Shown here: positions 1 through 64,000 of the stretch, one piece after another
Layout of the letters: every line of letters starts with the position of its first letter
How positions within the stretch are numbered: position 1 is the first letter of the stretch
Assembly: GCF_001677475.2 (NCBI RefSeq)
Contig: NZ_CP015229.1
Strand: one strand, 5' to 3'
From: Escherichia coli
GTDB lineage: Bacteria > Pseudomonadota > Gammaproteobacteria > Enterobacterales > Enterobacteriaceae
Length of the DNA: 64,000 nucleotides
Made by a program: the position numbers and the translations under genes
The notes under the pieces: generated by a model
Told to the model about the DNA's origin: nothing
Database searches by the model: none
What the model saw: the letters and a program-made list of their open reading frames with translations, nothing else

Positions 1-356
1 TCCGCACTTTTCCTGACAGTGAGTTTTTAATGCGTCAGCAAGGGCTGGCATGGTTCCGGTACCGTCTGACGCCTTCGGGTGAGGCGCATCGTCAGGCGAT
101 TCATCCTGGAGACGATCCACAGCCCTTAATTGAACGTGGTTGGGTAGTGGCGCAACCCATCACCTATGAAGATTTCTTGCCCGTTAGCGCGGCGGGGATC
201 TTCCAGTCAAATCTGGGTAATGAAACGCAGACACGCAGTCACGGTAATGCCAGTCGCGAAGCATTTGAGCAGGCGTTGGGTTGTCCGGTTTTGAATGAGT
301 TCCAGCTTTATCAGGAAGCGGAAGAACGCAGTAAACGTCGCTGTGGTTTGCTTTAA
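1..356 (+). CDS. ydcJ: 3' end of YdcJ-family protein gene (gene begins upstream of window)
   Basis: Open frame runs from window start to TAA at 354-356 with no upstream stop; position immediately upstream of opgD as in E. coli K-12. Confidence 0.7.
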   Translation, partial: RTFPDSEFLMRQQGLAWFRYRLTPSGEAHRQAIHPGDDPQPLIERGWVVAQPITYEDFLPVSAAGIFQSNLGNETQTRSHGNASREAFEQALGCPVLNEFQLYQEAEERSKRRCGLL

Positions 357-580
357 ATTCTGACCATCCGCCTTTGCAAAAATTTGCCTGATTTTACAAT
401 CGAATCAGGCTCATCCCATCGACATAAAAAAATTGCCAATTTATGCATATTCTCTGAGTTCAACAATTGGATTATTAATAAATATTGTCTAGAGTGAGCG
501 GTCATAAATAAGCACTTTCTTGCCGCTGAAAACGACCAGCGCGGGACCATTCACAACACCAGAAGGACTCACTTTCAGGT

Positions 581-2236
581 ATGGATCGTAGACGATTTAT
601 TAAAGGTTCAATGGCTATGGCCGCCGTGTGCGGTACCAGCGGCATTGCTTCTCTTTTTTCTCAGGCGGCATTCGCGGCAGATTCTGATATTGCCGACGGG
701 CAAACTCAGCGTTTTGACTTCTCCATTCTACAGTCAATGGCGCACGACTTAGCGCAAACAGCGTGGCGTGGTGCGCCGCGTCCGTTACCTGACACGCTGG
801 CGACAATGACGCCGCAGGCTTATAACAGTATTCAATACGACGCCGAAAAATCGCTCTGGCATAACGTTGAGATCCGTCAACTGGACGCTCAGTTCTTCCA
901 TATGGGAATGGGATTCCGTCGCCGCGTTCGTATGTTTTCTGTTGATCCAGCAACACATCTGGCGCGTGAAATTCACTTTCGCCCGGAGTTGTTCAAATAC
1001 AACGATGCAGGTGTTGATACCAAACAATTAGAAGGGCAAAGCGATCTCGGCTTTGCCGGTTTTCGCGTGTTTAAAGCCCCCGAACTGGCGCGCCGTGATG
1101 TAGTATCATTCCTCGGCGCGAGTTATTTCCGCGCCGTTGATGATACATATCAATACGGTTTGTCCGCCCGCGGCCTGGCGATCGACACTTACACCGACAG
1201 TAAAGAAGAGTTCCCCGACTTTACCGCCTTCTGGTTTGATACGGTAAAACCGGGGGCAACCACCTTTACCGTTTATGCGTTGCTCGATAGCGCCAGCATT
1301 ACTGGTGCCTATAAGTTCACTATCCATTGTGAGAAAAGTCAGGTGATTATGGATGTGGAAAATCACCTGTATGCGCGCAAAGACATTAAACAGCTGGGCA
1401 TTGCGCCGATGACCAGCATGTTCAGCTGCGGTACTAATGAACGTCGGATGTGCGATACAATTCATCCGCAAATTCATGACTCTGATCGTCTGTCCATGTG
1501 GCGGGGCAACGGCGAGTGGATTTGCCGTCCGCTGAATAATCCGCAAAAATTGCAGTTCAATGCTTACACCGACAACAACCCGAAAGGGTTTGGTTTATTG
1601 CAACTGGATCGTGATTTCTCCCATTATCAGGACATTATGGGCTGGTATAACAAACGCCCAAGTCTGTGGGTGGAACCGCGTAACAAGTGGGGTAAGGGCA
1701 CCATCGGCCTGATGGAAATCCCAACAACGGGCGAAACGCTGGATAACATTGTCTGCTTCTGGCAGCCAGAAAAAGCTGTAAAAGCGGGTGATGAGTTTGC
1801 ATTCCAGTATCGTCTGTACTGGAGTGCGCAACCGCCTGTTCATTGCCCATTAGCGCGCGTTATGGCAACGCGTACCGGCATGGGCGGTTTCCCGGAAGGT
1901 TGGGCGCCAGGTGAACACTATCCCGAAAAATGGGCGCGTCGTTTTGCCGTCGATTTCGTTGGTGGTGATCTGAAAGCTGCCGCACCAAAAGGCATTGAGC
2001 CGGTGATTACGCTTTCCAGTGGGGAAGCGAAGCAAATCGAAATTCTCTATATTGAACCCATTGATGGTTATCGTATTCAGTTTGACTGGTATCCGACGTC
2101 GGACTCCACTGATCCGGTCGATATGCGGATGTATCTGCGTTGTCAGGGCGACGCTATCAGTGAAACATGGCTGTATCAGTATTTCCCGCCAGCGCCGGAT
2201 AAACGTCAGTATGTTGACGACCGCGTGATGAGTTAA
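581..2236 (+). CDS. opgD: Glucans biosynthesis protein D (periplasmic, Tat signal)
   Basis: 551 aa; N-terminal twin-arginine motif RRRFIK followed by hydrophobic stretch and AFA cleavage-like site; matches recalled OpgD/MdoD length and sequence. Confidence 0.93.
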
Positions 2237-2375
2237 TTGTTTTTTCTTCGGCACCTTCTTCGGGAGGTGCTGTCTGGTTAAACACGATCCCGCTCGCATT
2301 TTTCCCTAAGTTAAATGAGTAATCTGATGGTGTGTATTTCAGATACAACTTGTCAGCCACTAACAGGGAGTGCGT

Positions 2376-2600
2376 ATGTTTCCAGAATACCGAGATTTAA
2401 TATCCCGTCTGAAAAACGAAAATCCTCGCTTTATGTCCTTGTTCGATAAACACAATAAACTTGATCATGAAATTGCCAGAAAGGAAGGTTCCGACGGTCG
2501 AGGTTACAATGCGGAAGTGGTCCGCATGAAAAAACAAAAGCTACAGTTAAAAGATGAGATGCTCAAAATCCTGCAGCAGGAGAGCGTCAAAGAGGTGTAA
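2376..2600 (+). CDS. ydcH: DUF465-family small protein YdcH
   Basis: 74 aa from ATG 2376 with GGGAG Shine-Dalgarno at 2366-2370; the track ORF starts 6 nt earlier at GTG. Confidence 0.85.
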   Translation: MFPEYRDLISRLKNENPRFMSLFDKHNKLDHEIARKEGSDGRGYNAEVVRMKKQKLQLKDEMLKILQQESVKEV

Positions 2601-2662
2601 ACTTTCCTAAGCCGCCAGCCAGGCGGCTTTTTTAACAACTGCATGGATTGACTGGAGATAAG

Positions 2663-3202
2663 ATGACTGAAACGATAAAAGTAAGCGAATCACTTGAATT
2701 ACATGCTGTTGCGGAAAGTCATGTCACACCTCTTTATCAGTTAATCTGTAAAAATAAAACCTGGTTACAGCAGTCGCTAAACTGGCCGCAGTTCGTTCAG
2801 AGTGAAGAGGACACGCGAAAAACGGTGCAGGGTAATGTGATGTTGCATCAACGCGGCTATGCCAAAATGTTCATGATTTTCAAAGAAGATGAACTTATCG
2901 GCGTTATCTCGTTTAATCGAATTGAACCACTGAATAAAACCGCTGAAATCGGCTACTGGCTGGACGAATCTCATCAGGGGCAGGGGATCATTTCTCAGGC
3001 GTTGCAGGCACTGATTCATCATTACGCCCAGTCTGGTGAACTTAGACGCTTCGTGATCAAATGTCGGGTGGACAATCCGCAAAGCAACCAGGTCGCTTTG
3101 CGCAATGGTTTTATTCTTGAAGGTTGCCTGAAACAGGCTGAGTTCCTGAATGATGCCTATGATGATGTGAACTTATACGCGCGTATTATCGATTCACAAT
3201 AA
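2663..3202 (+). CDS. rimL: Ribosomal protein L7/L12 serine N-acetyltransferase
   Basis: 179 aa from ATG 2663 preceded by GGAG; GNAT-fold sequence; K-12 synteny. Confidence 0.9.
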
Positions 3203-4174
3203 CCCTGCCAGCGGCGTTCGCGTAATGCGCTCCTCGCCGTTAATGACTTTTGGACCACGGACATGAACCGTGTCGCCATCAAAGGCTTCAACGACGGCGT
3301 GGTCGGTTAACTCCACATGGTTTTCAATTATCACCGCATCTGTAATACGGCTCTTACCTTGTATTACAACGTGCTCGTCGAGCAGAATCGGTCCGCCACG
3401 TACCACGGCATTTCCGCCAATCAAGACATGATGTTTTAACACACAATTACCTTCCACAATGGCATATTCCGCCACCTGCGAACTGTAATGAATCGTCGGA
3501 ATGGCATCTTCTTCTATGCCAGCTTTCACCTGCGCGTGACCGTAGACTTTAGCGCAATCGCATAGCCATACGTTGTTCTCTTCATTACCTTCAACACTGG
3601 CAAAATCAAAAACTTCGGCGCGATGTTCAATAAAAGCATACCGGACGACGGCATCGCCATAAATTTGTGCCTGGTGGACAATACGCGAGGCGCTAACCCT
3701 CGCGCGATCATAAATTTGTAGCAGGAGTTGATGGTCGGGCGTTAAGCCTTGTGCGGCGACGATCATAGAATGTTGATCAATTAAGGCGTGACCAAATATT
3801 CTACATTGACCGCAAACTAATGAGTCACGAATGGTGACGCTGTCACTTATATATGCACCCTGGCTGATTTCACTATTATCGATCCAGACATTATCCGTTG
3901 CGTATACCTCTCCCCACAGCACGCTTATGCCGGTGATACGCGTATTCCCGGAAATCACCGCTCCGCCGAACGCAATAGCATTCTGGTCGTAAATCCAGCA
4001 ATTTCCTTCCTGTGCTAACACCGTTTCGCAATCGATCCAGCCGCCAGCGGTTCCTGCTATCACATCGTTAAAATCGCTCATGGCGATAATCTGCCGTAAT
4101 AACACACTTTTTTTAGTGCCATCATCCTGATAACTAAAGGCTCGCTGTTCTTCACTTAGACGATATTTGCGCAT
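3194..4174 (-). CDS. ydcK: Hexapeptide-repeat family protein YdcK
   Basis: 326 aa, repetitive hexapeptide-like composition; convergent with rimL as in K-12. Confidence 0.85.
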
Positions 4175-4297
4175 AGCGTTTTCCCACAGGTGACTTACTA
4201 TAACCGTAGCAAATTCTGCGGCTCTGGCTATGCTCGAGAAAATTCCATAAAATGCATTTCAAATATACTTTATAAATTAAACAAAATGAGTAAGAAG

Positions 4298-5290
4298 ATG
4301 CAGAGCGATAAAGTGCTCAATTTGCCGGCAGGCTACTTTGGTATTGTGTTGGGGACGATAGGGATGGGATTTGCCTGGCGCTATGCCAGCCAGGTTTGGC
4401 AGGTCAGCCACTGGTTAGGGGATGGGCTGGTGATTCTGGCGATGATCATCTGGGGATTATTAACTAGCGCATTTATTACCCGACTCATACGCTTTCCGCA
4501 TAGCGTGCTGGCAGAAGTGCGCCATCCAGTGATGAGCAGTTTTGTGAGTTTGTTTCCGGCAACGACGATGCTGGTGGCGATTGGTTTTGTTCCGTGGTTT
4601 CGCCCACTGGCGGTGTGCCTGTTCAGTTTTGGTGTCGTGGTTCAGTTGGCTTATGCCGCCTGGCAAACTGCGGGATTATGGCGCGGATCTCACCCTGAAG
4701 AAGCTACCACGCCTGGACTGTATCTGCCGACAGTTGCCAACAACTTTATCAGCGCAATGGCCTGTGGTGCGTTGGGCTACACCGACGCCGGTCTGGTGTT
4801 TTTAGGCGCAGGCGTTTTCTCATGGCTAAGCCTTGAACCGGTGATCTTGCAGCGTCTGCGCAGTTCGGGAGAATTACCCACGGCACTGCGGACATCACTC
4901 GGCATTCAGCTCGCTCCTGCGCTGGTGGCCTGTAGTGCCTGGCTGAGCGTCAACGGCGGCGAGGGTGACACGCTGGCGAAAATGCTTTTCGGTTATGGAC
5001 TGCTGCAACTGCTGTTTATGCTACGTCTGATGCCATGGTATCTCTCCCAGCCATTTAATGCTTCATTCTGGAGTTTCTCGTTCGGCGTATCTGCACTGGC
5101 AACCACCGGTTTGCATCTGGGGAGTGGCAGCGATAATGGATTTTTCCATACGCTGGCGGTGCCGCTGTTTATCTTTACCAATTTTATTATTGCAATACTG
5201 CTCATCCGTACTTTTGCGCTTCTGATGCAGGGAAAATTGTTAGTCAGAACCGAGCGCGCCGTTTTAATGAAAGCAGAGGACAAAGAATGA
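4298..5290 (+). CDS. tehA: Tellurite resistance protein TehA (TDT family transporter)
   Basis: 330 aa polytopic membrane protein from ATG 4298 ([15 protein letters not shown]...); the track ORF has a 36-codon N-terminal extension judged non-coding. Confidence 0.92.
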
Positions 5291-5880
5291 TCATTCGTGA
5301 CGAAAACTATTTTACTGATAAATATGAATTAACCCGTACACACTCTGAAGTACTGGAAGCGGTGAAAGTGGTTAAACCGGGTAAAACGCTGGATCTGGGC
5401 TGTGGCAATGGTCGTAACAGTCTTTACCTGGCAGCCAATGGTTATGATGTTGACGCATGGGATAAAAATGCCATGAGTATCGCCAACGTCGAGCGCATTA
5501 AATCCATTGAAAATCTGGATAATTTACACACCCGGGTCGTTGATCTGAATAACCTCACATTTGATGGACAGTACGATTTTATTCTTTCGACTGTGGTGCT
5601 GATGTTCCTTGAGGCTAAAACCATCCCAGGGCTGATTGCCAATATGCAACGTTGCACGAAACCTGGCGGTTACAACCTGATTGTGGCGGCGATGGATACC
5701 GCCGATTATCCATGTACCGTCGGCTTCCCGTTTGCCTTCAAAGAGGGAGAATTACGTCGATATTACGAAGGCTGGGAGAGGGTGAAATACAATGAAGACG
5801 TCGGCGAGCTGCACCGCACCGACGCCAACGGTAATCGTATTAAACTGCGTTTCGCCACGATGCTGGCACGTAAAAAATGA
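5287..5880 (+). CDS. tehB: Tellurite methyltransferase TehB (SAM-dependent)
   Basis: 197 aa; SAM-binding motif [15 protein letters not shown]; ATGA start/stop overlap with tehA. Confidence 0.92.
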
Positions 5881-6182
5881 TCCGGTAAGAACAAAGCGCG
5901 TGAAAATTCCCCACGCTGAGATGGTTTACTGTTCTTCTTTTCGGTAAGCATATTTTTTATTGAAGGGATGTGAAATTAATCACAGTAGTCGAAGTTTTTT
6001 AGCAGCTTAACATACTGAAATTTAACTACTGATGATTGACTTAGCCCCTTTTTCGGCATTGACTATATCGTCTGAAAAGGGGCTAAAAAATTTATTTTCA
6101 CCAACACTTTTTTTGCCACAACACGAAGCGGCGCTTTTTGCTATAACTTAAAAAGTAATATAATCATCTCAGGAAACTATTC

Positions 6183-6851
6183 ATGCGTACCACATCATTT
6201 GCGAAAGTTGCAGCTTTATGCGGCTTGTTGGCTCTGTCTGGTTGTGCCTCTAAAATCACCCAGCCAGATAAATATTCTGGTTTTTTAAACAATTACTCTG
6301 ATTTAAAAGAAACAACCTCAGCAACAGGTAAACCTGTTTTACGTTGGGTAGACCCGAGTTTTGATCAAAGCAAATATGACAGCATTGTCTGGAACCCAAT
6401 CACTTATTATCCGGTACCAAAACCTTCTACCCAGGTAGGGCAGAAAGTTCTGGATAAAATTTTGAACTATACAAACACCGAAATGAAAGAAGCGATAGCG
6501 CAGCGTAAACCACTGGTTACCACCGCTGGGCCGCGTAGTCTGATTTTCCGTGGGGCCATTACCGGTGTAGATACCAGCAAAGAAGGGCTGCAATTCTATG
6601 AAGTGGTTCCTGTTGCATTAGTGGTTGCAGGGACGCAAATGGCTACAGGCCACCGTACCATGGATACTCGCCTCTATTTTGAAGGTGAACTGATTGATGC
6701 AGCGACGAATAAACCGGTTATCAAAGTCGTTCGTCAGGGCGAAGGTAAAGACCTGAATAACGAAAGTACGCCAATGGCTTTCGAAAATATTAAACAAGTT
6801 ATTGATGACATGGCGACCGATGCCACCATGTTTGACGTTAACAAAAAGTAG
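6183..6851 (+). CDS. ydcL: Lipoprotein YdcL
   Basis: 222 aa; lipoprotein signal peptide with lipobox LSGC. Confidence 0.85.
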   Translation: MRTTSFAKVAALCGLLALSGCASKITQPDKYSGFLNNYSDLKETTSATGKPVLRWVDPSFDQSKYDSIVWNPITYYPVPKPSTQVGQKVLDKILNYTNTEMKEAIAQRKPLVTTAGPRSLIFRGAITGVDTSKEGLQFYEVVPVALVVAGTQMATGHRTMDTRLYFEGELIDAATNKPVIKVVRQGEGKDLNNESTPMAFENIKQVIDDMATDATMFDVNKK

Positions 6852-6885
6852 TTCCAGACGCGCCGTCGTTAGATGGCGCTTTTTA

Positions 6886-8058
6886 TTATCGGTTTCTGTC
6901 AGCGATTAAATTCAACACCACGTAACAAACGCCTCCGGCAATTAAACCCCAAAACGCAGAACCAATCCCGACCAGTGTCAATCCACTTGCCGTTACCAGA
7001 AATGCCACCACCGCCGCGTCGCGCTCACGCTCATTATGCAGCGCCTGATACAAACTGCCGCCAATGGTACTTAACAGCGCCAGACCTGCCAGCATCTGGA
7101 TCCAACTTACGGGCAGGGCAGCCATCATCCCGGTAATGGCACTACCAAACAGACCTGCGAGCAAATAGAAAATGCCGGCAACGGCAGCTGCCAGCCAACG
7201 TTGATCTTTATCCGGATGCGCTTCCGGGCTTTGGCAAATAGCCGCGGTGATTGCCGCAATACCGACGGAATAAACGCCGAAAGGGGAAAAAACCAGTGCC
7301 AGCAATCCAGTAAATACAATTAATGGCGAAACAGGAGCTGAATATCCGGCTGCTTTCATTGCTGCGATACCCGGTGCGTTTTGCGATGCCATCGTCACCA
7401 GAAAAAGGGGGAGTGCAACGCTCAGGCTGTGAGCAAACGAAAAATCAGGGGTAATATAAGTGGGGAGAACGGGTTTAAAGACAATATCAGTTGTGACAAC
7501 GTCACCTTGCGCGATAACGATCACGATCCCAATAATCATCGCGGCAATTACCGCATAGCGCGGCGCAACGGCCCTGGTTGCCAGCCATACCAGCAACATA
7601 CTGCCACACAACGTAAATTGACCATCCAGACTGGCAAACGCCTGTAAACCAAAGCGTAATAAAATCCCGGCAAGCATTGCCGCCGCAAGCGAGTGTGGAA
7701 TAATGCGCATCAGACGAGCAAAGAGTCCCGTTATGCCGCAGAGGACTATTAACGCGTTGGTGACAATAAAAACGCCGATGGCTTCGTTAAGTGTTAGTCC
7801 CTGCAATCCGGTGACCAACAAAGCCGCGCCAGGCGTTGACCATGCGGTGAGAACAGGTACGCGATACCATAATGTCAGAGTCAGCGTACTGACGCCCATT
7901 GCCAGCCCCAGCGCCGTCATCCAGCCAGAGATTTGTGCAGTGGTGGCTCCGGCGACAATCGCTGCTTGCCAGATTATTGCCGCTGAACTGGCGTAGCCAA
8001 TTAATACCGCCAGAAACCCCGCCAGTAGCGTGGGTGGAGGAATAGAAAACAGACGCAT
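6886..8058 (-). CDS. ydcO: BenE-family inner membrane transporter YdcO
   Basis: 390 aa from ATG (complement of 8056-8058), N-terminus MRLFSIPPPTLLAGF; the 477-aa track ORF includes an upstream extension. Confidence 0.85.
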   Translation of the reverse strand: MRLFSIPPPTLLAGFLAVLIGYASSAAIIWQAAIVAGATTAQISGWMTALGLAMGVSTLTLTLWYRVPVLTAWSTPGAALLVTGLQGLTLNEAIGVFIVTNALIVLCGITGLFARLMRIIPHSLAAAMLAGILLRFGLQAFASLDGQFTLCGSMLLVWLATRAVAPRYAVIAAMIIGIVIVIAQGDVVTTDIVFKPVLPTYITPDFSFAHSLSVALPLFLVTMASQNAPGIAAMKAAGYSAPVSPLIVFTGLLALVFSPFGVYSVGIAAITAAICQSPEAHPDKDQRWLAAAVAGIFYLLAGLFGSAITGMMAALPVSWIQMLAGLALLSTIGGSLYQALHNERERDAAVVAFLVTASGLTLVGIGSAFWGLIAGGVCYVVLNLIADRNR

Positions 8059-8149
8059 AGTCACCTCGTGCGTTATAACGTACAGGTACCGTAGCATTTG
8101 TCCGTTATAACGCACAAGTGATAAACTTCCGTTTTGCCGGAGGAGTCGC

Positions 8150-8686
8150 ATGGAAAATCTCGCTCGCTTTTTATCCACCACACTTAAACAACTACGCCAG
8201 CAGCGCGGCTGGAGTCTTTCGCGATTGGCAGAAGCGACGGGCGTTTCTAAAGCGATGTTAGGGCAGATTGAGCGTAATGAATCCAGCCCGACGGTCGCGA
8301 CATTATGGAAAATTGCCACCGGGTTGAATGTGCCATTTTCGACATTTATTTCTCCGCCGCAGTCCGCAACGCCTTCAGTTTATGATCCACAACAGCAGGC
8401 GATGGTGATCACTTCGCTGTTTCCTTATGATCCACAACTCTGCTTTGAACACTTCTCGATTCAGATGGCATCTGGTGCAATAAGCGAATCGACGCCCCAT
8501 GAGAAGGGGGTAATCGAACATGTCGTCGTCATTGATGGACAACTTGATCTGTGCGTTGATGGTGAATGGCAGAGCCTTAATTGTGGGGAAGGCGCTCGAT
8601 TTGCTGCAGACGCCACGCATGTCTATCGTAATCGTGGGGAGCAAATCGTACATTTTCATTCCCTCATCCATTACCCGCGCAGTTAA
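8150..8686 (+). CDS. ydcN: HTH (XRE-type)/cupin transcriptional regulator YdcN
   Basis: 178 aa; N-terminal helix-turn-helix (SRLAEATGVSKAMLGQIERN) and C-terminal cupin-like region. Confidence 0.85.
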   Translation: MENLARFLSTTLKQLRQQRGWSLSRLAEATGVSKAMLGQIERNESSPTVATLWKIATGLNVPFSTFISPPQSATPSVYDPQQQAMVITSLFPYDPQLCFEHFSIQMASGAISESTPHEKGVIEHVVVIDGQLDLCVDGEWQSLNCGEGARFAADATHVYRNRGEQIVHFHSLIHYPRS

Positions 8687-8758
8687 GCGGGAAAACTATT
8701 TCGCAACGTCGCGCTTGTGGCTAAAATAGCCGCCATTTTTCAGCTACTGGATAAGAAT

Positions 8759-10720
8759 GTGACCGTATCTTCTCATCGACTTGAACTGTTAAGCCCGGCA
8801 CGCGATGCCGCCATTGCCCGCGAAGCTATTTTGCACGGTGCCGATGCTGTTTATATCGGCGGCCCTGGTTTTGGTGCCCGTCATAATGCCAGTAATAGCC
8901 TGAAAGATATTGCCGAGCTGGTGCCGTTTGCCCATCGTTATGGTGCAAAAATTTTCGTCACGCTTAACACCATTCTGCATGATGATGAGCTTGAACCCGC
9001 GCAACGGCTGATTACCGACCTCTACCAGACCGGCGTCGATGCGCTGATTGTTCAGGATATGGGGATTCTGGAACTTGATATTCCGCCGATTGAACTGCAC
9101 GCCAGTACGCAGTGCGACATTCGCACGGTAGAGAAAGCGAAGTTCCTTTCTGATGTTGGCTTCACGCAGATTGTGCTGGCACGAGAGCTGAATCTTGAGC
9201 AGATCCGCGCGATTCACCAGGCCACGGACGCGACCATTGAATTCTTTATTCATGGCGCACTGTGCGTGGCCTATTCGGGTCAGTGCTACATTTCTCATGC
9301 GCAAACAGGGCGTAGCGCCAACCGTGGCGATTGCTCGCAGGCGTGCCGTTTGCCATACACATTGAAAGACGATCAGGGGCGGGTGGTTTCCTATGAAAAA
9401 CATCTGCTGTCGATGAAAGATAACGATCAGACTGCCAACCTCGGCGCGCTGATTGATGCTGGCGTACGCTCCTTCAAGATTGAAGGGCGTTACAAAGATA
9501 TGAGCTACGTGAAGAATATCACCGCCCATTATCGCCAGATGCTGGATGCCATTATTGAAGAACGTAGCGATTTGGCGCGAGCTTCATCCGGTCGTACTGA
9601 GCACTTCTTCGTACCGTCGACGGAAAAAACCTTCCATCGTGGCAGCACCGACTACTTTGTTAACGCGCGTAAAGGCGATATTGGCGCATTCGATTCACCG
9701 AAATTTATCGGCCTGCCGGTGGGTGAAGTATTGAAAGTGGCGAAAGATCATCTTGATGTTGAGGTTACCGAACCGCTGGCTAACGGCGATGGACTGAACG
9801 TAATGATTAAGCGTGAAGTCGTCGGCTTTCGTGCCAACACGGTAGAGAAAACTGGGGAAAATCAGTACCGCGTCTGGCCAAATGAGATGCCAGTGGAGCT
9901 GCACAAAATTCGCCCGCACCATCCGCTTAATCGCAACCTCGACCATAACTGGCAGCAGGCGTTGACCAAAACCTCCAGCGAACGTCGGGTGGCGGTAGAC
10001 ATTGAACTGGGCGGCTGGCAGGAACAACTGATTCTGACTCTGACCAGCGAAGAGGGCGTCAGTATCACTCATACGCTGGACGGGCAGTTCGACGAAGCGA
10101 ATAACGCCGAAAAAGCACTCCTCAATCTGAAAGAGGGATTGTCGAAGCTTGGGCAAACCCTCTATTACGCCCGCGATGTGCAAATTAATTTGCCGGGGGC
10201 GCTGTTTGTACCAAACAGTCTGTTAAACCAGTTCCGCCGTGAAGCTGCCGACATGCTGGATGCTGCACGTCTTGCCAGTTACCAGCGGGGCAGCCGTAAA
10301 CCGGTTGCTGATCCTGCGCCGGTTTATCCGCAAACGCATCTGAGTTTCCTCGCGAACGTATACAACCAGAAAGCGCGTGAATTTTATCATCGCTATGGTG
10401 TGCAGCTGATTGACGCGGCGTATGAGGCACATGAAGAGAAGGGCGAAGTCCCGGTGATGATCACCAAGCATTGTCTGCGCTTTGCCTTTAATCTGTGCCC
10501 GAAACAGGCGAAAGGCAATATCAAAAGCTGGAAGGCGACGCCAATGCAACTGGTTAACGGCGATGAAGTGTTAACGCTGAAATTTGATTGCCGCCCATGC
10601 GAGATGCACGTCATTGGCAAAATCAAAAATCACATACTGAAAATGCCGTTACCGGGAAGCGTAGTGGCATCCGTAAGTCCGGATGAGCTGCTGAAAACAT
10701 TGCCGAAGCGAAAAGGGTAA
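8759..10720 (+). CDS. rlhA: Peptidase U32 family protein RlhA/YdcP (23S rRNA C2501 hydroxylation)
   Basis: 653 aa if initiated at GTG 8759, the recalled YdcP length; the track ORF begins at 8717; U32 family by sequence recall. Confidence 0.85.
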   Translation: MTVSSHRLELLSPARDAAIAREAILHGADAVYIGGPGFGARHNASNSLKDIAELVPFAHRYGAKIFVTLNTILHDDELEPAQRLITDLYQTGVDALIVQDMGILELDIPPIELHASTQCDIRTVEKAKFLSDVGFTQIVLARELNLEQIRAIHQATDATIEFFIHGALCVAYSGQCYISHAQTGRSANRGDCSQACRLPYTLKDDQGRVVSYEKHLLSMKDNDQTANLGALIDAGVRSFKIEGRYKDMSYVKNITAHYRQMLDAIIEERSDLARASSGRTEHFFVPSTEKTFHRGSTDYFVNARKGDIGAFDSPKFIGLPVGEVLKVAKDHLDVEVTEPLANGDGLNVMIKREVVGFRANTVEKTGENQYRVWPNEMPVELHKIRPHHPLNRNLDHNWQQALTKTSSERRVAVDIELGGWQEQLILTLTSEEGVSITHTLDGQFDEANNAEKALLNLKEGLSKLGQTLYYARDVQINLPGALFVPNSLLNQFRREAADMLDAARLASYQRGSRKPVADPAPVYPQTHLSFLANVYNQKAREFYHRYGVQLIDAAYEAHEEKGEVPVMITKHCLRFAFNLCPKQAKGNIKSWKATPMQLVNGDEVLTLKFDCRPCEMHVIGKIKNHILKMPLPGSVVASVSPDELLKTLPKRKG

Positions 10721-10811
10721 AACGCCAGTTTTCTGGTTACTCACCACTCATTGAATCTGCATGATATTGCCTGCCGGGTAAGGCGTCATGCCGCATCCGG
10801 CATCAAACGAC

Positions 10812-11042
10812 TCAACGTTGTCCTGCTTCTGGTTTGCGCGATTTTTGCCAGTAAAAATGCTCGCGCAAACCTTCCGCCGACTCTTCCGCCACAGCACGCA
10901 ATTCATCGCTGTCCGCTTCATGACGTAGCTGATGATCCACATTCTTTACCCACATAAATTCATGTCCTTTGTGCCCTGCCATGAGTTGTCCTGAGAACAG
11001 CGCACACGTTAATAAGACAACCGATAACGCCTTCGTAAACAT
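10812..11042 (-). CDS. yncJ: Secreted small protein YncJ
   Basis: 76 aa with N-terminal signal peptide. Confidence 0.8.
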   Translation of the reverse strand: MFTKALSVVLLTCALFSGQLMAGHKGHEFMWVKNVDHQLRHEADSDELRAVAEESAEGLREHFYWQKSRKPEAGQR

Positions 11043-11213
11043 CCCGCCACCTTTTTCTCACCTTTTGCCGCTATGATGCCGATCGTTTCTTGAGGTTCTT
11101 ATTCAGTTTTGCAAATTAGCGCAAAGAAATTCTGGAATCTTCCTTCCTGATTTTGCATTGCATTCTGCCGTTGCGGCGATTAAGTGCTATTTTCGAGCAA
11201 ATTACACACGGAG

Positions 11214-11231
11214 GTAAACACTAATGTTTAC
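11214..11231. promoter_or_regulatory. Inverted repeat GTAAACA-N4-TGTTTAC upstream of hicA; candidate HicB operator
   Basis: Perfect 7-bp arms read directly at 11214-11220 and 11225-11231, about 35 nt upstream of the hicA start. Confidence 0.3.
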
Positions 11232-11263
11232 TTTGTTGATATACTCAGCGGCAGGGAGGCGAT

Positions 11264-11440
11264 GTGAAACAAAGCGAGTTCAGACGTTGGCTCGAATCTC
11301 AGGGCGTCGATGTAGCGAATGGCAGCAACCATTTAAAACTAAGGTTTCACGGGAGGCGCAGTGTCATGCCGCGTCACCCCAGCGAAGAGATTAAAGAATC
11401 ATTGCGTCAAGCCATTCTGAAACTACTCAGTTTGAGTTAA
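11264..11440 (+). CDS. hicA: HicA mRNA interferase toxin (type II toxin-antitoxin)
   Basis: 58 aa from GTG 11264 with GGGAGG Shine-Dalgarno at 11254-11259 (VKQSEFRRWLESQGV...); absent from the ORF track because it is under 60 aa. Confidence 0.85.
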   Translation: MKQSEFRRWLESQGVDVANGSNHLKLRFHGRRSVMPRHPSEEIKESLRQAILKLLSLS

Positions 11441-11485
11441 TCGCCCATTAAAAAGGTTAATGACATGCGAGAGACAGTCGAAATT

Positions 11486-11902
<417 letters not shown>

Positions 11903-11980
11903 TAACAGTTAATGAAAAGTTGTCATTTTTAACAACTGATATAGACTGCCGAATCACCTGCACATAATAACGATTCGATA

Positions 11981-13387
11981 ATGAAAAAATACCAGCAGCT
12001 TGCAGAACAATTACGCGAGCAGATTGCGTCGGGTATCTGGCAACCCGGCGATCGTTTGCCTTCGTTGCGTGACCAGGTGGCGCTTTCTGGCATGAGCTTT
12101 ATGACTGTCAGCCATGCCTATCAGTTGCTCGAAAGTCAGGGATATATTATCGCGCGACCGCAGTCGGGTTATTACGTTGCGCCACAGGCAATAAAAATGC
12201 CGAAAGCGCCAGTCATTCCAGTCACTCGAGATGAAGCAGTCGATATCAACACCTATATTTTTGATATGTTGCAGGCCAGTCGCGATCCGTCGGTCGTTCC
12301 GTTTGCCTCGGCCTTTCCCGACCCGCGACTTTTCCCCCTCCAACAACTCAACCGCTCGCTGGCGCAGGTAAGCAAAACCGCCACGGCGATGAGCGTGATT
12401 GAAAATTTACCGCCAGGAAACGCAGAACTGCGTCAGGCTATTGCTCGTCGCTATGCCTTACAGGGCATCACTATTTCTCCTGATGAAATTGTCATTACCG
12501 CCGGGGCGTTAGAGGCATTAAACCTCAGTTTACAAGCGGTAACGGAACCAGGCGATTGGGTGATAGTAGAGAATCCTTGTTTCTACGGCGCGTTGCAGGC
12601 GCTGGAGCGGTTACGGCTGAAGGCGTTATCGGTGGCGACGGACGTTAACGAAGGGATTGATCTCAAGGCGCTGGAACTGGCGTTGCAGGAGTATCCGGTG
12701 AAAGCGTGCTGGCTGATGACTAATAGCCAGAATCCACTCGGATTTACCTTGACGCCGCAGAAAAAAGCGAGGCTGGTAGCGTTGCTCAATCAGTACAACG
12801 TAACGCTGATTGAAGATGATGTTTACAGCGAACTTTATTTTGGACGGGAAAAACCGCTGCCTGCGAAAGCGTGGGATCGCCACGATGGCGTTTTGCATTG
12901 CTCTTCGTTTTCGAAATGTCTGGTGCCTGGTTTTCGTATTGGTTGGGTCGCCGCCGGAAAACATGCACGTAAAATTCAACGCTTGCAGTTGATGAGTACG
13001 CTTTCCACCAGCTCACCGATGCAGCTTGCGCTGGTGGATTACCTTTCCACGCGCCGATACGACGCCCATCTTCGTCGCCTGCGTCGCCAGCTTGCGGAAC
13101 GTAAACAACGTGCCTGGCAGGCACTGCTGCGTTATCTGCCTGCGGAAGTTAAAATTCATCATAATGACAGCGGTTATTTTCTCTGGCTGGAGCTCCCCGA
13201 GCCGTTAGATGCCGGCGAATTAAGCCTGGCGGCACTGACGCATCATATCAGTATTGCGCCGGGTAAAATGTTTTCTACCGGTGAAAACTGGTCACGTTTT
13301 TTTCGTTTTAATACCGCGTGGCAGTGGGGAGAACGTGAAGAACAGGCGGTAAAACAATTAGGCAAACTTATTCAAGAACGGCTGTAA
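11981..13387 (+). CDS. ydcR: MocR/GntR-family regulator with aminotransferase-like domain, YdcR
   Basis: 468 aa; N-terminal wHTH and large PLP-fold C-terminal domain. Confidence 0.88.
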   Translation: MKKYQQLAEQLREQIASGIWQPGDRLPSLRDQVALSGMSFMTVSHAYQLLESQGYIIARPQSGYYVAPQAIKMPKAPVIPVTRDEAVDINTYIFDMLQASRDPSVVPFASAFPDPRLFPLQQLNRSLAQVSKTATAMSVIENLPPGNAELRQAIARRYALQGITISPDEIVITAGALEALNLSLQAVTEPGDWVIVENPCFYGALQALERLRLKALSVATDVNEGIDLKALELALQEYPVKACWLMTNSQNPLGFTLTPQKKARLVALLNQYNVTLIEDDVYSELYFGREKPLPAKAWDRHDGVLHCSSFSKCLVPGFRIGWVAAGKHARKIQRLQLMSTLSTSSPMQLALVDYLSTRRYDAHLRRLRRQLAERKQRAWQALLRYLPAEVKIHHNDSGYFLWLELPEPLDAGELSLAALTHHISIAPGKMFSTGENWSRFFRFNTAWQWGEREEQAVKQLGKLIQERL

Positions 13388-13631
13388 TAGCGTTTAATTT
13401 AATTCCTCTTAGATTAGGTAATATGAATTTCGAATAGCAGTCATATTTCCTAACTCCTTGTCTATACTCCAGAAGATAACCTTACAGACGGCATAATGCG
13501 CGGTAGCTCACAACCTGATTAAATTTTCTCAGGGGCGAAGGTGTGCCTGCTAGCCGCCGTCTATGGTTAAACAAGGAGATATTTTTACGGCACGGCGGCT
13601 GAACAATTAATTACGACAGGAGTAAGACTTT

Positions 13632-14777
13632 ATGAGCAAGACATTTGCCCGCAGCAGCCTGTGTGCGCTCACCATGACAATAATGACCGCTCACGCCGCC
13701 GAACCGCCTACCAATTTAGATAAACCGGAAGGGCGACTGGATATTATCGCCTGGCCGGGATACATCGAACGCGGACAAACTGATAAACAATACGACTGGG
13801 TAACGCAGTTCGAAAAAGAGACAGGCTGCGCGGTGAATGTTAAAACCGCCGCGACTTCCGATGAAATGGTCAGTCTGATGGCCAAAGGGGGTTACGATCT
13901 GGTTACGGCATCCGGCGATGCCTCGCTGCGTTTGATTATGGGCAAACGCGTGCAGCCGATTAATACCGCCTTGATTCCCAACTGGAAAACGCTCGATCCG
14001 CGCGTGGTTAAAGGCGACTGGTTTAACGTTGGCGGCAAAGTTTACGGCACACCTTACCAATGGGGGCCGAACCTGCTGATGTACAACACTAAAACCTTCC
14101 CGACGCCGCCGGATAGCTGGCAAGTGGTTTTTGTTGAGCAAAATCTGCAGGACGGCAAGAGCAATAAAGGCCGCGTTCAGGCTTATGATGGCCCTATCTA
14201 CATTGCGGACGCTGCGTTGTTCGTTAAAGCCACTCAGCCGCAGTTGGGCATCAGCGATCCGTATCAACTCACCGAAGAACAGTATCAGGCGGTGCTGAAA
14301 GTGCTGCGCGATCAACATAGTTTGATCCATCGCTACTGGCATGACACTACCGTGCAAATGAGCGATTTCAAAAACGAGGGTGTGGTCGCTTCCAGTGCCT
14401 GGCCCTATCAGGCCAACGCCTTGAAAGCCGAAGGTCAGCCTGTCGCTACCGTTTTCCCGAAGGAGGGCGTTACCGGTTGGGCTGACACCACTATGCTACA
14501 TAGCGAAGCGAAACATCCGATTTGCGCCTACAAATGGATGAACTGGTCATTAACGCCAAAAGTGCAGGGCGATGTGGCGGCCTGGTTTGGTTCGTTACCA
14601 GTCGTGCCGGAAGGGTGTAAAGCCAGTTCGTTATTAGGCGAGAAAGGTTGTGAAACAAACGGTTTTAACTATTTCGATAAAATAGCCTTCTGGAAAACGC
14701 CTATAGCAGAAGGGGGCAAGTTTGTTCCCTACAGTCGCTGGACGCAGGATTACATTGCCATTATGGGCGGTCGCTAA
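13632..14777 (+). CDS. ydcS: ABC transporter periplasmic substrate-binding protein YdcS
   Basis: 381 aa with signal peptide; first gene of ydcSTUV-patD cluster. Confidence 0.9.
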   Translation: MSKTFARSSLCALTMTIMTAHAAEPPTNLDKPEGRLDIIAWPGYIERGQTDKQYDWVTQFEKETGCAVNVKTAATSDEMVSLMAKGGYDLVTASGDASLRLIMGKRVQPINTALIPNWKTLDPRVVKGDWFNVGGKVYGTPYQWGPNLLMYNTKTFPTPPDSWQVVFVEQNLQDGKSNKGRVQAYDGPIYIADAALFVKATQPQLGISDPYQLTEEQYQAVLKVLRDQHSLIHRYWHDTTVQMSDFKNEGVVASSAWPYQANALKAEGQPVATVFPKEGVTGWADTTMLHSEAKHPICAYKWMNWSLTPKVQGDVAAWFGSLPVVPEGCKASSLLGEKGCETNGFNYFDKIAFWKTPIAEGGKFVPYSRWTQDYIAIMGGR

Positions 14778-14794
14778 CTTCGCTGGGGTGCTTT

Positions 14795-15808
14795 ATGACG
14801 TACGCAGTGGAGTTTGACAACGTCTCGCGGTTGTACGGTGACGTGCGCGCAGTAGATGGCGTCAGTATTGCGATAAAAGATGGTGAGTTCTTCTCTATGC
14901 TGGGGCCGTCCGGCTCCGGCAAAACCACCTGCCTGCGCCTGATTGCTGGATTCGAACAGCTTTCCGGCGGGGCTATCTCTATCTTTGGTAAACCCGCCAG
15001 CAATCTGCCACCGTGGGAGCGGGATGTTAATACCGTTTTCCAGGACTATGCGCTGTTTCCCCATATGTCGATTCTCGATAACGTGGCCTACGGGTTAATG
15101 GTCAAAGGTGTGGAGAAAAAAAAGCGTTACATCATGGCGCAAGAGGCGCTGGAAAAAGTGGCGCTGGGTTTTGTTCAGCAACGTAAACCGTCACAACTTT
15201 CTGGTGGTCAGCGCCAGCGGGTTGCTATCGCCAGAGCATTAGTAAATGAACCGCGCGTATTATTGCTGGATGAACCACTCGGCGCGCTGGATCTCAAGTT
15301 GCGTGAGCAGATGCAGCTGGAACTGAAAAAGCTGCAACAGTCTCTCGGTATCACTTTTATCTTCGTTACCCACGATCAGGGCGAAGCGTTATCGATGTCC
15401 AATCGTGTGGCGGTTTTCAATAATGGACGCATTGAGCAGGTCGATTCCCCGCGCGATCTCTATATGCGCCCGCGCACGCCGTTTGTTGCCGGGTTCGTTG
15501 GTACATCGAATGTTTTTGATGGACTGATGGCAGAGAAACTTTGTGGCATGACGGGAAGCTTCGCCCTGCGACCGGAACATATCCGCCTCAACACCCCTGG
15601 TGAACTGCAGGCCAATGGCACGATCCAGGCGGTGCAATATCAGGGCGCGGCGACCCGTTTTGAACTGACACTGAGCGGCGGTGAAAAACTGCTGGTTAGT
15701 CAGGCCAATATGACGGGGGAAGAACTCCCCGCTACGCTTACTCCAGGGCAACAAGTGATGGTTTCCTGGGCGCGCGATGTGATGGTGCCACTGGTTGAGG
15801 AGAGGTGA
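14795..15808 (+). CDS. ydcT: ABC transporter ATP-binding protein YdcT
   Basis: 337 aa; Walker A GPSGSGKTT and ABC signature LSGGQRQR. Confidence 0.9.
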   Translation: MTYAVEFDNVSRLYGDVRAVDGVSIAIKDGEFFSMLGPSGSGKTTCLRLIAGFEQLSGGAISIFGKPASNLPPWERDVNTVFQDYALFPHMSILDNVAYGLMVKGVEKKKRYIMAQEALEKVALGFVQQRKPSQLSGGQRQRVAIARALVNEPRVLLLDEPLGALDLKLREQMQLELKKLQQSLGITFIFVTHDQGEALSMSNRVAVFNNGRIEQVDSPRDLYMRPRTPFVAGFVGTSNVFDGLMAEKLCGMTGSFALRPEHIRLNTPGELQANGTIQAVQYQGAATRFELTLSGGEKLLVSQANMTGEELPATLTPGQQVMVSWARDVMVPLVEER

Positions 15809-16750
15809 ATGGCGATGAACGTATTGCAATCACCTTCACGTCCGGGTGTTGGGAAAATATCAGGTTTTTTCTGGCGGAATCCGGGGCTGGGGCTGTTTTT
15901 GCTGCTGCTTGGCCCGCTAATGTGGTTTGGCATTGTCTATTTCGGCTCGCTGCTGACACTGTTATGGCAGGGATTTTATACCTTTGACGATTTCACCATG
16001 TCGGTAACGCCGGAACTGACGCTGGCGAATATCCGTGCGCTGTTTAATCCGGCGAATTACGACATCATTCTCCGCACGCTGACTATGGCTGTGGCAGTCA
16101 CTATCGCCAGCGCCATTCTGGCTTTTCCAATGGCGTGGTATATGGCGCGCTATACCAGCGGGAAAATGAAAGCGTTTTTTTATATTGCGGTAATGTTGCC
16201 GATGTGGGCGAGCTACATTGTTAAAGCCTATGCCTGGACGTTATTGCTGGCAAAAGATGGCGTGGCTCAGTGGTTTTTACAACATCTTGGGCTGGAACCA
16301 CTGCTGACTGCGTTCCTTACATTACCTGCGGTGGGCGGCAATACGCTGTCAACTTCCGGGCTGGGGCGCTTTCTGGTGTTTCTCTATATCTGGCTGCCGT
16401 TCATGATCCTGCCCGTGCAGGCGGCGCTTGAGCGTTTGCCGCCGTCATTGTTGCAGGCGTCAGCTGATCTCGGCGCACGTCCACGACAAACCTTTCGCTA
16501 TGTGGTGCTGCCGCTGGCGATCCCGGGTATTGCCGCTGGCTCTATCTTTACCTTCTCACTCACACTGGGCGATTTTATCGTCCCGCAGCTGGTTGGCCCG
16601 CCAGGATATTTTATCGGCAATATGGTTTATTCCCAGCAGGGGGCGATTGGCAATATGCCGATGGCGGCGGCATTCACCCTGGTGCCGATTGTTCTCATCG
16701 CACTGTACCTGGCGTTCGTGAAACGTCTGGGAGCGTTCGATGCACTCTGA
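15809..16750 (+). CDS. ydcU: ABC transporter permease YdcU
   Basis: 313 aa polytopic membrane protein; operon position. Confidence 0.88.
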
Positions 16751-17534
16751 ACGCGCACCGTTTTTCCTCAAACTGGCGGCCTGGGGCGGCGTTGTTTTCC
16801 TACATTTTCCCATCCTGATAATCGCCGCCTATGCGTTTAACACTGAAGATGCGGCGTTTAGTTTTCCACCGCAGGGCCTGACGCTGCGCTGGTTTAGCGT
16901 GGCAGCACAGCGTAGTGATATTCTTGATGCCGTGACACTGTCACTTAAAGTGGCGGCGCTGGCGACATTAATGGCGCTGGTGTTAGGGACGCTGGCAGCT
17001 GCCGCGCTGTGGCGACGAGACTTTTTCGGCAAAAACGCCATTTCGCTGTTACTGCTGCTGCCCATTGCGCTGCCGGGCATTGTCACTGGTCTGGCGTTAT
17101 TAACCGCCTTTAAAACCATCAATCTGGAGCCGGGATTTTTCACCATCGTGGTCGGTCATGCGACTTTTTGTGTAGTTGTGGTGTTTAACAATGTCATCGC
17201 CCGTTTTCGCCGCACCTCGTGGAGTCTGGTTGAGGCGTCAATGGATCTTGGGGCCAATGGCTGGCAAACCTTCCGCTACGTAGTGTTGCCGAATCTTAGT
17301 TCGGCGTTACTGGCAGGAGGAATGCTGGCGTTTGCCTTGTCGTTCGATGAAATCATCGTTACGACTTTTACGGCAGGTCATGAACGAACGTTACCGTTGT
17401 GGTTGCTCAATCAGCTTGGGCGACCGCGTGATGTACCGGTAACCAACGTGGTGGCACTGCTGGTTATGTTGGTAACAACCTTGCCGATCCTGGGGGCCTG
17501 GTGGCTAACCCGCGAAGGCGACAATGGTCAATAA
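16740..17534 (+). CDS. ydcV: ABC transporter permease YdcV
   Basis: 264 aa polytopic membrane protein; overlaps ydcU stop. Confidence 0.88.
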
Positions 17535-17555
17535 CCACTGATACAGGAATATGCT

Positions 17556-18980
17556 ATGCAACATAAGTTACTGATTAACGGAGAACTGGTCAGCGGCGAA
17601 GGGGAAAAACAGCCTGTCTATAATCCGGCAACGGGGGACGTTTTACTGGAGATTGCCGAGGCATCCGCAGAGCAGGTCGATGCTGCTGTGCGCGCGGCAG
17701 ATGCAGCATTTGCCGAATGGGGGCAAACCACGCCGAAAGTGCGTGCGGAATGCCTGCTGAAACTGGCTGATGTTATCGAAGAAAATGGTCAGGTTTTTGC
17801 CGAACTGGAGTCCCGTAATTGTGGCAAACCGCTGCATAGTGCGTTCAATGATGAAATTCCGGCGATTGTCGATGTCTTTCGCTTTTTCGCCGGAGCAGCT
17901 CGCTGCCTGCATGGTCTGGCGGCAGGTGAATATCTTGAAGGTCATACTTCGATGATCCGTCGCGATCCGTTGGGGGTCGTGGCTTCTATCGCACCGTGGA
18001 ATTATCCGCTGATGATGGCTGCGTGGAAACTGGCTCCGGCGCTGGCGGCAGGGAACTGCGTAGTGCTCAAACCATCAGAAATTACCCCGCTGACCGCGTT
18101 GAAGTTGGCAGAGCTGGCGAAAGATATCTTCCCGGCAGGCGTGATTAACGTACTGTTTGGCAGAGGCAAAACGGTGGGAGATCCGCTGACCGGACATCCC
18201 AAAGTGCGGATGGTGTCGCTGACGGGCTCTATCGCCACTGGCGAGCACATCATCAGCCATACCGCGCCGTCCATAAAGCGTACTCATATGGAACTTGGAG
18301 GCAAAGCGCCAGTGATAGTTTTTGATGATGCGGATATTGAAGCGGTGGTCGAAGGTGTACGTACTTTTGGCTATTACAATGCCGGACAGGATTGTACAGC
18401 GGCTTGTCGGATCTATGCGCAAAAAGCCATTTACGATACGCTGGTGGAAAAACTTGGTGCTGCAGTGGCAACGTTAAAATCGGGTGCACCGGATGACGAG
18501 TCTACGGAGCTTGGACCTTTAAGCTCGCTGGCGCATCTCGAACGCGTCAGCAAAGCGGTAGAAGAGGCGAAAGCGACAGGGCACATCAAAGTGATCACTG
18601 GCGGTGAAAAGCGCAAGGGTAATGGCTATTACTATGCGCCGACGCTACTGGCTGGCGCATTACAGGACGATGCCATCGTGCAAAAAGAGGTATTTGGTCC
18701 GGTAGTGAGTGTTACCCTCTTCGACAACGAAGAACAGGTGGTGAACTGGGCAAATGACAGCCAGTACGGACTTGCATCCTCGGTATGGACGAAAGATGTG
18801 GGCAGGGCGCATCGCGTCAGCTCGCGGCTGCAATATGGTTGTACCTGGGTCAATACCCATTTCATGCTGGTAAGTGAAATGCCGCACGGTGGGCAGAAAC
18901 TTTCTGGTTACGGCAAGGATATGTCACTTTATGGGCTGGAGGATTACACCGTCGTCCGCCACGTCATGGTTAAACATTAA
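17556..18980 (+). CDS. patD: Gamma-aminobutyraldehyde dehydrogenase (aldehyde dehydrogenase family)
   Basis: 474 aa; aldehyde dehydrogenase motifs ELGGKAP and catalytic cysteine region; K-12 synteny. Confidence 0.92.
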
Positions 18981-19076
18981 GGATAATATTGCAGATCGTA
19001 AGAGTATGAGAAGATCTTGCGTACTGTCAGAGAGTTGATTTCTCTGACAGTACGTGTTGCGTGCAAAATCACTACA

Positions 19077-19172
19077 TCAAATAAACCAGCCAAATCTCAT
19101 AGAGATAAGAGTAAACAAACCAACAGCAGCAAAGACATTTATCAGTACTACAGTTCTACTGGAAACATTCAT
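19077..19172 (-). CDS. yncL: Small membrane protein YncL
   Basis: 31-aa ORF read from the reverse strand (MNVSSRTVVLINVFAAVGLFTLISMRFGWFI); single hydrophobic helix; absent from ORF track (too short). Confidence 0.7.
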   Translation of the reverse strand: MNVSSRTVVLINVFAAVGLFTLISMRFGWFI

Positions 19173-19366
19173 TTTTGCCACCTTTTATCATTGCCCCTAT
19201 GTGTATAGTACGGGTTAAGAAAATCCGCAATAATACTCATTCTGAAGATGGATAAGGGCAAGTTGCTGTTTGATGATTTTTTCTCAAACCGGTTAAAAAA
19301 CTTGATGTACATCAAAAAATGACGCATATTTGCGCGCGTTTTATTCATCTGGCTGGACGCCCGTAC

Positions 19367-19540
19367 ATGTCTTTCTATCAACACATGCTTGTTTTTTATG
19401 CGGTTATGGCAGCAATCGCATTTCTTATCACCTGGTTTCTTTCTCACGATAAGAAACGCATCCGTTTCTTAAGCGCCTTTCTGGTGGGGGCAACATGGCC
19501 GATGAGTTTCCCGGTGGCGCTGTTGTTTTCACTGTTTTAA
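19367..19540 (+). CDS. ortT: Orphan toxin OrtT (YdcX), small membrane protein
   Basis: 57 aa from ATG 19367 (MSFYQHMLVFYAVMAAIAFLITWF...); the track ORF has a 16-codon extension. Confidence 0.8.
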   Translation: MSFYQHMLVFYAVMAAIAFLITWFLSHDKKRIRFLSAFLVGATWPMSFPVALLFSLF

Positions 19541-19625
19541 ATCTTATGCATTGGCTTGACGGCACCACGCAGACTTATATCATTTGGATGAATCGATAAA
19601 TTTCACAAGTGGCTAAGGAGAAAGT

Positions 19626-19859
19626 ATGTCGCATCTGGATGAAGTCATCGCGCGCGTGGATGCCGCGATTGAAGAGAGCGTCATTGCCCATATGAACGAA
19701 TTATTAATCGCCCTGAGCGATGACGCGGAGTTAAGTCGGGAAGATCGCTACACCCAGCAGCAGCGTTTGCGCACCGCTATTGCTCATCACGGTCGCAAGC
19801 ATAAAGAAGATATGGAAGCGCGCCACGAACAGTTAACCAAAGGCGGCACCATCCTCTGA
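19626..19859 (+). CDS. ydcY: Small protein YdcY
   Basis: 77 aa; K-12 synteny. Confidence 0.8.
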   Translation: MSHLDEVIARVDAAIEESVIAHMNELLIALSDDAELSREDRYTQQQRLRTAIAHHGRKHKEDMEARHEQLTKGGTIL

Positions 19860-20309
19860 TTAAAATGAGCGTCTGGCCACCAACCAGGCGCCAACCACAA
19901 GTAAAATTGCGCCACAAATTGGTCCGAACAACGCCCGTAGTGGTACGCCATGACTGCGGAAGATATCCAGAACCAGACCGCCAATCAGCTGGCTGGCGAC
20001 CAGTACTGCAATAGTTGTCGCCGCTCCCACATTCTGATATCCGCTGATACTAGCGAAGACAAAAAACGAACCCAGCAAGCCAGGTATAAGTGTCCACCAG
20101 CGCACGCTGGACACCAGTTCGCCAAACCCCGCCATGCCTTGTTTAAACCATAAAATAGAAACAAAGAGCACAATCCCCACCAGTGAGTTCAGCAACATGG
20201 CGATGAGAATGGTAGAGGAGGTCTGGGTGATGCGCACCATAAGCGTGTTCTGGATTACCAGACCAATTCCGGCGGCAATCAAAAAAGCAAGGGTGAGCGA
20301 CTGATTCAT
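19860..20309 (-). CDS. ydcZ: DMT-superfamily inner membrane protein YdcZ
   Basis: 149 aa, four hydrophobic segments. Confidence 0.8.
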   Translation of the reverse strand: MNQSLTLAFLIAAGIGLVIQNTLMVRITQTSSTILIAMLLNSLVGIVLFVSILWFKQGMAGFGELVSSVRWWTLIPGLLGSFFVFASISGYQNVGAATTIAVLVASQLIGGLVLDIFRSHGVPLRALFGPICGAILLVVGAWLVARRSF

Positions 20310-20824
20310 CCAATCGTGTCCGGTTCAGTGCGCTCGTCGAGTTGCAACTGCATAAATGTCAGATCCAGCCAACGACCAAATTTAGTGCCTACCTGCGGCA
20401 TTTGTGCGGTGACGACAAATCCCAGCGACTGGTGCAGATGCAGCGAGGCCTGATTTTGCGATTCGATCCCGGCGATCATGACATGCTTCCCGCAATCTCG
20501 CGCTTCATCAATCAATCGGCTTAACAATTTACGCCCCAGGCCTTTGCCCTGATGATCGGGATGGACATAAACCGAATGCTCCACGGTATGGCGAAAACCA
20601 TCGAAACTACGCCAGTCGCCAAATGAGGCATATCCCGTCACTACGCCATCTTCTTCACTTACCAGCACCGGATAACCTGCTATGGTCCGCGCTTCAAACC
20701 AGGCAATGCGGTTATCTGCATCCACCGTTTGGTCATTCCAGATAGCCGCCGTATACAACACGGCGTGGTTATAAATTTCCGCAATGGCAGCACAGTCGGC
20801 TTTGCGGGCAAAACGGATGGACAT
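20306..20824 (-). CDS. mnaT: L-amino acid N-acyltransferase MnaT (GNAT)
   Basis: 172 aa from ATG (complement of 20822-20824); GNAT motif QGKGLGRKLL; track ORF extension rejected. Confidence 0.88.
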   Translation of the reverse strand: MSIRFARKADCAAIAEIYNHAVLYTAAIWNDQTVDADNRIAWFEARTIAGYPVLVSEEDGVVTGYASFGDWRSFDGFRHTVEHSVYVHPDHQGKGLGRKLLSRLIDEARDCGKHVMIAGIESQNQASLHLHQSLGFVVTAQMPQVGTKFGRWLDLTFMQLQLDERTEPDTIG

Positions 20825-21004
20825 GTCTGGCCTCAATAAAATAATGATGATGATGTTATCAATACTATCGAAAACAGCCCGAAGCAACGGATTCCTCGAT
20901 GAAATTATTGCGTGTTGCAGAGGGGATGTGACGGCTACAAACAAAACCAATCCCGTGAGCCTGCTACTATTGATGGATTCATGCCAAAAGCACAGGAGAG
21001 CATT

Positions 21005-22042
21005 ATGGGGCAACAAAAGCAGCGTAATCGACGTTGGGTTCTGGCCTCGCGTCCACATGGCGCACCGGTTCCGGAGAATTTCCGTCTTGAAGAAGATGAT
21101 GTCGCCACACCGGGTGAAGGACAGGTGTTACTGCGCACAGTTTATTTGTCCCTGGACCCGTATATGCGTGGACGTATGAGCGATGAGCCATCTTATTCAC
21201 CGCCGGTTGATATTGGCGGCGTGATGGTCGGCGGTACGGTGAGCCGTGTCGTGGAGTCGAATCATCCTGATTATCAGCCTGGCGACTGGGTGCTGGGCTA
21301 CAGTGGATGGCAGGACTATGACATATCCAGTGGTGATGATCTGATGAAACTTGGCGATCATCCGCAAAATCCATCGTGGTCGCTGGGTGTGCTGGGGATG
21401 CCAGGCTTTACCGCTTATATGGGGCTGCTGGATATCGGTCAACCTAAAGAGGGCGAAACATTGGTGGTTGCTGCGGCAACCGGCCCAGTGGGAGCAACGG
21501 TGGGGCAAATCGGCAAACTTAAAGGTTGCAGGGTGGTGGGTGTTGCCGGTGGCGCGGAAAAATGCCGCCATGCTACCGAGGTGTTAGGCTTTGATGTTTG
21601 TCTTGACCATCACGCGGATGATTTTGCCGAACAACTGGCGAAAGCGTGCCCAAAAGGTATTGATATCTATTATGAAAACGTGGGCGGTAAGGTATTCGAT
21701 GCGGTGCTACCGTTACTTAATACATCTGCGCGCATTCCCGTTTGTGGCTTAGTGAGCAGCTATAACGCTACAGAGCTACCACCCGGTCCGGATCGATTAC
21801 CTTTGTTGATGGCTACGGTGCTGAAAAAACGTATTCGCTTGCAAGGATTTATTATCGCTCAGGATTATGGTCACCGCATCCATGAGTTTCAGAAGGAGAT
21901 GGGGCAATGGGTGAAAGAGGATAAAATCCACTACCGCGAAGAAATTACTGACGGTTTAGAGAATGCGCCACAGACGTTTATCGGCCTTCTGAAGGGTAAA
22001 AACTTCGGCAAAGTGGTGATCCGCGTGGCGGATGATGATTAA
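21005..22042 (+). CDS. curA: NADPH-dependent curcumin/dihydrocurcumin reductase (MDR family)
   Basis: 345 aa from ATG 21005 with GGAGAG Shine-Dalgarno; Rossmann motif AAATGPVGATVGQ. Confidence 0.9.
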   Translation: MGQQKQRNRRWVLASRPHGAPVPENFRLEEDDVATPGEGQVLLRTVYLSLDPYMRGRMSDEPSYSPPVDIGGVMVGGTVSRVVESNHPDYQPGDWVLGYSGWQDYDISSGDDLMKLGDHPQNPSWSLGVLGMPGFTAYMGLLDIGQPKEGETLVVAAATGPVGATVGQIGKLKGCRVVGVAGGAEKCRHATEVLGFDVCLDHHADDFAEQLAKACPKGIDIYYENVGGKVFDAVLPLLNTSARIPVCGLVSSYNATELPPGPDRLPLLMATVLKKRIRLQGFIIAQDYGHRIHEFQKEMGQWVKEDKIHYREEITDGLENAPQTFIGLLKGKNFGKVVIRVADDD

Positions 22043-22239
22043 AGTTTCAACGGCGGCGTAAGCCGCCATAAAAATCCAGGCAAAAAGCTTATTTTCAGCT
22101 TTAATTAACTAACCACGTCATTGTTCTGCTGCTAATAACAACAAAGGTGAGTGGTTTATGATTATTCACTTTAATACACCAGGTGAACTCCTTCTGCCAT
22201 GCAGGCAGGGTTGGGCAGAAAACACGCGAAGGAATTAAA

Positions 22240-22905
22240 ATGCCTGGAACGGGAAAAATGAAACATGTCAGTTTGACTCTGCAGGTTGAGAACGACCTGA
22301 AACATCAGCTTAGTATTGGCGCATTAAAACCTGGCGCACGCCTGATTACTAAAAATCTGGCGGAGCAATTAGGTATGAGTATTACACCTGTGCGTGAAGC
22401 ATTATTACGTCTGGTTTCGGTGAATGCGCTTTCTGTCGCACCAGCGCAAGCATTTACAGTTCCGGAAGTGGGAAAACGTCAATTAGACGAAATCAATCGG
22501 ATCCGCTATGAACTGGAATTAATGGCAGTTACTCTGGCTGTTGAACACCTCACCCCGCAAGACCTGGCGGAACTCCAGGTATTACTCGAGAAATTACAGC
22601 AGGCGCAAGAAAAGGGCGACATGGAACAAATCATTAATGCGAACAGGCTATTTCGCTTAGCGATTTATCATCGCTCAAATATGCCCATCCTGTGTGAGAT
22701 GATTGAGCAACTGTGGGTCAGGATGGGACCTGGTTTACATTATCTTTATGAAGCGATTAATCCAGCGGAATTACGGGAGCGTATAGAAAACTATCATCTA
22801 TTACTCGCCGCGTTAAAAGCAAAAGACAAAGAGGGATGCAGGCATTGTCTTGCTGAAATTATGCAACAAAATATTGCTATTTTATACCAGCAATACAATC
22901 GTTAA
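22240..22905 (+). CDS. mcbR: GntR/FadR-family transcriptional regulator McbR
   Basis: 221 aa from ATG 22240; N-terminal wHTH; K-12 synteny. Confidence 0.88.
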   Translation: MPGTGKMKHVSLTLQVENDLKHQLSIGALKPGARLITKNLAEQLGMSITPVREALLRLVSVNALSVAPAQAFTVPEVGKRQLDEINRIRYELELMAVTLAVEHLTPQDLAELQVLLEKLQQAQEKGDMEQIINANRLFRLAIYHRSNMPILCEMIEQLWVRMGPGLHYLYEAINPAELRERIENYHLLLAALKAKDKEGCRHCLAEIMQQNIAILYQQYNR

Positions 22906-22940
22906 ATTAAATGCCCGGCAAATACCGGGCATCAAGGTAA

Positions 22941-25031
22941 TTACTCAAATCGCCACGCAATATTCATGCCGACACCATAATTTCGTCCGGGCGCAGGTTC
23001 GTAATATCGCCCGTTTGACTCATTGACAATGACAGAACCAACGTATTCTTTATCGAATAAATTATCGACACGACCAAATAAATCCACGGTTAAATTGTGG
23101 TAATTGTATTTATACCCGGTGAATAAGCCGACGAGAGTATAAGACGGCGCTTTTGCCGTATTTTCATCATCTGCCATAATATCGCCCATATAACGCGCTT
23201 CCGTGCCTGCATACCAGCCATCTTCCGGTACATAACCTATCGACGCAAAGCCCATATTACGGGCGATCCCTGGCATCCGATTACCGTTACAATCCTGTTC
23301 GTTGCAAACATTGCTGCGATAGGTCGCATCAAGCCAGGTCCAGGACGCGTTTACGCGAAAATCTCCCGCGAAACGTTGATCCCATGCCAGTTCAGCGCCT
23401 TGACGACGGGTCTTTCCGGCATTTTTGTAAGTCGTACGCCCACCGCTACTGCTATCGACAACAATTTCATCATCGGTGTCGGTCTGGAACAATGCGAGAC
23501 TAAGCAGCCCATCACCAATACGCGTTTTACTGCCGATCTCAATTGTATCGTTGGTGGATGGTTTTAAACCAAAGTTCATACCGCTTTGCCCATCAGCGCG
23601 ATAAGACAGTTCATTAATCGTCGGCGTTTCAAAACCTCGCCCGGCTGCCAGATAGATATTCCAGGCATCGGTCATTGCATATTTTAACGAACCGGCAGGT
23701 AGCCATTTATGATAACTGTCATCGCCGTTACCCGGAGTAACGTAATGGTCGTTGGAATCAAACCACACGGAGCTGTAGCGCACGCCAGCATCCAGCGACA
23801 GTTTTTCGCTCAGCTGCCACTGCGTCTGTAAATAGGGATCGACGTTCCACATCAGATTGCGTTCGTCGCGACGCAACTCACCTTTTTGCCCGTATTCCGG
23901 CACGCCGCTATTCAGGCGGAAGTTATTGTAGCCCTTGCGGTTTTCACTCATGTTTTCGTAGTTCAGGCCGGTAGTGAACGTGACCGGAACGCCCAGTTCA
24001 CCACGGTGTGTCCAGCGGCTGTCTATTCCCTGGTAATGGCGTTGCAGGGTAATCACGCCGCCCGCATGTGACGGGTTAAGTTGTGGTGCCATGGGTATTG
24101 ACTGGTACTGGGTCGTTTCTCGCTCTCCGGCATACATCATCACACTCATATCATCCCGCGAACTCAGGCTACGTTCATAGCGCAACCCAGCCTGAGTTTG
24201 CTTGATGGTTTTTCGCGTGTCGTACTGTTCTGCACGAGGCGCTTGTTGTGGATTCGCCTTCCATTCTGCTTTTGTTAGACCACCTGGGTCATCTGCTTTG
24301 ATATCCACACTATTGAAAATCAGGCTTAATTTGCTGGCTTCATCAATGCGCACGCCCAGTTTGGCATTGGCTAAATTTTTCTGTGCGCCACTATGGTTAC
24401 GATAACCGTGGGTCGTAAAACGCGTGGTTGAGACGGTGTAATCGACATCGCCAGGCTGTGTGCCGTCGCCCGTTACACCCGTTGCTTTCAGCCCATAGCG
24501 CCAGCTGCCAAAACTGCCGTAGTAACTACTGGCTTCAATAGTTGGTGGCAGTTGTCCGGTCTGGGTGGTGACATTCATTACCCCACCAGACGCGTTGCCA
24601 TACAGGGCAGAGAAGGGGCCACGCAGCACTTCCACATTTTGCACACTGCTTAAATCGATGTTGGATGTTTGCCCTTGCCCGTCGGGCATGGTGGCGGGAA
24701 TACCGTCCACATACAGGCGAATACCGCGAATTCCGTAAGTGGAACGGGAGCCAAATCCGCGAATCGACAGCTGTAAATCTTGCGCATAGTTCTGCCGGTT
24801 TTGTACCTGCAAACCAGGCACGCCGGTCAGTGATTCGGACAAGTTAATGCGCGGTGTTGCCAGGCGCATCTCCTTGCCATCCACCACGCTCACGGCTGCA
24901 GGGGTATCCAGTTCTGAAACCACCTGCGGCGCGGCACTGACAATCATGGTCTGTTCATCAGCGGCAAAAACAACGGGGGAAAGAACAAGCAGTGCGGGCA
25001 AAACGGTCTGTCGAACGAAAACAATCTTCAT
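22941..25031 (-). CDS. yncD: TonB-dependent outer membrane receptor YncD
   Basis: 696 aa; signal peptide; C-terminal aromatic residue (…AWRFE) typical of TonB-dependent barrels. Confidence 0.9.
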   Translation of the reverse strand: MKIVFVRQTVLPALLVLSPVVFAADEQTMIVSAAPQVVSELDTPAAVSVVDGKEMRLATPRINLSESLTGVPGLQVQNRQNYAQDLQLSIRGFGSRSTYGIRGIRLYVDGIPATMPDGQGQTSNIDLSSVQNVEVLRGPFSALYGNASGGVMNVTTQTGQLPPTIEASSYYGSFGSWRYGLKATGVTGDGTQPGDVDYTVSTTRFTTHGYRNHSGAQKNLANAKLGVRIDEASKLSLIFNSVDIKADDPGGLTKAEWKANPQQAPRAEQYDTRKTIKQTQAGLRYERSLSSRDDMSVMMYAGERETTQYQSIPMAPQLNPSHAGGVITLQRHYQGIDSRWTHRGELGVPVTFTTGLNYENMSENRKGYNNFRLNSGVPEYGQKGELRRDERNLMWNVDPYLQTQWQLSEKLSLDAGVRYSSVWFDSNDHYVTPGNGDDSYHKWLPAGSLKYAMTDAWNIYLAAGRGFETPTINELSYRADGQSGMNFGLKPSTNDTIEIGSKTRIGDGLLSLALFQTDTDDEIVVDSSSGGRTTYKNAGKTRRQGAELAWDQRFAGDFRVNASWTWLDATYRSNVCNEQDCNGNRMPGIARNMGFASIGYVPEDGWYAGTEARYMGDIMADDENTAKAPSYTLVGLFTGYKYNYHNLTVDLFGRVDNLFDKEYVGSVIVNESNGRYYEPAPGRNYGVGMNIAWRFE

Positions 25032-25271
25032 GAAAAAAGCCAGGTTAAGAATGGGAAAACACCGTCATGGTAATAAAATTGTAAATTTATGGAAAACGAA
25101 ACGGCACGATACGTTAAGTAATTGAGAAAATTGTAGTCGTAACGGCAAGAAATGCTCCACATTTGAGAAAATAATGATTACCATTCCCATTTATAACAAG
25201 AGCGTAACGATGATTACGCTTAGCGAAGCATTGTGAAGCAGCAAAAATATCGGTCATCAAAGGGAGTCGTC

Positions 25272-26333
25272 ATGCATTTACGTCATCTGTTTTCATCGCG
25301 CCTGCGTGGTTCATTACTGTTAGGTTCATTGCTTGTTGCTTCATCATTCAGTACGCAGGCCGCAGAAGAAATGCTGCGTAAAGCGGTAGGTAAAGGTGCC
25401 TACGAAATGGCTTATAGCCAGCAAGAAAACGCGCTGTGGCTCGCCACTTCGCAAAGCCGCAAACTGGATAAAGGCGGCGTGGTTTATCGTCTTGATCCGG
25501 TTACTCTGGAAGTGACCCAGGCGATCCATAACGATCTCAAGCCGTTTGGTGCCACCATCAATAACACGACTCAGACGTTGTGGTTTGGTAACACCGTAAA
25601 CAGCGCGGTCACGGCGATAGATGCCAAAACTGGCGAGGTGAAAGGCCGTCTGGTGCTGGATGATCGTAAGCGCACGGAAGAGGTGCGCCCGCTGCAACCG
25701 CGTGAGCTGGTGGCAGACGATGCCACGAACACCGTTTACATCAGTGGTATTGGTAAAGAGAGCGTGATTTGGGTCGTTGATGGCGAGAATATCAAACTGA
25801 AAACCGCCATCCAGAATACCGGTAAAATGAGTACCGGTCTGGCGCTGGATAGCAAAGGCAAACGTCTTTACACCACTAACGCTGACGGCGAATTGATTAC
25901 CATCGACAGCGCCGACAATAAAATCCTCAGCCGTAAAAAGCTGCTGGATGACGGCAAAGAGCACTTCTTTATCAACATCAGCCTTGATACGGCCAATCAG
26001 CGTGCATTTATCACCGATTCTAAAGCGGCAGAAGTGTTAGTGGTCGATACCCGTAATGGCAATATTCTGGCGAAGGTTGCGGCACCGGAATCACTGGCTG
26101 TGCTGTTTAACCCAGCACGTAATGAAGCCTACGTAACGCATCGTCAGGCAGGTAAAGTCAGTGTGATTGACGCGAAAAGCTATAAAGTGGTGAAAACGTT
26201 CGATACGCCGACTCATCCGAACAGCCTGGCGCTGTCTGCCGATGGTAAAACGCTGTATGTCAGTGTGAAACAAAAATCCACTAAACAGCAGGAAGCAACC
26301 CAGCCGGATGATGTGATTCGTATTACGCTGTAA
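25272..26333 (+). CDS. yncE: Periplasmic beta-propeller protein YncE
   Basis: 353 aa from ATG 25272 with AGGGAG Shine-Dalgarno; signal peptide. Confidence 0.88.
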   Translation: MHLRHLFSSRLRGSLLLGSLLVASSFSTQAAEEMLRKAVGKGAYEMAYSQQENALWLATSQSRKLDKGGVVYRLDPVTLEVTQAIHNDLKPFGATINNTTQTLWFGNTVNSAVTAIDAKTGEVKGRLVLDDRKRTEEVRPLQPRELVADDATNTVYISGIGKESVIWVVDGENIKLKTAIQNTGKMSTGLALDSKGKRLYTTNADGELITIDSADNKILSRKKLLDDGKEHFFINISLDTANQRAFITDSKAAEVLVVDTRNGNILAKVAAPESLAVLFNPARNEAYVTHRQAGKVSVIDAKSYKVVKTFDTPTHPNSLALSADGKTLYVSVKQKSTKQQEATQPDDVIRITL

Positions 26334-26445
26334 TAGATATGGCGAGGGTGAAAACTGAGAGACGTGCCTGACTTTTATCACGCCGTATCCGGCACCTTCG
26401 TCAGTAATTTGAATTTGCCCGGCACGTAGCCGGGCAATTTTGCAA

Positions 26446-27945
26446 TTAACTCGCCGTTTCAGGTTTAAACACAATTTCCTGTTTTTCTTCATCTTCCTCG
26501 ACGACTGGCGCAGTGCTGTGAATTTCAGCAACGCGTTTGCGCACACCAAACCAGCCTATAACCAGCAGAATACCGATAATCGGCAGCGCCGCGATGGTAT
26601 AAGTCCCGTTCGGGTAATCGAATGCCATCAGCACCAGGACACTCAGTAAAAACAGTAATGTCAGCCAGGAAGTGAAGGGCGCGCCAGGCAGTTTAAAACT
26701 GACATCCGCTGCTTTGCCTTCTTTAATCGCTTTACGCAGGCGCATCTGGCACACGATGATAAACGCCCATGAAGCGATGATTCCCAGCGACGCGAAGTTC
26801 AACACAATCTCAAATACGCGCGACGGCACCAGATAGTTGAGGAATACGCCGACGACATAAACGACCAGTGTCGCCAGAATCCCGGCATACGGCACATGCT
26901 GACGGCTCATTTTCGCCATAAAACTCGGTGCGGAACCGCCCATCGCCATCGAGCGTAGAATACGTCCGGTGCAGTACAGACCTGAGTTCAGGCTGGAGAG
27001 GGCAGCGGTCAGCACCACAATGTTCATAATGCTGCCGATGTACGGCACACCCAGTTTAGAGAAAAACGTCACGAACGGACTTTGCCCAGCCTGATACGCG
27101 CTCCACGGCAATAACATAACCAGCAACACCACGGAGCCGACGTAAAACAGGCCAATACGCCAAATCACACTGTTAATCGCTTTAGGCACCATGGTCTGCG
27201 GATCTTTACATTCTCCGGCAGCTGTACCCACCATTTCAATGGAGGCAAAAGCAAACACTACGCCCTGAATCAACACCAGAGCAGGAAGCAAACCGTGGGG
27301 GAAGAAGCCGCCATTATCGGTGATTAAATGAAAGCCAGTGGTGTTGCCATCCAGCGGCTGACCACTACCGAGGAACACTGTACCCACGACCAAAAAGGTC
27401 ACAATGGCGAGCACTTTAATAAGCGCAAACCAGAACTCCATCTCCGCAAACCATTTCACACCAATCATATTCATGGTGCCAACGATGGTAAGTGCAGCGA
27501 GCGCAAAGACCCACTGCGGCACGCCGCCAAACGCCCCCCAGTAATGCATATACAGCGCTACAGCGGTGATATCGACAATCCCCGTCATCGCCCAGTTAAT
27601 GAAGTACATCCAGCCTGCAACGTAAGCGGCTTTCTCTCCTAAAAACTCACGGGCATAAGAGACAAAGCTGCCACTGGAAGGGCGATGTAACACCAGCTCA
27701 CCCAATGCACGCAGAATAAAAAACGAAAACAGGCCACATATTAAATAAACCAGTGCCAGCGCAGGACCCGCCATTTGCAGTCGGGCTCCTGCACCTAAAA
27801 ACAAGCCGGTGCCAATCGCGCCGCCAATGGCGATCATCTGCACCTGGCGATTGCCCATCGCTTTGTGATACCCCTCTTCGTGGGCATTAAGCCAGCGGCG
27901 TTTCGCGGCGTGTTGATCTGGAGTGTCGGTGTCGTGTTTACTCAT
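26446..27945 (-). CDS. ansP: L-asparagine permease (APC family)
   Basis: 499 aa from ATG (complement of 27943-27945); polytopic amino acid permease sequence. Confidence 0.92.
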   Translation of the reverse strand: MSKHDTDTPDQHAAKRRWLNAHEEGYHKAMGNRQVQMIAIGGAIGTGLFLGAGARLQMAGPALALVYLICGLFSFFILRALGELVLHRPSSGSFVSYAREFLGEKAAYVAGWMYFINWAMTGIVDITAVALYMHYWGAFGGVPQWVFALAALTIVGTMNMIGVKWFAEMEFWFALIKVLAIVTFLVVGTVFLGSGQPLDGNTTGFHLITDNGGFFPHGLLPALVLIQGVVFAFASIEMVGTAAGECKDPQTMVPKAINSVIWRIGLFYVGSVVLLVMLLPWSAYQAGQSPFVTFFSKLGVPYIGSIMNIVVLTAALSSLNSGLYCTGRILRSMAMGGSAPSFMAKMSRQHVPYAGILATLVVYVVGVFLNYLVPSRVFEIVLNFASLGIIASWAFIIVCQMRLRKAIKEGKAADVSFKLPGAPFTSWLTLLFLLSVLVLMAFDYPNGTYTIAALPIIGILLVIGWFGVRKRVAEIHSTAPVVEEDEEKQEIVFKPETAS

Positions 27946-28295
27946 TGCTCTCCCTGATTGCTTTAATGAAAAAGTCATATAAGTTGCCATGAACAATGTT
28001 TATTCATCCTGGCGATGACAAGATTCACCATTATTCTTTATGGGTATAACTGTCGGCGCAGAATCCTACCTTTTATCGTGTAACGATGCAAAATAATCCC
28101 GCTATAAATATGAGGGGATAAAGGCGGCCGGCAACAAAATAGCAACCTGATGAAATTTTGACGGAAACAACCACTATTGGTTTGATGATGCCCGACGGCA
28201 GTCCTACTCTTGCGCCACTCGTTCGTCGCTCTGAACGCCAGTGGTTGCAGTGGACACTGGCGTGGTTGGCTCATTGAATAGTGAGGTGCTAGCAC

Positions 28296-28472
28296 ATGAC
28301 GGGTTTCAGGGGTAATACACCAAATACCAATACAATTGCTGATTATATGAGCCAATTGCCGATGTTACAGAAAAGGCTAAAAAATGTAAGAGGCATGCAG
28401 GATGATAAACGCGCTATTGCCCAACAGGGGTTTCTGGAATTAGTCCTGTTCCATGGTCATTACAACTCTTAA
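28296..28472 (+). CDS. Hypothetical small protein (58 aa)
   Basis: ATG 28296 preceded by GAGGTG about 8 nt upstream; no recognisable family; not in ORF track (under 60 aa). Confidence 0.25.
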   Translation: MTGFRGNTPNTNTIADYMSQLPMLQKRLKNVRGMQDDKRAIAQQGFLELVLFHGHYNS

Positions 28473-28882
28473 AACATTACTTCAATATAATTAATGTGTA
28501 TATCATTCCCGATATTAATTTATGAAGTGAATTTGATATATTCCGAATTCTTAATTTACATTACTAATGTATGGGGCATAACGTTAAGATTGCTATGTGC
28601 AGATTAACATATCAGGGTGGGGCGGTAGCGTTTACAGATATTAATCAATTGATGAGAATTATGTTAACTGCGTAATCATTTGCATCGATTATTGATATTG
28701 AAGATAGATTAATAAAAATGCTGAGAATTAATGTTAAAAAATCATAACGGGAAACGTTGATAACTTGCTTTGATTTCATTTTCTATGAAGATGATGTCAT
28801 CAATACTGTATAAAGTGGAAATGTTGAACATCAAAGAGCGTTTGTGTTTTATCTGAAAGATATTATTTCCAGGGGGAAGGAT

Positions 28883-29013
28883 ATGTCATTAAGGAGAATG
28901 ACATCTGGTGAATTAACATTGGCCAGATCGATTTTTGAGAATACAATTGATTATAGCAAGGTATGGATCCACAATGAAAAATATTTGCCTGGTCAAGGGG
29001 AAAGAACAGCGAT
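28883..29013 (+). pseudogene. 5' portion of a host ORF interrupted by the prophage left end
   Basis: ATG 28883 with strong GGGGGAAGGA Shine-Dalgarno; the reading frame runs straight across the Mu-type end at 29014 into phage sequence, so the track ORF 28844..29083 is a host-phage fusion. Confidence 0.45.
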
Positions 29014-29040
29014 TGTATTGATTCACTTGAAGTACGAAAA
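29014..29040 (+). repeat. Prophage left terminal transposase-binding site (L1-like)
   Basis: Begins with 5'-TG; sequence matches the recalled Mu attL terminus. Confidence 0.75.
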
Positions 29041-29352
29041 AAACCGGGAGGACATTGGATTATTCGGGATTTGGCGGGATTAGATTTAGTGGGGCTTGCA
29101 AGCCTGTAGGACAGATTTTAGCCGTTACATCTTGAAACGCGAAAGATTGTTGGAAACAGCTTTTGATTCATTAAAGACACGAAAAGCAATTACTTCACGC
29201 ATCATTTCAAGTACAGCTTCAAAAATGCTTCAAAAACGGTAACAACCAGGCTTTCGGCAAGTGATGTGTGTCAAAAACAATCATCACTGTTTGGGTATCT
29301 TACATATGTAATTACCTAGAGTGAAGTTTATGTCTTAGCTATTACCTGGTTG

Positions 29353-29877
29353 TTATACAGCTTTCTTTACATCGTTTTCTCTTACAGGGAAATTATGTTC
29401 TTTGCCTTCATACTGAGACAAAATCTCTCTCACTTTTTCAGGTGGTAATGCCTGAAGAGTTTGCAGGGTTTTCTGTTGATCCACAGTAATCCCTAATGCC
29501 TCTAATGCCTTATCTTTACTGACAATTGTAGGCATAAGTCCTTTAATCCCTGCTACACGAATGATCTCCACAGCTGCGGCCTGCTCATCTGGTGTTAAGA
29601 AGCTCATTGCATAAATTAGCCTCTCATCAACTGTATGGGCGATTGATGTATGCACTGGTTTATCAGAAAGTGAGGCTCCTTTAATGGCCCTACGTGTTTC
29701 TTCTGGCAGACTGTTGATGTGATACTCATAAGCGACACCTTTCCCACCGTGACGCTGACGTTTTACCCAATCTTCCGCCACAGCTTTCCTGGTAATGTTA
29801 GTCGCCAACTTTGGTACACCAGGCATCCCTTCCAGCTCTTTCGCATTAAACCATTCTTTGATTTCAAAAGACATCAT
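29353..29877 (-). CDS. c: Transposable-phage repressor (Mu c / D108 repressor family)
   Basis: 174 aa, divergent from ner-A-B; N-terminal about 60 aa are roughly 50 percent identical to the N-terminus of the adjacent transposase. Confidence 0.8.
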   Translation of the reverse strand: MMSFEIKEWFNAKELEGMPGVPKLATNITRKAVAEDWVKRQRHGGKGVAYEYHINSLPEETRRAIKGASLSDKPVHTSIAHTVDERLIYAMSFLTPDEQAAAVEIIRVAGIKGLMPTIVSKDKALEALGITVDQQKTLQTLQALPPEKVREILSQYEGKEHNFPVRENDVKKAV

Positions 29878-30062
29878 TTAAAATCCTAGCGATTTCAATA
29901 GAGACAAAATAAATTCATATAAAAATCATGCCGTTATATGAAATCATGGTAAATACTTTCAAATCTCTATTGATTTGAAAATGATTCCACACTACATTGC
30001 ACGATATGCCGTGAGCTACTTTATAGCGTAGCTCACGGGGGAATCTGAAAGGATTACATGAA
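29878..30062. promoter_or_regulatory. Early operator/promoter region between divergent c and ner
   Basis: AT-rich 185-bp divergent intergenic region with several inverted repeats (for example TCAAAT..ATTTGA at about 29958-29978). Confidence 0.6.
30009..30038. promoter_or_regulatory. Perfect inverted repeat CCGTGAGCTAC-N8-GTAGCTCACGG; candidate Ner operator
   Basis: 11-bp arms at 30009-30019 and 30028-30038 with AT-rich 8-bp spacer, 25 bp upstream of ner. Confidence 0.5.
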
Positions 30063-30284
30063 ATGCATATGAATAAAAGAACTAACCGCCAAGATTGGCA
30101 CAGAGCTGACATCGTTGCAGAGCTACGAAAACGCAATATGTCACTAGCTGAATTGGGAAGATCTAATCATCTTTCGTCTTCAACATTAAAAAATGCTTTG
30201 GATAAGAGATATCCGAAAGCGGAGAAAATCATTGCAGATGCACTGGGAATGACACCGCAAGATATTTGGCCGTCTCGATACTAG
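30063..30284 (+). CDS. ner: Ner-family DNA-binding protein (early-operon negative regulator)
   Basis: 73 aa; motifs [14 protein letters not shown] and IWPSRY shared with Mu Ner and E. coli Nlp. Confidence 0.85.
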
Positions 30285-30291
30285 GTGCGCT

Positions 30292-32280
30292 ATGAAAGAA
30301 TGGTATACAGCAAAAGAGTTGCTCGGTTTGGCAGGTTTACCAAAGCAAGCCACTAACATTACACGTAAGGCACAAAGAGAAGGCTGGGAGTTCAGGCAGG
30401 TTGCAGGGACTAAAGGTGTATCATTTGAATTCAATATCAAATCATTCCCTGTCGCATTACGTGCTGAAATTCTGTTGCAACAAGGGAGAATTGAAACAAG
30501 CCAGGGGTATTTTGAAATCGCCCGCCCCACGCTGGAAGCCCACGATTACGATCGCGGGGCACTGTGGAGCAAATGGGATAAAGCCAGCGATTCCCAGCGC
30601 AGACTTGCTGAAAAATGGTTGCCTGCAGTTCAGGCCGCAGACGAAATGCTGAACCAGGGGATTTCAACAAAAACGGCTTTTGCGACCGTTGCAGGACATT
30701 ACCAGGTCAGCGCATCCACTTTGCGAGACAAGTATTACCAGGTACAGAAGTTTGCGAAGCCTGACTGGGCGGCTGCACTTGTTGATGGACGTGGTGCATC
30801 TCGTCGCAATGTTCACAAAAGTGAATTTGACGAGGATGCCTGGCAGTTTCTGATTGCAGATTATCTGCGACCGGAAAAACCCGCCTTCCGCAAATGTTAT
30901 GAGCGTCTGGAACTGGCAGCCCGCGAGCATGGCTGGAGTATTCCCTCCCGTGCCACGGCCTTTCGCCGGATTCAGCAACTGGACGAGGCAATGGTTGTTG
31001 CCTGTCGTGAAGGTGAACATGCACTGATGCATCTGATACCGGCACAGCAGCGAACTGTGGAACACCTGGACGCCATGCAGTGGATCAACGGCGACGGTTA
31101 TCTGCATAACGTCTTTGTACGCTGGTTTAACGGTGATGTGATCCGCCCGAAAACATGGTTCTGGCAGGATGTGAAAACCCGAAAAATTCTGGGCTGGCGC
31201 TGCGATGTGAGCGAGAACATTGATTCAATTCGCCTCTCGTTCATGGATGTGGTGACACGCTACGGCATCCCGGAAGATTTTCACATCACCATTGATAACA
31301 CCCGTGGGGCAGCGAATAAATGGCTGACGGGGGGCGCGCCCAATCGTTACCGCTTTAAGGTGAAAGAGGACGATCCAAAGGGACTGTTTTTACTGATGGG
31401 CGCGAAAATGCACTGGACAAGCGTTGTTGCCGGTAAAGGCTGGGGCCAGGCAAAACCTGTTGAACGTGCTTTCGGTGTTGGTGGGCTTGAGGAATACGTT
31501 GATAAGCATCCGGCACTGGCTGGCGCATATACGGGGCCAAATCCGCAGGCAAAACCTGATAACTATGGCGACCGTGCTGTTGATGCAGAGCTGTTTCTGA
31601 AAACCCTTGCTGAAGGTGTGGCGATGTTCAATGCCAGAACAGGCCGTGAAACAGAAATGTGCGGGGGCAAACTCTCGTTTGATGATGTTTTCGAGCGTGA
31701 ATACGCCAGAACGATTGTGCGTAAGCCAACCGAAGAACAAAAACGGATGCTGTTACTGCCTGCCGAAGCGGTGAACGTTTCACGCAAAGGCGAGTTTACG
31801 CTTAAAGTTGGCGGCTCCCTTAAAGGCGCGAAAAACGTTTATTACAACATGGCGTTAATGAATGCAGGCGTGAAAAAAGTTGTGGTCAGGTTTGATCCGC
31901 AGCAGCTACACAGCACAGTTTATTGCTACACCCTGGACGGTCGGTTTATCTGTGAAGCGGAATGTCTGGCACCTGTTGCATTTAATGATGCTGCGGCAGG
32001 CCGTGAATATCGCCGCCGCCAGAAACAACTGAAATCTGCAACTAAAGCAGCCATTAAGGCGCAGAAACAAATGGACGCGCTGGAAGTTGCTGAACTGCTG
32101 CCGCAGATAGCCGAACCAGCAGCACCAGAATCAAGGGTTGTTGGTATTTTCCGGCCTGTGGGTAACACAGTACGGGTTAAATATCGCACCCCCGATGATA
32201 AATACGAACCCGCTCGTGATGAATATCTGAATCAGTCACTGGATATTCTGGAACAGAAAAGACGTAAAAAAGCCATTTAA
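30292..32280 (+). CDS. A: DDE transposase (MuA family)
   Basis: 662 aa; Mu-transposase-like sequence throughout; N-terminal domain shared with the repressor. Confidence 0.93.
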
Positions 32281-32318
32281 TTAACGTTTAAACAAAATTT
32301 AATTACGAGGTTATTTAG

Positions 32319-33278
32319 ATGAATATTTCCGATATTCGCGCAGGACTGCGCACGCTTGTAGACAATGGAGAAACCACGCTGACACGCATCGCCAGTGAAT
32401 CAGGCGTGGCCCTGAGCACAGTCAGTGGTTTTGTGAATGATAAATATAACGGCAACATGGAATCAGTCGGGCGCACACTGGAACGCTGGCTGGAAAACTA
32501 TCACCGCGCAGAAGAACTGCCGGAACCCCCGCGTTTTGTGGAAACTGCAACAGCCCGTCAAATCTGGACAAGTATGCGTTTTGCTAATCTGACCGGAACC
32601 ATTGCTGTTATCTGTGGCAATCCAGGAGTGGGTAAAAGCGAAGCAGCCCGTGAATTTTGTCGCACTAATAATAATGTCTGGATGATCACCATCGCGCCAT
32701 CCCGTGCCAGTACGCTGGAATGTCTGACTGAACTTGCCGAAGAGTTGGGAATGAATAATGCACCCTGTCGCAAAGGGCCGCTTTCCCGTAATCTGCGTCG
32801 CCGCCTGAAAGGGACGCAGGGACTGGTCATTGTTGACGAAGCTGATCACCTTGACACCGAAGCGCTGGAAGAGCTCCGTCTGTTACAGGAGTCCGCCTGT
32901 ATTGGTCTGGTTCTGATGGGGAATCACCGTGTTTATTCAAATATGACCGCTAATGGCGACAGAACAATTGAGTTTGCCCGTCTGTTTTCCCGTATTGCAA
33001 AGCGCACAGCAATTAATAAAACCAAAGAAGACGATGTAAACGCAATTGCGGATGCCTGGCAGATTACCGGGAAAAATGAACGGGAATTATTACAGCAGAT
33101 TGCACAAACGCCTGGTGCGCTCCGCATTATGAATCAAACGCTGCGCCTTGCTGTTATGAATGCCTTCGGTAAAGGCGAACGTGTTAATGAGGATTATCTG
33201 CGTGAGGCTTACAAAGAGTTAGACCAGGACGTTGATGTTTCGATGCTGCTGGGTGTGCAAGGGGATGCTGAATCATGA
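32319..33278 (+). CDS. B: Transposition ATPase / target DNA activator (MuB family)
   Basis: 319 aa; Walker A GNPGVGKS; immediately downstream of A. Confidence 0.9.
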
Positions 33279-33502
33279 TGTCACGGAATATCAAAATGGC
33301 AACGGAAGTAAAGAGCTGGTTACAGGAGCGCGGCAGCCACGTCAACGAATCCTGGCTGGGCGTGGCCCGCCCGGTGCTTGAAATCACCTGCCCACCACCG
33401 GAGCTTGTCAGGAATGCTGTCAGGATTATGGAGCGTAAATCAGGGGTTGCCCGTTCAGTCTGGACGGCCCGCCTTAATGGTTGCCAGATTATCTGGCGTT
33501 AA
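33275..33502 (+). CDS. Hypothetical early protein (positional analogue of Mu Kil)
   Basis: 75 aa; ATGA overlap with B stop; assignment by position only. Confidence 0.4.
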
Positions 33503-33534
33503 TAACGGCTTATTTATTTGTGAGGAATAACAAA

Positions 33535-33804
33535 ATGGCAAAAGTAATCTTTGAATTTAACCGCATGGAAGATGTTGAGTTTCAGAAAAAAGGAGGTTTC
33601 TTTGTAGGAATGAGTGTGCAACTGGAAGAACAGTCTCCTAAGGAGCAAACCGGACCGCATGACGTGATGGCAGTCATTATCAAGAGCATGGCTCCTGAAA
33701 TTATTGAAAAAGCAACCCAGGAGTTGTTGAAGTCAGCCAGAGAACTTGGGCTGGAAGCCGAAGGCGAGTTATTCCGGTATAACCCGGATGCAGCTAAATA
33801 TTAA
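33535..33804 (+). CDS. Hypothetical early protein
   Basis: 89 aa from ATG 33535 with GAGGAA Shine-Dalgarno. Confidence 0.5.
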   Translation: MAKVIFEFNRMEDVEFQKKGGFFVGMSVQLEEQSPKEQTGPHDVMAVIIKSMAPEIIEKATQELLKSARELGLEAEGELFRYNPDAAKY

Positions 33805-33824
33805 TTCGCAAAGGAACGCTGACA

Positions 33825-34244
33825 ATGAAAGCCAAAATCAGAAACGAAATTCAGGCATTAATTCGGATTAAAGAGCGTAATAGCAATGGTGGAGACTTGC
33901 GCGAATTTATTTGCGCGCGCGAAGTTGAGGGATATGGCGAAAAGACTTACCTGATTGCATTCGACCATTACAGCATTTGTGCGCGTTATTGCGGGGAGGC
34001 GGTATTCCGCGCCATTACGTTTGGCAATGCCTTCAATGTGGATTTATGGGAATACGTCATGGACCGCGAATACATCAGCGCGTCAGACCCGGACGCACGG
34101 GAGCAGTGGAAGAACATCTGGCGCGATTACCGGCAAATGGCGAAAGGCTGGACGCAGGGGACGTATTCTTCCCTTGCCCTGAAAGCGGTTCAGCTATCTG
34201 TGCGGCATATGCTGTCGGCACGATTCGAACTCCCGGTGCACTGA
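33825..34244 (+). CDS. Hypothetical early protein
   Basis: 139 aa; operon context. Confidence 0.55.
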   Translation: MKAKIRNEIQALIRIKERNSNGGDLREFICAREVEGYGEKTYLIAFDHYSICARYCGEAVFRAITFGNAFNVDLWEYVMDREYISASDPDAREQWKNIWRDYRQMAKGWTQGTYSSLALKAVQLSVRHMLSARFELPVH

Positions 34245-34260
34245 TAAGGAGGGCATCATC

Positions 34261-34548
34261 ATGATAATCCCTCGCAAAAGATGGTCACGTGAAGACCGGG
34301 AATTTATCGAAGCCAGTGTCGGGAAAATGACAGTTGAAGAAATGGCGAAAAAACTGAACGTTGCCACAAGCGCCCTGCGGGCACATGCCAGAAGGTACGG
34401 AATATCGTTGTGTGTATACAAAATCAGTGAGCACGACAAATATTTGTGTCGAGAACTTTATAAAGAAGGGGTGGCTATTCATGTCATTGCCCAAAAGATG
34501 GAATTAAGCAATCGGGCTGTATCCAGCGTTGTATACAGTGAATATTAA
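34261..34548 (+). CDS. Hypothetical early protein with HTH-like segments
   Basis: 95 aa; two helix-turn-helix-like stretches (MTVEEMAKKLNVATSALRAHARRYG and VAIHVIAQKMELSNRAVSSVVY). Confidence 0.5.
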   Translation: MIIPRKRWSREDREFIEASVGKMTVEEMAKKLNVATSALRAHARRYGISLCVYKISEHDKYLCRELYKEGVAIHVIAQKMELSNRAVSSVVYSEY

Positions 34549-34568
34549 TTAACAGGAGCTTTATTTAT

Positions 34569-35093
34569 ATGGCTAAACCAGCAAAACGAATCAGGAATGC
34601 CGCAGCAGCTTATGTTCCTCAATCCCGCGATGCCGTGGTGTGTGATATTCGCTGGATTGGTGACCTGCAACGCGAAGCGGTACGACTTGAAACGGAAATG
34701 AATGACGCTATTGCTGAAATTACGGAGAAATACGCCTCACGGATTGCGCCGCTTAAAACCCGTATTGAAACCCTTTCAAAAGGCGTTCAGGGGTGGTGTG
34801 AAGCGAACCGTGACGAACTGACGAACGGCGGCAAGGTGAAGACGGCCAACCTGGTAACCGGTGATGTGTCATGGCGTCAGCGCCCACCATCAGTAAGTAT
34901 TCGCGGTGTGGATGCGGTGATGGAAACGCTGGAGCGTCTTGGCCTGCAACGCTTTATTCGCACGAAACAGGAAATCAACAAGGAAGCGATTTTACTGGAA
35001 CCGAAAGCGGTCGCAGGTGTTGCCGGAATTACAGTTAAATCAGGCATTGAAGATTTTTCTATTATTCCGTTTGAACAGGAAGCCGGTATTTAA
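34569..35093 (+). CDS. gam: Host-nuclease inhibitor Gam (Mu Gam family)
   Basis: 174 aa, same length as Mu Gam and matching recalled sequence character. Confidence 0.88.
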   Translation: MAKPAKRIRNAAAAYVPQSRDAVVCDIRWIGDLQREAVRLETEMNDAIAEITEKYASRIAPLKTRIETLSKGVQGWCEANRDELTNGGKVKTANLVTGDVSWRQRPPSVSIRGVDAVMETLERLGLQRFIRTKQEINKEAILLEPKAVAGVAGITVKSGIEDFSIIPFEQEAGI

Positions 35094-35191
35094 TACCACC
35101 ACGAATATTTAATTAGTTCACTTTCTTTTAATTATGGCGCGATGCGTCAGGGGATTGCTCGCGCCTGAATCTGATATACGGGATATAAAAA

Positions 35192-35734
35192 ATGATTAAT
35201 ACAAAAGTTCTGAGCGGCGTCAGCACATTATTACAGGTTTACGGGCGTCTGACCTGCGGCGTACTGGCTGAAAAAATGAAGATGCCACCTTCCTCAATGG
35301 TGTATTTCCTGCGTGATGCGGTTGATGCCGGAGTTCTCACTGAATGCAACGGATTTTATGACGTTCCGCGCCCTCGTCCGACGCCGCCAGTAATACGAAA
35401 CGCAACAACGGAGCACCCCGATGTTGATGATGCTCAATGGTGCGCGTTCCGCCGCTCTTTGCCCTGGCTGGAAGGCAATGCCATTCCGGCACTGGCAAAA
35501 GAATTTGCGACAGGCGTACTGACCTGCGAGTCGGTTTACATCGTTGCTGAAGTGGATGACGATATGTGCAAACAGGGAATGCCCCGTTTTGTGATGGCTT
35601 ATATCGATATCCGGCTGGGTCGTTTTATTTGTGGCTCCAGTGGCTGGAATATCACCGACCACATCCTGCGCTATCTCATTCTTGATTATTCACCAGCTCC
35701 GGCAGCAACACAGGAAGTCAGTGAACATGATTAA
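35192..35734 (+). CDS. Hypothetical early protein
   Basis: 180 aa; no recognisable motif. Confidence 0.55.
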   Translation: MINTKVLSGVSTLLQVYGRLTCGVLAEKMKMPPSSMVYFLRDAVDAGVLTECNGFYDVPRPRPTPPVIRNATTEHPDVDDAQWCAFRRSLPWLEGNAIPALAKEFATGVLTCESVYIVAEVDDDMCKQGMPRFVMAYIDIRLGRFICGSSGWNITDHILRYLILDYSPAPAATQEVSEHD

Positions 35735-35909
35735 GTCAACTGGCTTTGTCCTGCTGGTTGGCACCTGCGGGAATGATGCCTGCGATGCCATTCCGGTAAC
35801 GGAAAAAATCTGGCCCACAGAGCAGGCATGTATGCAGGTGATGGAGCGCATACAAAAACGTTATCCCAGTGAAATCTTTTATTGCGAAGAGGTATTACGA
35901 AATGAATAA
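35727..35909 (+). CDS. Hypothetical small protein with N-terminal hydrophobic segment
   Basis: 60 aa from ATG 35727 overlapping the preceding stop; MIKSTGFVLLVGTCGNDAC resembles a signal/lipoprotein-like N-terminus but is not a canonical lipobox. Confidence 0.4.
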   Translation: MIKSTGFVLLVGTCGNDACDAIPVTEKIWPTEQACMQVMERIQKRYPSEIFYCEEVLRNE

Positions 35910-36228
35910 ACCAGAGAATAAAGAAATGAAATTCACACCAGTTGATATTGATGGCGTCATGGCTAATTTAAAGATGCTGGAACGTATGCACGATATCGTT
36001 AAATATGGTATTGAGCATGACCTCACCGCCAGAGAAGTCCGGAGCATTATTAACCGTGAAATGAACCAGGTGGAAGCTGCCGTGGCGCTACAAAATGAAG
36101 CAGCCCGCGAGGAATACATTCGTCGCAGGCTGGGACTATCAAATAAAGATATTCTTACGGATGCTCAGATGGCTGAGGCTTTTGATATTCATCAGAATCT
36201 TGGTCTAACAAACGGATGGTATCAGTGA
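35902..36228 (+). CDS. Hypothetical early protein
   Basis: 108 aa from ATG 35902 with GAGGT Shine-Dalgarno. Confidence 0.5.
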   Translation: MNKPENKEMKFTPVDIDGVMANLKMLERMHDIVKYGIEHDLTAREVRSIINREMNQVEAAVALQNEAAREEYIRRRLGLSNKDILTDAQMAEAFDIHQNLGLTNGWYQ

Positions 36229-36421
36229 TTAGCTGTGATATTTGCAGAATGGGATTATTCGTTGTTCTCAATGCCGGAGCCTCTGCCGCTCCGCTTGCTG
36301 CGGCTTCGAGGATCGTTTTGCCTTCCTCTGCGGTAATCAGCCCCTTTCTGACAAGGAGTATCAGCAACCTTGAAGCAATGACATACCCTGCAACATCATA
36401 AGGCTGTTCACTGTTTTTCAT
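36155..36421 (-). CDS. Hypothetical antisense-oriented small protein
   Basis: 88 aa from ATG (complement of 36419-36421) with GAGGA Shine-Dalgarno 7 nt upstream on the reverse strand; 3' end overlaps the preceding plus-strand ORF by 74 nt. Confidence 0.35.
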   Translation of the reverse strand: MKNSEQPYDVAGYVIASRLLILLVRKGLITAEEGKTILEAAASGAAEAPALRTTNNPILQISQLITDTIRLLDQDSDEYQKPQPSEHP

Positions 36422-36494
36422 AAAAAGTTTCCTCTGTTTAGTGAGTGGATTCTGGCGGTGTTGCCGCACCGCCCCCTTTTCTGGAGGTACGATA

Positions 36495-37046
36495 ATGAAT
36501 CGCACATCCCTGATTAAATTAATTCATGTCGCCCGTCGTGATCTACAACTCGACGATGACACTTACCGCGCCTTTCTGGTGCAGTGCACAGGCAAGACCA
36601 GCTGCCGCGAGCTGTCCGTTGCACAACTGGAACGTGTGCTCGATGCCATGAAAGAGTGCGGTTTTAAAAAGCAGAAAAAACATCCCCGCCGTCGCTTTAA
36701 GGGGCATGTCACACCGCGCGAGAAGATTTATAAAATCTGGCAGCAGATGTTTCAGGATGGCTTTATCGCTGATGGCAGCGATGTCGCGCTGGACAAATAC
36801 GTTGCACGCCTGACGGCCAGACGTAATGGCGGTCAGGGGGTTTCCACGCTGGCCTGGTGTCACGGGGAATCGTTGCAGGTTGTGCTCGAAACGCTCAAGC
36901 AGTGGCACATGCGCTGCATCCGGGAAGCCTTTGCCCGACATGGTGTGCCGTTACCTGCAAGCCCATCCGGGCGGGAACTACGCGGATATGATGCACTGAC
37001 CAGTGCATATGCCCGCGCACGAAACAGCGGGAGAATTGCTGTATGA
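36495..37046 (+). CDS. gemA: GemA-family protein (Mu gp16-like)
   Basis: 183 aa from ATG 36495 with GGAGGT Shine-Dalgarno; position upstream of mor. Confidence 0.8.
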   Translation: MNRTSLIKLIHVARRDLQLDDDTYRAFLVQCTGKTSCRELSVAQLERVLDAMKECGFKKQKKHPRRRFKGHVTPREKIYKIWQQMFQDGFIADGSDVALDKYVARLTARRNGGQGVSTLAWCHGESLQVVLETLKQWHMRCIREAFARHGVPLPASPSGRELRGYDALTSAYARARNSGRIAV

Positions 37047-37492
37047 AACAGATGAAAGAGCAGGATTTATTCGAAGACCTTCGGGACGACAGCGTTCTGG
37101 AATATCTTCATGATTACCAGGAAAACACCGCTTATCCGGCGTTACTTTCTGAACTGAACGCACTGCTGCGTAAAGAGCTGGCCCGGATTGGCGCAGACCC
37201 TGCTCATTCCCTTGAGCTGGTTGTGGCGATTTGTCGCCATATCGGCGGGATGCAGGTTTATGTTCCGAGGGGGAATATTCTGGAGAATCTTGTCCGGGAT
37301 ATGCGTATCTGGCGTGATTTTAACGGTCATAATATTCCTGAACTGGTTCAGCGTTACGGGGTGACGTATAAAACCGTCTACAAGGCCATCAAACGGATGC
37401 GACGTCTGGAGCGCAATAAATACCAGCCGGATTTGTTTTACCCCTCCCCGAACCTGCCTCACCCCGTTCGTCGTCCACCACGACGCCCTTAA
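37043..37492 (+). CDS. mor: Mor transcription activator (Mor/C family)
   Basis: 149 aa; sequence closely matches recalled Mu Mor (DLFEDLRDDSVLEYL, VVAICRHIGGMQVYVPRG, YKAIKRMRRL). Confidence 0.88.
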   Translation: MKQMKEQDLFEDLRDDSVLEYLHDYQENTAYPALLSELNALLRKELARIGADPAHSLELVVAICRHIGGMQVYVPRGNILENLVRDMRIWRDFNGHNIPELVQRYGVTYKTVYKAIKRMRRLERNKYQPDLFYPSPNLPHPVRRPPRRP

Positions 37493-37500
37493 TCAATGAA

Positions 37501-37522
37501 GCCGGTAAATCCGGCTTTTTTT
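37501..37522 (+). terminator. Rho-independent terminator after mor
   Basis: GCCGG-TAAAT-CCGGC hairpin followed by a run of seven T. Confidence 0.6.
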
Positions 37523-37577
37523 ATGCCTCCGGCACCATGAAGCAGACCACGTTTAAATCTGCTTCACAGGTGCTTTT

Positions 37578-38174
37578 ATGGAAAATCAAAAATTCTCCCC
37601 GGCCTTTGAACATGCGCTGAATTTCATTCTGCGTCCCGATATCGAAGGCGTCTATGCCAATGACCCCACTGACCGTGGCGGTGAAACCAAATACGGCATT
37701 TCTGACCGCCGCGACGGTGTGACTGACGGCAAAACCGATGTCAACGGCGACGGCAAACCGGATACCCGCATCAGGGATTTAACCCGCGAACAGGTTGCTC
37801 AGATTTACTGGCGCGATTACTGGCTGCCTGCCGGATGTGACCAGTGGCCTGATGGCGTGGCGATGTTTGTGTTCGATGCGGCGGTTCAGCATGGCGTTAA
37901 AAAAGCTATCAGGATTTTGCAGGAAGCCGCGGATGTGGATGCTGACGGCATCATCGGCCCCCGTACCCGTAAGGCCGTGAGCCTGTCCACCCCGGACTGG
38001 CTGCTGGCCCGCTGCATTGTCCGTCGTTCCCGCTTTTATGCCGACATCATCAAGTCCAAACCCGCCCAGGGCAAATACCTGAACGGCTGGTTTAACCGCA
38101 TGGAAAAGCTGACCGACGCCTGTCTGGAAATCATCGATACCCCTCCAGGCATCATGTCCGCCACGCGGGGGTGA
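37578..38174 (+). CDS. Endolysin, glycoside hydrolase family 108 with C-terminal peptidoglycan-binding domain
   Basis: 198 aa; motif EGVYANDPTDRGGETKYGIS matches the GH108 family signature EGGY.NDP.DPGGETN.GI; DGIIGPRT in the C-terminal domain. Confidence 0.8.
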   Translation: MENQKFSPAFEHALNFILRPDIEGVYANDPTDRGGETKYGISDRRDGVTDGKTDVNGDGKPDTRIRDLTREQVAQIYWRDYWLPAGCDQWPDGVAMFVFDAAVQHGVKKAIRILQEAADVDADGIIGPRTRKAVSLSTPDWLLARCIVRRSRFYADIIKSKPAQGKYLNGWFNRMEKLTDACLEIIDTPPGIMSATRG

Positions 38175-38175
38175 T

Positions 38176-38427
38176 ATGGGCAAAGGCTGGGATGCCTCTC
38201 TGAAAGCCGGGCGGCGCGACCGCCTGCGTCAGGAGGTTCTGCACCGCATGGCCGGAGGTCCGCCCCCGAAACCGCTGGACTATACCGGCCATGACGGCAC
38301 ACACGCCAGCTACTACATGCGTGGCTGGAACTCCGTGGATACACGGGACATTTTCTGGCAGTGCCAGAAGTACAGGGAAAAATTCAATGTGGAAAAAGGT
38401 TATGAACAAAATTTTAAAACTGTGTGA
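38176..38427 (+). CDS. Hypothetical protein in lysis region
   Basis: 83 aa; starts 2 nt after the endolysin stop; overlaps the next ORF. Confidence 0.4.
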   Translation: MGKGWDASLKAGRRDRLRQEVLHRMAGGPPPKPLDYTGHDGTHASYYMRGWNSVDTRDIFWQCQKYREKFNVEKGYEQNFKTV

Positions 38428-38812
38428 CTGGCTGATTTGTTCCCGACTGATGAGAACCCCATGGCCGCTGGCCGGACTGACGCTCTGTATGTTCATCATC
38501 AGCATGTTATGTGGCTGGCGATCGTTCGTGTTGATGTTGTTGTCCTTTGCCGGGGTGGTGTTGTTTTCATACAGCGCAAGCCTCGGGAATGTGCCATTTC
38601 GCCTGCTGCCTGAGGTCCGTTACCGGGCTTTTGGTCGCCACATCATCGTGTGGTCATGGGTGGTCTGGGCGCTGGGATATTTCTGCTGCGTCTTCAGCAC
38701 GCTGATGATGATGTCACCGGCACACCCGGTGTTCTGGCTGTGTGGTGGCGGTTGCGGCGCTCTGCTCTGTCTTCAGCGTTATCTGTATGGAGGTTTCCCG
38801 TGGATCCGTTAA
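38402..38812 (+). CDS. Polytopic small membrane protein (holin-like or exclusion-like)
   Basis: 136 aa from ATG 38402; three to four hydrophobic helices; lysis-region context. Confidence 0.5.
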   Translation: MNKILKLCDWLICSRLMRTPWPLAGLTLCMFIISMLCGWRSFVLMLLSFAGVVLFSYSASLGNVPFRLLPEVRYRAFGRHIIVWSWVVWALGYFCCVFSTLMMMSPAHPVFWLCGGGCGALLCLQRYLYGGFPWIR

Positions 38813-39408
38813 CCCTTTCAGGCATCGCCTCCGTTCTGCTGAAAGCCGGGCCGGGGCTGATTCGTTCCGTCGGGCGCTGGTTTGGTGGCGGTACATCTGC
38901 CGCCGCTGACTCGGTGGCCGGTATGGTGGAAAGCGTCCGGGAAAGCCTGCCGGTGGCTGAACAGCAGCGCGTTCTGGAACAGAAGATGGCGATGTTACCA
39001 CCGGAACAACAGATACAACTGGAAACCCTGAAAATTCAGCTGCAACAACTGGAGGTGGAGCGGCAGAAGCTGGTGCTGGCTGACCAGCAGGCCGCACACC
39101 ACGAACAGCAGGAAACCATCCGCAATGGTGACAACGCCACGGACAGCTATGTGCGCCAGACGCGCCCGCTGCTGGCCCGCCTTTCCTGTTACAGCGGTCT
39201 GGCCTATGTGCTGTTGCTCTCCTGCGGCCAGATTGCCGGAGCCGTTGCCGGTGCCAGAGGTATCACGCTGCATATGCCAACACCGGACTGGGATATCACG
39301 CTGATGTTGCTTACCCCTGCGCTGGGCTATCTCGGCGTGCGAACCCTTGACGGCTTTGCCCGTTACAGCAAATCAAGCCGTCACAAAATGTCTGCGGGGC
39401 TGAAATGA
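38800..39408 (+). CDS. Lysis-associated membrane protein with coiled-coil N-terminus and C-terminal transmembrane segments
   Basis: About 202 aa if initiated at GTG 38800 (overlaps preceding stop); Q/L-rich heptad region then two hydrophobic helices; start uncertain (internal ATGs at 38920 and 38984). Confidence 0.45.
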   Translation: MDPLTLSGIASVLLKAGPGLIRSVGRWFGGGTSAAADSVAGMVESVRESLPVAEQQRVLEQKMAMLPPEQQIQLETLKIQLQQLEVERQKLVLADQQAAHHEQQETIRNGDNATDSYVRQTRPLLARLSCYSGLAYVLLLSCGQIAGAVAGARGITLHMPTPDWDITLMLLTPALGYLGVRTLDGFARYSKSSRHKMSAGLK

Positions 39409-39632
39409 CCGATGAAATCGACCGCATCAGTGAAGTGGTTCTGAACGAGCGTCAGTGCGTCGTTAAAGCCTGGCAGACGCGGACAAAAGAAGCGCCCCAC
39501 AGTCGGGGCTTCTGCAATGACTGCGGGAACGTTATTCCGGCACAGCGCCTTGCGGCGCTGCCGGATGTGGTGACCTGTATTGACTGCCAGCAGATGCGTG
39601 AGCGCAGGAGGAAGACATGTCCTGGGAAGTGA
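39405..39632 (+). CDS. TraR/DksA-family C4 zinc-finger protein
   Basis: 75 aa; CNDCGNVIP...CIDCQ four-cysteine motif characteristic of the DksA/TraR zinc finger. Confidence 0.7.
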   Translation: MTDEIDRISEVVLNERQCVVKAWQTRTKEAPHSRGFCNDCGNVIPAQRLAALPDVVTCIDCQQMRERRRKTCPGK

Positions 39633-39922
39633 TCCGGGCCAACTGGCCCATTTTATGGGCGCTGTTGATGACAGCGATAAATTTGCTTCAGCTGATTCTG
39701 GCAAAGACTTACGTCAAACGCGAAGAGTTTGATTCGCTGCGTTCCCGTGTGTCGGTGATGGAAGGTCTGGTGAATCAGCTCCCCGACCGCAATGAATTTC
39801 ACCGCCTGCAACTGGATATCAGCAACCTGCGGGGCGAAATCCGGGAACTGGGGCCATCCATACGCCAGGTTTCCCGCATCAGTGATTTGTTATTAGAGAA
39901 CGAGTTAAAGGTAAAAAATTAA
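39617..39922 (+). CDS. Membrane-anchored coiled-coil protein (i-spanin/Rz-like)
   Basis: 101 aa; N-terminal transmembrane helix (ILWALLMTAINLLQLILA) followed by coiled-coil-like sequence. Confidence 0.5.
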   Translation: MSWEVIRANWPILWALLMTAINLLQLILAKTYVKREEFDSLRSRVSVMEGLVNQLPDRNEFHRLQLDISNLRGEIRELGPSIRQVSRISDLLLENELKVKN

Positions 39923-40215
39923 TGGCGATGAAAGAGATCCTCACTGAAGACCGTCGTCTGGTGTTGCTGCGTTCCCTGCTGGACTGTGGCGACAGCGCGA
40001 ATGAATCCGTGTTGCAGACCTGCCTTCAGGCTTATGGTCATAAGGTATCCCGTGATGTGGTGCGCACCCAGCTTGCATGGCTTCGCGAGCAGGGGTTGGT
40101 TCGTCTGTCTGATGTGGGCGGCTGTTACGTGGCTGAAATCACCGGCAGCGGCGAGGATGTGGCAAACGGCCTGTCCAGCGTTCCGGGCGTTAAAAAACCC
40201 CGTGCGAGGGGCTGA
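39922..40215 (+). CDS. Hypothetical phage protein
   Basis: 97 aa; translationally coupled to the preceding ORF. Confidence 0.5.
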   Translation: MAMKEILTEDRRLVLLRSLLDCGDSANESVLQTCLQAYGHKVSRDVVRTQLAWLREQGLVRLSDVGGCYVAEITGSGEDVANGLSSVPGVKKPRARG

Positions 40216-40217
40216 GC

Positions 40218-40517
40218 ATGGCCCGAAAACTGAAGCCGTTAAGTCGCGGAGAACGGGCCGTCGTGCGGCAACTGGCGTACTGCCTTGTGCTGGCAGATAT
40301 TGAGCAAAACGCCATTGTCCGTGCATACGAACAACAGACCGGAAAGCCCTGGAGCCCGGATGCACCGGACAGCCCCATGAAACGCTTTCTGCGGTCATCA
40401 CCGGCATGTGCGCGGCTGTGGAAGCTGCTGGGTAAGGATATCCGGTCCGTTCGCGAAGAAATATACGCCGGTCTGAAAACACCGGGAACTGAAGACGGGG
40501 GCCGTCGTGAACCGTAA
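40218..40517 (+). CDS. Hypothetical phage protein
   Basis: 99 aa. Confidence 0.5.
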   Translation: MARKLKPLSRGERAVVRQLAYCLVLADIEQNAIVRAYEQQTGKPWSPDAPDSPMKRFLRSSPACARLWKLLGKDIRSVREEIYAGLKTPGTEDGGRREP

Positions 40518-40654
40518 AAAGAATCCGATAAGTAAAGCGTCCCGTGATGAACTCCGCCGTCTGGCGCACAACCTGACATGGCGGGAAATCCAGAGCGGCG
40601 CGCTGAAATCTGCATACGAAAGTTTACAGCGTAGTGAGCAACAGGAGGGCAAAC

Positions 40655-41236
40655 ATGGAAAATGAACAACGCCCCACCCGTGGCCGTCTTTCCAAAGTGG
40701 ATTTACTCCCGGACAGCATCCGGGAGCAGTTGCATCAGATGCTGCGGGAAAAGCGGCACACGCAGGAAGAAATCCGCGAAGCCATCAACGCCCTGATTGA
40801 CGAACACAACCTGCCGGAAGAGATGCAGTTAAGCCGGACGGGTTTAAACCGTTATGCCAGCCGCATGGAAAAAGTCGGGGCCAAAATCCGCGCCTCCCGC
40901 GAAATGGCCGAAGTCTGGGCGGCAAAGCTGGGTTCCGCGCCAACATCAGACGTCGGCAGGCTGCTGATGGAGTTTGTAAAAACGCTGGCCTTTGAAACGT
41001 CCATGTCGATGGCAGAAGACGACAAACCTGTAGCACCAAAGGCGCTGGGGCAACTGGCGCTGGTTGCCCAGCGTCTGGAAGCGGCAGCCATGACCAGCCA
41101 TAAACGCGAGAAAGCGATCCGCGATGCGTTTGCACAGGAGATGGCTGAGAAAACCGAAGAGCTGGTCAGAACGGGTGGTCTGTCAGGCGGTGCGGCTGAC
41201 ACCATCAAACGAGACATTCTGGGGATTAGCGCATGA
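40655..41236 (+). CDS. Mu gp27-like protein (putative terminase small subunit)
   Basis: 193 aa from ATG 40655 with AGGAGGG Shine-Dalgarno; directly upstream of the large terminase and overlapping its start. Confidence 0.6.
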   Translation: MENEQRPTRGRLSKVDLLPDSIREQLHQMLREKRHTQEEIREAINALIDEHNLPEEMQLSRTGLNRYASRMEKVGAKIRASREMAEVWAAKLGSAPTSDVGRLLMEFVKTLAFETSMSMAEDDKPVAPKALGQLALVAQRLEAAAMTSHKREKAIRDAFAQEMAEKTEELVRTGGLSGGAADTIKRDILGISA

Positions 41237-42768
41237 CACAGATGAACACGTTCAGTGAATCCGATGTTCTGCTGCCGTATCAGAAACGCTGGGTGGCGGA
41301 TGATTCAAAACTGAAAATCGCCGAGAAATCACGCCGTACCGGGTTAACCTGGGCGGAAGCGGCAGATGCAGCACTGACCGCATCACTGAAGAAGGAAAAC
41401 GGCGGGCGCGATCACTTTTATATCGGTTCGAATAAGGAGATGGCCCGCGAATTTATCGACGCCGTAGCGATGTGGGCGAAAGCGTTTAATGCGGCAGCGG
41501 AAGAAATCCGCGAGGAAGTGATCACCGACGAAGACATGGACATTCTGACGTTCGTCGTGTACTTCGCCAGCGGTTTTAAGGTCAAGGCGCTGTCCAGCAA
41601 TCCGGGCAACATTCGCGGGATGCAGGGGAATGTCACCATCGACGAAGCGGCGTTTCATGAAAAACTGGATGAGGTACTCAAGGCGGTCACACCACTGACC
41701 ACGTGGGGCGGTAAGGTTCGCCTTATCTCCACCCATGACGGCGTGGACAACCCGTTTAACCAGCTGATTCAGGAGAGCCGCGCAGGCAAAAAAGATTACC
41801 GTATTCACACCATCACGCTGGATGACGCCTGCAGTGACGGGCTGTACCGGCGTATCTGTCAGGTACGCGGCATGGAGTGGTCACCGGAGGCCGAGGCGGA
41901 ATGGAAAGAAGGCCTGCTGCGAAATACCGCCACCCGCGAAGACGCCCTGGAGGAATATTACTGCGTCCCGAAAAACGGCGGCGGCACGTATATCCCCCGC
42001 TCAATGCGTGAACGTGCAGCCCGTGGCACCGGAAAAGTGTTGCGCTTTACCGGCACACCGGAATTTAACGCACTGACGGAAAGCCAGCGCCGGGCAGATA
42101 TCCGGGAATGGCTGGAAACGGTGGTGCGCCCTGAACTGGAAAAACTCCCACAGAACCTGCGCCACTGTCTGGGGGAAGACTTTGCGCGTTCGGGTGACCT
42201 GACTGTGCTGGCCCCGGTGACGGTGAACGACGACACCACCCGCGAGGTGCCGTTCCTGGTTGAGCTTGCCAATGTGCCGTTTAAACAGCAGGAGCAGGTA
42301 CTGTTCTGGCTTTGCGATCGTCTGCCCCGTCGTGACGGCATCAAAATGGATGCGCGGGGGAATGGTCAGTATCTGGCAGAACAGGCGGCGGAGCGGTACG
42401 GCGACGAGGTGGAACAGGTGATGCTGTCCGTGGCGTTTTACCGTGAAAACATGCCCCGTTTCCGTGCGGCGTTTGAAGATGATGAGCTGATCCTTCCGAA
42501 GCATGAAGACGTGATCAATGACCTCGGGGCCATTCAGTTACTGCGTGGCGTTCCCGGCATTGATGATTCACGAACCAGAGGCAGCGACGGTCACAAACGT
42601 CACGGCGACGCCGCTGTGGCCATTTTCCTGGGCTTCCTTGCCAGTAAAGATGACTGCCACCGTTACGAACTGCACCGTCTGAACCGCCCGGCGAAACCGG
42701 AAGAACGCAACGCGCGCCGCCAGCTGAAGCTGACGCGCGGCCTGAAAAATGAGGGAGGTTTACTGTGA
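41233..42768 (+). CDS. Terminase large subunit (Mu gp28 family)
   Basis: 511 aa; position and sequence character. Confidence 0.88.
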   Translation: MTQMNTFSESDVLLPYQKRWVADDSKLKIAEKSRRTGLTWAEAADAALTASLKKENGGRDHFYIGSNKEMAREFIDAVAMWAKAFNAAAEEIREEVITDEDMDILTFVVYFASGFKVKALSSNPGNIRGMQGNVTIDEAAFHEKLDEVLKAVTPLTTWGGKVRLISTHDGVDNPFNQLIQESRAGKKDYRIHTITLDDACSDGLYRRICQVRGMEWSPEAEAEWKEGLLRNTATREDALEEYYCVPKNGGGTYIPRSMRERAARGTGKVLRFTGTPEFNALTESQRRADIREWLETVVRPELEKLPQNLRHCLGEDFARSGDLTVLAPVTVNDDTTREVPFLVELANVPFKQQEQVLFWLCDRLPRRDGIKMDARGNGQYLAEQAAERYGDEVEQVMLSVAFYRENMPRFRAAFEDDELILPKHEDVINDLGAIQLLRGVPGIDDSRTRGSDGHKRHGDAAVAIFLGFLASKDDCHRYELHRLNRPAKPEERNARRQLKLTRGLKNEGGLL

Positions 42769-44336
42769 ACCAGAAACAACAGGCCGGGGCCGCACGCCGT
42801 CTGCTGAACCCGGCAACCGGTGAGGAAGACACGCTGAAAAAAGAGGCGCTCAACGAAGCACAGGCCCGTCCGCGTCAGGCTGGCGTGCGTCCGGCCTCGC
42901 CGGGCATCAGCATCGCCTCCGGGCTGAATCCCGGCAGGCTGGCAGGCATTCTGCGCAATGCCGCCAACGGTATCACGCGTGATTTTTTTATCCTTGCCGA
43001 AGAGATGGAAGAACGCGATTTGCATTACGCCTCGGTGCTGCGCACCCGCAAGCTGACGGTGGCGGGTATTGAACCGGTGGTGGTGGCTGCCAGTGATGAC
43101 GATGCCGACGTACAGCTGGCGGATGCCATACGTGCGCTGATGGAAGCCCCGCAAATCCCCGAGCTGATGTTTGATTTGCTCGACGGGCTGGGAAAAGGCG
43201 TGGCGGTCTGTGAAATTTTGTGGAACACCCGCAACAACCACTGGGTGCCCCGTGATTATGAGTGGGTTGATCCCCGTTTTCTGAAAGCCGAAAAGCCCAC
43301 TCTGCGCCGGTTCCGCCTGCTGACTGACGATGAACCGGTGGATGGCGTACCGCTGACACCGGGAAAATTCATTGTTCACCAGCCGCGTCTGAAATCCGGT
43401 CTGCCGCTGCGTAACGGTCTGGCCCGTCTGGTGGCTGTGATGTATATGCTGAAATCCTTTACCGTGCGTGACTGGTGGGCATTTGCGGAAAAATTCGGCA
43501 TTCCGGTTACGGTGGGGAAATACGGTCCCAACGCCACGGAGGAGCAAATCCGCGTGCTGATTGATGCGATTGCCTCCATTGCCTCAGATGCCGGGTGTGC
43601 CATTCCGCAGTCCATGCAACTGGAGATGCAGGAAACCGCCAGCCGGAATAACGGCGGCGCGCTGTTCCGTGAAATGGCTGAATGGTGCGATGCGCAAATC
43701 AGTAAAGCCGTACTGGGGCAGACCATGACCACAGATAATGGCAGTTCGCGTTCACAGGCGGACGTGCACAATCAGGTGCGCATGGACATTGTGCGCTGGG
43801 ACGCGCGACAGCTGGCTAACACGCTGAATGAATATCTGGTGCGTCCCTACATCGAGGCCAACTACGGGCCACAGGCGCACTATCCCCGTGTTGTTCTGCG
43901 TATCAGTGAAGCCGAAGATCTGAAGGCGCTGACTGATGCTCTGGTGCCACTGATTGACCGGGGGATGCGGGTTCAGGAATCGGAGCTGCGGGATCGGTTC
44001 GGCCTGGCGGAACCGGACGAAGGGGCTGATGTTCTGCATCCGGTGTCTGCCGGAATGTCAGGTGATATGGCGATGAACCACGAGCGCGTCGCCCTGAACC
44101 GGGAACACCCCGACGAACTGGCACAGATGGTGGATGATGCCCTGCGTGACTGGCAGAAAACCGGCGAGGCGTTCACAAACCCGGTGCTGACACTGGCGCA
44201 GGAATGCGACAGTTTTGATGACTTTCTGAAACGCCTGCCTGAGCTTCAGGAAACGCTGAACGCGGACGACTTTGCCCTGCAACTGGCGGAGGTGTGCTTT
44301 AAGGCCCGTGCGCTGGGAGACACTGGTCATGCGTGA
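42765..44336 (+). CDS. Portal protein (Mu gp29 family)
   Basis: 523 aa; follows terminase with ATGA overlap. Confidence 0.88.
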   Translation: MNQKQQAGAARRLLNPATGEEDTLKKEALNEAQARPRQAGVRPASPGISIASGLNPGRLAGILRNAANGITRDFFILAEEMEERDLHYASVLRTRKLTVAGIEPVVVAASDDDADVQLADAIRALMEAPQIPELMFDLLDGLGKGVAVCEILWNTRNNHWVPRDYEWVDPRFLKAEKPTLRRFRLLTDDEPVDGVPLTPGKFIVHQPRLKSGLPLRNGLARLVAVMYMLKSFTVRDWWAFAEKFGIPVTVGKYGPNATEEQIRVLIDAIASIASDAGCAIPQSMQLEMQETASRNNGGALFREMAEWCDAQISKAVLGQTMTTDNGSSRSQADVHNQVRMDIVRWDARQLANTLNEYLVRPYIEANYGPQAHYPRVVLRISEAEDLKALTDALVPLIDRGMRVQESELRDRFGLAEPDEGADVLHPVSAGMSGDMAMNHERVALNREHPDELAQMVDDALRDWQKTGEAFTNPVLTLAQECDSFDDFLKRLPELQETLNADDFALQLAEVCFKARALGDTGHA

Positions 44337-45093
44337 AACCCTCATCCCGAAAGAGGCGCTGGCGTGGCTGAAGGCGAAGAAGCTGCGCCCCGGTTTTGAT
44401 TACCGGGATGTGTGGCGGGAAGAACACCGGAACAGCTTCACCGTGGCAAAAATGCTGCAACTGGATTTGTTGTCGGATGTGAAATCCCTTGTGGAAGACG
44501 CCCTGCAAAGCGGGCAGACGTTCAGCGAGTTCCGGGAGATGCTGCAACCGCTGCTGATAAAACGCGGATGGTGGGGCGTACAGGAGATGGATGATCCGCT
44601 GACGGGCGAAAGGCGCACCGTGCAACTGGGCAGCGACCGCCGCCTCCGCACGATTTTTGACACCAACATGCGCACCGCCCGCGCGGCGGGCCAGTGGGAA
44701 CGCATTCAGCGGACAAAGCGGGCCATGCCGTATCTGATTTATGAGCTGGGGCCATCCCGCGAGCACCGGGCGGAGCATGTGAAATGGGCGCGTCTGTGTC
44801 TGCCTGTAGACCACCCGTTCTGGCAGACGCATTTCGCCCCTAACGGCTGGGGCTGCAAATGCACCATCCGTCAGGTCAGCCGTGGTGAGTATGCGCAACT
44901 GGCGGCACAGGGCACCATTCACACCGAAGCGCCGGAAATCAGGACTGTCCGCTGGGTGAACAAACGTACGGGCGAAGAGGAAGAGGTGCCGGAAGGGATT
45001 GATCCGGGCTGGAACTACAATCCCGGTATAAACCGTGAGCAGGAGCTGGCGCGCCAGCTGGCGACAAAACAGGCCCGTTTTGACAGTGAGTAA
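44329..45093 (+). CDS. Head morphogenesis protein (Mu F family)
   Basis: 254 aa from ATG 44329 overlapping the portal stop. Confidence 0.85.
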   Translation: MRETLIPKEALAWLKAKKLRPGFDYRDVWREEHRNSFTVAKMLQLDLLSDVKSLVEDALQSGQTFSEFREMLQPLLIKRGWWGVQEMDDPLTGERRTVQLGSDRRLRTIFDTNMRTARAAGQWERIQRTKRAMPYLIYELGPSREHRAEHVKWARLCLPVDHPFWQTHFAPNGWGCKCTIRQVSRGEYAQLAAQGTIHTEAPEIRTVRWVNKRTGEEEEVPEGIDPGWNYNPGINREQELARQLATKQARFDSE

Positions 45094-45235
45094 CCCTCCC
45101 GCCGTAAATCCCCCTGAAACGCATCAGAAACGCGTTTTTTATTCTGATGGCGTGAATGTGCATTCTGACGTTTTTGAAGATGCTGTGGCGTTTTTGAAGG
45201 GGTTTTGAAGGGGGTATTTCCCCGTTTTCAGTGAA

Positions 45236-45257
45236 GCCGGTAAATCCGGCTTTTTTT
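45236..45257 (+). terminator. Rho-independent terminator after F; same sequence as the one after mor
   Basis: GCCGG-TAAAT-CCGGC plus seven T; 26 bp identical to 37497-37522. Confidence 0.6.
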
Positions 45258-45306
45258 CTGCCTTCCGCATACTGACCGTCGGTAACCCCAGACGACGGAG
45301 ACTGAC

Positions 45307-46263
45307 ATGCAACCGGAACTGCTGGCGCTGTGTTTTTCCCTGCCAGAACCCATCCCTGAGCTGACACCTGCTCAACTGCCGGAATGGCTCGAACTTGTCC
45401 CTGCGGGTGAGTTCACCGGGCGCGATGGCCGGACGTGGATTAACCGCAATCCGCATGAGGTGGTTGCCCGTTCGTCCGGCATCAAAATTCCGGTGGATAT
45501 TGAACACGCCACCGAAATTAAAGGCCCGCGTGGTGAAGATGCTCCGGCGTATGGCTGGGTGGAAGAACTGCGGGTGACGGACAGCAGCACCATTGAAGGG
45601 CGTGTTGTCTGGAGCGAGTCCGCCCGCTGGATGCTGAGCGAGCGCCGCTACCGCTATTACAGCCCGGCGTTTTTCTTTGACGCGGAAGGCGTAGTGACGC
45701 GCCTGTCCAGCGTCGGGCTGACCAACAAACCTAACCTGGATTTTCCTGCACTGAATACGGAGAAAAACCTGATGACAGTACCTGTGCAAATCACCGGCCT
45801 GCTTGGGCTGGCTGAATCTGCCACGGTGGACGATACCGTGGCCGCCATTAAACAACTTCAGGAGAACGAACAGGTGGCGCTGAACCGCGCACAGACACCT
45901 GATCTGACGAAGTTTGTGCCGGTGGAAACCCACAATCTGGCCCTGAACCGTGCCGAAACCGCAGAACAACGCCTTCAGCAACTTGAAGAGAAGGAAGCAG
46001 AAGCGCTTGTGGATGCGGCCATCGAAGCCGGAAAAGTGGCCCCGGCAAACCGTGACATGTTCCTTGCCACCTGCCGCACGGAAGAAGGCCGCAAACAGTT
46101 TGCGGAGTACACCAGAGGCGCACAGCCGCTGGTGAACAACGACAAGCCCAGCCAGGGCAAGGATAAACCCGCGCAGACACTGACCGACACCGAACTGGCG
46201 ATGTGCCGCAGCATGGGTATTACCGGGGAAGAGTTCCTCGCCGCTAAACCGAAACAGGAGTAA
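45307..46263 (+). CDS. Head protease/scaffold protein (Mu I family)
   Basis: 318 aa; immediately upstream of the major capsid gene. Confidence 0.8.
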   Translation: MQPELLALCFSLPEPIPELTPAQLPEWLELVPAGEFTGRDGRTWINRNPHEVVARSSGIKIPVDIEHATEIKGPRGEDAPAYGWVEELRVTDSSTIEGRVVWSESARWMLSERRYRYYSPAFFFDAEGVVTRLSSVGLTNKPNLDFPALNTEKNLMTVPVQITGLLGLAESATVDDTVAAIKQLQENEQVALNRAQTPDLTKFVPVETHNLALNRAETAEQRLQQLEEKEAEALVDAAIEAGKVAPANRDMFLATCRTEEGRKQFAEYTRGAQPLVNNDKPSQGKDKPAQTLTDTELAMCRSMGITGEEFLAAKPKQE

Positions 46264-46270
46264 GTAACAC

Positions 46271-47176
46271 ATGTCACAGACTATCAGTTCTGAAATCCTT
46301 CATGCACTGACCACCTGCCTGAGCGCCGCCTTTACCCGTGGACTGAGTGGTGTCGAACCGCAGTGGAATCGTATTGCTTCTGAGGTGCCGAGTTCGTCCG
46401 CCTCCAACACCTACGGCTGGATGAAAGATTTACCGGACATCAAAGAATGGGTCGGTGAGCGTCAGCTGGCAACGCTGGACGGTTATGGTTACACCATCAC
46501 CAACAAACTCTGGGAAAGTTCCATTCGCGTTAAGCGCGAACACATTGAAGATGACCAGATAGGTCAGTACAGCATTACCGCCGAACGCTATGGCCGTATG
46601 ACTGCTGTGTTCCCGGACAAGCTGTGTTACGCCCTGTTGTGTGCCGGGTTTAACACCCTGTGCTTTGACGGCCAGAACTTCTTTGATGAAGACCACCCGC
46701 TGGGCGACGGCACCTACAGCAACGTTGTCGGTACACCAGGAACGGACCAGGGCGAACCGTGGTTTCTGATTGATGAGTCGCAGGTGCTGAAACCCATCAT
46801 CTGGCAGACGCGACGCGCCTTTAAATTTGAAGCCCTGGACGATCTGAACAGCGAGCACACCTTCAAGAACCACGAGTTCCTGTACGGCGTGGACGGTCGC
46901 TGTAATGCGGGCTTCGGCTTCTGGCAGACCGCCGTCGGTTCCCGTGCAGCACTGACGGTGGAGAACTACAAAAAAGCCAATGAGTTGCTGCGGGGCATGA
47001 AGGGCACCAACGGTGAGCCGCTGGGCATCCGCCCGACCACCCTTGTGGTGGGGCCGAAAAACCGTGCGGACGCGAAGCTCATTATTGACGCCATGCTGGT
47101 TAACGGCGGCGATTCCAACATCTGGTACAAGGATGTGGAGATCGTGGACAGCCCGTACATCACCACCCCGGCATAA
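46271..47176 (+). CDS. Major capsid protein (Mu T family)
   Basis: 301 aa; position and sequence character. Confidence 0.88.
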   Translation: MSQTISSEILHALTTCLSAAFTRGLSGVEPQWNRIASEVPSSSASNTYGWMKDLPDIKEWVGERQLATLDGYGYTITNKLWESSIRVKREHIEDDQIGQYSITAERYGRMTAVFPDKLCYALLCAGFNTLCFDGQNFFDEDHPLGDGTYSNVVGTPGTDQGEPWFLIDESQVLKPIIWQTRRAFKFEALDDLNSEHTFKNHEFLYGVDGRCNAGFGFWQTAVGSRAALTVENYKKANELLRGMKGTNGEPLGIRPTTLVVGPKNRADAKLIIDAMLVNGGDSNIWYKDVEIVDSPYITTPA

Positions 47177-47200
47177 CCCGTCATCCGTAATCTGTAACCC

Positions 47201-47236
47201 GCAGTTAAAAGGCGCTGCGAATGCCCTTTTAACTGC
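47201..47236 (+). terminator. Stem-loop after the major capsid gene (terminator or attenuator candidate)
   Basis: GCAGTTAAAAGG...CCCTTTTAACTGC inverted repeat 25 bp after the capsid stop, followed by the palindrome GCCTTTTAAAAGGC. Confidence 0.4.
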
Positions 47237-47254
47237 CTTTTAAAAGGCAGAGTC

Positions 47255-47566
47255 ATGAGTGAAAAAGCAGGAACCAAAGGCGCGAAAGCCGCAAAGAACA
47301 GCGCTGCACAGGAAAACCCGGCACCGCTGGCAGACGTTATTGTGGCTGACGGTCAGGCGAATGAACCACGTCCGGCTGAAGACCCGGTTGCTGTACAGGG
47401 TGACGCCCCTGTCCGGCTGAACGTCCGGGCCGTGTCTGAAAACGGGTTCTGGCGCTGTGGCCGTTTCTGGTCACATGCCGGTGAGAATGTGGCGGTGATC
47501 GCTGCGGTTGCCACCCGCCTGATGGCAGAGCCGAATCTGATTGTCCGGGAAGCGGAGAAAGGCTGA
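47255..47566 (+). CDS. Hypothetical head-region protein
   Basis: 103 aa, Ala/Pro-rich N-terminus. Confidence 0.5.
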   Translation: MSEKAGTKGAKAAKNSAAQENPAPLADVIVADGQANEPRPAEDPVAVQGDAPVRLNVRAVSENGFWRCGRFWSHAGENVAVIAAVATRLMAEPNLIVREAEKG

Positions 47567-48003
47567 TGGGGTACATCACGCAGGAAGACCTGTTACGCGC
47601 GGACGGCAATCTTGTCTGGAACATGGCGATTAACCGGGAAACCAACGGGCTGGACGAGGACAAAATCCGTCAGGCCATCAGTGATGCCGAAGCGGAAATT
47701 GATTCGTTTCTGTCCCGCCGCTACCAGCTGCCGCTGGGAGTGACGGAAATCCCGCGCCCGCTGCAACGCGTGGCAGTATCGCTGGCGTTTTACTGGTTGT
47801 CAGAGCGTGACAATCAAATCACTGAGCTGATCCAGAAACGCTACGACGACGCCATTAAAACCCTGCGTGAGATGGCGAACGGCACCCGTGACCTGGGTCT
47901 GCCGACGTATGCCACCCCGGCAGAAACCGACCACGGGAAGATCATTGTAGTGGGTGCCAATGCCCGGCTGTTCACCCGTAACAACCTGAAAGGGGTGCTG
48001 TGA
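47566..48003 (+). CDS. Mu gp36-like protein (DUF1320 family)
   Basis: 145 aa; position. Confidence 0.6.
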   Translation: MGYITQEDLLRADGNLVWNMAINRETNGLDEDKIRQAISDAEAEIDSFLSRRYQLPLGVTEIPRPLQRVAVSLAFYWLSERDNQITELIQKRYDDAIKTLREMANGTRDLGLPTYATPAETDHGKIIVVGANARLFTRNNLKGVL

Positions 48004-48545
48004 TGGGGATTTCTGTACAGGTCAGCGGTGACCAGCGTCTGGAGGATATCCGCCGCGCCGTTGAAAAGCTGGCAGATGGTTCATTGCAGGCAGAGCTGCT
48101 GGAAAGCATCGGTGCGGTGGTGGAATCACAGACCCGCCGCCGCATCATCGATGAGAAAACCAGTCCGGGTGGCGAACGCTGGCCGGACTGGTCTGACGGG
48201 TACAAAAAGACCCGCCACGGCAACCAGAGTCTGCTGCGCGGTGAAGGCCATCTGCTGGAGAGTATCCAGTACATCGTGGAAAACCGTGTGGTGCGTATCG
48301 GTTCACCGCTGGATTATGCCCGCATCATGAATGACGGCTTTTCCGGCAGTGTGCCGGTCAGCGCCCACAAACGGCTTATCTCGCAGTGTTTCGGGCGGGC
48401 GCTGAAATATCCGGTCTGGCAGACCGTCGGCGCACATAACCGCATGATGAACATTCCACAACGTGAATTTCTGGGGCTGTCTTCTGCCAACCAGCAGGAG
48501 CTGCAACAGGTTATCAGTCATTTCTGGAAGGAGGTTCTGCCATGA
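48000..48545 (+). CDS. Virion morphogenesis protein (Mu G family)
   Basis: 181 aa; sequence character of Mu G-like late proteins. Confidence 0.75.
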   Translation: MMGISVQVSGDQRLEDIRRAVEKLADGSLQAELLESIGAVVESQTRRRIIDEKTSPGGERWPDWSDGYKKTRHGNQSLLRGEGHLLESIQYIVENRVVRIGSPLDYARIMNDGFSGSVPVSAHKRLISQCFGRALKYPVWQTVGAHNRMMNIPQREFLGLSSANQQELQQVISHFWKEVLP

Positions 48546-49153
48546 CAGAACAACGCCCTGAACTGCGCACACCGGGGAGCACCGTTGCGGCCGCAGAGCG
48601 CATTGTGGCCTGGCTGAAAACAGCACTTCAGGGGAAAACCCCTGACCGGGCCGACGTGGTGGAGCGTCACATCGGCCAGTTCAACAGCCCGGAAGAAGTG
48701 AAGCGCTATCTGTCCGGTCGTACCGGCTGTATCCGGGTAGCTGCCCTGCGTGTCCGGGATATCAACCCGCGCGGCGGGCTGTCCGGTCTGGTCACCTGGG
48801 TGGCTTACATCATGGCAACGGATTCGTGGGGGTATTCCCGCGACGTGCGCTGTGAAGTGCTGGCCGAAAAGGTGATCAAACGCCTGCTGTCGTCGGATGC
48901 CACAGCGGGCATGGGGGCTGAACGCATGGCCGCTGATGTGCGGGCAGACAACATTTACTCCGCCAGCCTCGACGGGCTGGGTGTCACCATGTGGGCGGTG
49001 ACGTGGGAGCAGGAATTTCAGCTGGATGAAGAGATTGATCTCGCCGCGCTCCCGGACTTCCTGCGCCTCGGAGCGACGCTGCGCAGCGGTGAACATACTG
49101 AGATTAACGACGTGATCCATGTACGGGGTGACGATGGAACAGAAACTGATTAA
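48542..49153 (+). CDS. Mu gp37-like protein
   Basis: 203 aa; position. Confidence 0.6.
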   Translation: MTEQRPELRTPGSTVAAAERIVAWLKTALQGKTPDRADVVERHIGQFNSPEEVKRYLSGRTGCIRVAALRVRDINPRGGLSGLVTWVAYIMATDSWGYSRDVRCEVLAEKVIKRLLSSDATAGMGAERMAADVRADNIYSASLDGLGVTMWAVTWEQEFQLDEEIDLAALPDFLRLGATLRSGEHTEINDVIHVRGDDGTETD

Positions 49154-49337
49154 GCCAGCGCGGGAAAACGTCCGTGTCCGTAAACCGGATGGCGCGCATT
49201 TATCCCCGGAAGGGGAACGTCTCGACGTCGGGGCGTACTGGCGACGTCGTGAAGCCGAGGGGGATGTGGTGATTGCTGATGTTCCGGCAGAAACATCCCT
49301 CCCTGAAACCAAAAATCAGAAACGAAAGAGGAAGTAA
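49119..49337 (+). CDS. Mu gp38-like small protein
   Basis: 72 aa; position. Confidence 0.5.
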   Translation: MYGVTMEQKLIKPARENVRVRKPDGAHLSPEGERLDVGAYWRRREAEGDVVIADVPAETSLPETKNQKRKRK

Positions 49338-49341
49338 ATCT

Positions 49342-50817
49342 ATGTCGCTGGGTTCAATTCCTGATGATATCCGCGTCCCGCTCGTCGTGATCGATATTGA
49401 CAATTCACAGGCGCTGGACAGTGCATCCGCGCAAAGCCGAAAAATTCTGGTCATGGGCCATGCGGTATCGTCCGGCAGCGCAGACGCCCTGTCACTGACC
49501 CGCATCACCAGTGACAGCCAGGCAGAGCAGCTTTATGGCAAAGGGTCTATGCTGGCTGAAATGCTCAAAATACTGCGTCGTGCCAACACGTACACGGAAA
49601 CCTGGGCAATGCCGGTTGCCGCACCTGTTGGCGCTGCCGCAAAAGCCACGCTGACCGTGCTGGGGACAGCAACAGAGGCCGGAACGGTGGCACTACTGAT
49701 TAACGGTGTCTCCGTTCAGGTGGGCGTGAGCGCCGGGGATACCAAAGAAAACATTGCAAAAGCCATTGCTGATGCGGTGACGAAAAAGCCTGCCACGCAG
49801 GTGGCCGCTGCGGTGAAGGATGATGCCACGGATACCGTGGAGCTGACCGTGAACTGGCACGGCGTCACCGGCAACGGTGCCGACGTTCGCCTGAACTACT
49901 ACACCGGTGAAGCCTTCCCGGCAGGTGTGAAGGTGACCGCAACCGCGTTTACCGGCGGCACCGGGACACCGGAAATGGCAGACGCCGTTGCGGCCATCGG
50001 CCCGGAGTGGTTTACCGATATCATCGCCCCGTTCACCGACACGCAAAGCCTGAACACCCTGCGTGATGAACTGCTGAACCGCTGGGGGCCGCTCAGGATG
50101 ATGGAAGCGCAGCTATGGACGGCGTTTCGTGGCACGCACGGCGAGACAGGCACGTTTGGTGAAACCCGCAATGACTGGCTGATTAGCTGTATCGGCACCA
50201 ACCTGTCACCGCATCCGGCGTGGATGTGGGCCGCGTCATACGGCGCAACGGCAGCGTATCACCTTGCCATTGACCCGGCGCGTCCGCTTCAGACGCTGGT
50301 CCTGACCGGCATTCTGCCGCCTGCGCGTAATGTTCGCTGGGATATGCCGGAACGTAACCTGCTGCTGCATGACGGCATTGCCACGCACATGGTGGACGCC
50401 GGGGATAACGTCTGCATAGAGCGTGAAATCACCATGTACCGGGTTAATCAGTACGGTGATGCGGATGTGTCGTACCTGGATGTGCAGTCGCCCGCCACGC
50501 TGGGCCGTATCCGTTACATCATCAAAAACCGTTTCTCGAACCGTTATCCGCGCCACAAGCTGGCGGATGATGACGTGCTGGACTCGCTGGATGCGGGGCA
50601 GCCGGTGATGACGCCGAAGCTGTGCACCGCAGAGCTGCTGGATATCTGCCAGACCGAACTTATCCCGGCAGGCCTTGTGGAGAACTTCAGCGATTACAGG
50701 GACACGCTTCAGGTGACACGCGACAGCAGCGATAAAAACCGCCTGAACTTTATCTGCCACCCGAATCTGGTGAACCAGCTGCGTGTGCTGGCAGGCCTGA
50801 TTCAGTTCAGAGTTTAA
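49342..50817 (+). CDS. Contractile tail sheath protein (Mu L family)
   Basis: 491 aa from ATG 49342 with AGAGGAAG Shine-Dalgarno. Confidence 0.88.
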   Translation: MSLGSIPDDIRVPLVVIDIDNSQALDSASAQSRKILVMGHAVSSGSADALSLTRITSDSQAEQLYGKGSMLAEMLKILRRANTYTETWAMPVAAPVGAAAKATLTVLGTATEAGTVALLINGVSVQVGVSAGDTKENIAKAIADAVTKKPATQVAAAVKDDATDTVELTVNWHGVTGNGADVRLNYYTGEAFPAGVKVTATAFTGGTGTPEMADAVAAIGPEWFTDIIAPFTDTQSLNTLRDELLNRWGPLRMMEAQLWTAFRGTHGETGTFGETRNDWLISCIGTNLSPHPAWMWAASYGATAAYHLAIDPARPLQTLVLTGILPPARNVRWDMPERNLLLHDGIATHMVDAGDNVCIEREITMYRVNQYGDADVSYLDVQSPATLGRIRYIIKNRFSNRYPRHKLADDDVLDSLDAGQPVMTPKLCTAELLDICQTELIPAGLVENFSDYRDTLQVTRDSSDKNRLNFICHPNLVNQLRVLAGLIQFRV

Positions 50818-50826
50818 GGGGGCCGC

Positions 50827-51183
50827 ATGGCAAAAATTCTTGGCATGGCGACCATTCGCGTGAATGGCCGCGAAATTAAAACCGAGGGGAAATCCACGCT
50901 GAATCCAGGCGGCTTCAGTCGCACCCAGCATATGGGCGGCGGCAAGGTCTGGGGCATCTCCAGCAAGATGGCCTCGCCGTCCATCAAAGTGACCATTGCG
51001 GCGGCTGCGGATATGGACGTGATTGAAATCAGCAGCTGGGAAGACGTCACGGTGATGTTCTACGGCGACAACGGCCTGAACTACATGATGACGGGGTCCG
51101 CCACGGATAACCCGGCGGAGCTGGACGAGGATTCCGGCACCATCAGTGCAAACTTTATCGGTGAAAAATGCGTGAAGGTGTGA
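50827..51183 (+). CDS. Tail tube protein (Mu M family)
   Basis: 118 aa directly after sheath. Confidence 0.85.
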   Translation: MAKILGMATIRVNGREIKTEGKSTLNPGGFSRTQHMGGGKVWGISSKMASPSIKVTIAAAADMDVIEISSWEDVTVMFYGDNGLNYMMTGSATDNPAELDEDSGTISANFIGEKCVKV

Positions 51184-51184
51184 C

Positions 51185-51580
51185 ATGGCCGCGATGGAAT
51201 TTGAACTGAAACACGGGCTTCTGACCGGCAAAGGCACGGCAGATGAAACCCTGCATAAAACCGTGAAGCTGCGCGAACTGACTGCCAGTGATGTGATTGA
51301 TGCGCAACTGGCCGCAGAACGCGTCGTCATGGGCGGGAACGGAAAGGCGGTGGCCTACTGCTCTGAAGTGCTGATGGGGCTGGAGATGATGCGCCGTCAG
51401 GTTGCGGCCATCGGCAGTATTCCCGGCCCGCTGGACATGAAACAGTTGCGAATGCTCCACCCCGCAGACCTTGAGCTTATCAGCACGAAAGCTGCTGCGC
51501 TGGATGACATGCTTGAGGAGGTGGCAACGCGGGGGCGAACTGATGCCGCTGGCGGCGGCACTGATGAACCTGCTGGTTAA
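51185..51580 (+). CDS. Tail assembly chaperone
   Basis: 131 aa between tube and tape measure; an overlapping ORF in another frame (51471..51680) ends just inside the tape-measure gene. Confidence 0.7.
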   Translation: MAAMEFELKHGLLTGKGTADETLHKTVKLRELTASDVIDAQLAAERVVMGGNGKAVAYCSEVLMGLEMMRRQVAAIGSIPGPLDMKQLRMLHPADLELISTKAAALDDMLEEVATRGRTDAAGGGTDEPAG

Positions 51581-51666
51581 CCTGTCTTCGAGATTCAGCA
51601 TTCAGTACCTGGAACAGCTGCCCCTGCGGCAGCTGTTCCGCCTGATAAAGCAACTGGAGAAACAGC

Positions 51667-53514
51667 ATGGCAACAGGTAACCGTCTCAGCACGGAAATCA
51701 TGATCAACCTTGCCGGGAACCTGACCGCCAAAGCCCGGCAGTACGGCGCAAATATGTCGCAGTTCGCCCGGAACCATCAGAAGGCTATGAGCCTTGTCAA
51801 AGCCACAACGGAGGCCGCAGGACGCGGCCTTGATACGCTTGGTAACCGCTACACGGCAATGATAGCCGGGCTTGGCAGTAGTCTTACCATCAAACAGGTT
51901 GCCGATTTTGATGCGCAGATGCGCCGGATGGGTACGGATGCCCAGTTAACCACTGAACAGGTAAAGACGCTTCACGACAAAATCAGGGATGTATCGAACC
52001 AGAAAGATATTCGTATTGATGCTTCTGCGCTTGGTCAGGGGGCCAGCGAACTTCTGGGGAAAACCGGTGATTATCAGTATGTGGTGGACAACCTCCGCAA
52101 CATGGGGTTGATGATGCAGGCGTTCGGTGTTGACGGACAGGTTGCAGCCGGGCTGATGGCCCAGTTCTGGGAAAAAAACGTCCGGGGTGCTGAGGCGGTC
52201 AATAACATGATGGACAGGCTGTATTCGCAGTTCGCAGTGGGGTCTGTTAGCGTTGCCGATGTTGCCCGCGCTGCCCCGAAACTGTTTTCCATCATTCAGG
52301 ATCAGGGACCGGAAGCCATTGCCCAGATGGGGGCATTTGCTCAGGTGTTCGCCAAAAACAAAGGCAGCATTGATGAGACGGTAACCAGTATTCAGGCCAT
52401 GTATGCTTCCCTGTCGGACAAAAAGAACATCGAGTTCCTGAAAAAAAACGGCATTGACGTTTTTGTCAAAGGCACAAAAGACATCAAAAAGCCCTATGAG
52501 CTGATGATGGAAATCCTTAAACGGGCCAAATACGATCCGCTGAAACTTCAGGATGTGTTTGATCTGACCGGAATGCAGGGGATTAAGGCGCTGCTTAACC
52601 CTGAAAACCGGCAACTGATGGAACAAATGATTTACGGCACGATTGAGCTGGGTTCCACGCAAAAGGCCGCACAGACCAATGCCGAAGGCTTTAATGCCGC
52701 AATACAGTCACTGAATAACGAATGGCAACGTTTTGCTGAAGGACAACTGGCAAAACCCGTTCAGGAGCTGGCGGATGCGCTCAACAGCGTGGACCAGCAT
52801 ACCGTCCAGAACTGGTTGCAGGTCGGTAAATATATGGCGATTGCTGTGGGCGGCATTATCGCCATCAGAAAAACGTACCAGTTAGGTAAAACCCTCCACG
52901 ACATCATGAATCCCAAAGGGAAAGGCAAAGGAATACCCGGTGCCATTACTGACGTTTTTGGTTCCGGCGTGATACCTGTTTATGTGGTCAATATGGGCAG
53001 CTTTGGTCCGGGTAAGGACGGTGGTCTGCCGGATCTCCCTGACCTCCCGGAGTTACCGGAAAACTCCGGCGGTTCAGGTAACGGTCGGGGACGTTTTATA
53101 GGGAAAATCCTCGGTCCTGTGCTGGGGGCAATGGCTGTAAAAGAGCGTCTGGAAACACTATACGCCCTGCCGGATGAAACAGACTCACTCACGAAATCTG
53201 TGGCTGCTGACCCCAGCGCCAGCCCGTGGGAGCGCGAGTTCGCGCAACAAAGTCAGGACAACCAGAAAGCGCTCGAGTCCGTCTGGCGTAAGGTAACGGA
53301 CTGGTTCAGTTCGCTGGGTGACAAGAACATTGCTGACCCGCGACCGTGGGCAGGTATGCAGGGCACACAGAATTATCCTTTCCTTCCGCAGCAGTTGCAG
53401 GGGGAAATCCGTGTGGTGGTGGAAGGTGACGCCCGCGTGAAAAGTGTCAGAGTGGATCAACCCGGCGTCAGACTCAGTGCGCAGGCTGGCGTCACCAGCG
53501 TGGAGCAAGGGTAA
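51667..53514 (+). CDS. Tail tape measure protein
   Basis: 615 aa; position. Confidence 0.85.
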   Translation: MATGNRLSTEIMINLAGNLTAKARQYGANMSQFARNHQKAMSLVKATTEAAGRGLDTLGNRYTAMIAGLGSSLTIKQVADFDAQMRRMGTDAQLTTEQVKTLHDKIRDVSNQKDIRIDASALGQGASELLGKTGDYQYVVDNLRNMGLMMQAFGVDGQVAAGLMAQFWEKNVRGAEAVNNMMDRLYSQFAVGSVSVADVARAAPKLFSIIQDQGPEAIAQMGAFAQVFAKNKGSIDETVTSIQAMYASLSDKKNIEFLKKNGIDVFVKGTKDIKKPYELMMEILKRAKYDPLKLQDVFDLTGMQGIKALLNPENRQLMEQMIYGTIELGSTQKAAQTNAEGFNAAIQSLNNEWQRFAEGQLAKPVQELADALNSVDQHTVQNWLQVGKYMAIAVGGIIAIRKTYQLGKTLHDIMNPKGKGKGIPGAITDVFGSGVIPVYVVNMGSFGPGKDGGLPDLPDLPELPENSGGSGNGRGRFIGKILGPVLGAMAVKERLETLYALPDETDSLTKSVAADPSASPWEREFAQQSQDNQKALESVWRKVTDWFSSLGDKNIADPRPWAGMQGTQNYPFLPQQLQGEIRVVVEGDARVKSVRVDQPGVRLSAQAGVTSVEQG

Positions 53515-54788
53515 TGACAACAAGCAACGGCAAATGGGACGGGCTGCGCGACGCTTCGTTTCGTGGCGTCCCCTTCTTTCTGGTGGATACGGAAGGCACC
53601 GGTGGCCGTCGTGCCATTCCCCGTGCGTATCCCCGGCGTGAAACCGCCTGGACGGATGATAACGGGGCCGTTCCGGGGCAACAGCAGATTAACGCAAAGC
53701 TGTTGGGTAAAAACTTCCAGGATGATTTAAACGCCCTTTTAGATGCACTCAATACCCCCGGCCCCGGTGAGCTTATCCACCCGTGGTTCGGAATACAGAC
53801 CGTACAGGTTGGCAAGGTCACCCATCGCCTCAGCACGGAGGAAGATGGCATTGCATATGTCACCTTTGAAGTGTTTGAGGCAGGCGAGCGCCTGTTCCCG
53901 TCTGCGGCGGATAACACGCAGCAGGAGGTGCTGACGGGTATTGATGCGGTAAAAGCGGCTATTGATGCTGGCGACTGGTTCGGTGTACCTGACGGGCTGG
54001 GTGACATGGCCGACAGCTTTCTGGCCGATATGGAAAACCTTGTGGCTAACCTGCCCACGTTACCGGCAGCACTGAATCAGTGGATGGACAGGCTGAACCA
54101 TTTTAAGGAGATGGCCGGAACCATCATTGCCACGCCGGGGCGTCTGGTCAGTGAGCTGTCCTCGTTCATTAACGGCGTGGTTGATCTGGTGACGGAAGCA
54201 CCCGAAGCACTGGCGGTTTACACGACATTACGCAACCAGTGGGCCGGAGAACGCTCCCGACAGGTTGCCACCGGCGCACTGCCGGAAGATATCACAGTGA
54301 AGCCAGGCAGCGTGGCAGACGGCGAACCTGGCTTTGCTATCGGGCTGTCACCGGATTATCAGCCTGTATCTGACAGCCTGCAAAAGAACATTGACGACTT
54401 CCGCCTGGTGGTTGTGCTGGAAACTCTGCTGGGACAGGCAAATGCCGTGGCCTCGATGACGTTCGATACCAGTGATGCGGCATTATCTGCCGGTGACGTG
54501 CTGGCGGCTGAACTGCATGAGCAGGCGGTGGCAGCAGTGGAAAATAACCAGCGGGCATTGTGGCGAACGCTGCGCGATTTACGGCAGGCCGTGATTACGG
54601 ATGCCCGCGAGCGTGCCGCCCGTCTGCCGGAAACCCGGCAGGTGACGCTGACCACAACCACATCTGCCGCATTGCTGGCATGGCGCGAGCATGGGGATAC
54701 AAGCCGACGGGATGAAATCGTGCAGCGTAACCGCCTGCGCCATCCATCATTCATTCTGCCGACGCAACCTGTGGAGATCACCGACTGA
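53514..54788 (+). CDS. DNA circularization protein (Mu N family)
   Basis: 424 aa; follows tape measure. Confidence 0.85.
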   Translation: MTTSNGKWDGLRDASFRGVPFFLVDTEGTGGRRAIPRAYPRRETAWTDDNGAVPGQQQINAKLLGKNFQDDLNALLDALNTPGPGELIHPWFGIQTVQVGKVTHRLSTEEDGIAYVTFEVFEAGERLFPSAADNTQQEVLTGIDAVKAAIDAGDWFGVPDGLGDMADSFLADMENLVANLPTLPAALNQWMDRLNHFKEMAGTIIATPGRLVSELSSFINGVVDLVTEAPEALAVYTTLRNQWAGERSRQVATGALPEDITVKPGSVADGEPGFAIGLSPDYQPVSDSLQKNIDDFRLVVVLETLLGQANAVASMTFDTSDAALSAGDVLAAELHEQAVAAVENNQRALWRTLRDLRQAVITDARERAARLPETRQVTLTTTTSAALLAWREHGDTSRRDEIVQRNRLRHPSFILPTQPVEITD

Positions 54789-55858
54789 TGGGATCCGTGA
54801 TTCTTACCGTTGACGGTAAACTGTGGGAAGGCTGGACGGAAATGTCCGTCAGCCGTTCCCTGAAGGCGATTGCCGGTGAGTTTGATCTCAGTGTGACAAC
54901 ACGCTGGTCAGCGGCGGCACCGCGCGTGATTCGTGAGGGGCAACCCTGTACGGTCAGGCTGGGTGCGGATACCGTGCTGACGGGGTATATCGATGATTTT
55001 ATTCCCAGCTATGACGCGGACAATGTGGAAATTCGTGTCATGGGGCGCGACAAAACCGGCGACCTGGTGGACTGCTCTGTGGTGCATTCGTCCGGGAAAT
55101 GGAAAGGCGTGCGGCTTGAACAGGTGGCGGCGGATGTCTGCCGCCCGTTCGGAATAACCGTCATCACGGAAACCCCGACCGGGGAGGCGTTTGCGTCCGT
55201 TGTTCTGGAACAGGGTGAAACGGGTTTTGAACTGCTCGACCGGCTGGCAAAACAGCGCGGTGTTCTGCTGACGTCTGACGGAGCGGGTAACCTGATTATC
55301 ACCCGCGCTTCTTCCGTTCGCGCGGGCGTGTCACTGGTGCTGGGAAAAAATATCCTCGCCGCCCGTGGGCGCTTCAGCTGGCGGGAGCGTAACAGTCAGT
55401 ACATCATCAAGGGCACCACCAGTGCCGGTGGCAAACTGTGGGACAGCCAGCCTGCCCCGATGGTGGGCGGTCGCCAGTACATCACCGAAGACCCGGAAAT
55501 TAACCGTTACCGCCCGCGCATTCTGGTCAATGAAGACAGTCTGACCGTGGGCGGTGCCAGCATTCGCGGGGAATGGTACAAAGCCCGGATGCTGGGAGAG
55601 GCCCGCACGACGGAAATCACGGTGGCAGGCTGGCGCGAACAGGGCGACAGCGGTCCGCTGTGGCAGACCAACCGCCTTGTCGATATCGACGACAGCATTC
55701 AGAACCTGAAAACCACCTGGCTGATATCCGGGGTGACCTGGACGGATGGTGCACAGGGGCGGATGACGGTTCTGGCGCTGGTTCCGCCTGAATCACTGGA
55801 TATGCCGGAAATGAAAGCGAAGACGAAGAAAACAAAGGCGGTGGCCACATGGGATTAA
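54788..55858 (+). CDS. Baseplate hub protein (Mu P/gp44 family)
   Basis: 356 aa. Confidence 0.8.
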   Translation: MGSVILTVDGKLWEGWTEMSVSRSLKAIAGEFDLSVTTRWSAAAPRVIREGQPCTVRLGADTVLTGYIDDFIPSYDADNVEIRVMGRDKTGDLVDCSVVHSSGKWKGVRLEQVAADVCRPFGITVITETPTGEAFASVVLEQGETGFELLDRLAKQRGVLLTSDGAGNLIITRASSVRAGVSLVLGKNILAARGRFSWRERNSQYIIKGTTSAGGKLWDSQPAPMVGGRQYITEDPEINRYRPRILVNEDSLTVGGASIRGEWYKARMLGEARTTEITVAGWREQGDSGPLWQTNRLVDIDDSIQNLKTTWLISGVTWTDGAQGRMTVLALVPPESLDMPEMKAKTKKTKAVATWD

Positions 55859-56385
55859 ACGCCATTGCCCGCCGTCTGCGACTGATGGTTGACCGTGCCA
55901 TTGTCCGCATGGTGTCTGACAGTCTGGAGCGGCAGAACCTGCAAATCCAGACGCTGGCAGATGCCACCGACGACGACGTGGAACGCTTCCAGAACTACGG
56001 TTTTACATCCGTGCCGCCGGAAGGTTCTGAAGCCATAGTGCTGGCCGTTAGCGGGCGGCGTGACGGGCTGGTTGCCATCGCGGTGGAGGACAAGCGATGT
56101 CGCCCGAAAGGGCTGTCCCCCGGCGACGTCCGGCTGTATCACCAGGACGGCAAATCACATATCACGTTAAGGAAAGGCGGAATTATTGAAATCACAGGGG
56201 AACAATTAAACGTTTCAGGGAAAACGGTAAATCTCACCGCCGACGAATTACTGGCTATAAATGCAGGAAATATGAAATTCGTCGGTCCCTGTGAGTTTAC
56301 TGAAGATGTCAGAATCAACGGCAAATCTTTCAGCGAACACATTCATAAGGACGGCGACAATGAGAATACATCACCGCCCGTATGA
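55849..56385 (+). CDS. Baseplate assembly/spike protein (Mu gp45, gpV-like)
   Basis: 178 aa. Confidence 0.75.
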   Translation: MGLNAIARRLRLMVDRAIVRMVSDSLERQNLQIQTLADATDDDVERFQNYGFTSVPPEGSEAIVLAVSGRRDGLVAIAVEDKRCRPKGLSPGDVRLYHQDGKSHITLRKGGIIEITGEQLNVSGKTVNLTADELLAINAGNMKFVGPCEFTEDVRINGKSFSEHIHKDGDNENTSPPV

Positions 56386-56834
56386 CGACAGGAATCCGCT
56401 GGAATAACATGCTCTCACGGGGTGACATCACCGTCACCCATAACGGCCTCTCACTGGATGAGGGGCTGGTCACTCAGGTTCTTATCTGCCTTTTCACCGA
56501 TGCCCGTGCTGATGACGATGATGTCATTCCTGATGGTTCCGGCGACCCGCGCGGATGGCCGGGCGACACGTACAGCGATTTTTCGTGGGGTTCCCGCCTG
56601 TGGCTGCTTGAGCGCGAAAAACTGACGGAAGATGTCCGCCTGCGCGTGGAAGACTACGCGCGGTTGTCCATGCAACCGCTGCTGCGGGCCGGTTACGCCC
56701 GTAACGCCACCGTCACGGCCAGAATCATCGTCCCTGACCGTATTGCCTTTCAGGTGGTGTTAACCCGCCCGGACAAAACCACGCTCACAATTGAAATCAC
56801 CCGCCGATGGGAGGCCACCATTAATGCCGTATGA
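56382..56834 (+). CDS. Baseplate protein (Mu gp46 family)
   Basis: 150 aa. Confidence 0.75.
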   Translation: MTTGIRWNNMLSRGDITVTHNGLSLDEGLVTQVLICLFTDARADDDDVIPDGSGDPRGWPGDTYSDFSWGSRLWLLEREKLTEDVRLRVEDYARLSMQPLLRAGYARNATVTARIIVPDRIAFQVVLTRPDKTTLTIEITRRWEATINAV

Positions 56835-57900
56835 AATCCCCACGCTGGGCAAACTGATTGCCGACGGCGAAAAAGATATTGCGTATGAACTCGGCCTGCA
56901 AAAGCTGCCGCCTGTCAGTGTTGAGCAGGCACTGAACGTGTCATTCAGCAGTCAGGTCCGGGATTTATACGACCATCAGAGCTGGATTAAGGACCAGATA
57001 ATTCCGTCCACCGCGTCTGATGATGAAACCATTATCAAAACAGCAACGTATGAAGGGGTTATCCGCAAGCAGGCCACCTTTGCCAGCGGGCCGGTGACCT
57101 TCACCAGTCAGTCCCCCATTCCGGCAGAAACCCGGATGCAGTACGACACGAATCAGGTGTATCAGGTACTCACATCCGGCGAGGTACAGAACGGCGAGGT
57201 CACTGTCATCGTGCAGGCTGAAGAAGCCGGTGTTGCGGGCAATCTTGCTGCCGGTGCCGTGCTGACCCTGCTGTCCCCGTTGCCCGGAACGGGCAGCACA
57301 GGCGCGGTGACTGAAAGTGGCATCACCGGTGGCGCAGATATCGAATCCATCGCAGAGCTGCTGGACCGTCTGCTGTATGTGCGCCGTAATCCCCCGGTAG
57401 GTGGTGCGCTGCATGACTACGTGATATGGGCGCGTGAAGTGCCGGGCGTCAGCCGTGCGTGGGCGTGGGATGCGTGGCACGGCCCCGGCACGGTCGGGCT
57501 GGCATGGCTTTATGATGACCGTGAAGACATTATCCCCACACGGGACGACCTGAAGACCATGGAGCAGTATCTGTTCTGCCACAAACACCCGGCCACCGGC
57601 GTGATGGTGGGCAAACCGGGCGGCATCGAGGTCTGGCCGGTACAGGTCAGGCTGAAGAAAATCGACCTGTCCATCCGTCTGACACCGGACAGCCAGGCGA
57701 ACAGGAACGCCGTCCGGGCAAACCTGACCGCATTACAGAAAACGCTGGCCCCCGGTCAGATGCTGCCGGTGTCCTCGCTGCGCACGGCCATCGGTATGAC
57801 GTCCGGTATCACGGATTACTTTCTTAACATCGGGGAAGACACCACCAGTGATGTGGATGAGCTTATCACCATCGGGGAGGTGACATGGCTCACAGCGTGA
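56824..57900 (+). CDS. Baseplate J-like protein (Mu gp47 family)
   Basis: 358 aa from ATG 56824 overlapping the preceding stop. Confidence 0.8.
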   Translation: MPYEIPTLGKLIADGEKDIAYELGLQKLPPVSVEQALNVSFSSQVRDLYDHQSWIKDQIIPSTASDDETIIKTATYEGVIRKQATFASGPVTFTSQSPIPAETRMQYDTNQVYQVLTSGEVQNGEVTVIVQAEEAGVAGNLAAGAVLTLLSPLPGTGSTGAVTESGITGGADIESIAELLDRLLYVRRNPPVGGALHDYVIWAREVPGVSRAWAWDAWHGPGTVGLAWLYDDREDIIPTRDDLKTMEQYLFCHKHPATGVMVGKPGGIEVWPVQVRLKKIDLSIRLTPDSQANRNAVRANLTALQKTLAPGQMLPVSSLRTAIGMTSGITDYFLNIGEDTTSDVDELITIGEVTWLTA

Positions 57901-58469
57901 CGGAATGGCTGACCGCACTGCAACAGGTCATGCCACGGGGTAAGGCATGGCCTCGTGATAACGACGCGGATTTAAACCGCTTTTTAAGGGCACTGGCAGA
58001 GCGTTTAACCCGCGTTGAATACGATGCCTCGCGCCTGCATGTGGAGATGCGACCGGAAACCACGCTCCAGCTGCTGCCGGAGTGGGAGCAATATCTGGCG
58101 CTGCCGGAATGCGGAATTGCCGCCACCACAACGGAAGCCCGCCGCCGGGCCGTTGTGGAGAAATACCGCCGCAAAGGCGGGCTGGCAACCTGGCAGATTG
58201 AAGCCGCTGCGGCGGCGCTGGGCTTCACCATTAAGGTGACGGCCGTTCTGCCGCACCACTGCCTGCGTGACTGCATGTACCCGCTGCATCCGGCACGGTA
58301 TCGCTGGCTGCTGAAAGTGGAAGTCCCGGACAACGATGCCGGGCGGTTTACCTGTATTGATGACGTCATGACGCCATTAATCAGCGAACGTACCCGCGAG
58401 CTGGAATGCCTGCTGAAGCATTACCGGCTGGCGGGTACGGAATATGAATATTATTACACCGGAGAATAA
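57885..58469 (+). CDS. Baseplate/tail protein (Mu gp48 family)
   Basis: 194 aa. Confidence 0.75.
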   Translation: MAHSVTEWLTALQQVMPRGKAWPRDNDADLNRFLRALAERLTRVEYDASRLHVEMRPETTLQLLPEWEQYLALPECGIAATTTEARRRAVVEKYRRKGGLATWQIEAAAAALGFTIKVTAVLPHHCLRDCMYPLHPARYRWLLKVEVPDNDAGRFTCIDDVMTPLISERTRELECLLKHYRLAGTEYEYYYTGE

Positions 58470-58472
58470 TTT

Positions 58473-59468
58473 ATGTTTCACGTGGACAATAATACGGGTG
58501 TGCCTGTTATGCCGCCTGTTGCGGCTGAATTAAGCAAAACAACGCTTTATTTCACCGAAGGCGGGAACGGTATTCCACCCACTTATCCAGGACCAGACTG
58601 GTTTAATATTATTCAGTCTGAATTACTGAAAATTCTCGAAGAAGCCGGAATAACGCCGGATAAAGCAGATACCGGTCAGATAATGGCAGCCCTGAAAAAA
58701 CAGTTTATTACGAACAGTGGTTCAGCCGGAGCTATTGCCGGATTAACCGGTGAGAATAATACGTTCCCGTATTTTACCGGCGAAGACACAATGGCATTAA
58801 CGCCGCTCAGTGCGTTTGTGCGCAGTATTCTTGGAAAAAACAGCGGCAGTGAGTTTATTAAAGCAATTGGCCTGTCACCGGACACCCTTTTATCATCAGG
58901 GCGAATAACAGCATTAAGCGGTGGCTCACAGGGAGCAACCGGACTTCAGATGTACGAAGCGTATAACAACGGCTATCCCATTCCATACGGCAATGTGCTG
59001 CATCTGAAGGGGGGGACAGCGTCAGGTGAAGGCGAATTACTGATTGGCTGGAGTGGCACAAGTGGTGCACATGCCCCGGTTTACATCCGCTCAAGACGAG
59101 ACAATGACGAGGCGGAATGGTCTGAATGGGCACAGGTTTTTACCTCAAAAGACAGTTTCAACGCAGCAACTGCTACAAAACTCCAGACAGCCCGCAAGAT
59201 TAATAATGTGGCATTTGATGGCACCAGCGATATCACCATCAGCAGTACCGATTCTGGTGCTGTGCGTGATTTCAGATACACCAGCGAAGTGTTTCACAAT
59301 CCCGGAGGTAACGAAATCACCTGGACGTTTCGCGCGCCCTCAGGTTGCGTTTTGTCAGGTATTTACGTTCAGGAAACGGGAAGAAGTTCTTCGGATAACA
59401 TCGGCGGCGTGTATTACAAACAAACTCAGGTTTATATCAATGGCTCATGGCGCACCGTATCCGGTTAA
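58473..59468 (+). CDS. Tail fibre protein 1 (Mu S-like N-terminus)
   Basis: 331 aa; N-terminus MFHVDNNTGVPVMPP...FTEGGNGIPP resembles the conserved N-terminal part of Mu S / P2 H fibres. Confidence 0.7.
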   Translation: MFHVDNNTGVPVMPPVAAELSKTTLYFTEGGNGIPPTYPGPDWFNIIQSELLKILEEAGITPDKADTGQIMAALKKQFITNSGSAGAIAGLTGENNTFPYFTGEDTMALTPLSAFVRSILGKNSGSEFIKAIGLSPDTLLSSGRITALSGGSQGATGLQMYEAYNNGYPIPYGNVLHLKGGTASGEGELLIGWSGTSGAHAPVYIRSRRDNDEAEWSEWAQVFTSKDSFNAATATKLQTARKINNVAFDGTSDITISSTDSGAVRDFRYTSEVFHNPGGNEITWTFRAPSGCVLSGIYVQETGRSSSDNIGGVYYKQTQVYINGSWRTVSG

Positions 59469-59482
59469 TTAAGGAGAAAATA

Positions 59483-60013
59483 ATGGAACTCAGAAACGTC
59501 ACGCGTTATTACCCGGAAGAAATGCCTTATGGTGAAAACATTCAGTATTTCCGCAGTGAAGACGGACAGGATTTTTATGAATCACTGGATAAATTCACGA
59601 AGAAATACAAATTGTGTATTCACCCTGACACAGGCGTGATTTTTTCGATGGCGGAAGATGTGTCCCGTCTTTATCCGGCTGGTTTCACTATTGTGGAAGT
59701 GGACGAACTGCCGGAGGGTTTTGGCATTGAAGCCTGCTGGTATTACCTGGATGGCGAAGTGCTGCCGGTTCCGGTTGATTATTCGCAACTGGCAGAAAAG
59801 CAACGCCAGCGTCTTCTGGCTGAAGCCAGGGACATCACCTCCGACTGGCGAACCGAGCTGGATCTGGGCACCATCAGCGACGATGACAAAGCCCGTCTTA
59901 CGCAGTGGATGGCATATATCAAAGCGGTGAAGGCGCTGGATTTAAGCACCGTTACTGATGAAGCCTCCTTTAATGCCATCAACTGGCCGGAGCGTCCCGA
60001 TGCCGCAGCTTAA
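59483..60013 (+). CDS. Tail fibre assembly chaperone 1
   Basis: 176 aa from ATG 59483 with AAGGAG Shine-Dalgarno; follows fibre 1. Confidence 0.65.
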   Translation: MELRNVTRYYPEEMPYGENIQYFRSEDGQDFYESLDKFTKKYKLCIHPDTGVIFSMAEDVSRLYPAGFTIVEVDELPEGFGIEACWYYLDGEVLPVPVDYSQLAEKQRQRLLAEARDITSDWRTELDLGTISDDDKARLTQWMAYIKAVKALDLSTVTDEASFNAINWPERPDAAA

Positions 60014-62249
60014 AGGTGTGATTAAAACGCCCACGGGAGAAGCGCTGGGCGGCGCAACCATTACTCTGACCTCCCTGCACAACCGTGCAGGGATCCTGAA
60101 AGGTGTTTTCAGCCACGTAACCACACAGAGCGGGGAGTACGACTTTTCCGTTCAGCCGGGTGTGTACAGCGTTCGCCTGACACAAAGCGAACAGCGCCTT
60201 TCAGAAATCGGTGTCATTCGTGTTTATGAAGATTCACAGGACGGTTCACTGAATGATTTTCTGGGTGCAACCGATATTGACCTGCGCCCGGAAGCCCTGA
60301 AGAAATTCGAAGAACTGGCGCAACAGGCGCAGCAAAGCGCGGAAGAAGCCGGAGAGCACGCGGACGCGGCTGAACAGGCCCGCCAGGATACAGAAACCCT
60401 CGCCGGGGAAATACGGCAGGATGCAGAAGAAATTGCAGGCAATGTGCAGAAAGCTGAAGAGCTTGCCTCTGAAACCAGTCAGAATGCAGCCCGCGCAGAG
60501 CAGGCCGTTAAGGATGCCGACACGATAGTCCGGAAAGCGGTCGATAAACTTGCTGATGCTGCAACGCTGACCGGCGAGGCAAAAGCCAGTGCCAAAGCTG
60601 CCGCACAAAGCGAACAGAATGCGGAAAATCACGCTGATAATGCAGCACAAAGCGCACAGCAGACCGCACAGGATGTGCAGGCAACGGTAACAGCCCGCAG
60701 TGATGCGGAACGTTTTGCGGGTGAGGCAGAAAACAGCGCACAGTCATCAGGCACAGCGCGGGACGAATCAGTCGATGCCGCCGAACGCGCCCGCCTTTAT
60801 CATAATGCCGCATCATCAGCTGCAACCAGCGCGGAAAATGCAGCAAATGCTGCACTCGGGCATGAAAACAGCGCCGCCGAATACGCCCGACAGGCTAAAG
60901 CCAGCCAGGATGCAGGTGCAGACAATGCGCAGGAAGCGAAACAGTACAGGGATGAGGCGCAGCAGATAGTTGATGACCTGAATGCAACAAATGCCTCCAC
61001 GACAGAAAAAGGTCTGGTGCAACTGTGTAGTGATACGGACAACGACAGCGAGGAACTGGCTGCCACGCCAAAGGCTGTCAAAACCGTCATGGACGAGACG
61101 AAAACAAAAGCGCCACTGGACAGCCCGGCCTTCACCGGCACCCCAACCACCCCAACCCCACCGGATGATGCCGCCGGTCTGGAAGCAGCGAACGCAGCGT
61201 TTGTGCGCAAACTGCTTGCTGCGCTGGTTGGCTCATCGCCGGAAGTTCTGGACACCCTGAACGAGCTGGCAGCGGCGCTGGGCAATGACCCGAACTTTGC
61301 GACGACAATCACAAACGCGCTGGCAGGCAAACAACCGCTTAATGACGTCTTAACGGCAATCAGCGCACTGACGCAACGGGCAGATAATCTTCTGTACTTC
61401 AATACAGACGGGAATGCCTCACTGTCTCTGCTGTCAGAGAAGGGCCGCGCATTGCTGGCGCATGACACGGCTGAAGCCATGCGCACGGAGCTTGAGCTGA
61501 GCACGGCTGCGACGATGGAACCCCAGAGTGATATCCGTGACCGCACACCGGGCAGGCTGGCCCTGTCCGGGATGTATGGGTTTGGACAGGCATTCACCAG
61601 CGCCGAAGCTCTGTCATTTAACGGACAGGCTGATTTCGTTATATGGCTGCAGACAGTCACCCCGGGGCGTTATGCGGTCAGTATTGCGGACTCCTCCACG
61701 CTGCTGGTGGGCACCACGAAATTTAACGGTATCATTGATGTGATGTGGTCACCCTCTGATAACGATGGTTCAGACTCAGCGCGTAAATTCAAAACGCTGC
61801 TGTACTACAACCAGTATTACGAGGATGAGCACAGCATACATTGTATGCGTTATCGCTACAGTGGTAACAGCTGGAATGCAACATCAAGCCTTATTGTGTA
61901 TGACGGCAACTCCCTGGCATATCTGATGTCCTCAACCGCCGGTAATGGTCCGTTCTCATATTACCAATACCCGGCCGTCGGTGTGCCGATTATGGCGGTA
62001 TATCAGGGAGAAAGTTTTGGTGAAAATGCTTCTCTGGGACTCGGTGATACTGTGCCGGGTTCCCGTCTTGGTCCTCTGGCCATGAGTGCACAGGTTAGTG
62101 ATACAGGGACATACGCATCCTCACCGCAGGTTGTGATTGGCGGTGCCGGTGAATACAACTTCCCCGGTCGTTACACGGCGCTTTCGGGCCTGGGTAACAA
62201 TTATGGTACTCAGCGTGGCTTTATCGGTCTTTTTGTACGCATTGAGTAA
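60000..62249 (+). CDS. Tail fibre protein 2 (lambda Stf-like side tail fibre)
   Basis: 749 aa from ATG 60000; N-terminus (KGVIKTPTGEALGGATITL, YEDSQDGSLNDFL) and central region (ELAATPKAVKTVMDETKTKAPLDSPAFTGTPT, LNELAAALGNDPNFATTITNALAGKQP) match recalled lambda Stf; Ala/Glu/Gln-rich repeat shaft. Confidence 0.8.
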   Translation: MPQLKGVIKTPTGEALGGATITLTSLHNRAGILKGVFSHVTTQSGEYDFSVQPGVYSVRLTQSEQRLSEIGVIRVYEDSQDGSLNDFLGATDIDLRPEALKKFEELAQQAQQSAEEAGEHADAAEQARQDTETLAGEIRQDAEEIAGNVQKAEELASETSQNAARAEQAVKDADTIVRKAVDKLADAATLTGEAKASAKAAAQSEQNAENHADNAAQSAQQTAQDVQATVTARSDAERFAGEAENSAQSSGTARDESVDAAERARLYHNAASSAATSAENAANAALGHENSAAEYARQAKASQDAGADNAQEAKQYRDEAQQIVDDLNATNASTTEKGLVQLCSDTDNDSEELAATPKAVKTVMDETKTKAPLDSPAFTGTPTTPTPPDDAAGLEAANAAFVRKLLAALVGSSPEVLDTLNELAAALGNDPNFATTITNALAGKQPLNDVLTAISALTQRADNLLYFNTDGNASLSLLSEKGRALLAHDTAEAMRTELELSTAATMEPQSDIRDRTPGRLALSGMYGFGQAFTSAEALSFNGQADFVIWLQTVTPGRYAVSIADSSTLLVGTTKFNGIIDVMWSPSDNDGSDSARKFKTLLYYNQYYEDEHSIHCMRYRYSGNSWNATSSLIVYDGNSLAYLMSSTAGNGPFSYYQYPAVGVPIMAVYQGESFGENASLGLGDTVPGSRLGPLAMSAQVSDTGTYASSPQVVIGGAGEYNFPGRYTALSGLGNNYGTQRGFIGLFVRIE

Positions 62250-62263
62250 TGAGGAAATCAGGC

Positions 62264-62839
62264 ATGAAAATCAGAGCGGTGAAAGGTATCAGAAACGCAC
62301 ATTATCTTGAAAATGGTGCGGTTGACTGCGAGGTGTTATTTGAAGGTGAAACGGAGTTCGCCCTGTATACTGCCATACAGGATGATATGGCCCCGACAGG
62401 CCAGCACATCTGGCAGGAGCTGCAAAGCGGGAAATGGGGCGAAATCGCCCCGTTCACCGTCACGCCGGAACTTATTGCAGCGGCAAAGGATGCCAAAAGG
62501 CGGGAAATTGAGGCATGGCGCGACAGTCAGGAAAACGTTGAGTTTATTTTCACGTTTGATGGCCGTCGTTTTGATGGCGGAAAAACCTCGCAGTCACGCC
62601 TTGCCCCCGTGGTTGCAGCAGCGCAGGCCGGACTGCTTCCGGAGGGATTTTTCTGGACTGATGCGGATAATAACAACGTCGTACTGACCAGGGAGAAACT
62701 TATTGCGCTGAACGATGCCATGATGGTGGCCATGGTGGCGGAGGGCTTTAAAATCCACGAACGCCAGCGCGAGATGAAAGAGCAACTTTCCCTGCTGTCC
62801 ACACTGAGCGATATAAGAGCGTTAACGCCCGGTTATTAA
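62264..62839 (+). CDS. Tail fibre assembly chaperone 2
   Basis: 191 aa from ATG 62264 with GAGGA Shine-Dalgarno (alternative ATG 62249 overlaps the fibre stop). Confidence 0.6.
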   Translation: MKIRAVKGIRNAHYLENGAVDCEVLFEGETEFALYTAIQDDMAPTGQHIWQELQSGKWGEIAPFTVTPELIAAAKDAKRREIEAWRDSQENVEFIFTFDGRRFDGGKTSQSRLAPVVAAAQAGLLPEGFFWTDADNNNVVLTREKLIALNDAMMVAMVAEGFKIHERQREMKEQLSLLSTLSDIRALTPGY

Positions 62840-62863
62840 GTCATCATTTTGTATAGTTTATAA

Positions 62864-62887
62864 CGATCGATACAATCGTATCGATCG
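62864..62887. promoter_or_regulatory. GATC-containing inverted repeat upstream of com/mom; candidate Dam-methylation-sensitive operator
   Basis: CGATCGATAC-AATC-GTATCGATCG; two GATC sites at 62865-62868 and 62883-62886, about 75-100 bp upstream of com. Confidence 0.5.
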
Positions 62888-62961
62888 TCAGTTTGCATCA
62901 TCTGTGATTAAATACCCTGGCCCTCAGGGCTATCGTATCTGGTTAATACACAGGTGGGATC

Positions 62962-63147
62962 ATGGATGCTGTTCGTTGTAAAAACTGCAATAAATTGCTG
63001 TTTAAAGGAAGTTTTAAGCATATAGAAATCAAATGCCCTCGTTGTAAACGTTACATTGTCATGTCGAGTGCCCGGGAGCATCCCACGGAGCTGTATTGTG
63101 GGAAAAGAGAAGAAATCACGCATCCTTACAAAACCCTGCGTTATTGA
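62962..63147 (+). CDS. com: Com zinc-finger translational activator of mom
   Basis: 61 aa; CKNC...CPRC...C..H zinc-finger pattern as in Mu Com; overlaps the mom start. Confidence 0.8.
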
Positions 63148-63793
63148 GTATGAAGGCCGTATTGTCGGCTATGGTTCAAGGGAACTGCGCGTTGAAACCA
63201 TATCCTGCTGGCTGGCCCGCACAATCATTCAGACAAAGCACTATTCCCGCCGTTTTGTGAATAACTCCTGGTTGCATCTGGGGGTATTCAGCGGACGTGA
63301 TCTGGTTGGCGTTCTCCAGTGGGGATACGCCCTTAATCCCAACTCAGGGCGTCGGGTCGTGCTGGAAACGGATAACCGGGGCTATATGGAACTGAACCGC
63401 ATGTGGTTACACGACGACATGCCCCGCAACTCTGAATCACGGGCTATCAGCTACGCACTGAAAACCATCAGGTTACTGTATCCATCAGTGGAGTGGGTTC
63501 AGTCCTTTGCAGACGAACGCTGCGGACGTGCAGGTGTTGTGTATCAGGCATCTAATTTTGATTTTATTGGTAGCCATGAAAGCACGTTCTACGAGCTGGA
63601 CGGCGAGTGGTATCACGAGATAACGATGAACGCGATTAAGCGTGGAGGACAACGAGGCGAGTATTTGCGGGCTAATAAGGAGCGGGCGGTGGTACACAAA
63701 TTTAATCAGTATCGCTACATCAGATTCCTGAACAAGCGCGCAAAAAAGCGACTAAATACTAAGCTATTCAGGATTCAGCCATACCCGAAGTGA
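63098..63793 (+). CDS. mom: Mom DNA modification protein
   Basis: 231 aa if initiated at GTG 63098 (Mu Mom length) with GGAG 7 nt upstream; the track ORF starts at TTG 63056; overlaps com. Confidence 0.8.
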
Positions 63794-63815
63794 TCCCACG
63801 TAATGAATAAAAAAG

Positions 63816-63835
63816 CAGCGGCCAATGCCGCTGTT

Positions 63836-63839
<4 letters not shown>
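63816..63839 (+). terminator. Rho-independent terminator after mom
   Basis: CAGCGGC-CAAT-GCCGCTG hairpin followed by TTTTAT. Confidence 0.6.
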
Positions 63840-63999
<160 letters not shown>

Positions 64000-64000
64000 A

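Follow-up and report, generated by a model that had tools for sequence, protein, structure and literature searches.

YncL of Escherichia coli K-12, a 31-residue protein of the inner membrane, belongs to a group of small membrane proteins that are induced by stress and whose native role is under debate. Expression of yncL is reported to rise in heat shock, in minimal medium and in stationary phase (PMC12542507, as cited there from Hemm et al. 2008 and 2010). Plasmid-driven production of either protein in exponential phase raised DiBAC4(3) fluorescence, indicating depolarisation, and condensed the nucleoid in 50-60% of cells; production of either protein also sensitised cells to magainin-2 and pleurocidin, while the control membrane proteins MtlA and YqjD, likewise overproduced, had no such effects (PMC12542507). 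Cells producing YncL showed lower viability and sublethal depolarisation, and not the killing of a classic toxin (PMC12542507). Tagged YncL undergoes RseP-dependent cleavage in vivo, also with chromosomally encoded RseP, and cleavage in vitro by purified RseP was not reproducible (PMC10470546). Translation of yncL has been shown for K-12 (PMC12542507, PMC10470546). The described Salmonella orthologue, STnc1110/STM14_1932, is sigma-S dependent, and there only a lacZ fusion was detected, the tagged YncL protein remaining undetected (PMC5437024).

An earlier note on the present DNA, made from the letters alone, had read a counterpart of this gene on the minus strand between patD and ortT, as a 31-codon ORF encoding a single hydrophobic helix. 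It had named alignment with K-12 yncL as the check, and a difference at most positions as the outcome that would speak against it. We followed this up across the window, by which we mean the entire 64,000-nt stretch of E. coli DNA that was analysed. The features assigned to the locus are the following.

19077-19172, minus strand: yncL coding sequence, based on the translation, the match to K-12 b4598, NCBIfam NF000537 and the codon-position pattern
19178-19184, minus strand: Shine-Dalgarno sequence AAGGTGG, 5 nt before the yncL ATG, based on sequence and conservation
19202-19230, minus strand: candidate yncL promoter, with -35 TTGCGG at 19230-19225, a 17-nt spacer, -10 TATACA at 19207-19202 and a C at 19208
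19020-19054, no strand assigned: perfect inverted repeat with a stem of 13-16 bp, between the converging stop codons of yncL and patD

The minus strand of 19077-19172 begins ATG AAT GTT and ends ATT TGA, and translation of the window gives MNVSSRTVVLINVFAAVGLFTLISMRFGWFI*, that is, 31 codons from ATG plus a TGA stop, as the earlier note had read it. The ORF is flanked by patD on one side (17556-18980, plus strand, an ORF for a 474-aa aldehyde dehydrogenase) and by ortT on the other (19367-19540, plus strand; the ORF lister extended the ortT start to 19319, with the ORF end at 19540), which bears out the proposed position. The surrounding gene order is that of K-12: patD, yncL, ortT, ydcY, ydcZ and mnaT. 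Strain Combat11I9 also has yncL convergent with patD and divergent from ortT. In K-12 MG1655, yncL (b4598, YP_001165318.1, UniProt YNCL_ECOLI) occupies 1517099-1517194 on the minus strand between patD and ortT, and is the same gene with the same neighbours and orientation. The alignment showed identity at 95 of 96 nt and 30 of 31 residues, far from a difference at most positions, and the proposed equivalence with K-12 YncL stands. The single change, F13 in K-12 to V13 in the window, is a conservative substitution inside the transmembrane helix, and the region upstream of yncL is identical between the two from -1 to about -125.

The window protein is 100% identical to WP_001303494.1, ‘stress response membrane protein YncL’ of strain Combat11I9, and the V13 and F13 alleles each occur on at least 1000 public contigs, where they are named YncL. 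The NCBIfam equivalog model NF000537 (YncL) matched over all of its 30 positions, with a score of 72.5 bits (curated cutoff 35) and E = 1.8e-20. No model in the Pfam-A copy used matched YncL or its orthologues, even at E ≤ 10; PF28073:YncL, from newer Pfam releases, is tagged on orthologous contigs in precomputed annotation. Of 5426 complete E. coli genomes, 5415 carry the 701-bp region around the ORF, annotated as patD/yncL/ortT, with 95-99% identity to the window. For its 156-bp core, which comprises yncL and its promoter, identity reaches 99% or more in 5300 of 5412 E. coli records. The NF000537 score, near-identity to K-12, size with one helix, synteny and coding constraint all place the product in the YncL family. 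We consider it virtually certain that the feature is the chromosomal yncL of E. coli in its common V13 allele; nothing in the evidence contradicted this identification, and we hold it to be the best overall explanation of the feature with scarcely less assurance. The gene and its place are already known and the allele is a common one, and the identification brings nothing new. Its main value is correct annotation, as 31-codon genes are routinely lost to ORF-length filters and naming yncL keeps the 386-bp gap between patD and ortT from looking empty; the conserved pairing with ortT, discussed below, is the only forward-looking point.

The start codon was assigned by comparison with 11 orthologues from Escherichia, Intestinirhabdus, Pluralibacter and a Raoultella/Klebsiella-type contig. 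In the mechanical ORF list the yncL frame appears as a 34-aa ORF from an upstream GTG (19077-19181), but the GTG taken by the lister as an alternative start sits inside the Shine-Dalgarno sequence AAGGTGG. All 11 orthologues have a purine-rich GG(A/T)GG at a constant distance from the ATG. The in-frame GTG, by contrast, is replaced by GAG in Pluralibacter and is out of frame in the Raoultella/Klebsiella-type contig. Because the Shine-Dalgarno sequence is kept and the upstream in-frame GTG is lost in distant orthologues, we took the ATG at 19172 as the start of yncL and rejected the 34-aa alternative from 19181. [quoted passage not shown]

Length alone does not distinguish this ORF, as the six frames of the window contain 231 ATG-initiated ORFs of 25-45 aa and one of yncL length is within chance. 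Three of the 231 have a 19-residue stretch as hydrophobic as that of yncL, and among these window ORFs only yncL has a strong Shine-Dalgarno sequence (AAGGTGG). The yncL ORF stands above chance because of its identity with K-12 yncL, the NCBIfam match and purifying selection across genera. Strongly hydrophobic 19-residue stretches also occur in two short ATG-initiated ORFs on the plus strand, at 8805-8903 (32 aa) and 37260-37364 (34 aa); no recognisable Shine-Dalgarno sequence precedes either, and both have probably arisen by chance, inside larger genes or antisense to them.

The predicted protein of 31 aa (GRAVY 1.39) consists of a short polar N-terminus (MNVSSR), one transmembrane helix at about T7-M25 and an aromatic, conserved C-terminal tail (RFGWFI). 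T7-M25 forms one stretch of 19 residues with a mean Kyte-Doolittle value of 2.22, in agreement with the single hydrophobic helix proposed before. When 1.84 billion representative proteins were searched exhaustively with phmmer, only nine matched, all of them YncL-like, which indicates a narrow family; named members are known from Escherichia and Shigella, Pluralibacter, [Enterobacter] lignolyticus, Raoultella and Klebsiella aerogenes. A degenerate DNA pattern encoding LIN-(12 codons)-[MV]RFGW was also run against species-representative genomes and gave 24 matches, nine of them enterobacterial, including E. coli (two records), E. albertii, E. whittamii, two further Escherichia species, Intestinirhabdus alba and a Pluralibacter metagenome-assembled genome. 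About 15 of the 24, in unrelated phyla (Saccharibacteria, Treponema and others), were dropped as chance matches, with about 13 expected from the degeneracy of the pattern. Salmonella gave no match, so at least one of those codons must be different in its orthologue. One YncL-like sequence rich in F substitutions, present only in Logan read assemblies, was left out since it looks error-prone.

Residues are best kept at the N-terminus (M-[ND]-VSS-[RK]-TV), in L-I-N at positions 10-12 and in the C-terminal S-[MV]-RFGW, while the helix core is variable yet hydrophobic (LLLAIALLWLL vs. VFAAVGLFTLI) and position 13 varies between V, F and L within Escherichia. Variable sites in the 11 orthologous coding sequences were distributed 14/5/23 over codon positions 1/2/3. 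Nonsynonymous differences were proportionally fewer than synonymous ones (pN/pS) between the window and Intestinirhabdus (0.073/0.56), Pluralibacter (0.19/0.80) and the Raoultella/Klebsiella-type orthologue (0.22/0.69). As judged from these sequence comparisons, yncL evolves like a translated gene that is subject to purifying selection.

Upstream of the gene, we identified a candidate sigma-S-type promoter about 23 nt from the ATG, with transcription predicted, rather than mapped, to start at about 19195. A C immediately before the -10 element, as at 19208, is typical of sigma-S promoters, and all 11 orthologues have CTATA (19208-19204) unchanged. The sigma-S reading agrees with an RpoS genomic-SELEX peak in the yncL/ydcX spacer (PMC5493296) and with the requirement of Salmonella yncL-lacZ for sigma-S (PMC5437024). 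A scan for consensus promoters and terminators returned nothing relevant up- or downstream of yncL, and the candidate promoter was missed because the last base of its -10 element is A and not T. Assignment of the promoter, and of the hairpin downstream of yncL, therefore rests on conservation, since the -10 ends in A and the hairpin is without a T-run.

The spacer between yncL and ortT also contains TTGATGTACATCAA at 19302-19315, a perfect match to the FNR consensus TTGAT-N4-ATCAA and the only one in the 64 kb, against 0.16 expected by chance. The box is kept as TTGA-N6-TCAA in Escherichia, Intestinirhabdus and Pluralibacter, deviates from the consensus by one mismatch in K-12 and by none in the window, and corresponds to the known ChIP-chip FNR target ‘ydcX’ (PMC1802558). 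The 46 bp around it are identical to the window in only 6 of 5413 E. coli records, marking a rare allele, and this piece of spacer just upstream has 90-95% identity in most E. coli genomes. Beside the FNR box, the consensus scan flagged a weak terminator-like hairpin, ACGCGCGCAAATATGCGT, followed by a T-run (19322-19339, minus strand). It lies upstream of yncL within the leader/promoter region of ortT, is kept within Escherichia, and probably either belongs to the ortT control region or matches by chance.

On the other side of yncL, the perfect inverted repeat at 19020-19054 lacks a clear U-tract, whichever strand is read. Its folding energy on the yncL strand is -30.1 kcal/mol (z = -5.4), and the patD strand folds as well (z = -3.5). 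Across eight Escherichia lineages, 4 of 15 stem pairs have changed on both sides with pairing kept, and 95.8% of stem cells are paired, compared to 22-50% with a slid partner; the observed covariation score was reached by none of 500 shuffles. Relative to K-12, three loop nucleotides differ and the window stem gains one base pair. Distant orthologues have different hairpins after the yncL stop, one of them a classical GC stem with a T-run. These comparisons suggest that the repeat is probably a 3′-end or terminator hairpin shared by yncL and patD. The yncL mRNA would most likely be monocistronic, about 175 nt long, running from the sigma-S-type promoter to this hairpin. The patD-yncL pair is listed by ExcludonFinder as a convergent transcriptional overlap (PMC12288877), and read-through from patD could give such an overlap antisense to yncL.

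Beyond the locus, the window departs from K-12 at several places. The IS609 copy found in K-12 between ydcL and ydcO (insQ and the yncK pseudogene, K-12 1503161-1504908) is precisely absent at 6886/6887. Collinearity with the K-12 ydc/ync region stops at 28119, in the ansP-yncG spacer, and a Mu-like transposable prophage encoding a transposase, a DUF935 portal-like protein, a large terminase, a tail sheath and a tape measure protein starts at about 29006. Its best match was 96% to E. coli STEC383, and a 25-kb query from the prophage region was covered to at least 80% in only 39 of 5426 genomes.

With the mechanism taken from the K-12 literature, YncL would build up in the inner membrane on heat shock, in minimal medium and in stationary phase, and at sufficient levels would partly dissipate the membrane potential or proton-motive force. 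Depolarisation would then lower protein synthesis, induce a phage-shock response and condense the nucleoid, effects that together would push cells to a metabolically quiet, low-activity state. The intramembrane protease RseP would be the likely route of removal, and the V13 allele is expected to behave like the K-12 F13 allele. We found no loss-of-function phenotype for yncL in the literature, the discovery papers being known to us second-hand, and we give even chances to sublethal depolarisation being the native function of YncL as opposed to an effect of overproduction.

Many characterised E. coli small membrane proteins are partners of larger proteins, and YncL might similarly bind and tune one specific larger membrane protein, like AcrZ, MgtS and CydX, with depolarisation as a side effect of overproduction. 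We regard this main alternative as unlikely, if far from negligible: the conserved S-[MV]-R-F-G-W at the C-terminus, kept across genera while the helix core varies, would fit a contact surface, and depolarisation has been shown with plasmid expression only (PMC12542507), but no specific partner was found reported in the YncL literature. Moreover, the lack of the effect with overproduced MtlA and YqjD, as well as the authors’ estimate that levels of YohP, and likely of YncL, were not greatly above native stationary-phase levels, argue against a general consequence of overproduction (PMC12542507). It is far less credible that the locus acts mainly as a regulatory RNA in which the ORF is incidental, even though the Salmonella orthologue was first catalogued as the non-coding sRNA STnc1110 (PMC5437024) and the yncL transcript was recovered by RIL-seq as an Hfq-associated partner of the sRNA KilS (PMC8175672). 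The codon substitution pattern, with pN far below pS, essentially excludes an RNA-only function; the Shine-Dalgarno sequence and ATG are kept, and translational fusions and tagged proteins have been expressed (PMC12542507, PMC10470546, PMC5437024). Searches against Rfam, which cover described families only, gave no match at E ≤ 1 in 17000-21500 and none at gathering score in the whole window. The yncL transcript may nevertheless serve both as an mRNA and as the target of an sRNA.

Another reading concerns the neighbouring gene, and holds that yncL and the orphan toxin gene ortT constitute one divergent module in which YncL is the missing modulator, antagonist or co-effector of OrtT, expressed from a shared sigma-S/FNR-responsive spacer. 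The divergent pair is kept in Escherichia, Intestinirhabdus alba, the Pluralibacter metagenome-assembled genome and Raoultella/Klebsiella-type contigs, despite different outer neighbours: outside Escherichia, the place of ydcY is taken by an alpha/beta hydrolase, and an additional small ORF separates yncL from the aldehyde dehydrogenase gene. YncL and OrtT are both small membrane proteins for which damage to the membrane or its depolarisation has been reported (PMC12542507, PMC4344625), and the spacer contains both the RpoS SELEX peak (PMC5493296) and the ChIP-verified FNR site (PMC1802558). The OrtT study tried the intergenic RNA next to yncL only, and not the YncL protein (PMC4344625). However, a genomic-library screen for OrtT antitoxins was described in that study, which named OrtT an orphan toxin (PMC4344625), and adjacency in related Enterobacteriaceae can be plain inherited synteny. 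We found no experiment that links YncL with OrtT, and no discussion of their pairing across genera, in the literature on yncL and ortT, and we consider such a module improbable.

Among characterised proteins, YohP (27 aa, E. coli) is of the same class as YncL and shares with it depolarisation, nucleoid condensation and sensitisation to magainin-2 (PMC12542507). Both are induced by sigma-S or in stationary phase (PMC12542507, PMC5437024), although YohP is encoded at another locus and is induced by low oxygen and not by heat (PMC12542507). The exhaustive phmmer search, which gave only YncL-like sequences, found no sequence relationship between the two, and YncL had no similarity to PF10753 proteins. 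Compared to the type I systems Hok, Ldr and Ibs, we know of no dedicated antitoxin for yncL, and the Rfam searches detected no described antisense RNA family. Hok proteins share the protease RseP with YncL (PMC10470546). GhoT/OrtT and Hok-type toxins resemble YncL in being short inner-membrane peptides with one or two helices that lower the membrane potential, and OrtT is its immediate divergent neighbour. YncL is not described as a toxin with an antitoxin and, unlike GhoT, OrtT and Hok, causes a sublethal depolarisation.

Follow-up and report, generated by a model that had tools for sequence, protein, structure and literature searches.

FNR is the [4Fe-4S] oxygen sensor of the CRP/FNR family; with its cluster in place it binds DNA as a homodimer (PMC4214427), and its consensus operator is TTGAT-N4-ATCAA (Grainger 2007). 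Most FNR sites activate from a position centred at -41.5 (Federowicz 2014, main text), as at the class II promoters of narK, nirB, yfiD and dmsA, and the synthetic promoter FF-41.5 (pGS422), used in vitro, has a consensus FNR site engineered at -41.5 to activate (PMC4214427). FNR-repressed promoters have sites from -125.5 to +1 (Myers 2013), and those of ndh and cydAB (category 2 of Myers) carry perfect or near-perfect boxes in or beside the core promoter.

The product of ortT (ydcX) has been described as a toxin without an antitoxin, and the paper describing it asked how the cell restrains OrtT (PMC4344625). Since that paper makes no mention of FNR, ChIP tables are the only place where the oxygen sensor has been connected with this orphan toxin. 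Three independent studies have shown FNR in vivo, under anaerobiosis, on the K-12 site between yncL and ydcX, which has one half-site mismatch. Grainger 2007 (ChIP-chip) reported a peak at ydcX with the motif AAAACTTGATGCACGTCAAAAAAT, and Myers 2013 (ChIP-seq and ChIP-chip) reported a yncL/ydcX peak with the predicted site TTGATGCACGTCAA and a PatSer score of 14.54, the loss of ChIP signal in delta-fnr being a control already present in that study. Federowicz 2014 (ChIP-chip) recorded an Fnr region with a signal-to-noise ratio of 55.7 under fermentation and 32.8 under nitrate. The site centre printed by Grainger, 1,515,344.5, disagrees by 10 bp with the Myers and Kim coordinates, and the printed sequence settles the identity of the site. 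In Federowicz 2014, Tables S5 (ArcA-motif) and S6 (Fnr-motif) give an identical line for the ydcX peak, namely ATGAACGAATTATTA at 1515738-1515752, a position within ydcY. Neither listing has the TTGAT box for this peak, and the two tables look duplicate. The ArcA Tables S1 and S2 of the same study hold no ydcX entry.

A consensus FNR box between yncL and ortT

Our analysis covers a stretch of 64,000 nucleotides of Escherichia coli DNA (assembly GCF_001677475.2, contig NZ_CP015229.1), hereafter the window, in which yncL and ortT diverge from a 194-bp spacer; both names follow the RefSeq annotation of matching E. coli genomes. A first-pass annotation, made from the sequence alone, had pointed out a perfect 14-bp palindrome upstream of ortT in this divergent intergenic region and proposed it as a candidate operator for a dimeric regulator of the toxin gene. 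The sequence check bears out both the palindrome, TTGATGTACATCAA at 19302-19315, and its setting: the yncL ATG is at 19172 (minus strand) and the ortT ATG at 19367 (plus strand), with 51 nt between the last base of the palindrome and the latter. The centre of the palindrome, 19308.5, is 58.5 nt upstream of the ortT ATG. The features of the region, in window coordinates, are:

19077..19172, minus strand: yncL coding sequence, the divergent neighbour, with its transcription start site (TSS) at 19195
19295..19301, plus strand: A-tract plus C (AAAAAAC) flanking the box; 0.6-1.7 bits, C19301 in 78/82 sequences
19302..19307, plus strand: predicted -35 hexamer of ortT, TTGATG, 17 bp upstream of CATATT and equal to the left FNR half-site
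19302..19315, no strand: box TTGAT-GTAC-ATCAA with both half-sites perfect, assigned to FNR from the consensus match, ChIP of the K-12 ortholog and conservation
19325..19330, plus strand: predicted -10 hexamer of ortT, CATATT, ending 7 nt before the mapped TSS; CATATT in 75/82 sequences
19331..19337, plus strand: GC-rich discriminator TGCGCGC between the -10 hexamer and the TSS; GCGCGCG conserved across genera
19338, plus strand: ortT TSS, transferred from K-12 TSS 1515384 by sequence identity
19367..19540, plus strand: ortT (ydcX) coding sequence, 57 aa, orphan membrane toxin (PMC4344625)

Palindromy by itself was rejected as evidence, as perfect 14-bp palindromes number 4 in the window and 300 first-order Markov simulations yield 4.5 on average. 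What stands above chance is the exact match to TTGAT-N4-ATCAA, observed once against 0.06 expected per 64 kb, along with the constant place that the box keeps ahead of ortT in 78 of 80 other species. All 10 specified bases of the FNR inverted repeat are matched, and a search tolerating 2 mismatches finds no second copy of TTGATGTACATCAA in the window. An inverted-repeat scan set to a minimum length of 10 does not list the palindrome, whose arms are 7 bp. The central GTAC, which is the source of the perfect palindromy, is incidental, as other species are free to differ in the 4-bp spacer (26 different versions among 82 sequences). The other perfect palindromes of 14-16 bp are GCAAATTAATTTGC, AGCTGGCGCGCCAGCT and TGCCTTTTAAAAGGCA (10180-10193, 45044-45059 and 47234-47249). 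FNR-like boxes with one mismatch to TTGAT-N4-ATCAA also occur at window positions 1014, 1140, 25893, 35424 and 36182, and those with at most 2 mismatches number 41 against a simulated mean of 31.8, i.e., near expectation.

A position weight matrix built from 62 other ChIP-bound K-12 sites of Myers Table S6 gives the window allele 19.84 bits, which ranks it 3 of 60 ChIP-bound K-12 sites, next to the class II yfiD and narK/nirB sites with which it shares the operator consensus; the K-12 allele scores 15.75 bits (rank 22). The FF-41.5 site has the same 14 bp, letter for letter (PMC4214427), the difference being that the ortT site is natural and centred at -29.5 from its mapped start. We are therefore close to certain that the palindrome is an FNR site.

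That it is a chance sequence, or the site of another regulator such as CRP, another CRP/FNR paralog or an autorepressor of the toxin-antitoxin style, is barely credible to us. It could be said for this alternative that 14-bp palindromes occur in the window at the chance rate and that CRP sites are related in sequence to those of FNR; against it, the dyad is conserved across species, FNR ChIP signal was found in three studies, and the CRP core TGTGA-N6-TCACA is matched, by eye, at just 3 of 5 positions per half. When the box was compared by eye with the consensus sequences for CRP, TyrR, PurR, NsrR and NarL, none fitted. A toxin-antitoxin autorepressor operator was rejected on the ground that OrtT has no antitoxin partner (PMC4344625).

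The proposal of an operator for a dimeric regulator had named no regulator; FNR, a homodimeric DNA binder whose consensus operator is this 14-mer, now takes that place, and the proposal further gains from the ChIP occupancy of the K-12 ortholog, from the position of the box on the -35 of the ortT promoter and from the fact that the box tracks ortT with or without yncL. The palindrome is thus an instance of a textbook operator and no new element, and FNR binding there was already known from K-12.

Conservation across Enterobacterales and the target gene

We compared 80 OrtT loci from Enterobacterales, one per GTDB species, covering Escherichia, Citrobacter, Salmonella, Enterobacter, Kosakonia, Lelliottia, Leclercia, Phytobacter, Pantoea, Mixta, Cedecea and other genera. 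The sequences were stacked gap-free on the box, and comparisons of 82 sequences add the window and K-12. An FNR box with at most 2 mismatches is present 54.5-60.5 nt upstream of the ortT ATG in 78 of the 80 species, and 36 of the 82 boxes are perfect. The half-site columns are nearly invariant (TTGA 82/82, T5 80/82, TCA 81-82/82), the exception being the first base of the right half-site, which is A (44/82) or G (35/82) about equally. Information content amounts to about 2 bits in the half-sites and 0.2-1 bit in the spacer. Across the 82 sequences we thus find what is expected of an FNR operator, namely two conserved half-sites, a free spacer and a fixed position relative to the promoter.

The promoter elements are conserved along with the dyad. 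TTGATn, corresponding to the -35, is present in 80/82 sequences, and a second invariant block, made up of GCATA(T)T and then GCGCGCG, begins at a constant 9 nt after ATCAA. Besides CATATT, the -10 position is occupied by CATAGT, CATAAT, CATTAT or CATGTT, with A at the second and T at the last position invariant, a pattern that reads as a -10 signature. Conservation between genera stops at the A-tract flank, and the stretch from there towards yncL is unconserved. Decayed boxes with 3 mismatches, TTGAAGCCCGTCAC and TTGATATACGCCAC, were seen at just two loci, L063 (a Pluralibacter MAG) and L079 (Buttiauxella), both of which have kept CATAAT or CATATT.

The gene neighbourhood of ortT is far more variable: of 81 ortT loci, only 26 have yncL as the divergent neighbour, ydcY is confined to Escherichia, and patD lies at varying distances. 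Because the dyad and the -10 keep their position in 78 of 80 species while yncL is adjacent in just 26 of 81 loci, the box very likely belongs to ortT and not to yncL. For the box to regulate yncL, or both genes, rather than ortT alone, FNR would have to act from a centre 113.5 bp upstream of the yncL TSS (-113.5), across sequence that the genera do not share, and the box would have to be kept for another reason at the 55 of 81 ortT loci that lack yncL and still have it; yncL is also N/D in both conditions in Federowicz 2014. We regard this assignment as highly improbable.

Three Pantoea loci (L070-L072) retain the box as TTGATCTGGATCAC, centred at -57.5 from the ATG, which indicates that the operator moves with the gene. 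The ydcX/ortT gene of Pantoea sp. MT58 is carried on a plasmid and shows a fitness effect of -1.7 in anoxic contaminated groundwater (PMC11467524).

Proposed architecture of the ortT promoter

Transcription starts have been mapped for both genes in K-12 (Kim et al. 2012, Table S1): ydcX starts at 1515384 (37 reads, 29-nt leader) and yncL at 1515241 (56 reads, 23-nt leader). We transferred them with the offset window = K-12 minus 1,496,046, which was verified against the gene start and the Myers site coordinate. The ortT promoter was set from this published TSS and not from a generic promoter scan, which did not call it, with 8/12 matches for TTGATG/CATATT against a threshold of 9. Around the TSS, the predicted promoter consists of TTGATG, a 17-bp spacer, CATATT and a GC-rich discriminator. 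As TTGATG sits 17 bp upstream of CATATT, the left FNR half-site would also be the -35 hexamer. The box is centred at -29.5 from the ortT TSS and spans -36 to -23, covering that hexamer. The ortT TSS was detected in M9 glucose cultures taken as aerobic, in which FNR is inactive (Kim 2012), and the promoter is therefore independent of FNR. The AAAAAAC flank, judged from its sequence, may extend the FNR site or serve as a proximal UP-like element.

An RNA role of the palindrome was also considered and rejected: the box is part of neither mRNA because it lies upstream of both mapped TSSs, and an Rfam search of 18900-19700 returned no match. On the minus strand, 19322-19339 could form a weak terminator-like hairpin (5 pairs and an 8-nt loop, followed by a T-run) that overlaps the ortT -10 and discriminator; it probably arises only because the GC-rich block lies beside the A-run.

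The promoter that would be freed by loss of FNR also bears features resembling those of stress sigma factors. Positions 19301-19329 can be read as sigma-32-like (CTTGAT, a 15-nt spacer and aCgCATaT), a fit to the sigma-32 consensus CTTGAA ... CCCCATnT. G19324 and C19325 are invariant, for which the sigma-70 consensus offers no explanation. GC-rich discriminators are typical of promoters inhibited by ppGpp/DksA. The conserved GCGCGCG discriminator contrasts with the reported induction of ortT during the stringent response (PMC4344625). Heat-shock induction of ortT has been described as well (Islam 2015), and a genomic SELEX study gave a strong peak for the RpoS holoenzyme (28.5) within the yncL/ydcX spacer, at 1515332.

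Repression, activation or silent binding

The geometry of the site favours anaerobic promoter occlusion over class II activation, the direction of the effect being unproven. Taken as a whole, the best explanation of the locus is, in our judgement, an FNR operator on the ortT core promoter that acts by occlusion, and we consider this reading probable; for its central element, repression by occlusion as the effect of FNR, we see about an even chance. The box overlaps core elements of an FNR-independent promoter, the -35 included, and resembles in this geometry the FNR-repressed ndh and cydAB; it differs from them in that no FNR-dependent expression change was recorded for ortT by Myers. In the absence of oxygen, dimeric holo-FNR on the box (-36 to -23) would block sigma region 4 and RNA polymerase at the -35 and spacer, and ortT transcription would be lowered. 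Exposure to O2 or NO costs FNR its cluster and, with it, the dimer. By this mechanism (PMC4214427), either gas would strip FNR of its cluster, the monomers would leave the DNA, and the ortT promoter would be freed.

Published expression data bear on this model in both directions. In anaerobic CFT073 lacking hmp, nrfA and norVW, ydcX went up 11.85-fold with nitrate, a source of endogenous NO. It rose alongside the cyo and sdh genes, and the authors credited some of the effects to inactivation of FNR by NO. This nitrate induction of ydcX fits repression. Against repression, Myers 2013 Table S9 lists the yncL/ydcX peak without an FNR-dependent expression change in anaerobic glucose minimal medium, with the target classed as "Indistinguishable", and Federowicz 2014 gives [ydcX, ydcY] as 'Activation' by Fnr when nitrate is respired, a sign opposite to repression, and as N/D under fermentation. 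At only 174 nt, the gene may have been dropped by filters or covered badly by probes in expression data. It is here that the operator proposed in the first-pass annotation is limited, in that K-12 shows no FNR-dependent change in one study and 'Activation', under nitrate only, in the other. The supplements of Sastry 2019 hold no ydcX/ortT entry. An indirect effect may lie behind the 'Activation', since nitrate respiration is closed to a delta-fnr strain; our conjecture is that such a strain does not produce the nitrate-derived signal responsible for the ydcX induction in CFT073.

Taken at face value, the same label would agree with a class II activator site at -41.5, driving a second, anaerobic-only ortT start near window 19350 and turning the toxin on without oxygen. 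Such an arrangement would place the box where most FNR sites activate from, the 58.5 nt to the ATG would give room for a usable 17-nt leader that contains a GGA Shine-Dalgarno, and the mapped TSS data come only from the M9 glucose cultures taken as aerobic. However, the only mapped TSS, 19338, puts the box at -29.5, i.e., 12 bp closer to the start than a class II site and coincident with the -35 hexamer, and no TSS is listed near 19350 (Kim 2012). A class II promoter would also need its -10 some 29-35 bp downstream of the centre; the sequence found there (19338-19345) is a variable T-run without a conserved A at -11, whereas the invariant CATATT is 13 bp too close. The site therefore has neither the centre near -41.5 nor the suitably placed -10 of a class II promoter. 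Furthermore, ydcX did not decrease in delta-fnr (Myers), and nitrate, with its endogenous NO, raises rather than lowers ydcX in CFT073. We consider class II activation unlikely.

The absence of an FNR-dependent change in Myers Table S9 could also mean that FNR binds here with little or no transcriptional consequence, the site being silent or only conditionally relevant, an interpretation put forward for many ChIP targets. The abstract of Grainger 2007 notes targets on which FNR has little impact, the gene was not identified by transcriptome analysis in Table 2 of that study, and an IHF ChIP signal overlaps the box. This reading has to contend with half-sites kept at about 2 bits and at a fixed spacing to the -10 over about 80 species, in genera with different neighbours, and we think it quite unlikely.

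If occlusion is the correct reading, FNR would gate a membrane toxin that has no antitoxin. In the gut, where oxygen is lacking, FNR bound at the ortT -35 would hold the toxin gene silent, and O2 or host NO would free the promoter and slow growth under oxidative or nitrosative stress; the circuit would be conserved across Enterobacterales, with natural alleles tuning its tightness. We offer this physiological picture tentatively, as a possibility rather than an expectation. Still, an FNR operator on the ortT -35 that is strongly occupied in K-12 and deeply conserved provides a concrete hypothesis of oxygen- and NO-gated repression. The repression model, if true, would explain a long-standing entry of the K-12 ChIP lists in which FNR binds but nothing happens.

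Allelic variation of the operator

Over 3.2 kb the window is 97.2% identical to K-12, compared with at most 89% for other Escherichia species, which places it in E. coli sensu stricto, and the closest of 5426 complete E. coli genomes is 98.1% identical over 8 kb. The K-12 yncL/ydcX FNR site occupies the orthologous position, at the same distance from ortT as in the window. The K-12 box, TTGATGCACGTCAA, differs from that of the window at two bases: at 19308, in the spacer, K-12 has C where the window has T, and at 19311, where the right half-site begins, it has G where the window has A. It is because of these two substitutions that the window has both a perfect consensus and a perfect palindrome. 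From 19312 to 19372 the window and K-12 are identical, and from 19295 to 19372 only the two bases within the box differ.

We counted the alleles in the 5426 complete genomes with 40-mers seeding only on an exact allele match:

TTGATGTACATCAA (window allele): 9 genomes of 5426
TTGATGCACGTCAA (K-12 allele): 4811 genomes of 5426
TTGATGTACGTCAA: 453 genomes of 5426
TTGATGCACATCAA: 32 genomes of 5426

The perfect palindrome is thus a rare variant of the common K-12 FNR site and, by the matrix scores, a stronger one. With the window allele being the stronger of the two, FNR occupancy at least at the K-12 level would be expected.

The window and K-12 differ at four positions of the 194-bp spacer (19290, 19294, 19308 and 19311), which all fall within 22 bp, in and just upstream of the box. 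Such clustering could reflect a recombination patch or local selection on operator strength. Beyond the spacer, OrtT residue 3 (window 19373) is Phe (TTC) in the window and Leu (CTC) in K-12.

Follow-up and report, generated by a model that had tools for sequence, protein, structure and literature searches.

The DNA considered here (the window) is a stretch of 64,000 nucleotides from Escherichia coli in which yncE (25233-26333, + strand) and ansP (26446-27945, - strand) are followed by an AT-rich segment and then by the early region of a Mu-type phage (c repressor, ner, transposase A). A preliminary description, made from the sequence before any database was searched, drew attention to the composition of ~28430-28850, and with good reason: its G+C content is 0.299 (29.9%) against a window mean of 0.521, and no other part of the 64 kb is as AT-rich. 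Of all segments of 421 nt in the window, just 0.08% reach the same AT content, and every one of them lies within 28430-28904. Between ansP and the prophage one encounters, in turn, the ansP upstream region, the remains of a yncG-like gene, the AT-rich leader and the first codons of a toxin gene. We are nearly certain of this structural description of the locus (relics, AT-rich leader, disrupted toxin gene). Taken as a whole, 28123-29013, with its yncG relics, its leader and its prophage-cut effector gene, is very probably the edge, on the ansP side, of an accessory type VI secretion (T6SS) island at the rhsE locus. What lies here is an ordinary accessory-island boundary, a piece of genome-island anatomy, rather than a new gene.

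How such a boundary varies in the population can be followed across 5,426 complete E. coli genomes, which constitute the survey referred to throughout. The ansP upstream (promoter) region (27946-28122) is the sole part that is common to nearly all of them: a match to positions 1 to ~172 of the query is present in 5,405 of the 5,426, at 86-88% identity in genomes of the K-12 type. The window carries a diverged allele of this region. Identity to K-12 is ~98% within ansP, falls to 84% at 28000-28097 and stays at only ~84% over the final ~120 bp of the upstream region (28000-28122), which implies that an old haplotype boundary extends into the ansP promoter region and, in turn, that ansP regulation could differ between haplotypes.

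Farther from ansP, the genomes fall into three classes. The first (~4,550 genomes, including K-12) shares just 27950 to ~28120 with the window, at 86-88% identity, and continues with its own yncG, yncH and a 5'-truncated rhsE. Comparison with the region downstream of ansP in K-12, which had been proposed as a check, recovers that short stretch together with a ~125-nt piece of the K-12 yncH-rhsE' spacer, to which we return below. The second class (~540 genomes) shares the segment up to 28617, at which point an ISAs1-family element next to yddH takes over; this class is an IS-associated deletion of the whole island. (At one such locus, L003 of class B, Eco-15, the junction at 6664-6808 corresponds to window position 28617 and is the flank of an ISAs1-family (ydcC/ISEc1) element, beyond which lie yddH and nhoA.) The third class, 229 of the 5,426, carries the whole segment and the island. 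The existence of these three classes identifies the segment as accessory DNA and not as core intergenic DNA, and the suggestion that this is a variable accessory locus is thus borne out. The converse case, which had also been set out, was that of core intergenic DNA conserved in all E. coli around an unconserved reading frame; the frame is indeed unconserved (see below), but the region is not core. A single chromosomal site is seen to maintain long-lived alternative haplotypes: an intact yncG-yncH pair with a gutted rhsE, a decayed yncG with a complete toxin island, and the IS-mediated loss of everything.

Relics of yncG and the 58-codon frame

The preliminary description found no yncG-like ORF at the place where K-12 has its glutathione transferase (GST) gene. 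An intact yncG is certainly absent, but tblastn with K-12 YncG brings two in-frame and collinear relics to light. YncG residues 61-101 match 28149-28271 (44% identity, E=2e-10) and residues 175-200, the C-terminus, match 28305-28382 (50% identity, E=9e-5), both in one reading frame and in the syntenic position beside ansP. Fragment 1 of this yncG pseudogene (28149-28277, + strand; YncG residues ~61-101) is 68.6% identical in DNA sequence to K-12 yncG and contains a 39-aa ORF (28158-28277, + strand, with a TTG start), which PGAP calls hypothetical and many other sources call a glutathione S-transferase. Fragment 2 (28305-28382) constitutes codons 4-29 of the 58-aa ORF that is discussed below. 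The yncG promoter, the start codon and the first 60 codons are missing, as are ~70 internal codons (residues ~102-174), and stop codons are present between the two fragments. Neither the 39-aa nor the 58-aa ORF matches the Pfam GST domain, and searches of both against Pfam and NCBIfam returned nothing meaningful. Homology to YncG in the absence of the N-terminal thioredoxin-like domain and of a complete C-terminal helical domain marks a pseudogene relic and not a member gene of the GST family. (A candidate relic of yncH in the window came down to a 6-residue match with E=0.48 and was rejected.)

Related species retain somewhat different portions of the same gene. The E. marmotae relic keeps 25 extra bases that read WLVANISLR, to be compared with WLVANVYPT in YncG, and the relic in E. 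whittamii is better preserved (61% identity over 44 aa, E=6e-12). Between E. coli and E. marmotae the relics are 74-77% identical, and the third-codon-position identity of the neighbouring yncE and ansP is 76-78%; for a cryptic clade the corresponding values are 85-88% and 90%. Relic identity thus equals third-position identity, as expected of a pseudogene that is free of selection, and the yncG relics evolve at the neutral rate. The history that we propose is one in which a yncG-like glutathione-transferase gene would have lost its promoter and its start, along with those first 60 and ~70 internal codons, and would then have drifted neutrally.

The 58-aa ORF (28296-28472, + strand) was singled out initially on account of its plausible ribosome-binding site, and the signals are as described: an ATG at 28296 with a GAGG Shine-Dalgarno sequence at 28283-28286, 9 nt upstream. 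Its reading frame is the matter in question, since beyond the yncG fragment it reads past the position of an old stop. In other E. coli the frame is closed by TAA at codon 17 (28344-28346) and again by TAG at codon 35 (28398-28400); the cryptic clade has TAG at both of these codons, Escherichia sp. E1V33 has TAG at codon 17 and more stops downstream, and a 138-bp deletion has removed most of the frame from E. marmotae. (The stop-carrying loci are L001, L002, L003, L008, L018 and L020.) The window lineage reads TAT and CAG at the two codons that are stops in its relatives. The TAT codon-17 context is found in none of the 5,426 complete genomes by a word-based search that targets the TAT allele only, so that TAT combined with a second nearby SNP would escape it. 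The exact 58-aa peptide occurs on 37+4 contigs, of which the six loci fetched (L010-L015) represent one clonal background with yncE and ansP 100% identical throughout. A search with the peptide, as had been recommended, yields no protein family and no database relatives outside that lineage. Because the frame is closed elsewhere, its being open here is a matter of recent chance or, at the most, of an event that is peculiar to this lineage and very young.

The lineage also displays a cluster of five substitutions of its own (28319, 28346, 28363, 28398 and 28429) within 111 bp, flanked by sequence that is 98.5-100% identical to that of other class-A genomes. The simplest reading of the cluster (28319-28429) is that it is a small recombination patch derived from an unsampled allele.

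One may ask, nonetheless, whether a pseudogene fragment has been re-opened by two stop-to-sense changes and, equipped with its own Shine-Dalgarno sequence, now specifies a real small protein of this lineage. The spacing of GAGG and ATG is suitable, the frame is open in every lineage member (L010-L015), two of the five clustered substitutions are those that remove stop codons, and TAT looks derived, since two outgroups as well as other E. coli have a stop at codon 17. Conservation within the lineage carries no weight, however, the lineage being clonal, and the SNP cluster is explained equally well by a recombination patch. The peptide has neither family nor database relatives outside the lineage, it is made up of the end of a C-terminal GST domain and a continuation read from formerly non-coding DNA, and the relic from which it stems evolves neutrally. 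We consider a functional small protein to be extremely improbable. The 58-aa ORF is most likely the last relic of yncG with a read-through extension, and not a gene; the earlier hint to the contrary is not sustained, the frame being stop-closed or deleted in every other lineage examined. For purposes of annotation, the 39-aa ORF (GST or hypothetical) and the 58-aa ORF would both be better marked as yncG pseudogene relics.

A predicted effector gene interrupted by a prophage

The gene that the AT-rich segment precedes encodes a predicted T6SS effector, a zinc metallopeptidase resembling the C-terminal domain of VgrG2b, of which the window retains the first 43 codons and 2 nt (28883-29013, + strand). 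Its HExxH motif (residues 82-86) falls outside the window, and the assignment is made on a full-length allele (P0018; L014 6588-7118), which matches PDB 6H56 (6H56_A) over residues 4-138 with E=1.2e-18 and with its HEMMH aligned to HEMTH. A Pfam search that included DUF4157 gave no match to the effector at E<=1. In uninterrupted genomes the gene order is ansP, the 39-aa ORF, a gap, the 176-aa effector gene, a 118-aa gene, vgrG, a DcrB-like gene and a DUF6531/RHS gene. The VgrG protein is recognized by TIGR03361 (560 bits), the DUF6531/RHS protein has in addition a faint PAAR match, and the linkage holds in all uninterrupted loci. The 118-aa ORF overlaps the effector stop codon and its N-terminus (MKRFFLFFFLSGC) has a lipobox (LSGC). 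It scores 30.9 bits against NF045617, a model for T6SS immunity lipoproteins, which is below the cutoff of 43, and its product is a putative immunity lipoprotein for the effector. Free-standing "cargo" versions of the VgrG2b effector, followed by a small ORF, have been described in enterobacteria (Wood et al. 2019, PMC6899460). Elsewhere, in strain Z1323CEC0015 (L018 5370-5901), the annotation records a frameshift in this effector gene, and the rhs gene of that locus is frameshifted too; these are independent inactivations of the island's toxins.

In the window, the effector gene is interrupted in codon 44 by a D108/Mu-type transposable prophage (29014-64000, + strand), the left end of which is at 29014 and the remainder of which runs off the window. 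The point of insertion is exact: base 1 of D108 corresponds to 29014, with 98.8% identity over the first 1.3 kb, and on the host side all E. coli matches end at 29013. A chimeric 66-aa ORF (28883-29083, + strand) results, in which 43 host codons are joined to 23 codons from the prophage left end. The prophage genes c, ner, A, B and kil are present, and the Pfam transposase and MuB families are found in the sibling locus L010. Homology to D108 extends over 29014-35706 (85-92%) and over 62972-63786, the com/mom region (89%); the central ~27 kb (35707-62971) has no megablast match to D108, which makes this a D108/Mu relative and not D108 itself. The prophage is a mosaic or diverged relative within the Muvirus group.

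The target consensus of Mu is N-Y-S-R-N. The pentamer at the left flank, GCGAT (29009-29013), which is defined by comparing the junction with empty sites (L014, L015, L001 and L005), fits that consensus and we take it to be the 5-bp target. Neither the right end of the prophage nor the remaining part of the effector gene was found in the window, which places them, together with any second copy of the 5-bp target, beyond base 64000; on a model of simple insertion, GCGAT and then GACCCCAAACGGGG would follow the right end. The identical junction occurs in four draft assemblies of the same lineage (L010-L013) and in none of the 5,426 complete genomes. L014, from assembly GCA_037967675.1, and L015 have the same host allele and no prophage, with the gene intact at the site.

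With the prophage inserted at 29013/29014, the leader would now drive at most the 66-aa chimeric ORF, reading on into the left end of the prophage. At least 35 kb would separate the leader from the catalytic part of the toxin gene, the putative immunity gene and the vgrG-rhs genes, leaving it orphaned from its operon. A Mu-type phage has, in other words, inactivated a predicted interbacterial toxin gene and parted the putative immunity gene from its leader. The ORF at 28883 would be better annotated as a prophage-disrupted T6SS metallopeptidase effector gene.

The AT-rich leader

The DNA between the end of the 58-aa frame and the effector gene (28473-28882, + strand; G+C 0.298) is taken to be the leader, and presumably the promoter and silencing region, of the effector-immunity unit and possibly of the vgrG-dcrB-rhs genes that complete the island. 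In the 229 uninterrupted genomes it runs directly into the 176-aa effector gene. Since ansP is divergent, gene order would place the promoter of the effector gene within 27946-28882. The original proposal of a promoter region is accordingly plausible as an inference: this is the sole DNA between ansP and the first gene of the island, and part of it is homologous to a spacer in K-12, that between yncH and rhsE', for which genomic SELEX has identified an RpoD-holoenzyme binding site that bears an H-NS mark, with transcription toward rhsE (Shimada et al. 2014, PMC3946193). The K-12 hexamers proposed in that work (PMC3946193; L004 7715-7743) fall outside the ~125 nt that K-12 and the window have in common. 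The leader is AT-rich DNA upstream of horizontally acquired genes, as would suit a promoter region silenced by H-NS, with a G+C content of 0.298 versus 0.52 and a position in an accessory locus. The proposed role is that these ~410 bp would carry the promoter or promoters of the effector-immunity pair, and possibly of vgrG-dcrB-rhs, and would be a likely target of H-NS-type silencing. An AT-rich gap of 221 bp precedes vgrG, so that the vgrG-rhs genes may have a promoter of their own. Promoter activity, H-NS binding and operon structure are all matters that we infer.

The search for a specific promoter is less rewarding. The leader contains nine sigma-70-like matches where 4.5 are expected (~2-fold enrichment), none of them conserved across species or among paralogous copies of the leader, and for that reason no promoter is assigned. 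No terminator-like site was found in the AT-rich stretch. In E. marmotae and in a cryptic clade the leader is ~90% identical to that of the window, and the third-position identity of the island genes is 85-93%; since the two agree, the leader as a whole shows no excess constraint that would point to purifying selection. At 28832/28833, shortly before the effector gene begins, both E. marmotae and the cryptic clade carry 27 bp (AAAGAGAACCCTATTTAATAAATAATA) that are missing from E. coli. Short AAAGAG/AAAGAA repeats flank this deletion of AAAGAGAACCCTATTTAATAAATAATA.

Might the AT-rich stretch, then, be a functionless, decayed yncG-yncH spacer, with the island genes expressed from elsewhere or not at all, and in any event orphaned by the prophage in this genome? 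Its overall conservation is what neutrality predicts for the island, the species differ by indels of 27 and 138 bp, a conserved sigma-70 promoter is not found, and ~540 genomes have lost everything past 28617. On the other hand, the effector gene needs a promoter and divergent ansP does not offer one, genomic SELEX shows binding of the homologous K-12 spacer by H-NS and by the RNA polymerase holoenzyme (PMC3946193), and a 5' module and core block of the leader (described below) are conserved across paralogous vgrG-rhs loci well above background. We therefore regard decay without function as unlikely. The reading towards which we lean in respect of function is that of an AT-rich and probably H-NS-silenced leader that carries the promoter of the effector-immunity unit.

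The shared part of the leader is a module of ~145 nt (28487-28634, + strand) that recurs in other vgrG-rhs loci with 73-76% identity. One copy is in the K-12 yncH-rhsE' spacer (76%); another is in the cusS-vgrG spacer of strain RIVM_C019217 (73%), just upstream of vgrG-dcrB-rhs. The K-12 and cusS-side copies are collinear with each other over 437 nt (79.6%), to ~60 bp before vgrG, and from this it follows that K-12 retains, as its yncH-rhsE' spacer, the leader of a vgrG that has been deleted and that the rhsE' pseudogene arose through deletion from just upstream of vgrG into rhs. (The collinear stretches are L004 7483-7917 in K-12 and L017 4972-5394 on the cusS side, the K-12 spacer ending its correspondence ~60 bp before the would-be vgrG start.)

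Within the module there is a G+C-rich block of ~50 nt (28583-28633) that is nearly invariant among haplotypes that are otherwise 68-80% identical. Its core 21-mer, TATCAGGGTGGGGCGGTAGCG (28610-28630), does not vary among the ansP-side copies of Escherichia, and K-12 has it unchanged; the equivalents of the block in the paralogous vgrG-rhs leaders, where the surrounding sequence is only 73-80% identical, are at L004 7606-7626 and L017 ~5070-5115. Close by is a palindrome, GAATTT-N3-AAATTC (~28530-28544 in the window; L004 ~7524-7538), that has no mismatch in K-12 or on the cusS side (L017) and keeps 5/6 of its arm positions in the window. A transcription factor could bind there, and the K-12 version may bear a loose resemblance to an RcsAB-box half-site.

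A block that stays constant while its surroundings diverge might also signify that the AT-rich stretch specifies a product of its own, either a small RNA or a 34-aa protein, for which an ORF (28571-28675) lies over the block. The window, K-12 and the cusS-side copy do each have a short ORF with the core AMCR..YQGGAVA over the block. As a conserved gene, however, the 34-aa ORF was tried and rejected: the frame has two in-frame stops in E. marmotae and is shorter in the cryptic clade, its start codons vary (ATG, GTG, TTG), and the cusS-side copy has a 1-nt indel in the block. The case for an RNA fares no better, in that predicted folding does not improve on that of shuffled sequences on either strand (z of -0.18 and -1.24), no Rfam family scores above its gathering threshold and there is no terminator-like site. 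(A permissive Rfam scan of the AT-rich stretch produced only snoR27, at 30.9 bits with a cutoff of 41, and snoMe18S-Um1356, at 24.2 with a cutoff of 50; these are sub-threshold matches to eukaryotic families, attributed to chance in AT-rich DNA and discarded.) A product encoded by the stretch itself is very unlikely.

The constancy of the block may also be considered in terms of regulation. At least two vgrG-rhs loci of Escherichia, unlinked to each other, have both the block and the palindrome in their leaders, and so has the K-12 rhsE' remnant. A degenerate scan for the core in species-representative genomes finds it in only two other Escherichia species; with the core confined to the genus, nothing speaks for an element of wide conservation. 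That block and palindrome together might form a dedicated cis-regulatory element, an operator or part of a 5'-UTR, through which accessory T6SS spike and toxin operons would be co-ordinated across the genus, is a speculative and rather doubtful proposition. The leader module nevertheless provides a modest lead on the control of accessory vgrG-rhs operons.

Comparison with known systems

The prophage finds its closest counterparts in D108 and Mu (Muvirus), with which it shares c, ner, A, B and kil and a left end that is identical from base 1; it departs from D108 in an early region that is only 85-92% identical and in the ~27 kb of its middle that megablast does not match.

The host side is best seen against the K-12 arrangement, ansP-yncG-yncH-rhsE'. 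The relics occupy the same position next to ansP, and have the same orientation, as K-12 yncG (b1454, a GST-family gene), to which they correspond in two collinear in-frame stretches, and the ~125-nt piece of the yncH-rhsE' spacer is found at 28513-28634. They differ in being only 44-50% identical to it in amino acid sequence and 68-70% in nucleotide sequence, and in the lack of a detectable yncH relic. K-12, in turn, has kept neither the effector gene nor the putative immunity gene, and vgrG, dcrB and the 5' part of rhs are gone as well.

For the effector, the comparison is with the C-terminal metallopeptidase domain of Pseudomonas aeruginosa VgrG2b and its immunity protein PA0261 (PDB 6H56, PMC6899460). 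The gene at 28883 is homologous, and a small putative lipoprotein gene, vgrG, dcrB and a PAAR-like rhs gene lie downstream. The E. coli effector is a free-standing protein of 176 aa and not an extension of VgrG, and in the window it is truncated after codon 43.

Two kinds of regulatory spacer bear on the leader. In EHEC, the hcp3-vgrG3 intergenic region h3R holds a promoter and regulatory elements just upstream of vgrG, in a system that is repressed by H-NS (PMC13141884). Its G+C content is 53%, in contrast to the AT-rich leader of the window, and blastn against the Sakai cluster (E<=1e-3) detects no homology of the leader to h3R or to the T6SS bidirectional promoter; h3R is a conceptual precedent for a regulatory spacer upstream of vgrG. 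The AT-rich, H-NS-marked sigma-70 spacers of K-12 (yncH>rhsE and ybbP>rhsD; PMC3946193) are nearer to hand. With the first of these the leader has partial sequence homology, the published promoter hexamers being outside the shared part, and it is like both in its position in an rhs island and in its AT-richness.

Follow-up and report, generated by a model that had tools for sequence, protein, structure and literature searches.

An Escherichia coli locus with a D108/Mu-type insertion in a predicted Tpe-family toxin gene and a composite of two transposable phages

The window, a stretch of 64,000 nucleotides of Escherichia coli DNA, contains a short reading frame that begins as a host gene and ends inside a Mu-like phage. 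We asked which gene had been interrupted, what kind of element had interrupted it, and where the rest of the gene lies. A preliminary description of this DNA had proposed that a well-initiated host gene was truncated by a Mu-type insertion, which is not site-specific, and that the remainder of the gene should be found beyond the right end of the prophage. Disruption of a gene by a Mu-like phage is routine, and both the kind of phage and the toxin family described below are already known. The analysis also brings to light a Mu-like lineage that is little known and has different termini, as well as an apparent swap of end cassettes directly after the mom terminator, and the window shows that two co-resident, partly identical transposable prophages could link a chromosome and a phage-plasmid.

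To define the interrupted gene, we compared the window with uninterrupted E. coli genomes. The window was collinear with AR_0077 and MEI003 up to ...GAACAGCGAT at 29013 and diverged from 29014, where it aligned to base 1 of phage D108, giving a left junction of GAACAGCGAT joined to TGTATTG. At the homologous ATG, the uninterrupted strains carry an annotated 531-nt CDS encoding 176 aa. The host fragment matched its 5' end at 130 of 131 nucleotides and 43 of 43 residues with the same synteny, an agreement well past anything chance would give, and the first 43 codons of MEI003 were identical to those of the window. The preliminary description was therefore accurate at this boundary: ATG 28883 has GGGGGAAGGAT upstream, its N-terminal 43-aa peptide does match an intact gene in uninterrupted strains, and the frame runs into the phage terminus at 29014 after exactly 43 host codons and 2 nt. 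The third base (T) of codon 44 (ATT) is the first phage base, and the fusion ORF stops at a TAG at 29081-29083 (Table 1). Its small size and the lack of any domain match in a Pfam search of the 43-codon stump would suit a chance or unrelated small ORF with no truncated gene behind it, but the agreement with an annotated, widely conserved gene in the same synteny already refutes that reading, to which we give practically no credence.

In AR_0077 and MEI003, the locus reads pqqU, yncE, ansP, a small ORF, the 531-nt CDS, an overlapping 357-nt CDS, vgrG, a DcrB-related gene, and an RHS gene, with ansP annotated at the position homologous to that in the window. Among 5,426 complete E. coli genomes, 786 matched a 714-bp probe ending at 29013; every match was chromosomal, and in 229 of the 786 it covered at least 80% of the probe. 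The left junction itself was present in an independent short-read assembly, Logan ERR10434734, which contained the exact 66-aa fusion peptide. The contig carrying it (L003), in which a 499-aa AA_permease gene was called, was 100% identical to window 22562-33303 and stopped at 33303.

Table 1. Features of the interrupted locus, the phage element, and its right flank (positions in the window).
Feature	Coordinates	Strand	Basis or remark
ansP (L-asparagine permease)	26446..27945	-	Host gene upstream of the interrupted locus
Fusion ORF	28883..29083	+	66 codons: 43 host codons and 2 nt, then 22 phage-derived codons and TAG stop
Host-derived 5' fragment of the 176-aa effector gene	28883..29013	+	Alignment to uninterrupted genomes and family alignment
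Host pentanucleotide GCGAT abutting attL	29009..29013	.	Expected 5-bp Mu target copy
Mu/D108-type left end (attL)	29014..29200	+	Begins TGTATTGATTCACTTGAAGTACGAAAA; aligns from D108 base 1
Repressor c (174 aa, D108-type)	29353..29877	-	HTH_Tnp_Mu_1 domain; D108 annotation
ner (73 aa)	30063..30284	+	HTH_35 domain; D108 annotation
Transposase A (662 aa, MuA-type)	30292..32280	+	Pfam HTH_Tnp_Mu_1/2, DDE_2, Mu-transpos_C
Transposition protein B (319 aa)	32319..33278	+	Phage-MuB_C; AAA+ protein; contig L003 ends at 33303, just past B
Late-gene region common to both lineages (mosaic)	33300..62617	+	Sliding identity to STEC1575 and RM9088; would contain the crossover
com, upstream of mom	62962..63147		PF10122 Com in L014 and L009
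mom (231 aa)	63098..63793	+	PF25680 Mom in L014 and L009; translation
Right end (attR) of the second, non-Mu-type lineage	63837..63919	+	Three TTCAAGATA sites; ends ...GCGCGCTTTA
Interior of 188-aa hypothetical gene of a P1-like IncY phage-plasmid	63920..64000	-	Not the effector remainder

Homologues of the intact 176-aa product, 41-69% identical, occur across Enterobacterales; NCBI names most of them "type IV secretion protein Rhs", and they are without Pfam domains. Searches of Pfam and NCBIfam with the single 176-aa protein returned no match, and the structural relative was reached by the family profile only. In hmmsearch, this profile hit a single solved structure, that of the Pseudomonas aeruginosa VgrG2b effector domain (PDB 6H56, E = 5.3e-35), over a span that includes the HExxH region. 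In the 29-member family alignment, H82, E83, and H86 are invariant within the motif HExxHVWQ, and an MEQQ motif at residues 122-125 is conserved; weak matches to eCIS_core/DUF4157 were found in 22 of the 29 members. An AlphaFold model of the 176-aa protein had a pLDDT of 91.7, and a Foldseek search with this model returned 6H56 as its sole significant match (E 2.6e-9, TM 0.65, 32% identity).

The C-terminal domain of VgrG2b is an antibacterial metallopeptidase that acts in the periplasm and is neutralized by PA0261; it has been grouped with Acinetobacter baylyi Tpe1-Tpi1, and its immunity homologues in Enterobacteriaceae are predicted to be lipoproteins (Wood et al. 2019, PMC6899460). By homology and modelled fold, the intact gene is a stand-alone homologue of this VgrG2b C-terminal/Tpe1 periplasmic toxin and a predicted zinc metallopeptidase. 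The overlapping downstream gene encodes a 118-aa protein that starts with MKRFFLFFFLSGC, a signal followed by an LSGC lipobox, and that scored 30.9 bits, below the cut-off of 43, against NCBIfam NF045617 ("putative T6SS immunity periplasmic lipoprotein"); the lipobox is in keeping with the published prediction for Enterobacteriaceae. The association of the toxin gene with type VI secretion comes from its genomic neighbors, vgrG, the DcrB-like gene, and PAAR-RHS. We therefore read the intact locus as a probable Tpe-family toxin gene followed by a candidate gene for lipoprotein immunity and by a spike module of vgrG and PAAR-RHS.

The likeness to VgrG2b and Tpe1-Tpi1 thus covers homology, fold, the HExxH motif, an adjacent vgrG, and a downstream immunity candidate that would be targeted to the envelope. 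Unlike VgrG2b, in which the toxin is a C-terminal extension of VgrG, the predicted toxin here is a stand-alone protein of 176 aa, which in this strain breaks off at residue 43. Both HExxH (residues 82-86) and MEQQ lie downstream of residue 43 and are absent from the stump. Since the HExxH motif follows the break, the truncated product should be inactive, and we infer that the insertion also uncoupled the toxin gene from the candidate immunity gene that overlaps it translationally.

The element that caused the break is of D108/Mu type at its left end. From 29014, a 4-kb stretch containing c, ner, A, and B was 93.5% identical to D108, and the Mu-type binding-site pattern occurred once in the window, as an L1-like site at 29022. 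An exact match to the 174-aa repressor was present in 187 blocks of the assembly collection, with at least 10 different host contexts among the places listed, and in all nine of the sequences read (L031-L038 and L040) host DNA was joined directly to TGTATTGATTCAC.... Among the 5,426 complete E. coli genomes, 271 carried the D108-type left end of the window. The identical attL was also present in STEC1575, and other D108-type left ends in complete genomes lay beside yehR, an L,D-transpeptidase gene, pduA, ssuA, and others. The finished STEC1575 prophage is 33,972 bp long, with an attL of TGTATTG..., a classical attR ending in ...TTTCGCGTTTTTCGTGCGCCGCTTCA (...CGCCGCTTCA), and a 5-bp duplication, TTGCA. 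The target consensus of Mu is N-Y-(G/C)-R-N, which we take the host pentamer GCGAT at attL to fit.

The occurrence of the same repressor and attL at 10 or more host loci, together with the 5-bp duplication in a finished relative, supports the non-site-specific, Mu-type insertion that had been proposed. A D108/Mu-type phage transposed non-site-specifically into the chromosomal gene just downstream of ansP, after codon 43, at GCGAT. The element resembles D108 and Mu (and SfMu) in its left terminus, in the gene order c-ner-A-B, in its non-specific insertion, in the duplication seen in its finished relative, and in the fit of its target. It differs from them in a right end that is not Mu-type and in its late region, which belongs to a group of Mu-like prophages widespread in E. 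coli (GH108 endolysin, DUF3486, DUF935, and others). Ahead of com and mom, the window element showed neither gin nor an invertible segment.

A classical Mu attR, with ...CA-3' and R1-R3 sites, had no match in the window, and from this missing consensus the right end had been assumed to lie outside it. Related prophages instead place the terminus inside the window, at 63919. Their similarity to the window was lost either at 63836 or at ~63920, and seven independent junctions (the window and L014, counted as one; VL40; L009; L010; L012/13; STEC346; and STEC388) shared ...TTTTGCGCGCTTTA followed by different host genes. Because all seven diverge after ...TTTA, we set the terminus at 63919. An alternative terminus of ...TTTAT, considered because five of the junctions are followed by T, was rejected since three finished genomes have A, T, or C after ...TTTA. 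The last 83 bp of the element contain TTCAAGATA sites on the minus strand starting at 63902, 63880, and 63845, and no TTCAAGATA site was found at the left end of the window element.

The right junction, GCGCGCTTTA joined to TATACCGCTCG, does not lead back to the toxin gene. The 81 bp at 63920-64000 matched pNADC1036IncYphage and about 500 further plasmids of 90-118 kb at 100% identity; in these plasmids they form the interior of the 188-aa gene. In these P1-like IncY phage-plasmids, the gene lies between a sit-like lytic transglycosylase and the ash/icd/ant immunity regions, in a neighborhood that runs from the transglycosylase to an SH3 protein, ash, icd, ant, kilA, and repL. Unlike those plasmids, which are separate replicons, the window holds only these 81 bp of the plasmid, joined to a phage copy that is anchored in the chromosome. 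The flanks outside the element ends were GCGAT on the left versus TATA/TATAC on the right, with no target-site duplication, and the sequence past 63919 differed from the expected remainder, GCGAT(A/G)ACCCCAAACGG.... This copy thus does not have the matching Mu right end and 5-bp duplication found in STEC1575. Of the proposed truncation by Mu-type insertion, the 5' stump, the left end, and the non-specific insertion held up. The expectation that the remainder of the host gene lies beyond the right end did not hold for the end present in the window, at 63919.

The plasmid-phage junction also occurs elsewhere. In GCA_018683295.1, a contig (L014) starting at the equivalent of 62618 was 100% identical to window 62618-64000. 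The insertion of a plasmid-borne TTCAAGATA-type phage inside the 188-aa gene creates a 110-aa fusion ORF (window 63871-64000, minus strand; also L014/L041 and L042-L045), which was present in at least nine contigs from two NCBI assemblies and from Logan ERR10434848, SRR11608754, and SRR3929499. Its recurrence in several samples shows that this nesting of a phage inside a phage-plasmid is in stable circulation.

We then examined which phages carry the attR of the window. Exactly five of the 5,426 complete E. coli genomes had it: RM9088, FDAARGOS_943, STEC346, VL40, and STEC388. The same five alone had a left end of TATGACTAGGTAATTTATTCAAGATA..., with three TTCAAGATA sites and a 695-aa transposase. 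The termini of this second lineage read 5'-TATGACTAGG...GCGCGCTTTA-3', with three TTCAAGATA sites at each end (window 63837-63919; L019 4851-5070; L016 ~4210-4400; L021, RM9088). They are thus of the form TA...TA rather than the TG...CA of Mu, and the lineage has an apparent target duplication of 4 bp (TAAG, TTCA, and ATTC) versus the 5 bp of Mu. None of 50,697 deposited phage records matched its attL/repressor region. The lineage supplies the com, mom, attR, and TTCAAGATA repeats of the window, which lacks the lineage's own attL (TATGACTAGG...), repressor, and 695-aa transposase. In the finished genomes examined, an attR of the 63919 type was never paired with a D108-type attL.

The point at which some related prophages part from the window, 63836/63837, lies directly after the mom terminator hairpin. 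An identical Mom protein is followed there either by a classical attR ending in ...CGCCGCTTCA (L011 and L015) or by the TTCAAGATA-type attR (the window, L009, L010, L012, and L014). It looks as though the whole end cassette has been exchanged at this fixed point.

Among the five genomes, VL40 carries a second-lineage phage at codon 7 of vgrG, after MSTGLRF (L004, 4111-6006), so that another T6SS spike locus has been struck. In FDAARGOS_943, the two prophage ends lie ~880 kb apart, a large rearrangement in a finished genome. The STEC388 prophage at fliH (L055, 1938500-1976500) is cut by IS66 and IS26, with the matching attL 913 kb away. STEC388 was considered as a precedent for phage-phage recombination because of its distant ends, and was rejected because IS66 and IS26 account for the cut.

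To determine how the two ends of the window element relate to each other, we mapped its identity to STEC1575 and RM9088 in 500-bp steps. Positions 29014-32000 were 97.4-100% identical to STEC1575 and had zero similarity to RM9088, positions 60000-63919 were 98.4-100% identical to RM9088, and the late genes between them resembled both phages. Similarity to the RM9088-type lineage first appeared at 33014, and contig L003 stops ~290 bp later. The left 3 kb (attL, c, ner, and A) is therefore D108-type, and the right end (com, mom, and attR) is 100% second-lineage. The 34.9-kb element at 29014-63919 is a composite of two transposable phages and not the product of one transposition.

A sample other than the source of the window appears to hold both kinds of right end. 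The Logan contigs L044 and L045 end 64 nt past the 110-aa ORF, which is ~30 nt inside the sequence shared at 63836/63837. Logan assemblies use k = 31, so ~30 nt corresponds to k minus 1; the stop therefore marks a graph branch at 63836/63837, which implies that both attR types were present in one sample. By its recurrence in several samples, the plasmid with the second phage is in circulation, and its co-residence with a classical-attR phage is seen outside the source of the window.

Taken together, the most convincing account, which we consider very probable, is a D108/Mu-type insertion in a Tpe-family toxin gene within a two-phage composite that is joined to a P1-like plasmid. The source strain would carry two related prophages with near-identical late genes, one chromosomal and one plasmid-borne. 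A single crossover in the shared late region would account for the mismatch of the ends as well as for that of the flanks. Such a crossover could have occurred in the cell by RecA-type recombination, leaving a ~95-kb plasmid integrated between two reciprocal hybrid prophages, or it could be an in-silico switch during assembly, that is, a chimera. Cellular recombination and an assembly switch appear roughly equally likely, and short-read graphs are identical under the two scenarios. That the join is real, with D108-type and TTCAAGATA-end prophages recombined through ~29 kb of late genes and the ~95-kb phage-plasmid integrated between reciprocal hybrids, is a serious though tentative possibility. 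Each hybrid would then have mismatched transposition ends and would presumably be locked in place.

Under either option, the remainder of the toxin gene would follow a classical ...CGCCGCTTCA attR and GCGAT outside the window, with a predicted junction of GCCGCTTCA joined to GCGAT(A/G)ACCCCAAACGG, and the plasmid-side attL would be found at CATTCAGCGGGTATA joined to TATGACTAGGTAA. We infer that the strain also has either the reciprocal counterpart of this hybrid or a chromosomal prophage that is intact and separate. Neither junction of the window was found in finished genomes of the complete E. coli and species-representative collections. The predicted attR-remainder junction had no match in the species-representative genomes, a result that is uninformative since the left junction of the window was also missing from that set. 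Searches for the remainder through the exact 133-aa products (two alleles) and the 118-aa immunity protein returned only IS-bearing, decayed, or intact loci. If the link is real, a P1-like plasmid could be integrated, and both phages immobilized, by this route; if it is an artefact, the window marks a misjoin that would lead annotation of the genome astray.

Two explanations that involve a single phage, and one that involves a hybrid, have to be set against the two-phage composite. One ordinary Mu-type prophage, inserted once and followed immediately past its right end by the remainder of the host gene, agrees with the textbook Mu-type left junction and with STEC1575, which shows just such a simple insertion with a 5-bp duplication, and it is probably the ancestral state in the strain. 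For the window as given, however, it is contradicted by plasmid DNA directly after 63919, by the GCGAT versus TATA(C) flanks, and by an attR type that goes unpaired with D108-type left ends in the finished genomes examined, which makes it extremely improbable. Replicative transposition between a chromosome and a plasmid yields a cointegrate in which a phage copy has chromosome on one side and plasmid on the other. A Mu-mediated replicon fusion, with two identical phage copies around the plasmid, would therefore give the junction pattern expected here, with chromosome to the left and plasmid to the right of one copy. Each copy in such a fusion needs the attL and attR of one phage, but the ends of this element come from different lineages. 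In addition, the plasmid-phage junction exists by itself in several unrelated samples and so is older than any fusion. Since both ends must come from the same phage, a cointegrate is unlikely, and we place it only slightly above the single ordinary prophage. A single functional hybrid phage is conceivable if a D108-type transposase can act on a TTCAAGATA-type end, but a rearrangement would still have to be invoked for the discordant flanks.

The chromosome record of ST2747 also contains P1-like genes (L054, 2120061-2144141), which include an intact 188-aa gene and lie directly beside lambdoid prophage tail genes. This arrangement could be an old misassembly, or it could reflect integration or recombination between homologous tail-fibre sequences. 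ST2747 was set aside as uninformative.

The same effector gene is broken in other ways elsewhere in E. coli. In many genomes, an ISAs1-family IS encoding a 378-aa DDE transposase lies in the gene after ...GAACAGCGA, with a 9-bp duplication (L023 2560-4010, and also L024-L030) that corresponds to window ~29004-29012. The contigs L005-L007, which start with CAGCGATGACC..., were considered as attR-side contigs of the Mu insertion and were rejected because this IS and its 9-bp duplication explain their breaks. The 133-aa "remainder" product left by the IS is indexed in 80 blocks. Other decayed alleles carry an upstream deletion, a premature stop, or frameshifts (L046/L047, L048, L049, and L052). 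The exact 118-aa immunity allele is indexed in 8,334 blocks, and the intact arrangement is very common. These observations suggest that the effector gene has been lost repeatedly while immunity was kept. The toxin gene has repeatedly become a pseudogene, through an IS, through deletions and frameshifts, and here through a phage, beside an immunity gene that is extremely widespread, a pattern that fits the decay of orphan effectors with retention of immunity. The IS site is 1 bp from the Mu-type insertion point, so that two unrelated elements have struck almost the same nucleotide.

What the first reader, a model, noticed from the sequence alone, without database searches (positions are those of the whole stretch)
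29353..30500. Repressor and transposase share an N-terminal DNA-binding domain
About 60 N-terminal residues of the repressor and of the transposase are roughly 50 percent identical, both including ATNITRKA. This is the known Mu arrangement in which repressor and transposase compete for the same operator/enhancer sites, and it confirms the element as a genuine Mu-family phage with intact early control.
Basis: partly seen in the sequence, partly recalled or inferred. Interest (0 to 1): 0.3.

Follow-up and report, generated by a model that had tools for sequence, protein, structure and literature searches.

The report
Shared repressor/transposase DNA-binding domain, D108-type
The repressor and the transposase of this E. 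coli Mu-like prophage do share a roughly 60-residue DNA-binding domain, but this was published for phage D108 in 1986, so the finding is correct and ordinary.

Summary
Repressor c (29353-29877, minus strand) residues 6-65 and transposase A (30292-32280) residues 1-60 are 33/60 (55%) identical with no gaps (BLASTP E 6e-18, shuffle z = 32). Both contain ATNITRKA, which is the predicted recognition helix of a winged helix-turn-helix. The similarity stops at about residue 65.

The c-operator-ner-A module is the D108 immunity type: c is 171/174 identical to D108 c, Ner 73/73, and the A N-terminus 70/70. The shared N-termini of D108 and Mu repressor and transposase were published by Mizuuchi, Weisberg and Mizuuchi in 1986, so the feature is already known.

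New support comes from 30 distinct immunity types of Mu-like phages. In them the two domains co-vary, most strongly in the recognition helix, which fits a shared DNA target. That the two proteins compete for the same sites is inferred here, not shown.

First, the shared domain is not universal: at least 16 Mu-like loci have an unrelated XRE-type repressor. Second, the early-control module looks intact, but the element as a whole does not. Its right end (63837-63919) is of a different transposable-phage type, there is no target-site duplication, and the right flank is P1-like plasmid DNA.

The parts
29014..29260 (+). Prophage left end (attL). It starts TGTATTGATTCACTTG and carries three Mu-consensus transposase sites: L1 29029-29040, L2 29134-29145, L3 29174-29185.
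   Evidence: E. coli chromosomal matches stop at 29013. The alignment with the D108, SfMu and Mu left ends starts at 29014. RAARYRCGAAAR matches are; 3x RCGAAAR.
29353..29877 (-). Repressor gene c, 174 aa, D108 type.
   Evidence: 171/174 identical to D108 c and 54/159 to Mu c. PF02316 E 6.3e-51.
29683..29862 (-). Coding region for c residues 6-65, the shared winged-HTH domain. The recognition helix ATNITRKA lies at 29782-29805.
   Evidence: BLASTP. AlphaFold model with helix 25-35 and beta-hairpin wing 39-53. Foldseek best hits are 1tns and 1qpm.
29878..30062 (.). Divergent control region between c and ner, the presumed operator/enhancer. It holds a cluster of GATTTBWWA-like repeats at 29860, 29877, 29937, 29957 and 29972, plus GATTTCAAT at 29891. 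Their role is inferred.
   Evidence: 5 of the 14 window-wide matches fall in 121 bp. The motif recurs 4 times in locus L022, which keeps the ATNI[ST]RKA helix, and is mostly absent (0 to 2 copies) in types with other helices. The motif was derived from this same region, so the enrichment is partly circular.
30009..30038 (.). Perfect 11-bp inverted repeat CCGTGAGCTAC-N8-GTAGCTCACGG, which matches the D108 Ner operator as I recall it from the literature.
   Evidence: I5. Identical in D108.
30063..30284 (+). ner, 73 aa.
   Evidence: 73/73 identical to D108 Ner. PF13693 E 1.2e-28.
30292..32280 (+). Transposase A, 662 aa. The shared domain is residues 1-60 (30292-30471), with ATNITRKA at 30349-30372.
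   Evidence: PF02316, PF09039, PF02914 and PF09299 all match. 646/662 identical to D108 A. Against Mu A, 41 of 55 mismatches lie in residues 1-71.
32319..33278 (+). Transposition ATPase B, 319 aa.
   Evidence: PF09077 and AAA domains. 77% identical to D108 B.
63837..63919 (+). Prophage right end (...TTTTGCGCGCTTTA). It is not Mu type: 3x TTCAAGATA (on the minus strand) and no RCGAAAR.

Best explanation
Window 29014-33278 is the left end and early-control module of a D108-immunity-type Mu-like prophage inserted in an E. coli chromosome. The repressor c and the transposase A each begin with a roughly 60-residue winged helix-turn-helix domain of the same family as the MuA I-alpha and Mu repressor DNA-binding domains. 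In this phage the recognition helix (ATNITRKA) is identical in the two proteins.

The most likely mechanism is as follows. Both domains recognise the same repeated sites in the 185-bp c/ner intergenic region. Repressor bound there shuts the divergent early promoter, and it also occupies the sites that the transposase N-terminal domain needs as a transpositional enhancer. Immunity therefore blocks transcription and transposition together.

Shown here: the homology, the fold, the identical helix, the D108 identity, the module boundary, and the covariation across phages. Inferred from Mu: binding of both proteins to the same DNA, and their competition.
For: Pairwise homology: 33/60 identical, E 6e-18, shuffle z = 32.

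Family and fold: both proteins match PF02316 far above the threshold. c matches the solved MuA I-alpha domain (1tns, E 6.8e-8) and the Mu repressor DNA-binding domain (1g4d/1qpm, E 5.9e-4) by sequence. The AlphaFold model (pLDDT 75.6) hits 1tns (TM 0.69/0.71) and 1qpm (TM 0.64/0.71) as the only strong Foldseek matches. ATNITRKA lies in the model's helix 25-35.

D108 type: 96.7% nucleotide identity over 3.3 kb. c is 171/174 identical, Ner 73/73, and the A N-terminus 70/70.

Module boundary: DNA homology to Mu starts only at window ~30480. Against Mu A, 41 of 55 mismatches are in residues 1-71 and residues 72-615 have 2. The A N-terminal domain therefore travels with c, the operators and ner.

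Identity within a phage versus between phages: c-A identity is 55% for D108 and 41% for Mu. Between the two phages, c-c identity is 28% and A-A N-terminal identity is 44%.

Covariation: across 30 immunity types from 80 IMG/VR loci, mean within-phage c-A identity is 0.50 against 0.38 between types. In the recognition segment it is 0.505 against 0.28. None of 10000 permuted pairings reaches either value.

Synonymous sites are not conserved between the two domains: 17 same codons against 13 expected, 59% nucleotide identity. The match is therefore kept at protein level.

Literature: MuA I-alpha contacts the enhancer O1-O2 (PMC3562280). Rep shares homology with the transposase (PMC3820752, citing Harshey 1985 and Mizuuchi 1986).
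Against: No binding data exist for this element. The candidate operator motif was derived from the region in which it is then counted. The consensus scans found no strong sigma-70 promoter in the intergenic region, and the only IHF-like site has one mismatch and is not above chance. The permutation test does not correct for relatedness among the 30 types. At least 16 Mu-like loci keep the I-alpha-like domain on A while using an unrelated XRE-type repressor, so an enhancer-binding domain on A does not by itself imply a shared repressor target.
Confidence: 0.9

Rival explanations
1. The two domains are relics of an ancient duplication and no longer share DNA specificity. The resemblance is historical only.
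For: Homology alone cannot distinguish shared ancestry from shared function. Some Mu-like phages use an unrelated repressor DNA-binding domain while A keeps its domain.
Against: An ancient duplication followed by independent drift predicts equal c-A identity within and between phages. Observed values are 0.50 against 0.38 overall and 0.505 against 0.28 in the recognition segment, with 0 of 10000 permutations reaching them. The 8-residue recognition helix is identical in c and A here, although 5 of its 8 codons differ.
Confidence: 0.06
2. The similarity reflects recent gene conversion or duplication between the 5' ends of c and A within this phage.
For: Within-phage identity exceeds between-phage identity, as recent conversion would also predict.
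Against: Nucleotide identity is only 59%. Among 31 identical residues with degenerate codons, 17 use the same codon against 13 expected from codon usage. The D108, SfMu and window copies all keep the same c/A divergence.
Confidence: 0.03
3. The match is a chance or low-complexity resemblance.
For: None.
Against: E 6e-18, z = 32. Both proteins match a curated family and the solved structures.
Confidence: 0

Closest known systems
Phage D108 control region (c, operators, ner, 5' end of A): Mizuuchi, Weisberg and Mizuuchi 1986, Nucleic Acids Res 14:3813; GenBank GQ357916
   Same: Same gene order and sizes. c is 171/174 identical, Ner 73/73, A 646/662, and the A N-terminal 70 residues 70/70. The same Ner inverted repeat and the same left end are present, with 96.7% nucleotide identity over the region. 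The title of that paper states this very observation (reference 52 in PMC3820752).
   Different: c has three substitutions (Y50 for N50, A80 for V80, D133 for E133). There are about 6 substitutions in the 185-bp control region. A residues 610-656 and B (77% identity) are diverged. The late region is below 80% nucleotide identity to D108, and the right end is of another type.
Phage Mu repressor (Rep/c) and MuA domain I-alpha (PDB 1qpm/1g4d and 1tns/1tnt)
   Same: Same winged-HTH fold and same family. The repressor and the transposase N-terminus are homologous (41% in Mu). The A core from residue 72 onward is near identical to the window's A.
   Different: Different immunity: c-c identity is 28% in the domain, the recognition helix differs (SVAGVHYRA / TSAGVIYVA against ATNITRKA), and there is no DNA homology left of window ~30480. 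The GATTTBWWA motif is absent from the Mu operator zone.
Mu-like phages with XRE-type or CI/LexA-type repressors (IMG/VR loci L013, L018, L036, L060, L066 and others; E. coli prophages of strains VL40 and STEC346)
   Same: Divergent repressor / ner-like / transposase / ATPase layout. The transposase still starts with an I-alpha-like domain.
   Different: The repressor DNA-binding domain is HTH_3 (with or without Peptidase_S24), not PF02316, so repressor and transposase share no domain.

Membership tests
Mu/D108-type repressor-transposase shared winged-HTH domain (Pfam PF02316, MuA I-alpha / Mu repressor DBD) | Both proteins match the family profile above the curated threshold | tested here: met
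   c 172.7 bits and A 139.5 bits against a cut-off of 23.3.
Mu/D108-type repressor-transposase shared winged-HTH domain (Pfam PF02316, MuA I-alpha / Mu repressor DBD) | Winged helix-turn-helix fold like 1tns / 1qpm | tested here: met
   Sequence hits to 1tns (6.8e-8) and 1g4d/1qpm (5.9e-4). Model pLDDT 75.6. Foldseek hits 1tns (TM 0.69/0.71) and 1qpm (TM 0.64/0.71), with the next hit at E 0.3.
Mu/D108-type repressor-transposase shared winged-HTH domain (Pfam PF02316, MuA I-alpha / Mu repressor DBD) | Homology confined to the N-terminal 60-75 residues of a divergently transcribed repressor and transposase | tested here: met
   c 6-65 aligns with A 1-60, and nothing is similar beyond. c lies on the minus strand and ner-A-B on the plus strand.
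Mu/D108-type repressor-transposase shared winged-HTH domain (Pfam PF02316, MuA I-alpha / Mu repressor DBD) | Both domains bind the same operator/enhancer DNA | not testable with these tools
   Indirect support only: identical recognition helix, covariation across 30 types, and a motif that tracks with the helix type.
Phage D108 (immunity type) | c, Ner and the A N-terminal domain are essentially identical to D108 and distinct from Mu | tested here: met
   171/174, 73/73 and 70/70 identical to D108. Against Mu: 54/159, 36/71 and 31/70.
Phage D108 (whole genome, Muvirus mu) | Collinear high nucleotide identity across the late region and right end | tested here: not met
   Only about 14-17% of 32300-57000 matches Mu, D108 or SfMu at megablast level. 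The right end differs.
Intact Mu-type transposable prophage | Left end with three transposase sites of the Mu consensus | tested here: met
   L1, L2 and L3 at 29029, 29134 and 29174.
Intact Mu-type transposable prophage | Right end with Mu-consensus sites in inverted orientation and a terminal CA | tested here: not met
   No Mu right-end sequence is present. The right end at 63919 ends in TTTA and has 0 RCGAAAR and 3 TTCAAGATA.
Intact Mu-type transposable prophage | 5-bp target-site duplication flanking the element in one replicon | tested here: not met
   The left flank ends in GCGAT and the right flank starts with TATAC. The uninterrupted chromosome continues AACCCCAAACGGGG, whereas the right flank matches IncY P1-like plasmids.

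The most novel reading that the evidence does not exclude
The element in the window may be a natural hybrid, formed by homologous recombination across a roughly 94-95% identical late region. One parent would be a chromosomal D108-type prophage. The other would be a second, distantly related transposable prophage (VL40 type, transposase under 30% identical) sitting in a P1-like phage-plasmid. The product would be a chromosome-plasmid fusion whose bridging prophage keeps a complete D108 repressor / operator / Ner / A / B control module. It would pair a Mu-type left end with a right end that its own transposase probably cannot recognise: regulated, but immobile as a unit.
Probability: 0.3. Interest if true: 0.4.

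Novelty: already known. Interest (0 to 1): 0.12.

Why it matters
For the finding itself this matters little. It re-derives from raw sequence a textbook feature of Mu and D108 published in 1985-86, and it places the prophage's immunity module as D108 type. The covariation analysis adds modest value. Across 30 immunity types, the recognition helices of repressor and transposase change together, which generalises the two-phage observation. A sizeable minority of Mu-like phages have uncoupled the two by using an XRE-type repressor. The practical point for annotation is that an intact control module does not mean an intact prophage. Here the right end and the right flank belong to something else.

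Tried and rejected
1. I tested whether the homology extends past residue 65, because Pfam PF02316 aligns 134 positions to both proteins. It does not: z = 1.65 and -0.5. The Pfam model appears to be composite, since its positions 70-133 match the central part of Mu-c-like repressors even when the N-terminal domain is XRE type (L013).

2. I looked for recent gene conversion between c and A. This was rejected on codon evidence.

3. I looked for the classic papers (PMC339817, PMC391396, PMC4486318). They are not held, so only titles and citing statements could be used. Details of the D108 operators and the Ner site rest on my memory of the DuBow laboratory papers.

4. Consensus promoter and terminator scans gave nothing useful in the control region.

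5. The IHF consensus gave one 1-mismatch site at 29924-29936, not above chance.

6. An Rfam scan of 28000-33500 found no RNA family.

7. I first assumed the prophage ran off the window. This was rejected when E. coli prophages with other flanks were found to end at window 63919.

8. I tried to locate the recombination crossover by comparing with the STEC1575 and VL40 prophages. Both are about 94-95% identical through the late region, so it cannot be resolved.

Full report
**1. What is at the coordinates**

The region holds four ORFs: a 174-aa ORF on the minus strand (29353-29877), a 185-bp gap, a 73-aa ORF (30063-30284), a 662-aa ORF (30292-32280) and a 319-aa ORF (32319-33278).

- Pfam assigns the 174-aa protein to PF02316, the 'Mu DNA-binding domain'.
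- The 73-aa protein matches the Ner-type HTH_35 family.
- The 662-aa protein matches PF02316 plus the Mu I-gamma, DDE_2 and Mu transposase C-terminal domains.
- The 319-aa protein matches MuB.

Megablast against 50,697 phage records gives phage D108 (96.7% over 29014-32300), with Mu_3F6 and SfMu close behind. Mu itself matches only from window ~30480 onward. At protein level c is 171/174 identical to D108 c, Ner is 73/73 and A is 646/662. Against Mu the figures are 54/159, 36/71 and 608/662.

**2. The observation**

BLASTP of c against A aligns c 6-65 with A 1-60 at 33/60 identical, with no gaps and E 6e-18. Five thousand shuffles give a z of 32. ATNITRKA is present in both proteins, at 29782-29805 (minus strand) and at 30349-30372. 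Nothing beyond residue 65 is similar.

**3. What the domain is**

By sequence, c hits the solved MuA I-alpha domain (1tns, E 6.8e-8) and the Mu repressor DNA-binding domain (1g4d/1qpm, E 5.9e-4). An AlphaFold model of c 1-78, built on 43 paired-domain sequences, has pLDDT 75.6. It shows a short strand, a helix, a second helix at 25-35 ([11 protein letters not shown]), a beta-hairpin at 39-53 and a C-terminal helix. Foldseek against the PDB returns 1tns and 1qpm as the only convincing matches, with TM 0.64-0.71. The block that is identical in c and A is therefore the predicted recognition helix of a winged helix-turn-helix.

**4. The domain belongs to the immunity module**

Against Mu A, 41 of the 55 amino-acid differences lie in residues 1-71, and residues 72-615 differ at two positions. 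The Mu/D108 DNA heterology ends at window ~30480, which is A codon ~63. So c, the control region, ner and the first ~65 codons of A are exchanged as one block.

Identities within that block are as follows.

| Comparison | Identity |
|---|---|
| c vs A, D108 type (within phage) | 55% |
| c vs A, Mu (within phage) | 41% |
| c vs c, D108 type vs Mu | 28% |
| A vs A N-terminus, D108 type vs Mu | 44% |

**5. Covariation test**

A scan of IMG/VR with A gave 80 Mu-like loci with A 44-100% identical. A profile of the domain found it on both the divergent repressor and on A in 52-53 loci, which collapse to 30 distinct types.

| Region of the domain | Mean c-A identity within a phage | Mean c-A identity between types |
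|---|---|---|
| Whole domain | 0.50 | 0.38 |
| 13-column recognition segment | 0.505 | 0.28 |

None of 10,000 permuted pairings reaches either within-phage value. An ancient duplication with independent drift predicts no such excess. Recent gene conversion is unlikely, because nucleotide identity is 59% and same-codon use (17) is close to the 13 expected. The simplest reading is selection for a common DNA target. One caveat is that the types are related to one another and the permutation does not correct for that.

**6. The control region**

- The 185-bp gap carries a perfect inverted repeat, CCGTGAGCTAC-N8-GTAGCTCACGG, at 30009-30038. It is identical in D108 and matches what I recall as the D108 Ner operator.
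- A GATTT(C/G/T)WWA-like motif occurs five times in 29860-29980, out of 14 matches in the whole 64-kb window.
- The same motif occurs four times in the operator zone of locus L022. Its operator DNA looks roughly two-thirds identical to the window's by eye, and its proteins keep the ATNI[ST]RKA helix. The motif occurs 0-2 times in the 27 types with other helices.
- These are candidate shared binding sites. Because the motif was derived from this region, I rate them as inferred.
- Promoter and IHF consensus scans were uninformative.

**7. Mechanism**

For Mu, the I-alpha domain of the transposase contacts the enhancer, which is the operator segment O1-O2 (PMC3562280). The repressor shares homology with the transposase (PMC3820752, citing Harshey 1985 and Mizuuchi 1986). 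By analogy, c bound in 29860-30000 would repress the early promoter and also deny A its enhancer. The homology, fold, module structure and covariation are shown here. The binding and the competition are inferred.

**8. Novelty**

[quoted passage not shown] The finding is therefore already known. The D108-type module occurs in 39-47 of 5,426 complete E. coli genomes, at different loci.

**9.

The shared domain is not universal.

- At least 16 of the loci that hold enough upstream sequence have a repressor with an HTH_3 (XRE) domain.
- That domain is fused either to a Mu-c-like C-terminal part or to a Peptidase_S24 domain.
- In these loci A still carries the I-alpha-like domain.

The element as a whole is also not a simple intact prophage.

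- E. coli chromosomal homology stops at 29013.
- The insertion lies in a small Rhs-associated gene beside ansP.
- The right end is inside the window, at 63919.
- Window 63837-63919 matches the right ends of prophages in strains VL40, STEC346, FDAARGOS_943 and STEC388, each followed by different host genes.
- Where their early regions are intact, those prophages have 696-699-aa transposases (translated for VL40 and STEC346) that are only 23-33% identical to the window's A, domain by domain. They have XRE-type repressors and left ends with 3x TTCAAGATA.
- The window's left end has 3x RCGAAAR and no TTCAAGATA. Its right end has the reverse.
- There is no target-site duplication: the left flank ends GCGAT and the right flank starts TATAC.
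- The unoccupied chromosomal site continues AACCCCAAACGGGG. Window 63920-64000 is instead 98-100% identical to IncY P1-like phage-plasmids.
- The late region is about 94-95% identical to both a D108-ended prophage (STEC1575) and the VL40 type.

Recombination between two prophages would produce exactly this arrangement, whether it happened in the cell or in an assembler. With only 81 nt of right flank I cannot tell which.

**10. Verdict**

The feature is already known, and interest is low. The mismatched right end and flank are the only unusual things seen, and they lie outside the finding.

Noticed in passing
window 63837-64000 (with 29009-29013): The prophage right end is at 63919 (...TTTTGCGCGCTTTA) and is of a different transposable-phage type: 3x TTCAAGATA and no Mu-type RCGAAAR. 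The next 81 nt match IncY P1-like phage-plasmids at 98-100%. No target-site duplication exists (GCGAT on the left, TATAC on the right). The cause is either a chromosome/plasmid fusion through two related prophages or an assembly chimera.
   Followed up: partly
window 37000-62900: The late region has Mu-like gene order but no match at 80% nucleotide identity or better in 50,697 phage records. It is about 94-95% identical to uncharacterised E. coli prophages (STEC1575, VL40) that carry two unrelated kinds of end/transposase module. The shared late block is evidently combined with different transposition modules.
   Followed up: partly
window 32119-33278 (A residues 610-656 and gene B): A is nearly identical to D108 and Mu A up to residue ~609, then differs at 13 of the last ~50 residues. 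B is only 77% identical to D108 B. In Mu this C-terminal part of A contacts MuB, so this looks like a second co-inherited module (A C-terminus plus B).
   Followed up: partly
loci L013, L018, L026, L036, L047, L050, L054, L059, L060, L062-L064, L066, L074, L079, L083; also L091 979-1542 and L094 2593-3180: Many Mu-like phages keep the I-alpha-like domain on the transposase but have a repressor with an XRE-type HTH. That HTH is fused either to a Mu-c-like C-terminal part or to a LexA/CI-type S24 peptidase. In those phages operator and enhancer recognition cannot rest on a shared domain.
   Followed up: partly
window 29728-29730 (c residue 50): The window's c has Y50, as do SfMu and nearly all 30 types (conserved A-x-E-Y strand of the wing). 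The D108 reference has N50. The reference may carry a mutant (possibly temperature-sensitive) repressor allele.
   Followed up: no
window c 66-147 and A 61-141 (Pfam PF02316): The 134-position Pfam model aligns end to end with both proteins, although the two share nothing after residue 65. The model seems to be a composite of repressor and transposase sequences, so its domain boundaries should not be read as one domain.
   Followed up: partly
window 28844-29013; locus L004 3384-3914: The insertion interrupts a small gene annotated 'type IV secretion protein Rhs', between ansP and a vgrG (type VI secretion) gene. None of 5,426 complete E. coli genomes has this junction.
   Followed up: yes
L090 2690-2720 with L086 2110-2125; L094 2340-2350 with L096 135-150: The VL40-type prophages appear to end 5'-TATGAC...CTTTA-3' and to be flanked by 4-bp repeats (TTCA, ATTC). 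This contrasts with the TG...CA termini and 5-bp duplication of Mu.
   Followed up: partly
window 29924-29936: There is a one-mismatch IHF-consensus site (AATCATGCCGTTA) in the middle of the control region, where Mu has its IHF site. On its own it is not statistically distinguishable from chance.
   Followed up: no

Follow-up and report, generated by a model that had tools for sequence, protein, structure and literature searches.

A D108-type palindrome upstream of ner as the probable Ner operator of a Mu-like prophage in Escherichia coli

Phages D108 and Mu provide the closest described counterparts of the locus that is reported here. The Ner operator of D108 is presumed to consist of two 11-bp inverted repeats that are separated by an AT-rich 8-bp spacer, whereas the site of Mu Ner presumably comprises 12-bp repeats of the form ANPyTAPuCTAAGT with a 6-bp spacer. 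The D108 palindrome has presumably been known as an operator since the 1980s, and we take the palindrome described below to be identical to the footprinted site. A similar layout is assumed for Mu, in which transcription from the early promoter (Pe) starts at 1028 and the Ner dyad occupies 1029-1058. The mechanism considered below reportedly goes back to work on the Ner proteins of D108 and Mu by Tolias and DuBow in 1985, by Kukolj and co-workers in 1989, and by Benevides and co-workers in 1994. The D108 Ner operator has been studied experimentally, and a "61-base-pair operator" is attested in the title of a reference.

A further relative is EnrR (PDB 7f9h), which shares the helix-turn-helix fold family of Ner and was its best match in the PDB (E=1.5e-22). 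EnrR is nucleoid-associated and Ner-like, and in its solved complex with DNA two small molecules are placed side by side (PMC9023278). It differs from Ner in that it is encoded on the chromosome or on an island, regulates AT-rich DNA globally, and recognizes a short CTATAG-type site, and is not a phage switch acting on an 11-N8-11 operator (PMC9023278).

The palindrome in relation to D108 and Mu

A 64,000-nucleotide stretch of Escherichia coli DNA (the window) contained the perfect inverted repeat CCGTGAGCTAC-N8-GTAGCTCACGG at 30009-30038, which had been claimed in an earlier note and was found again both by reading the sequence and by a repeat finder. The two arms of 11 nt were 100% complementary and 8 nt apart, and each was unique within the 64-kb window. 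The symmetry did not extend outward, with G30008 and G30039 remaining unpaired. A gap of 24 nt separated the palindrome from the ATG of ner at 30063, which fits the distance of 25 bp given previously; the start codon agreed with the D108 annotation, and a ribosome-binding sequence (AAAGGA) was located in the gap at 30048-30053. The features of the region are listed in Table 1. Judged from sequence comparison, the palindrome is very probably the ner operator of a Mu-like prophage with D108 immunity, and would thus represent an ordinary control element that has already been described.

Table 1. Coordinates of the palindrome and of neighboring genes and control features in the window
Feature	Position	Strand	Remark
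Left 11-bp arm, CCGTGAGCTAC	30009..30019	.	Equals D108 996-1006; invariant in 9 D108-type sequences
AT-rich 8-bp spacer, TTTATAGC	30020..30027	.	A/T at 6/8 positions
Right 11-bp arm, GTAGCTCACGG	30028..30038	.	Equals D108 1015-1025; invariant in 9 D108-type sequences
ner, 73-aa helix-turn-helix repressor, putative ligand of the palindrome	30063..30284	+	ORF; 100% identical to D108 Ner (73/73 residues), 53% to Mu Ner
c repressor gene, 174 aa, D108 type, divergent from ner	29353..29877	-	ORF; 98.3% identical to D108 c, 29% to Mu c
Transposase A	30292-32280	+	ORF
B	32319-33278	+	ORF
Left end of the Mu-like prophage (attL), TGTATTGATTCACTTGAAGTACGAAAA	29014..29040	+	Base 29014 equals D108 base 1; with 29010-30300 as query, the alignment to D108 begins at base 5
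Predicted early promoter Pe: -35 TTGATT 29970-29975, 17-nt spacer, -10 TACATT 29993-29998	29970..29998	+	Predicted by a permissive hexamer scan, 8/12

The palindrome resembled the D108 ner operator in its 30-bp sequence, its position (24 nt before ner), and an identical Ner, and no difference was observed in the element itself, whereas the late half of the present prophage belongs to another Mu-like lineage. Window positions 29978-30500 were 100% identical to D108 (GQ357916) 965-1487, a segment that included the palindrome, the complete ner gene, and ~70 codons from the start of A. Alignment with the left end of D108 placed the same 30-mer (30/30 bases) at D108 996-1025, the homologous position before ner, in agreement with the D108-like Ner site proposed in the earlier note. 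Over the first 1487 bases of D108, 16 substitutions and no indels were counted, and all 16 fell within the first 964 bases. A megablast of 29010-30300 against a phage collection returned D108 at 98.8% over 1287 bases and gave no match to Mu. The earlier note had further assigned the repressor to the D108 type because of its 174 aa; the assignment stands by sequence (98.3% identity to D108 c, 3 substitutions, vs. 29% to Mu c), but the length is not diagnostic, since the RefSeq Mu c also has 174 aa. The c protein matched the Pfam family HTH_Tnp_Mu_1 (Mu DNA-binding domain), and Ner matched HTH_35 (E=1.2e-28), with EnrR (7f9h) and Mu Ner (1neq/1ner) as the nearest solved structures. The operator marks the immunity type of the prophage as D108, which is heteroimmune to Mu, and pins its lysis-lysogeny control element; the element is already known and carries little weight beyond annotation.

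Mu was found to carry another dyad at the equivalent place, in line with the different site that the earlier note had named for Mu Ner. This dyad, AGCTAGCTAAGT-TTTTAC-ACTTAGTTAAAT at Mu 1029-1058, resembles the present one in its role and in its placement, with the c-ner promoter region on one side and ner on the other, and contains a TAGCT-like core. It differs in the sequence of its arms, in their length (12 vs. 11 bp), in its spacer (6 vs. 8 bp), and in its ligand, as Mu Ner is only 53% identical. In a three-way alignment, the window followed D108 through the palindrome and shared only a short ACTTTATAG with Mu, whose dyad was aligned with a different sequence in the window. The D108 arms were absent from Mu's left end, and a Mu-type Ner site (12-bp ANPyTAPuCTAAGT repeats with a 6-bp spacer) was absent upstream of ner in the window. 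We take the dyad at Mu 1029-1058 to be the site assumed for Mu Ner and the palindrome to be that assumed for D108 Ner, and both fit; because the 12-N6-12 and 11-N8-11 patterns each landed on a real dyad at the expected place, some confidence in these patterns is warranted.

Perfect inverted repeats whose arms measured at least 11 bp and whose spacers did not exceed 20 were present at 6 distinct places in the window, compared with a mean of 0.27 in 100 mononucleotide shuffles. When up to 2 mismatches were allowed, the core GAGCTAC-N8-GTAGCTC occurred once in the window against an expectation of 0.11. As far as the sequences indicate, conservation is a stronger argument against chance than these repeat counts. 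The other five perfect inverted repeats, which likewise combine short spacers with arms of 11 bp or more, were located at 10831-10871, 19020-19057 (with 14-bp arms), 47201-47239, 51611-51642, and 62863-62888.

Conservation of the arms among relatives

Nine D108-type c-ner intergenic regions were compared: that of the window, those of the phages D108 and SfMu, and those of four E. coli prophages and two IMG/VR contigs. The arms were invariant at all 22 positions, whereas 50 of 163 positions varied elsewhere in the intergenic region (Fisher p=6e-4), and the arms are, on this alignment, more constrained than the rest of the region. The spacer varied at 3/8 positions and read TTTGCAGA in the SfMu type, with unchanged arms. 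The SfMu-type operator, which was found in Shigella phage SfMu and in 5 E. coli prophages (e.g., in strain RM11911), has the same 11-bp arms and position as the one described here, and its Ner differs from the window Ner in one residue (T7A). Its spacer, TTTGCAGA instead of TTTATAGC, gives the palindrome 12-bp arms, and the c-proximal half of its intergenic region has strongly diverged from the window. Among 5426 complete E. coli genomes, 44 carried the c-ner region, and the exact 30-mer was present in 39 of these 44, in one copy each; the c-ner region of the window was not found at 100% identity in any complete E. coli genome of the collection. Taken together with the identity of the host flank given below, this makes it probable that the DNA comes from an Escherichia strain or lineage outside the collection.

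More distant loci were retrieved through the Ner protein and not through the repeat, which introduces no bias towards the repeat. Four loci with a Ner 61-81% identical to that of the window (L008, L019, L032, and L018) kept GCTAC-N8-GTAGC at 21-32 nt before ner, and their dyads read CGACGAGCTAC-N8-GTAGCTTATGG in L008, GCACGGGCTAC-N8-GTAGCTCACGG in L019, TTATGAGCTAC-N8-GTAGCTCATAA in L032, and CTTATAGCTAC-N8-GTAGCTATCTA in L018. The inner five pairs (GCTAC/GTAGC) did not vary over the whole range of Ner identity, from 61% to 100%. The outer pairs had changed symmetrically in L032 and L018, and asymmetrically, with the pairing broken, in L008 and L019. Two-sided changes occurred at five pairs, a value that was reached by 4 of 500 shuffles. 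Such symmetric compensatory changes fit an RNA stem and a symmetric protein site equally well. The fixed spacing, the invariant core, the variable spacer, and the asymmetry at the edges together look like a site at which a sequence-specific protein binds in two copies.

A scan of IMG/VR for the 16-base core TGAGCTAC-N8-GTAGCTCA returned 8 contigs, and all four of those with an AT-rich spacer adjoined a ner homologue. The other four were set aside; they lacked ner and looked like chance matches, one of them resembling a tRNA D-arm. A third operator type, TAGCTAGC-N14-GCTAGCTA and its variants, was observed about 20-60 nt upstream of ner in the IMG/VR loci L010-L017, whose Ner homologues are ~70% identical to the window Ner and have a recognition helix that resembles the D108 group. 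This operator type resembles the Mu dyad more than it does that of D108. A single half-site common to all Ner homologues, including these loci and the Mu types, was considered and rejected, as only a TAGCT-like core was common and the registers were ambiguous.

In Mu-like phages, the interval between c and ner is densely occupied by repressor operators, the transposition enhancer, and a site for IHF. In the window, short repeats were clustered in the c-proximal half of the interval (29858-29981), including GATTTCAA-type direct repeats at 29860 and 29891, TTGATTTCAAAA / TTGATTTGAAAA repeats, an IHF-like match (AATCATGCCGTTA) at 29924, and a dyad (TTTCAAATC-N6-GATTTGAAA) at 29957-29980, which shares bases with the predicted -35 of Pe. 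Candidates for c-repressor operators, an enhancer, and an IHF site are thereby provided. In an interval crowded with other dyads and an IHF-like match, the palindrome at 30009-30038 might serve a factor other than Ner (a host protein, the c repressor, or transposase A), or it might have arisen by chance and lack a function. Either is extremely improbable, because the c-proximal motifs (of the GATTTCAA and TTGATTT types) are unrelated to the arms, the arms strictly co-occur with Ner homologues, and the dyad type follows the Ner type (D108 or Mu), while the invariant arms, together with the shuffles, exclude chance. An 80-nt inverted repeat with 73% complementarity was also observed between the 5' ends of c and A (29783-29862 / 30292-30371); it reflects the known homology of the N-terminal DNA-binding domains of the repressor and the transposase, which are coded on opposite strands.

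Early control by Ner and the hairpin alternative

If the palindrome is the ner operator, as is preferred here, one small helix-turn-helix molecule of Ner would occupy each 11-bp arm, and two molecules would bind cooperatively across the AT-rich spacer, by analogy with the Ner proteins of D108 and Mu. The operator would lie directly downstream of the predicted Pe start, at about +4 to +33, in the stretch from which leftward transcription of c proceeds. Bound Ner would then lower early (ner-A-B) transcription, which amounts to negative autoregulation, and would lower the transcription of c as well, so that the phage would be held on the lytic path while transposase would be limited. Both the binding of Ner and the positions of the promoter are inferred in this scheme.

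The candidate Pe, TTGATT-17-TACATT, is weak (8/12) and ends 10 nt before the palindrome, with a predicted transcript start near 30005. A strict sigma-70 scan of 29800-30150 detected no promoter, and a permissive scan gave many 8/12 matches, of which only TTGATT-17-TACATT was backed by conservation. The alignment columns of both its hexamers were conserved, and this held for the divergent L008 (TTGAAT / TATTAT) as well. A leftward promoter-like sequence inside the operator, TTCAGA-18-TATAAA (9/12), was not a conserved feature, its -10 being lost in SfMu and L008.

The earlier note had allowed that the structure could act as an RNA hairpin in the early leader. The palindrome would in that case form a stem-loop at the 5' end of the ner-A-B transcript, affecting for example message stability or ner translation, rather than a protein site. 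The hairpin is energetically possible: a folding energy of -20.8 kcal/mol was obtained for the stem alone (11 bp, 8-nt loop) and of -24.2 kcal/mol for the leader 30003-30075 (z=-4.45 vs. shuffles). The pairing is also kept by two-sided changes in some homologues. A stem near the 5' end is known to protect E. coli mRNAs, and with a Pe start near 30005 the transcript would have 4-5 nt ahead of the stem. That start is itself predicted, however, and conservation points elsewhere: the sequence is conserved and not the stability, with stem energies that range from -8 to -23 kcal/mol among homologues around a fixed core, and L008 and L019 have lost the pairing at the outer positions. Furthermore, a palindromic operator would give a hairpin as a by-product anyway. 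An RNA stem-loop in place of a protein site is therefore very unlikely, and the hairpin of the early leader might be a by-product of the operator with a possible secondary role. A Rho-independent terminator was also rejected, since no T-run comes after the stem, the sequence there being GGGGAATCTG on the + strand and CATATCGTGC on the - strand, and since the terminator scan did not list it. A broader proposal holds that the palindrome is more than an operator, in that a 5'-terminal hairpin ~4 nt from the start would stabilize the ner-A-B message or gate its translation and act together with Ner on the DNA, and, as a separate point, that c, the operators, ner, and the N-terminal end of A would form a D108 immunity cassette that moves as a unit between otherwise unrelated Mu-like lineages; this proposal is considered unlikely.

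Prophage backbone and flanking region

The D108-type early region had been proposed to be joined to a Mu-type backbone, and this second part of the proposal failed, as DNA likeness to Mu and D108 was limited to the first ~8.4 kb and com-mom, and the late genes had only 25-50% amino-acid identity. DNA identity to Mu and D108 was 92% over 1-4.5 kb, 84% to 6.7 kb, and 73-75% from there up to ~8.4 kb. Beyond about 8.4 kb, megablast gave no match to Mu or D108 except at com-mom near the right end, where similarity returned at 89%. The late ORFs (window 37500-63000) followed the Mu gene order and shared 25-50% amino-acid identity with Mu and D108. No ORF matched gin, and no invertible G segment was detected in the window. 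Membership in Muvirus mu (the Mu/D108 backbone) was thus rejected, given that the late genes were not near-identical and that a gin match was absent. The right end of the prophage was not found in the window, which stops at 64000, 207 bp past the stop codon of mom.

The nearest phage record for the late (head) region was Klebsiella phage Kp4866-3, at 70% nucleotide identity, and the same late module was present in 55 complete E. coli genomes. In STEC383, STEC1575, UMNF18, and JNE21-009, the late module was located 10-17 kb from a D108-type c-ner region, and both therefore belong to the same prophage. By these sequence comparisons, the prophage is a D108-immunity member of a different Mu-like lineage that is common in E. 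coli, and not a D108 immunity region on a Mu chassis. The D108-type c-ner cassette in E. coli mostly travels with a late-gene module that is distant from Mu and D108, which may help phage taxonomists, and the cassette and its distant late module illustrate the modular exchange of immunity regions among transposable phages.

An ORF of 79 aa (28844-29083) spans the left end of the prophage at 29014, so that the Mu-like insertion appears to have interrupted a host gene adjacent to yncE and an Rhs-related gene. The host flank at 25000-29013 (ansP, yncE, and pqqU region) matched E. coli chromosomes at up to 97.7%.
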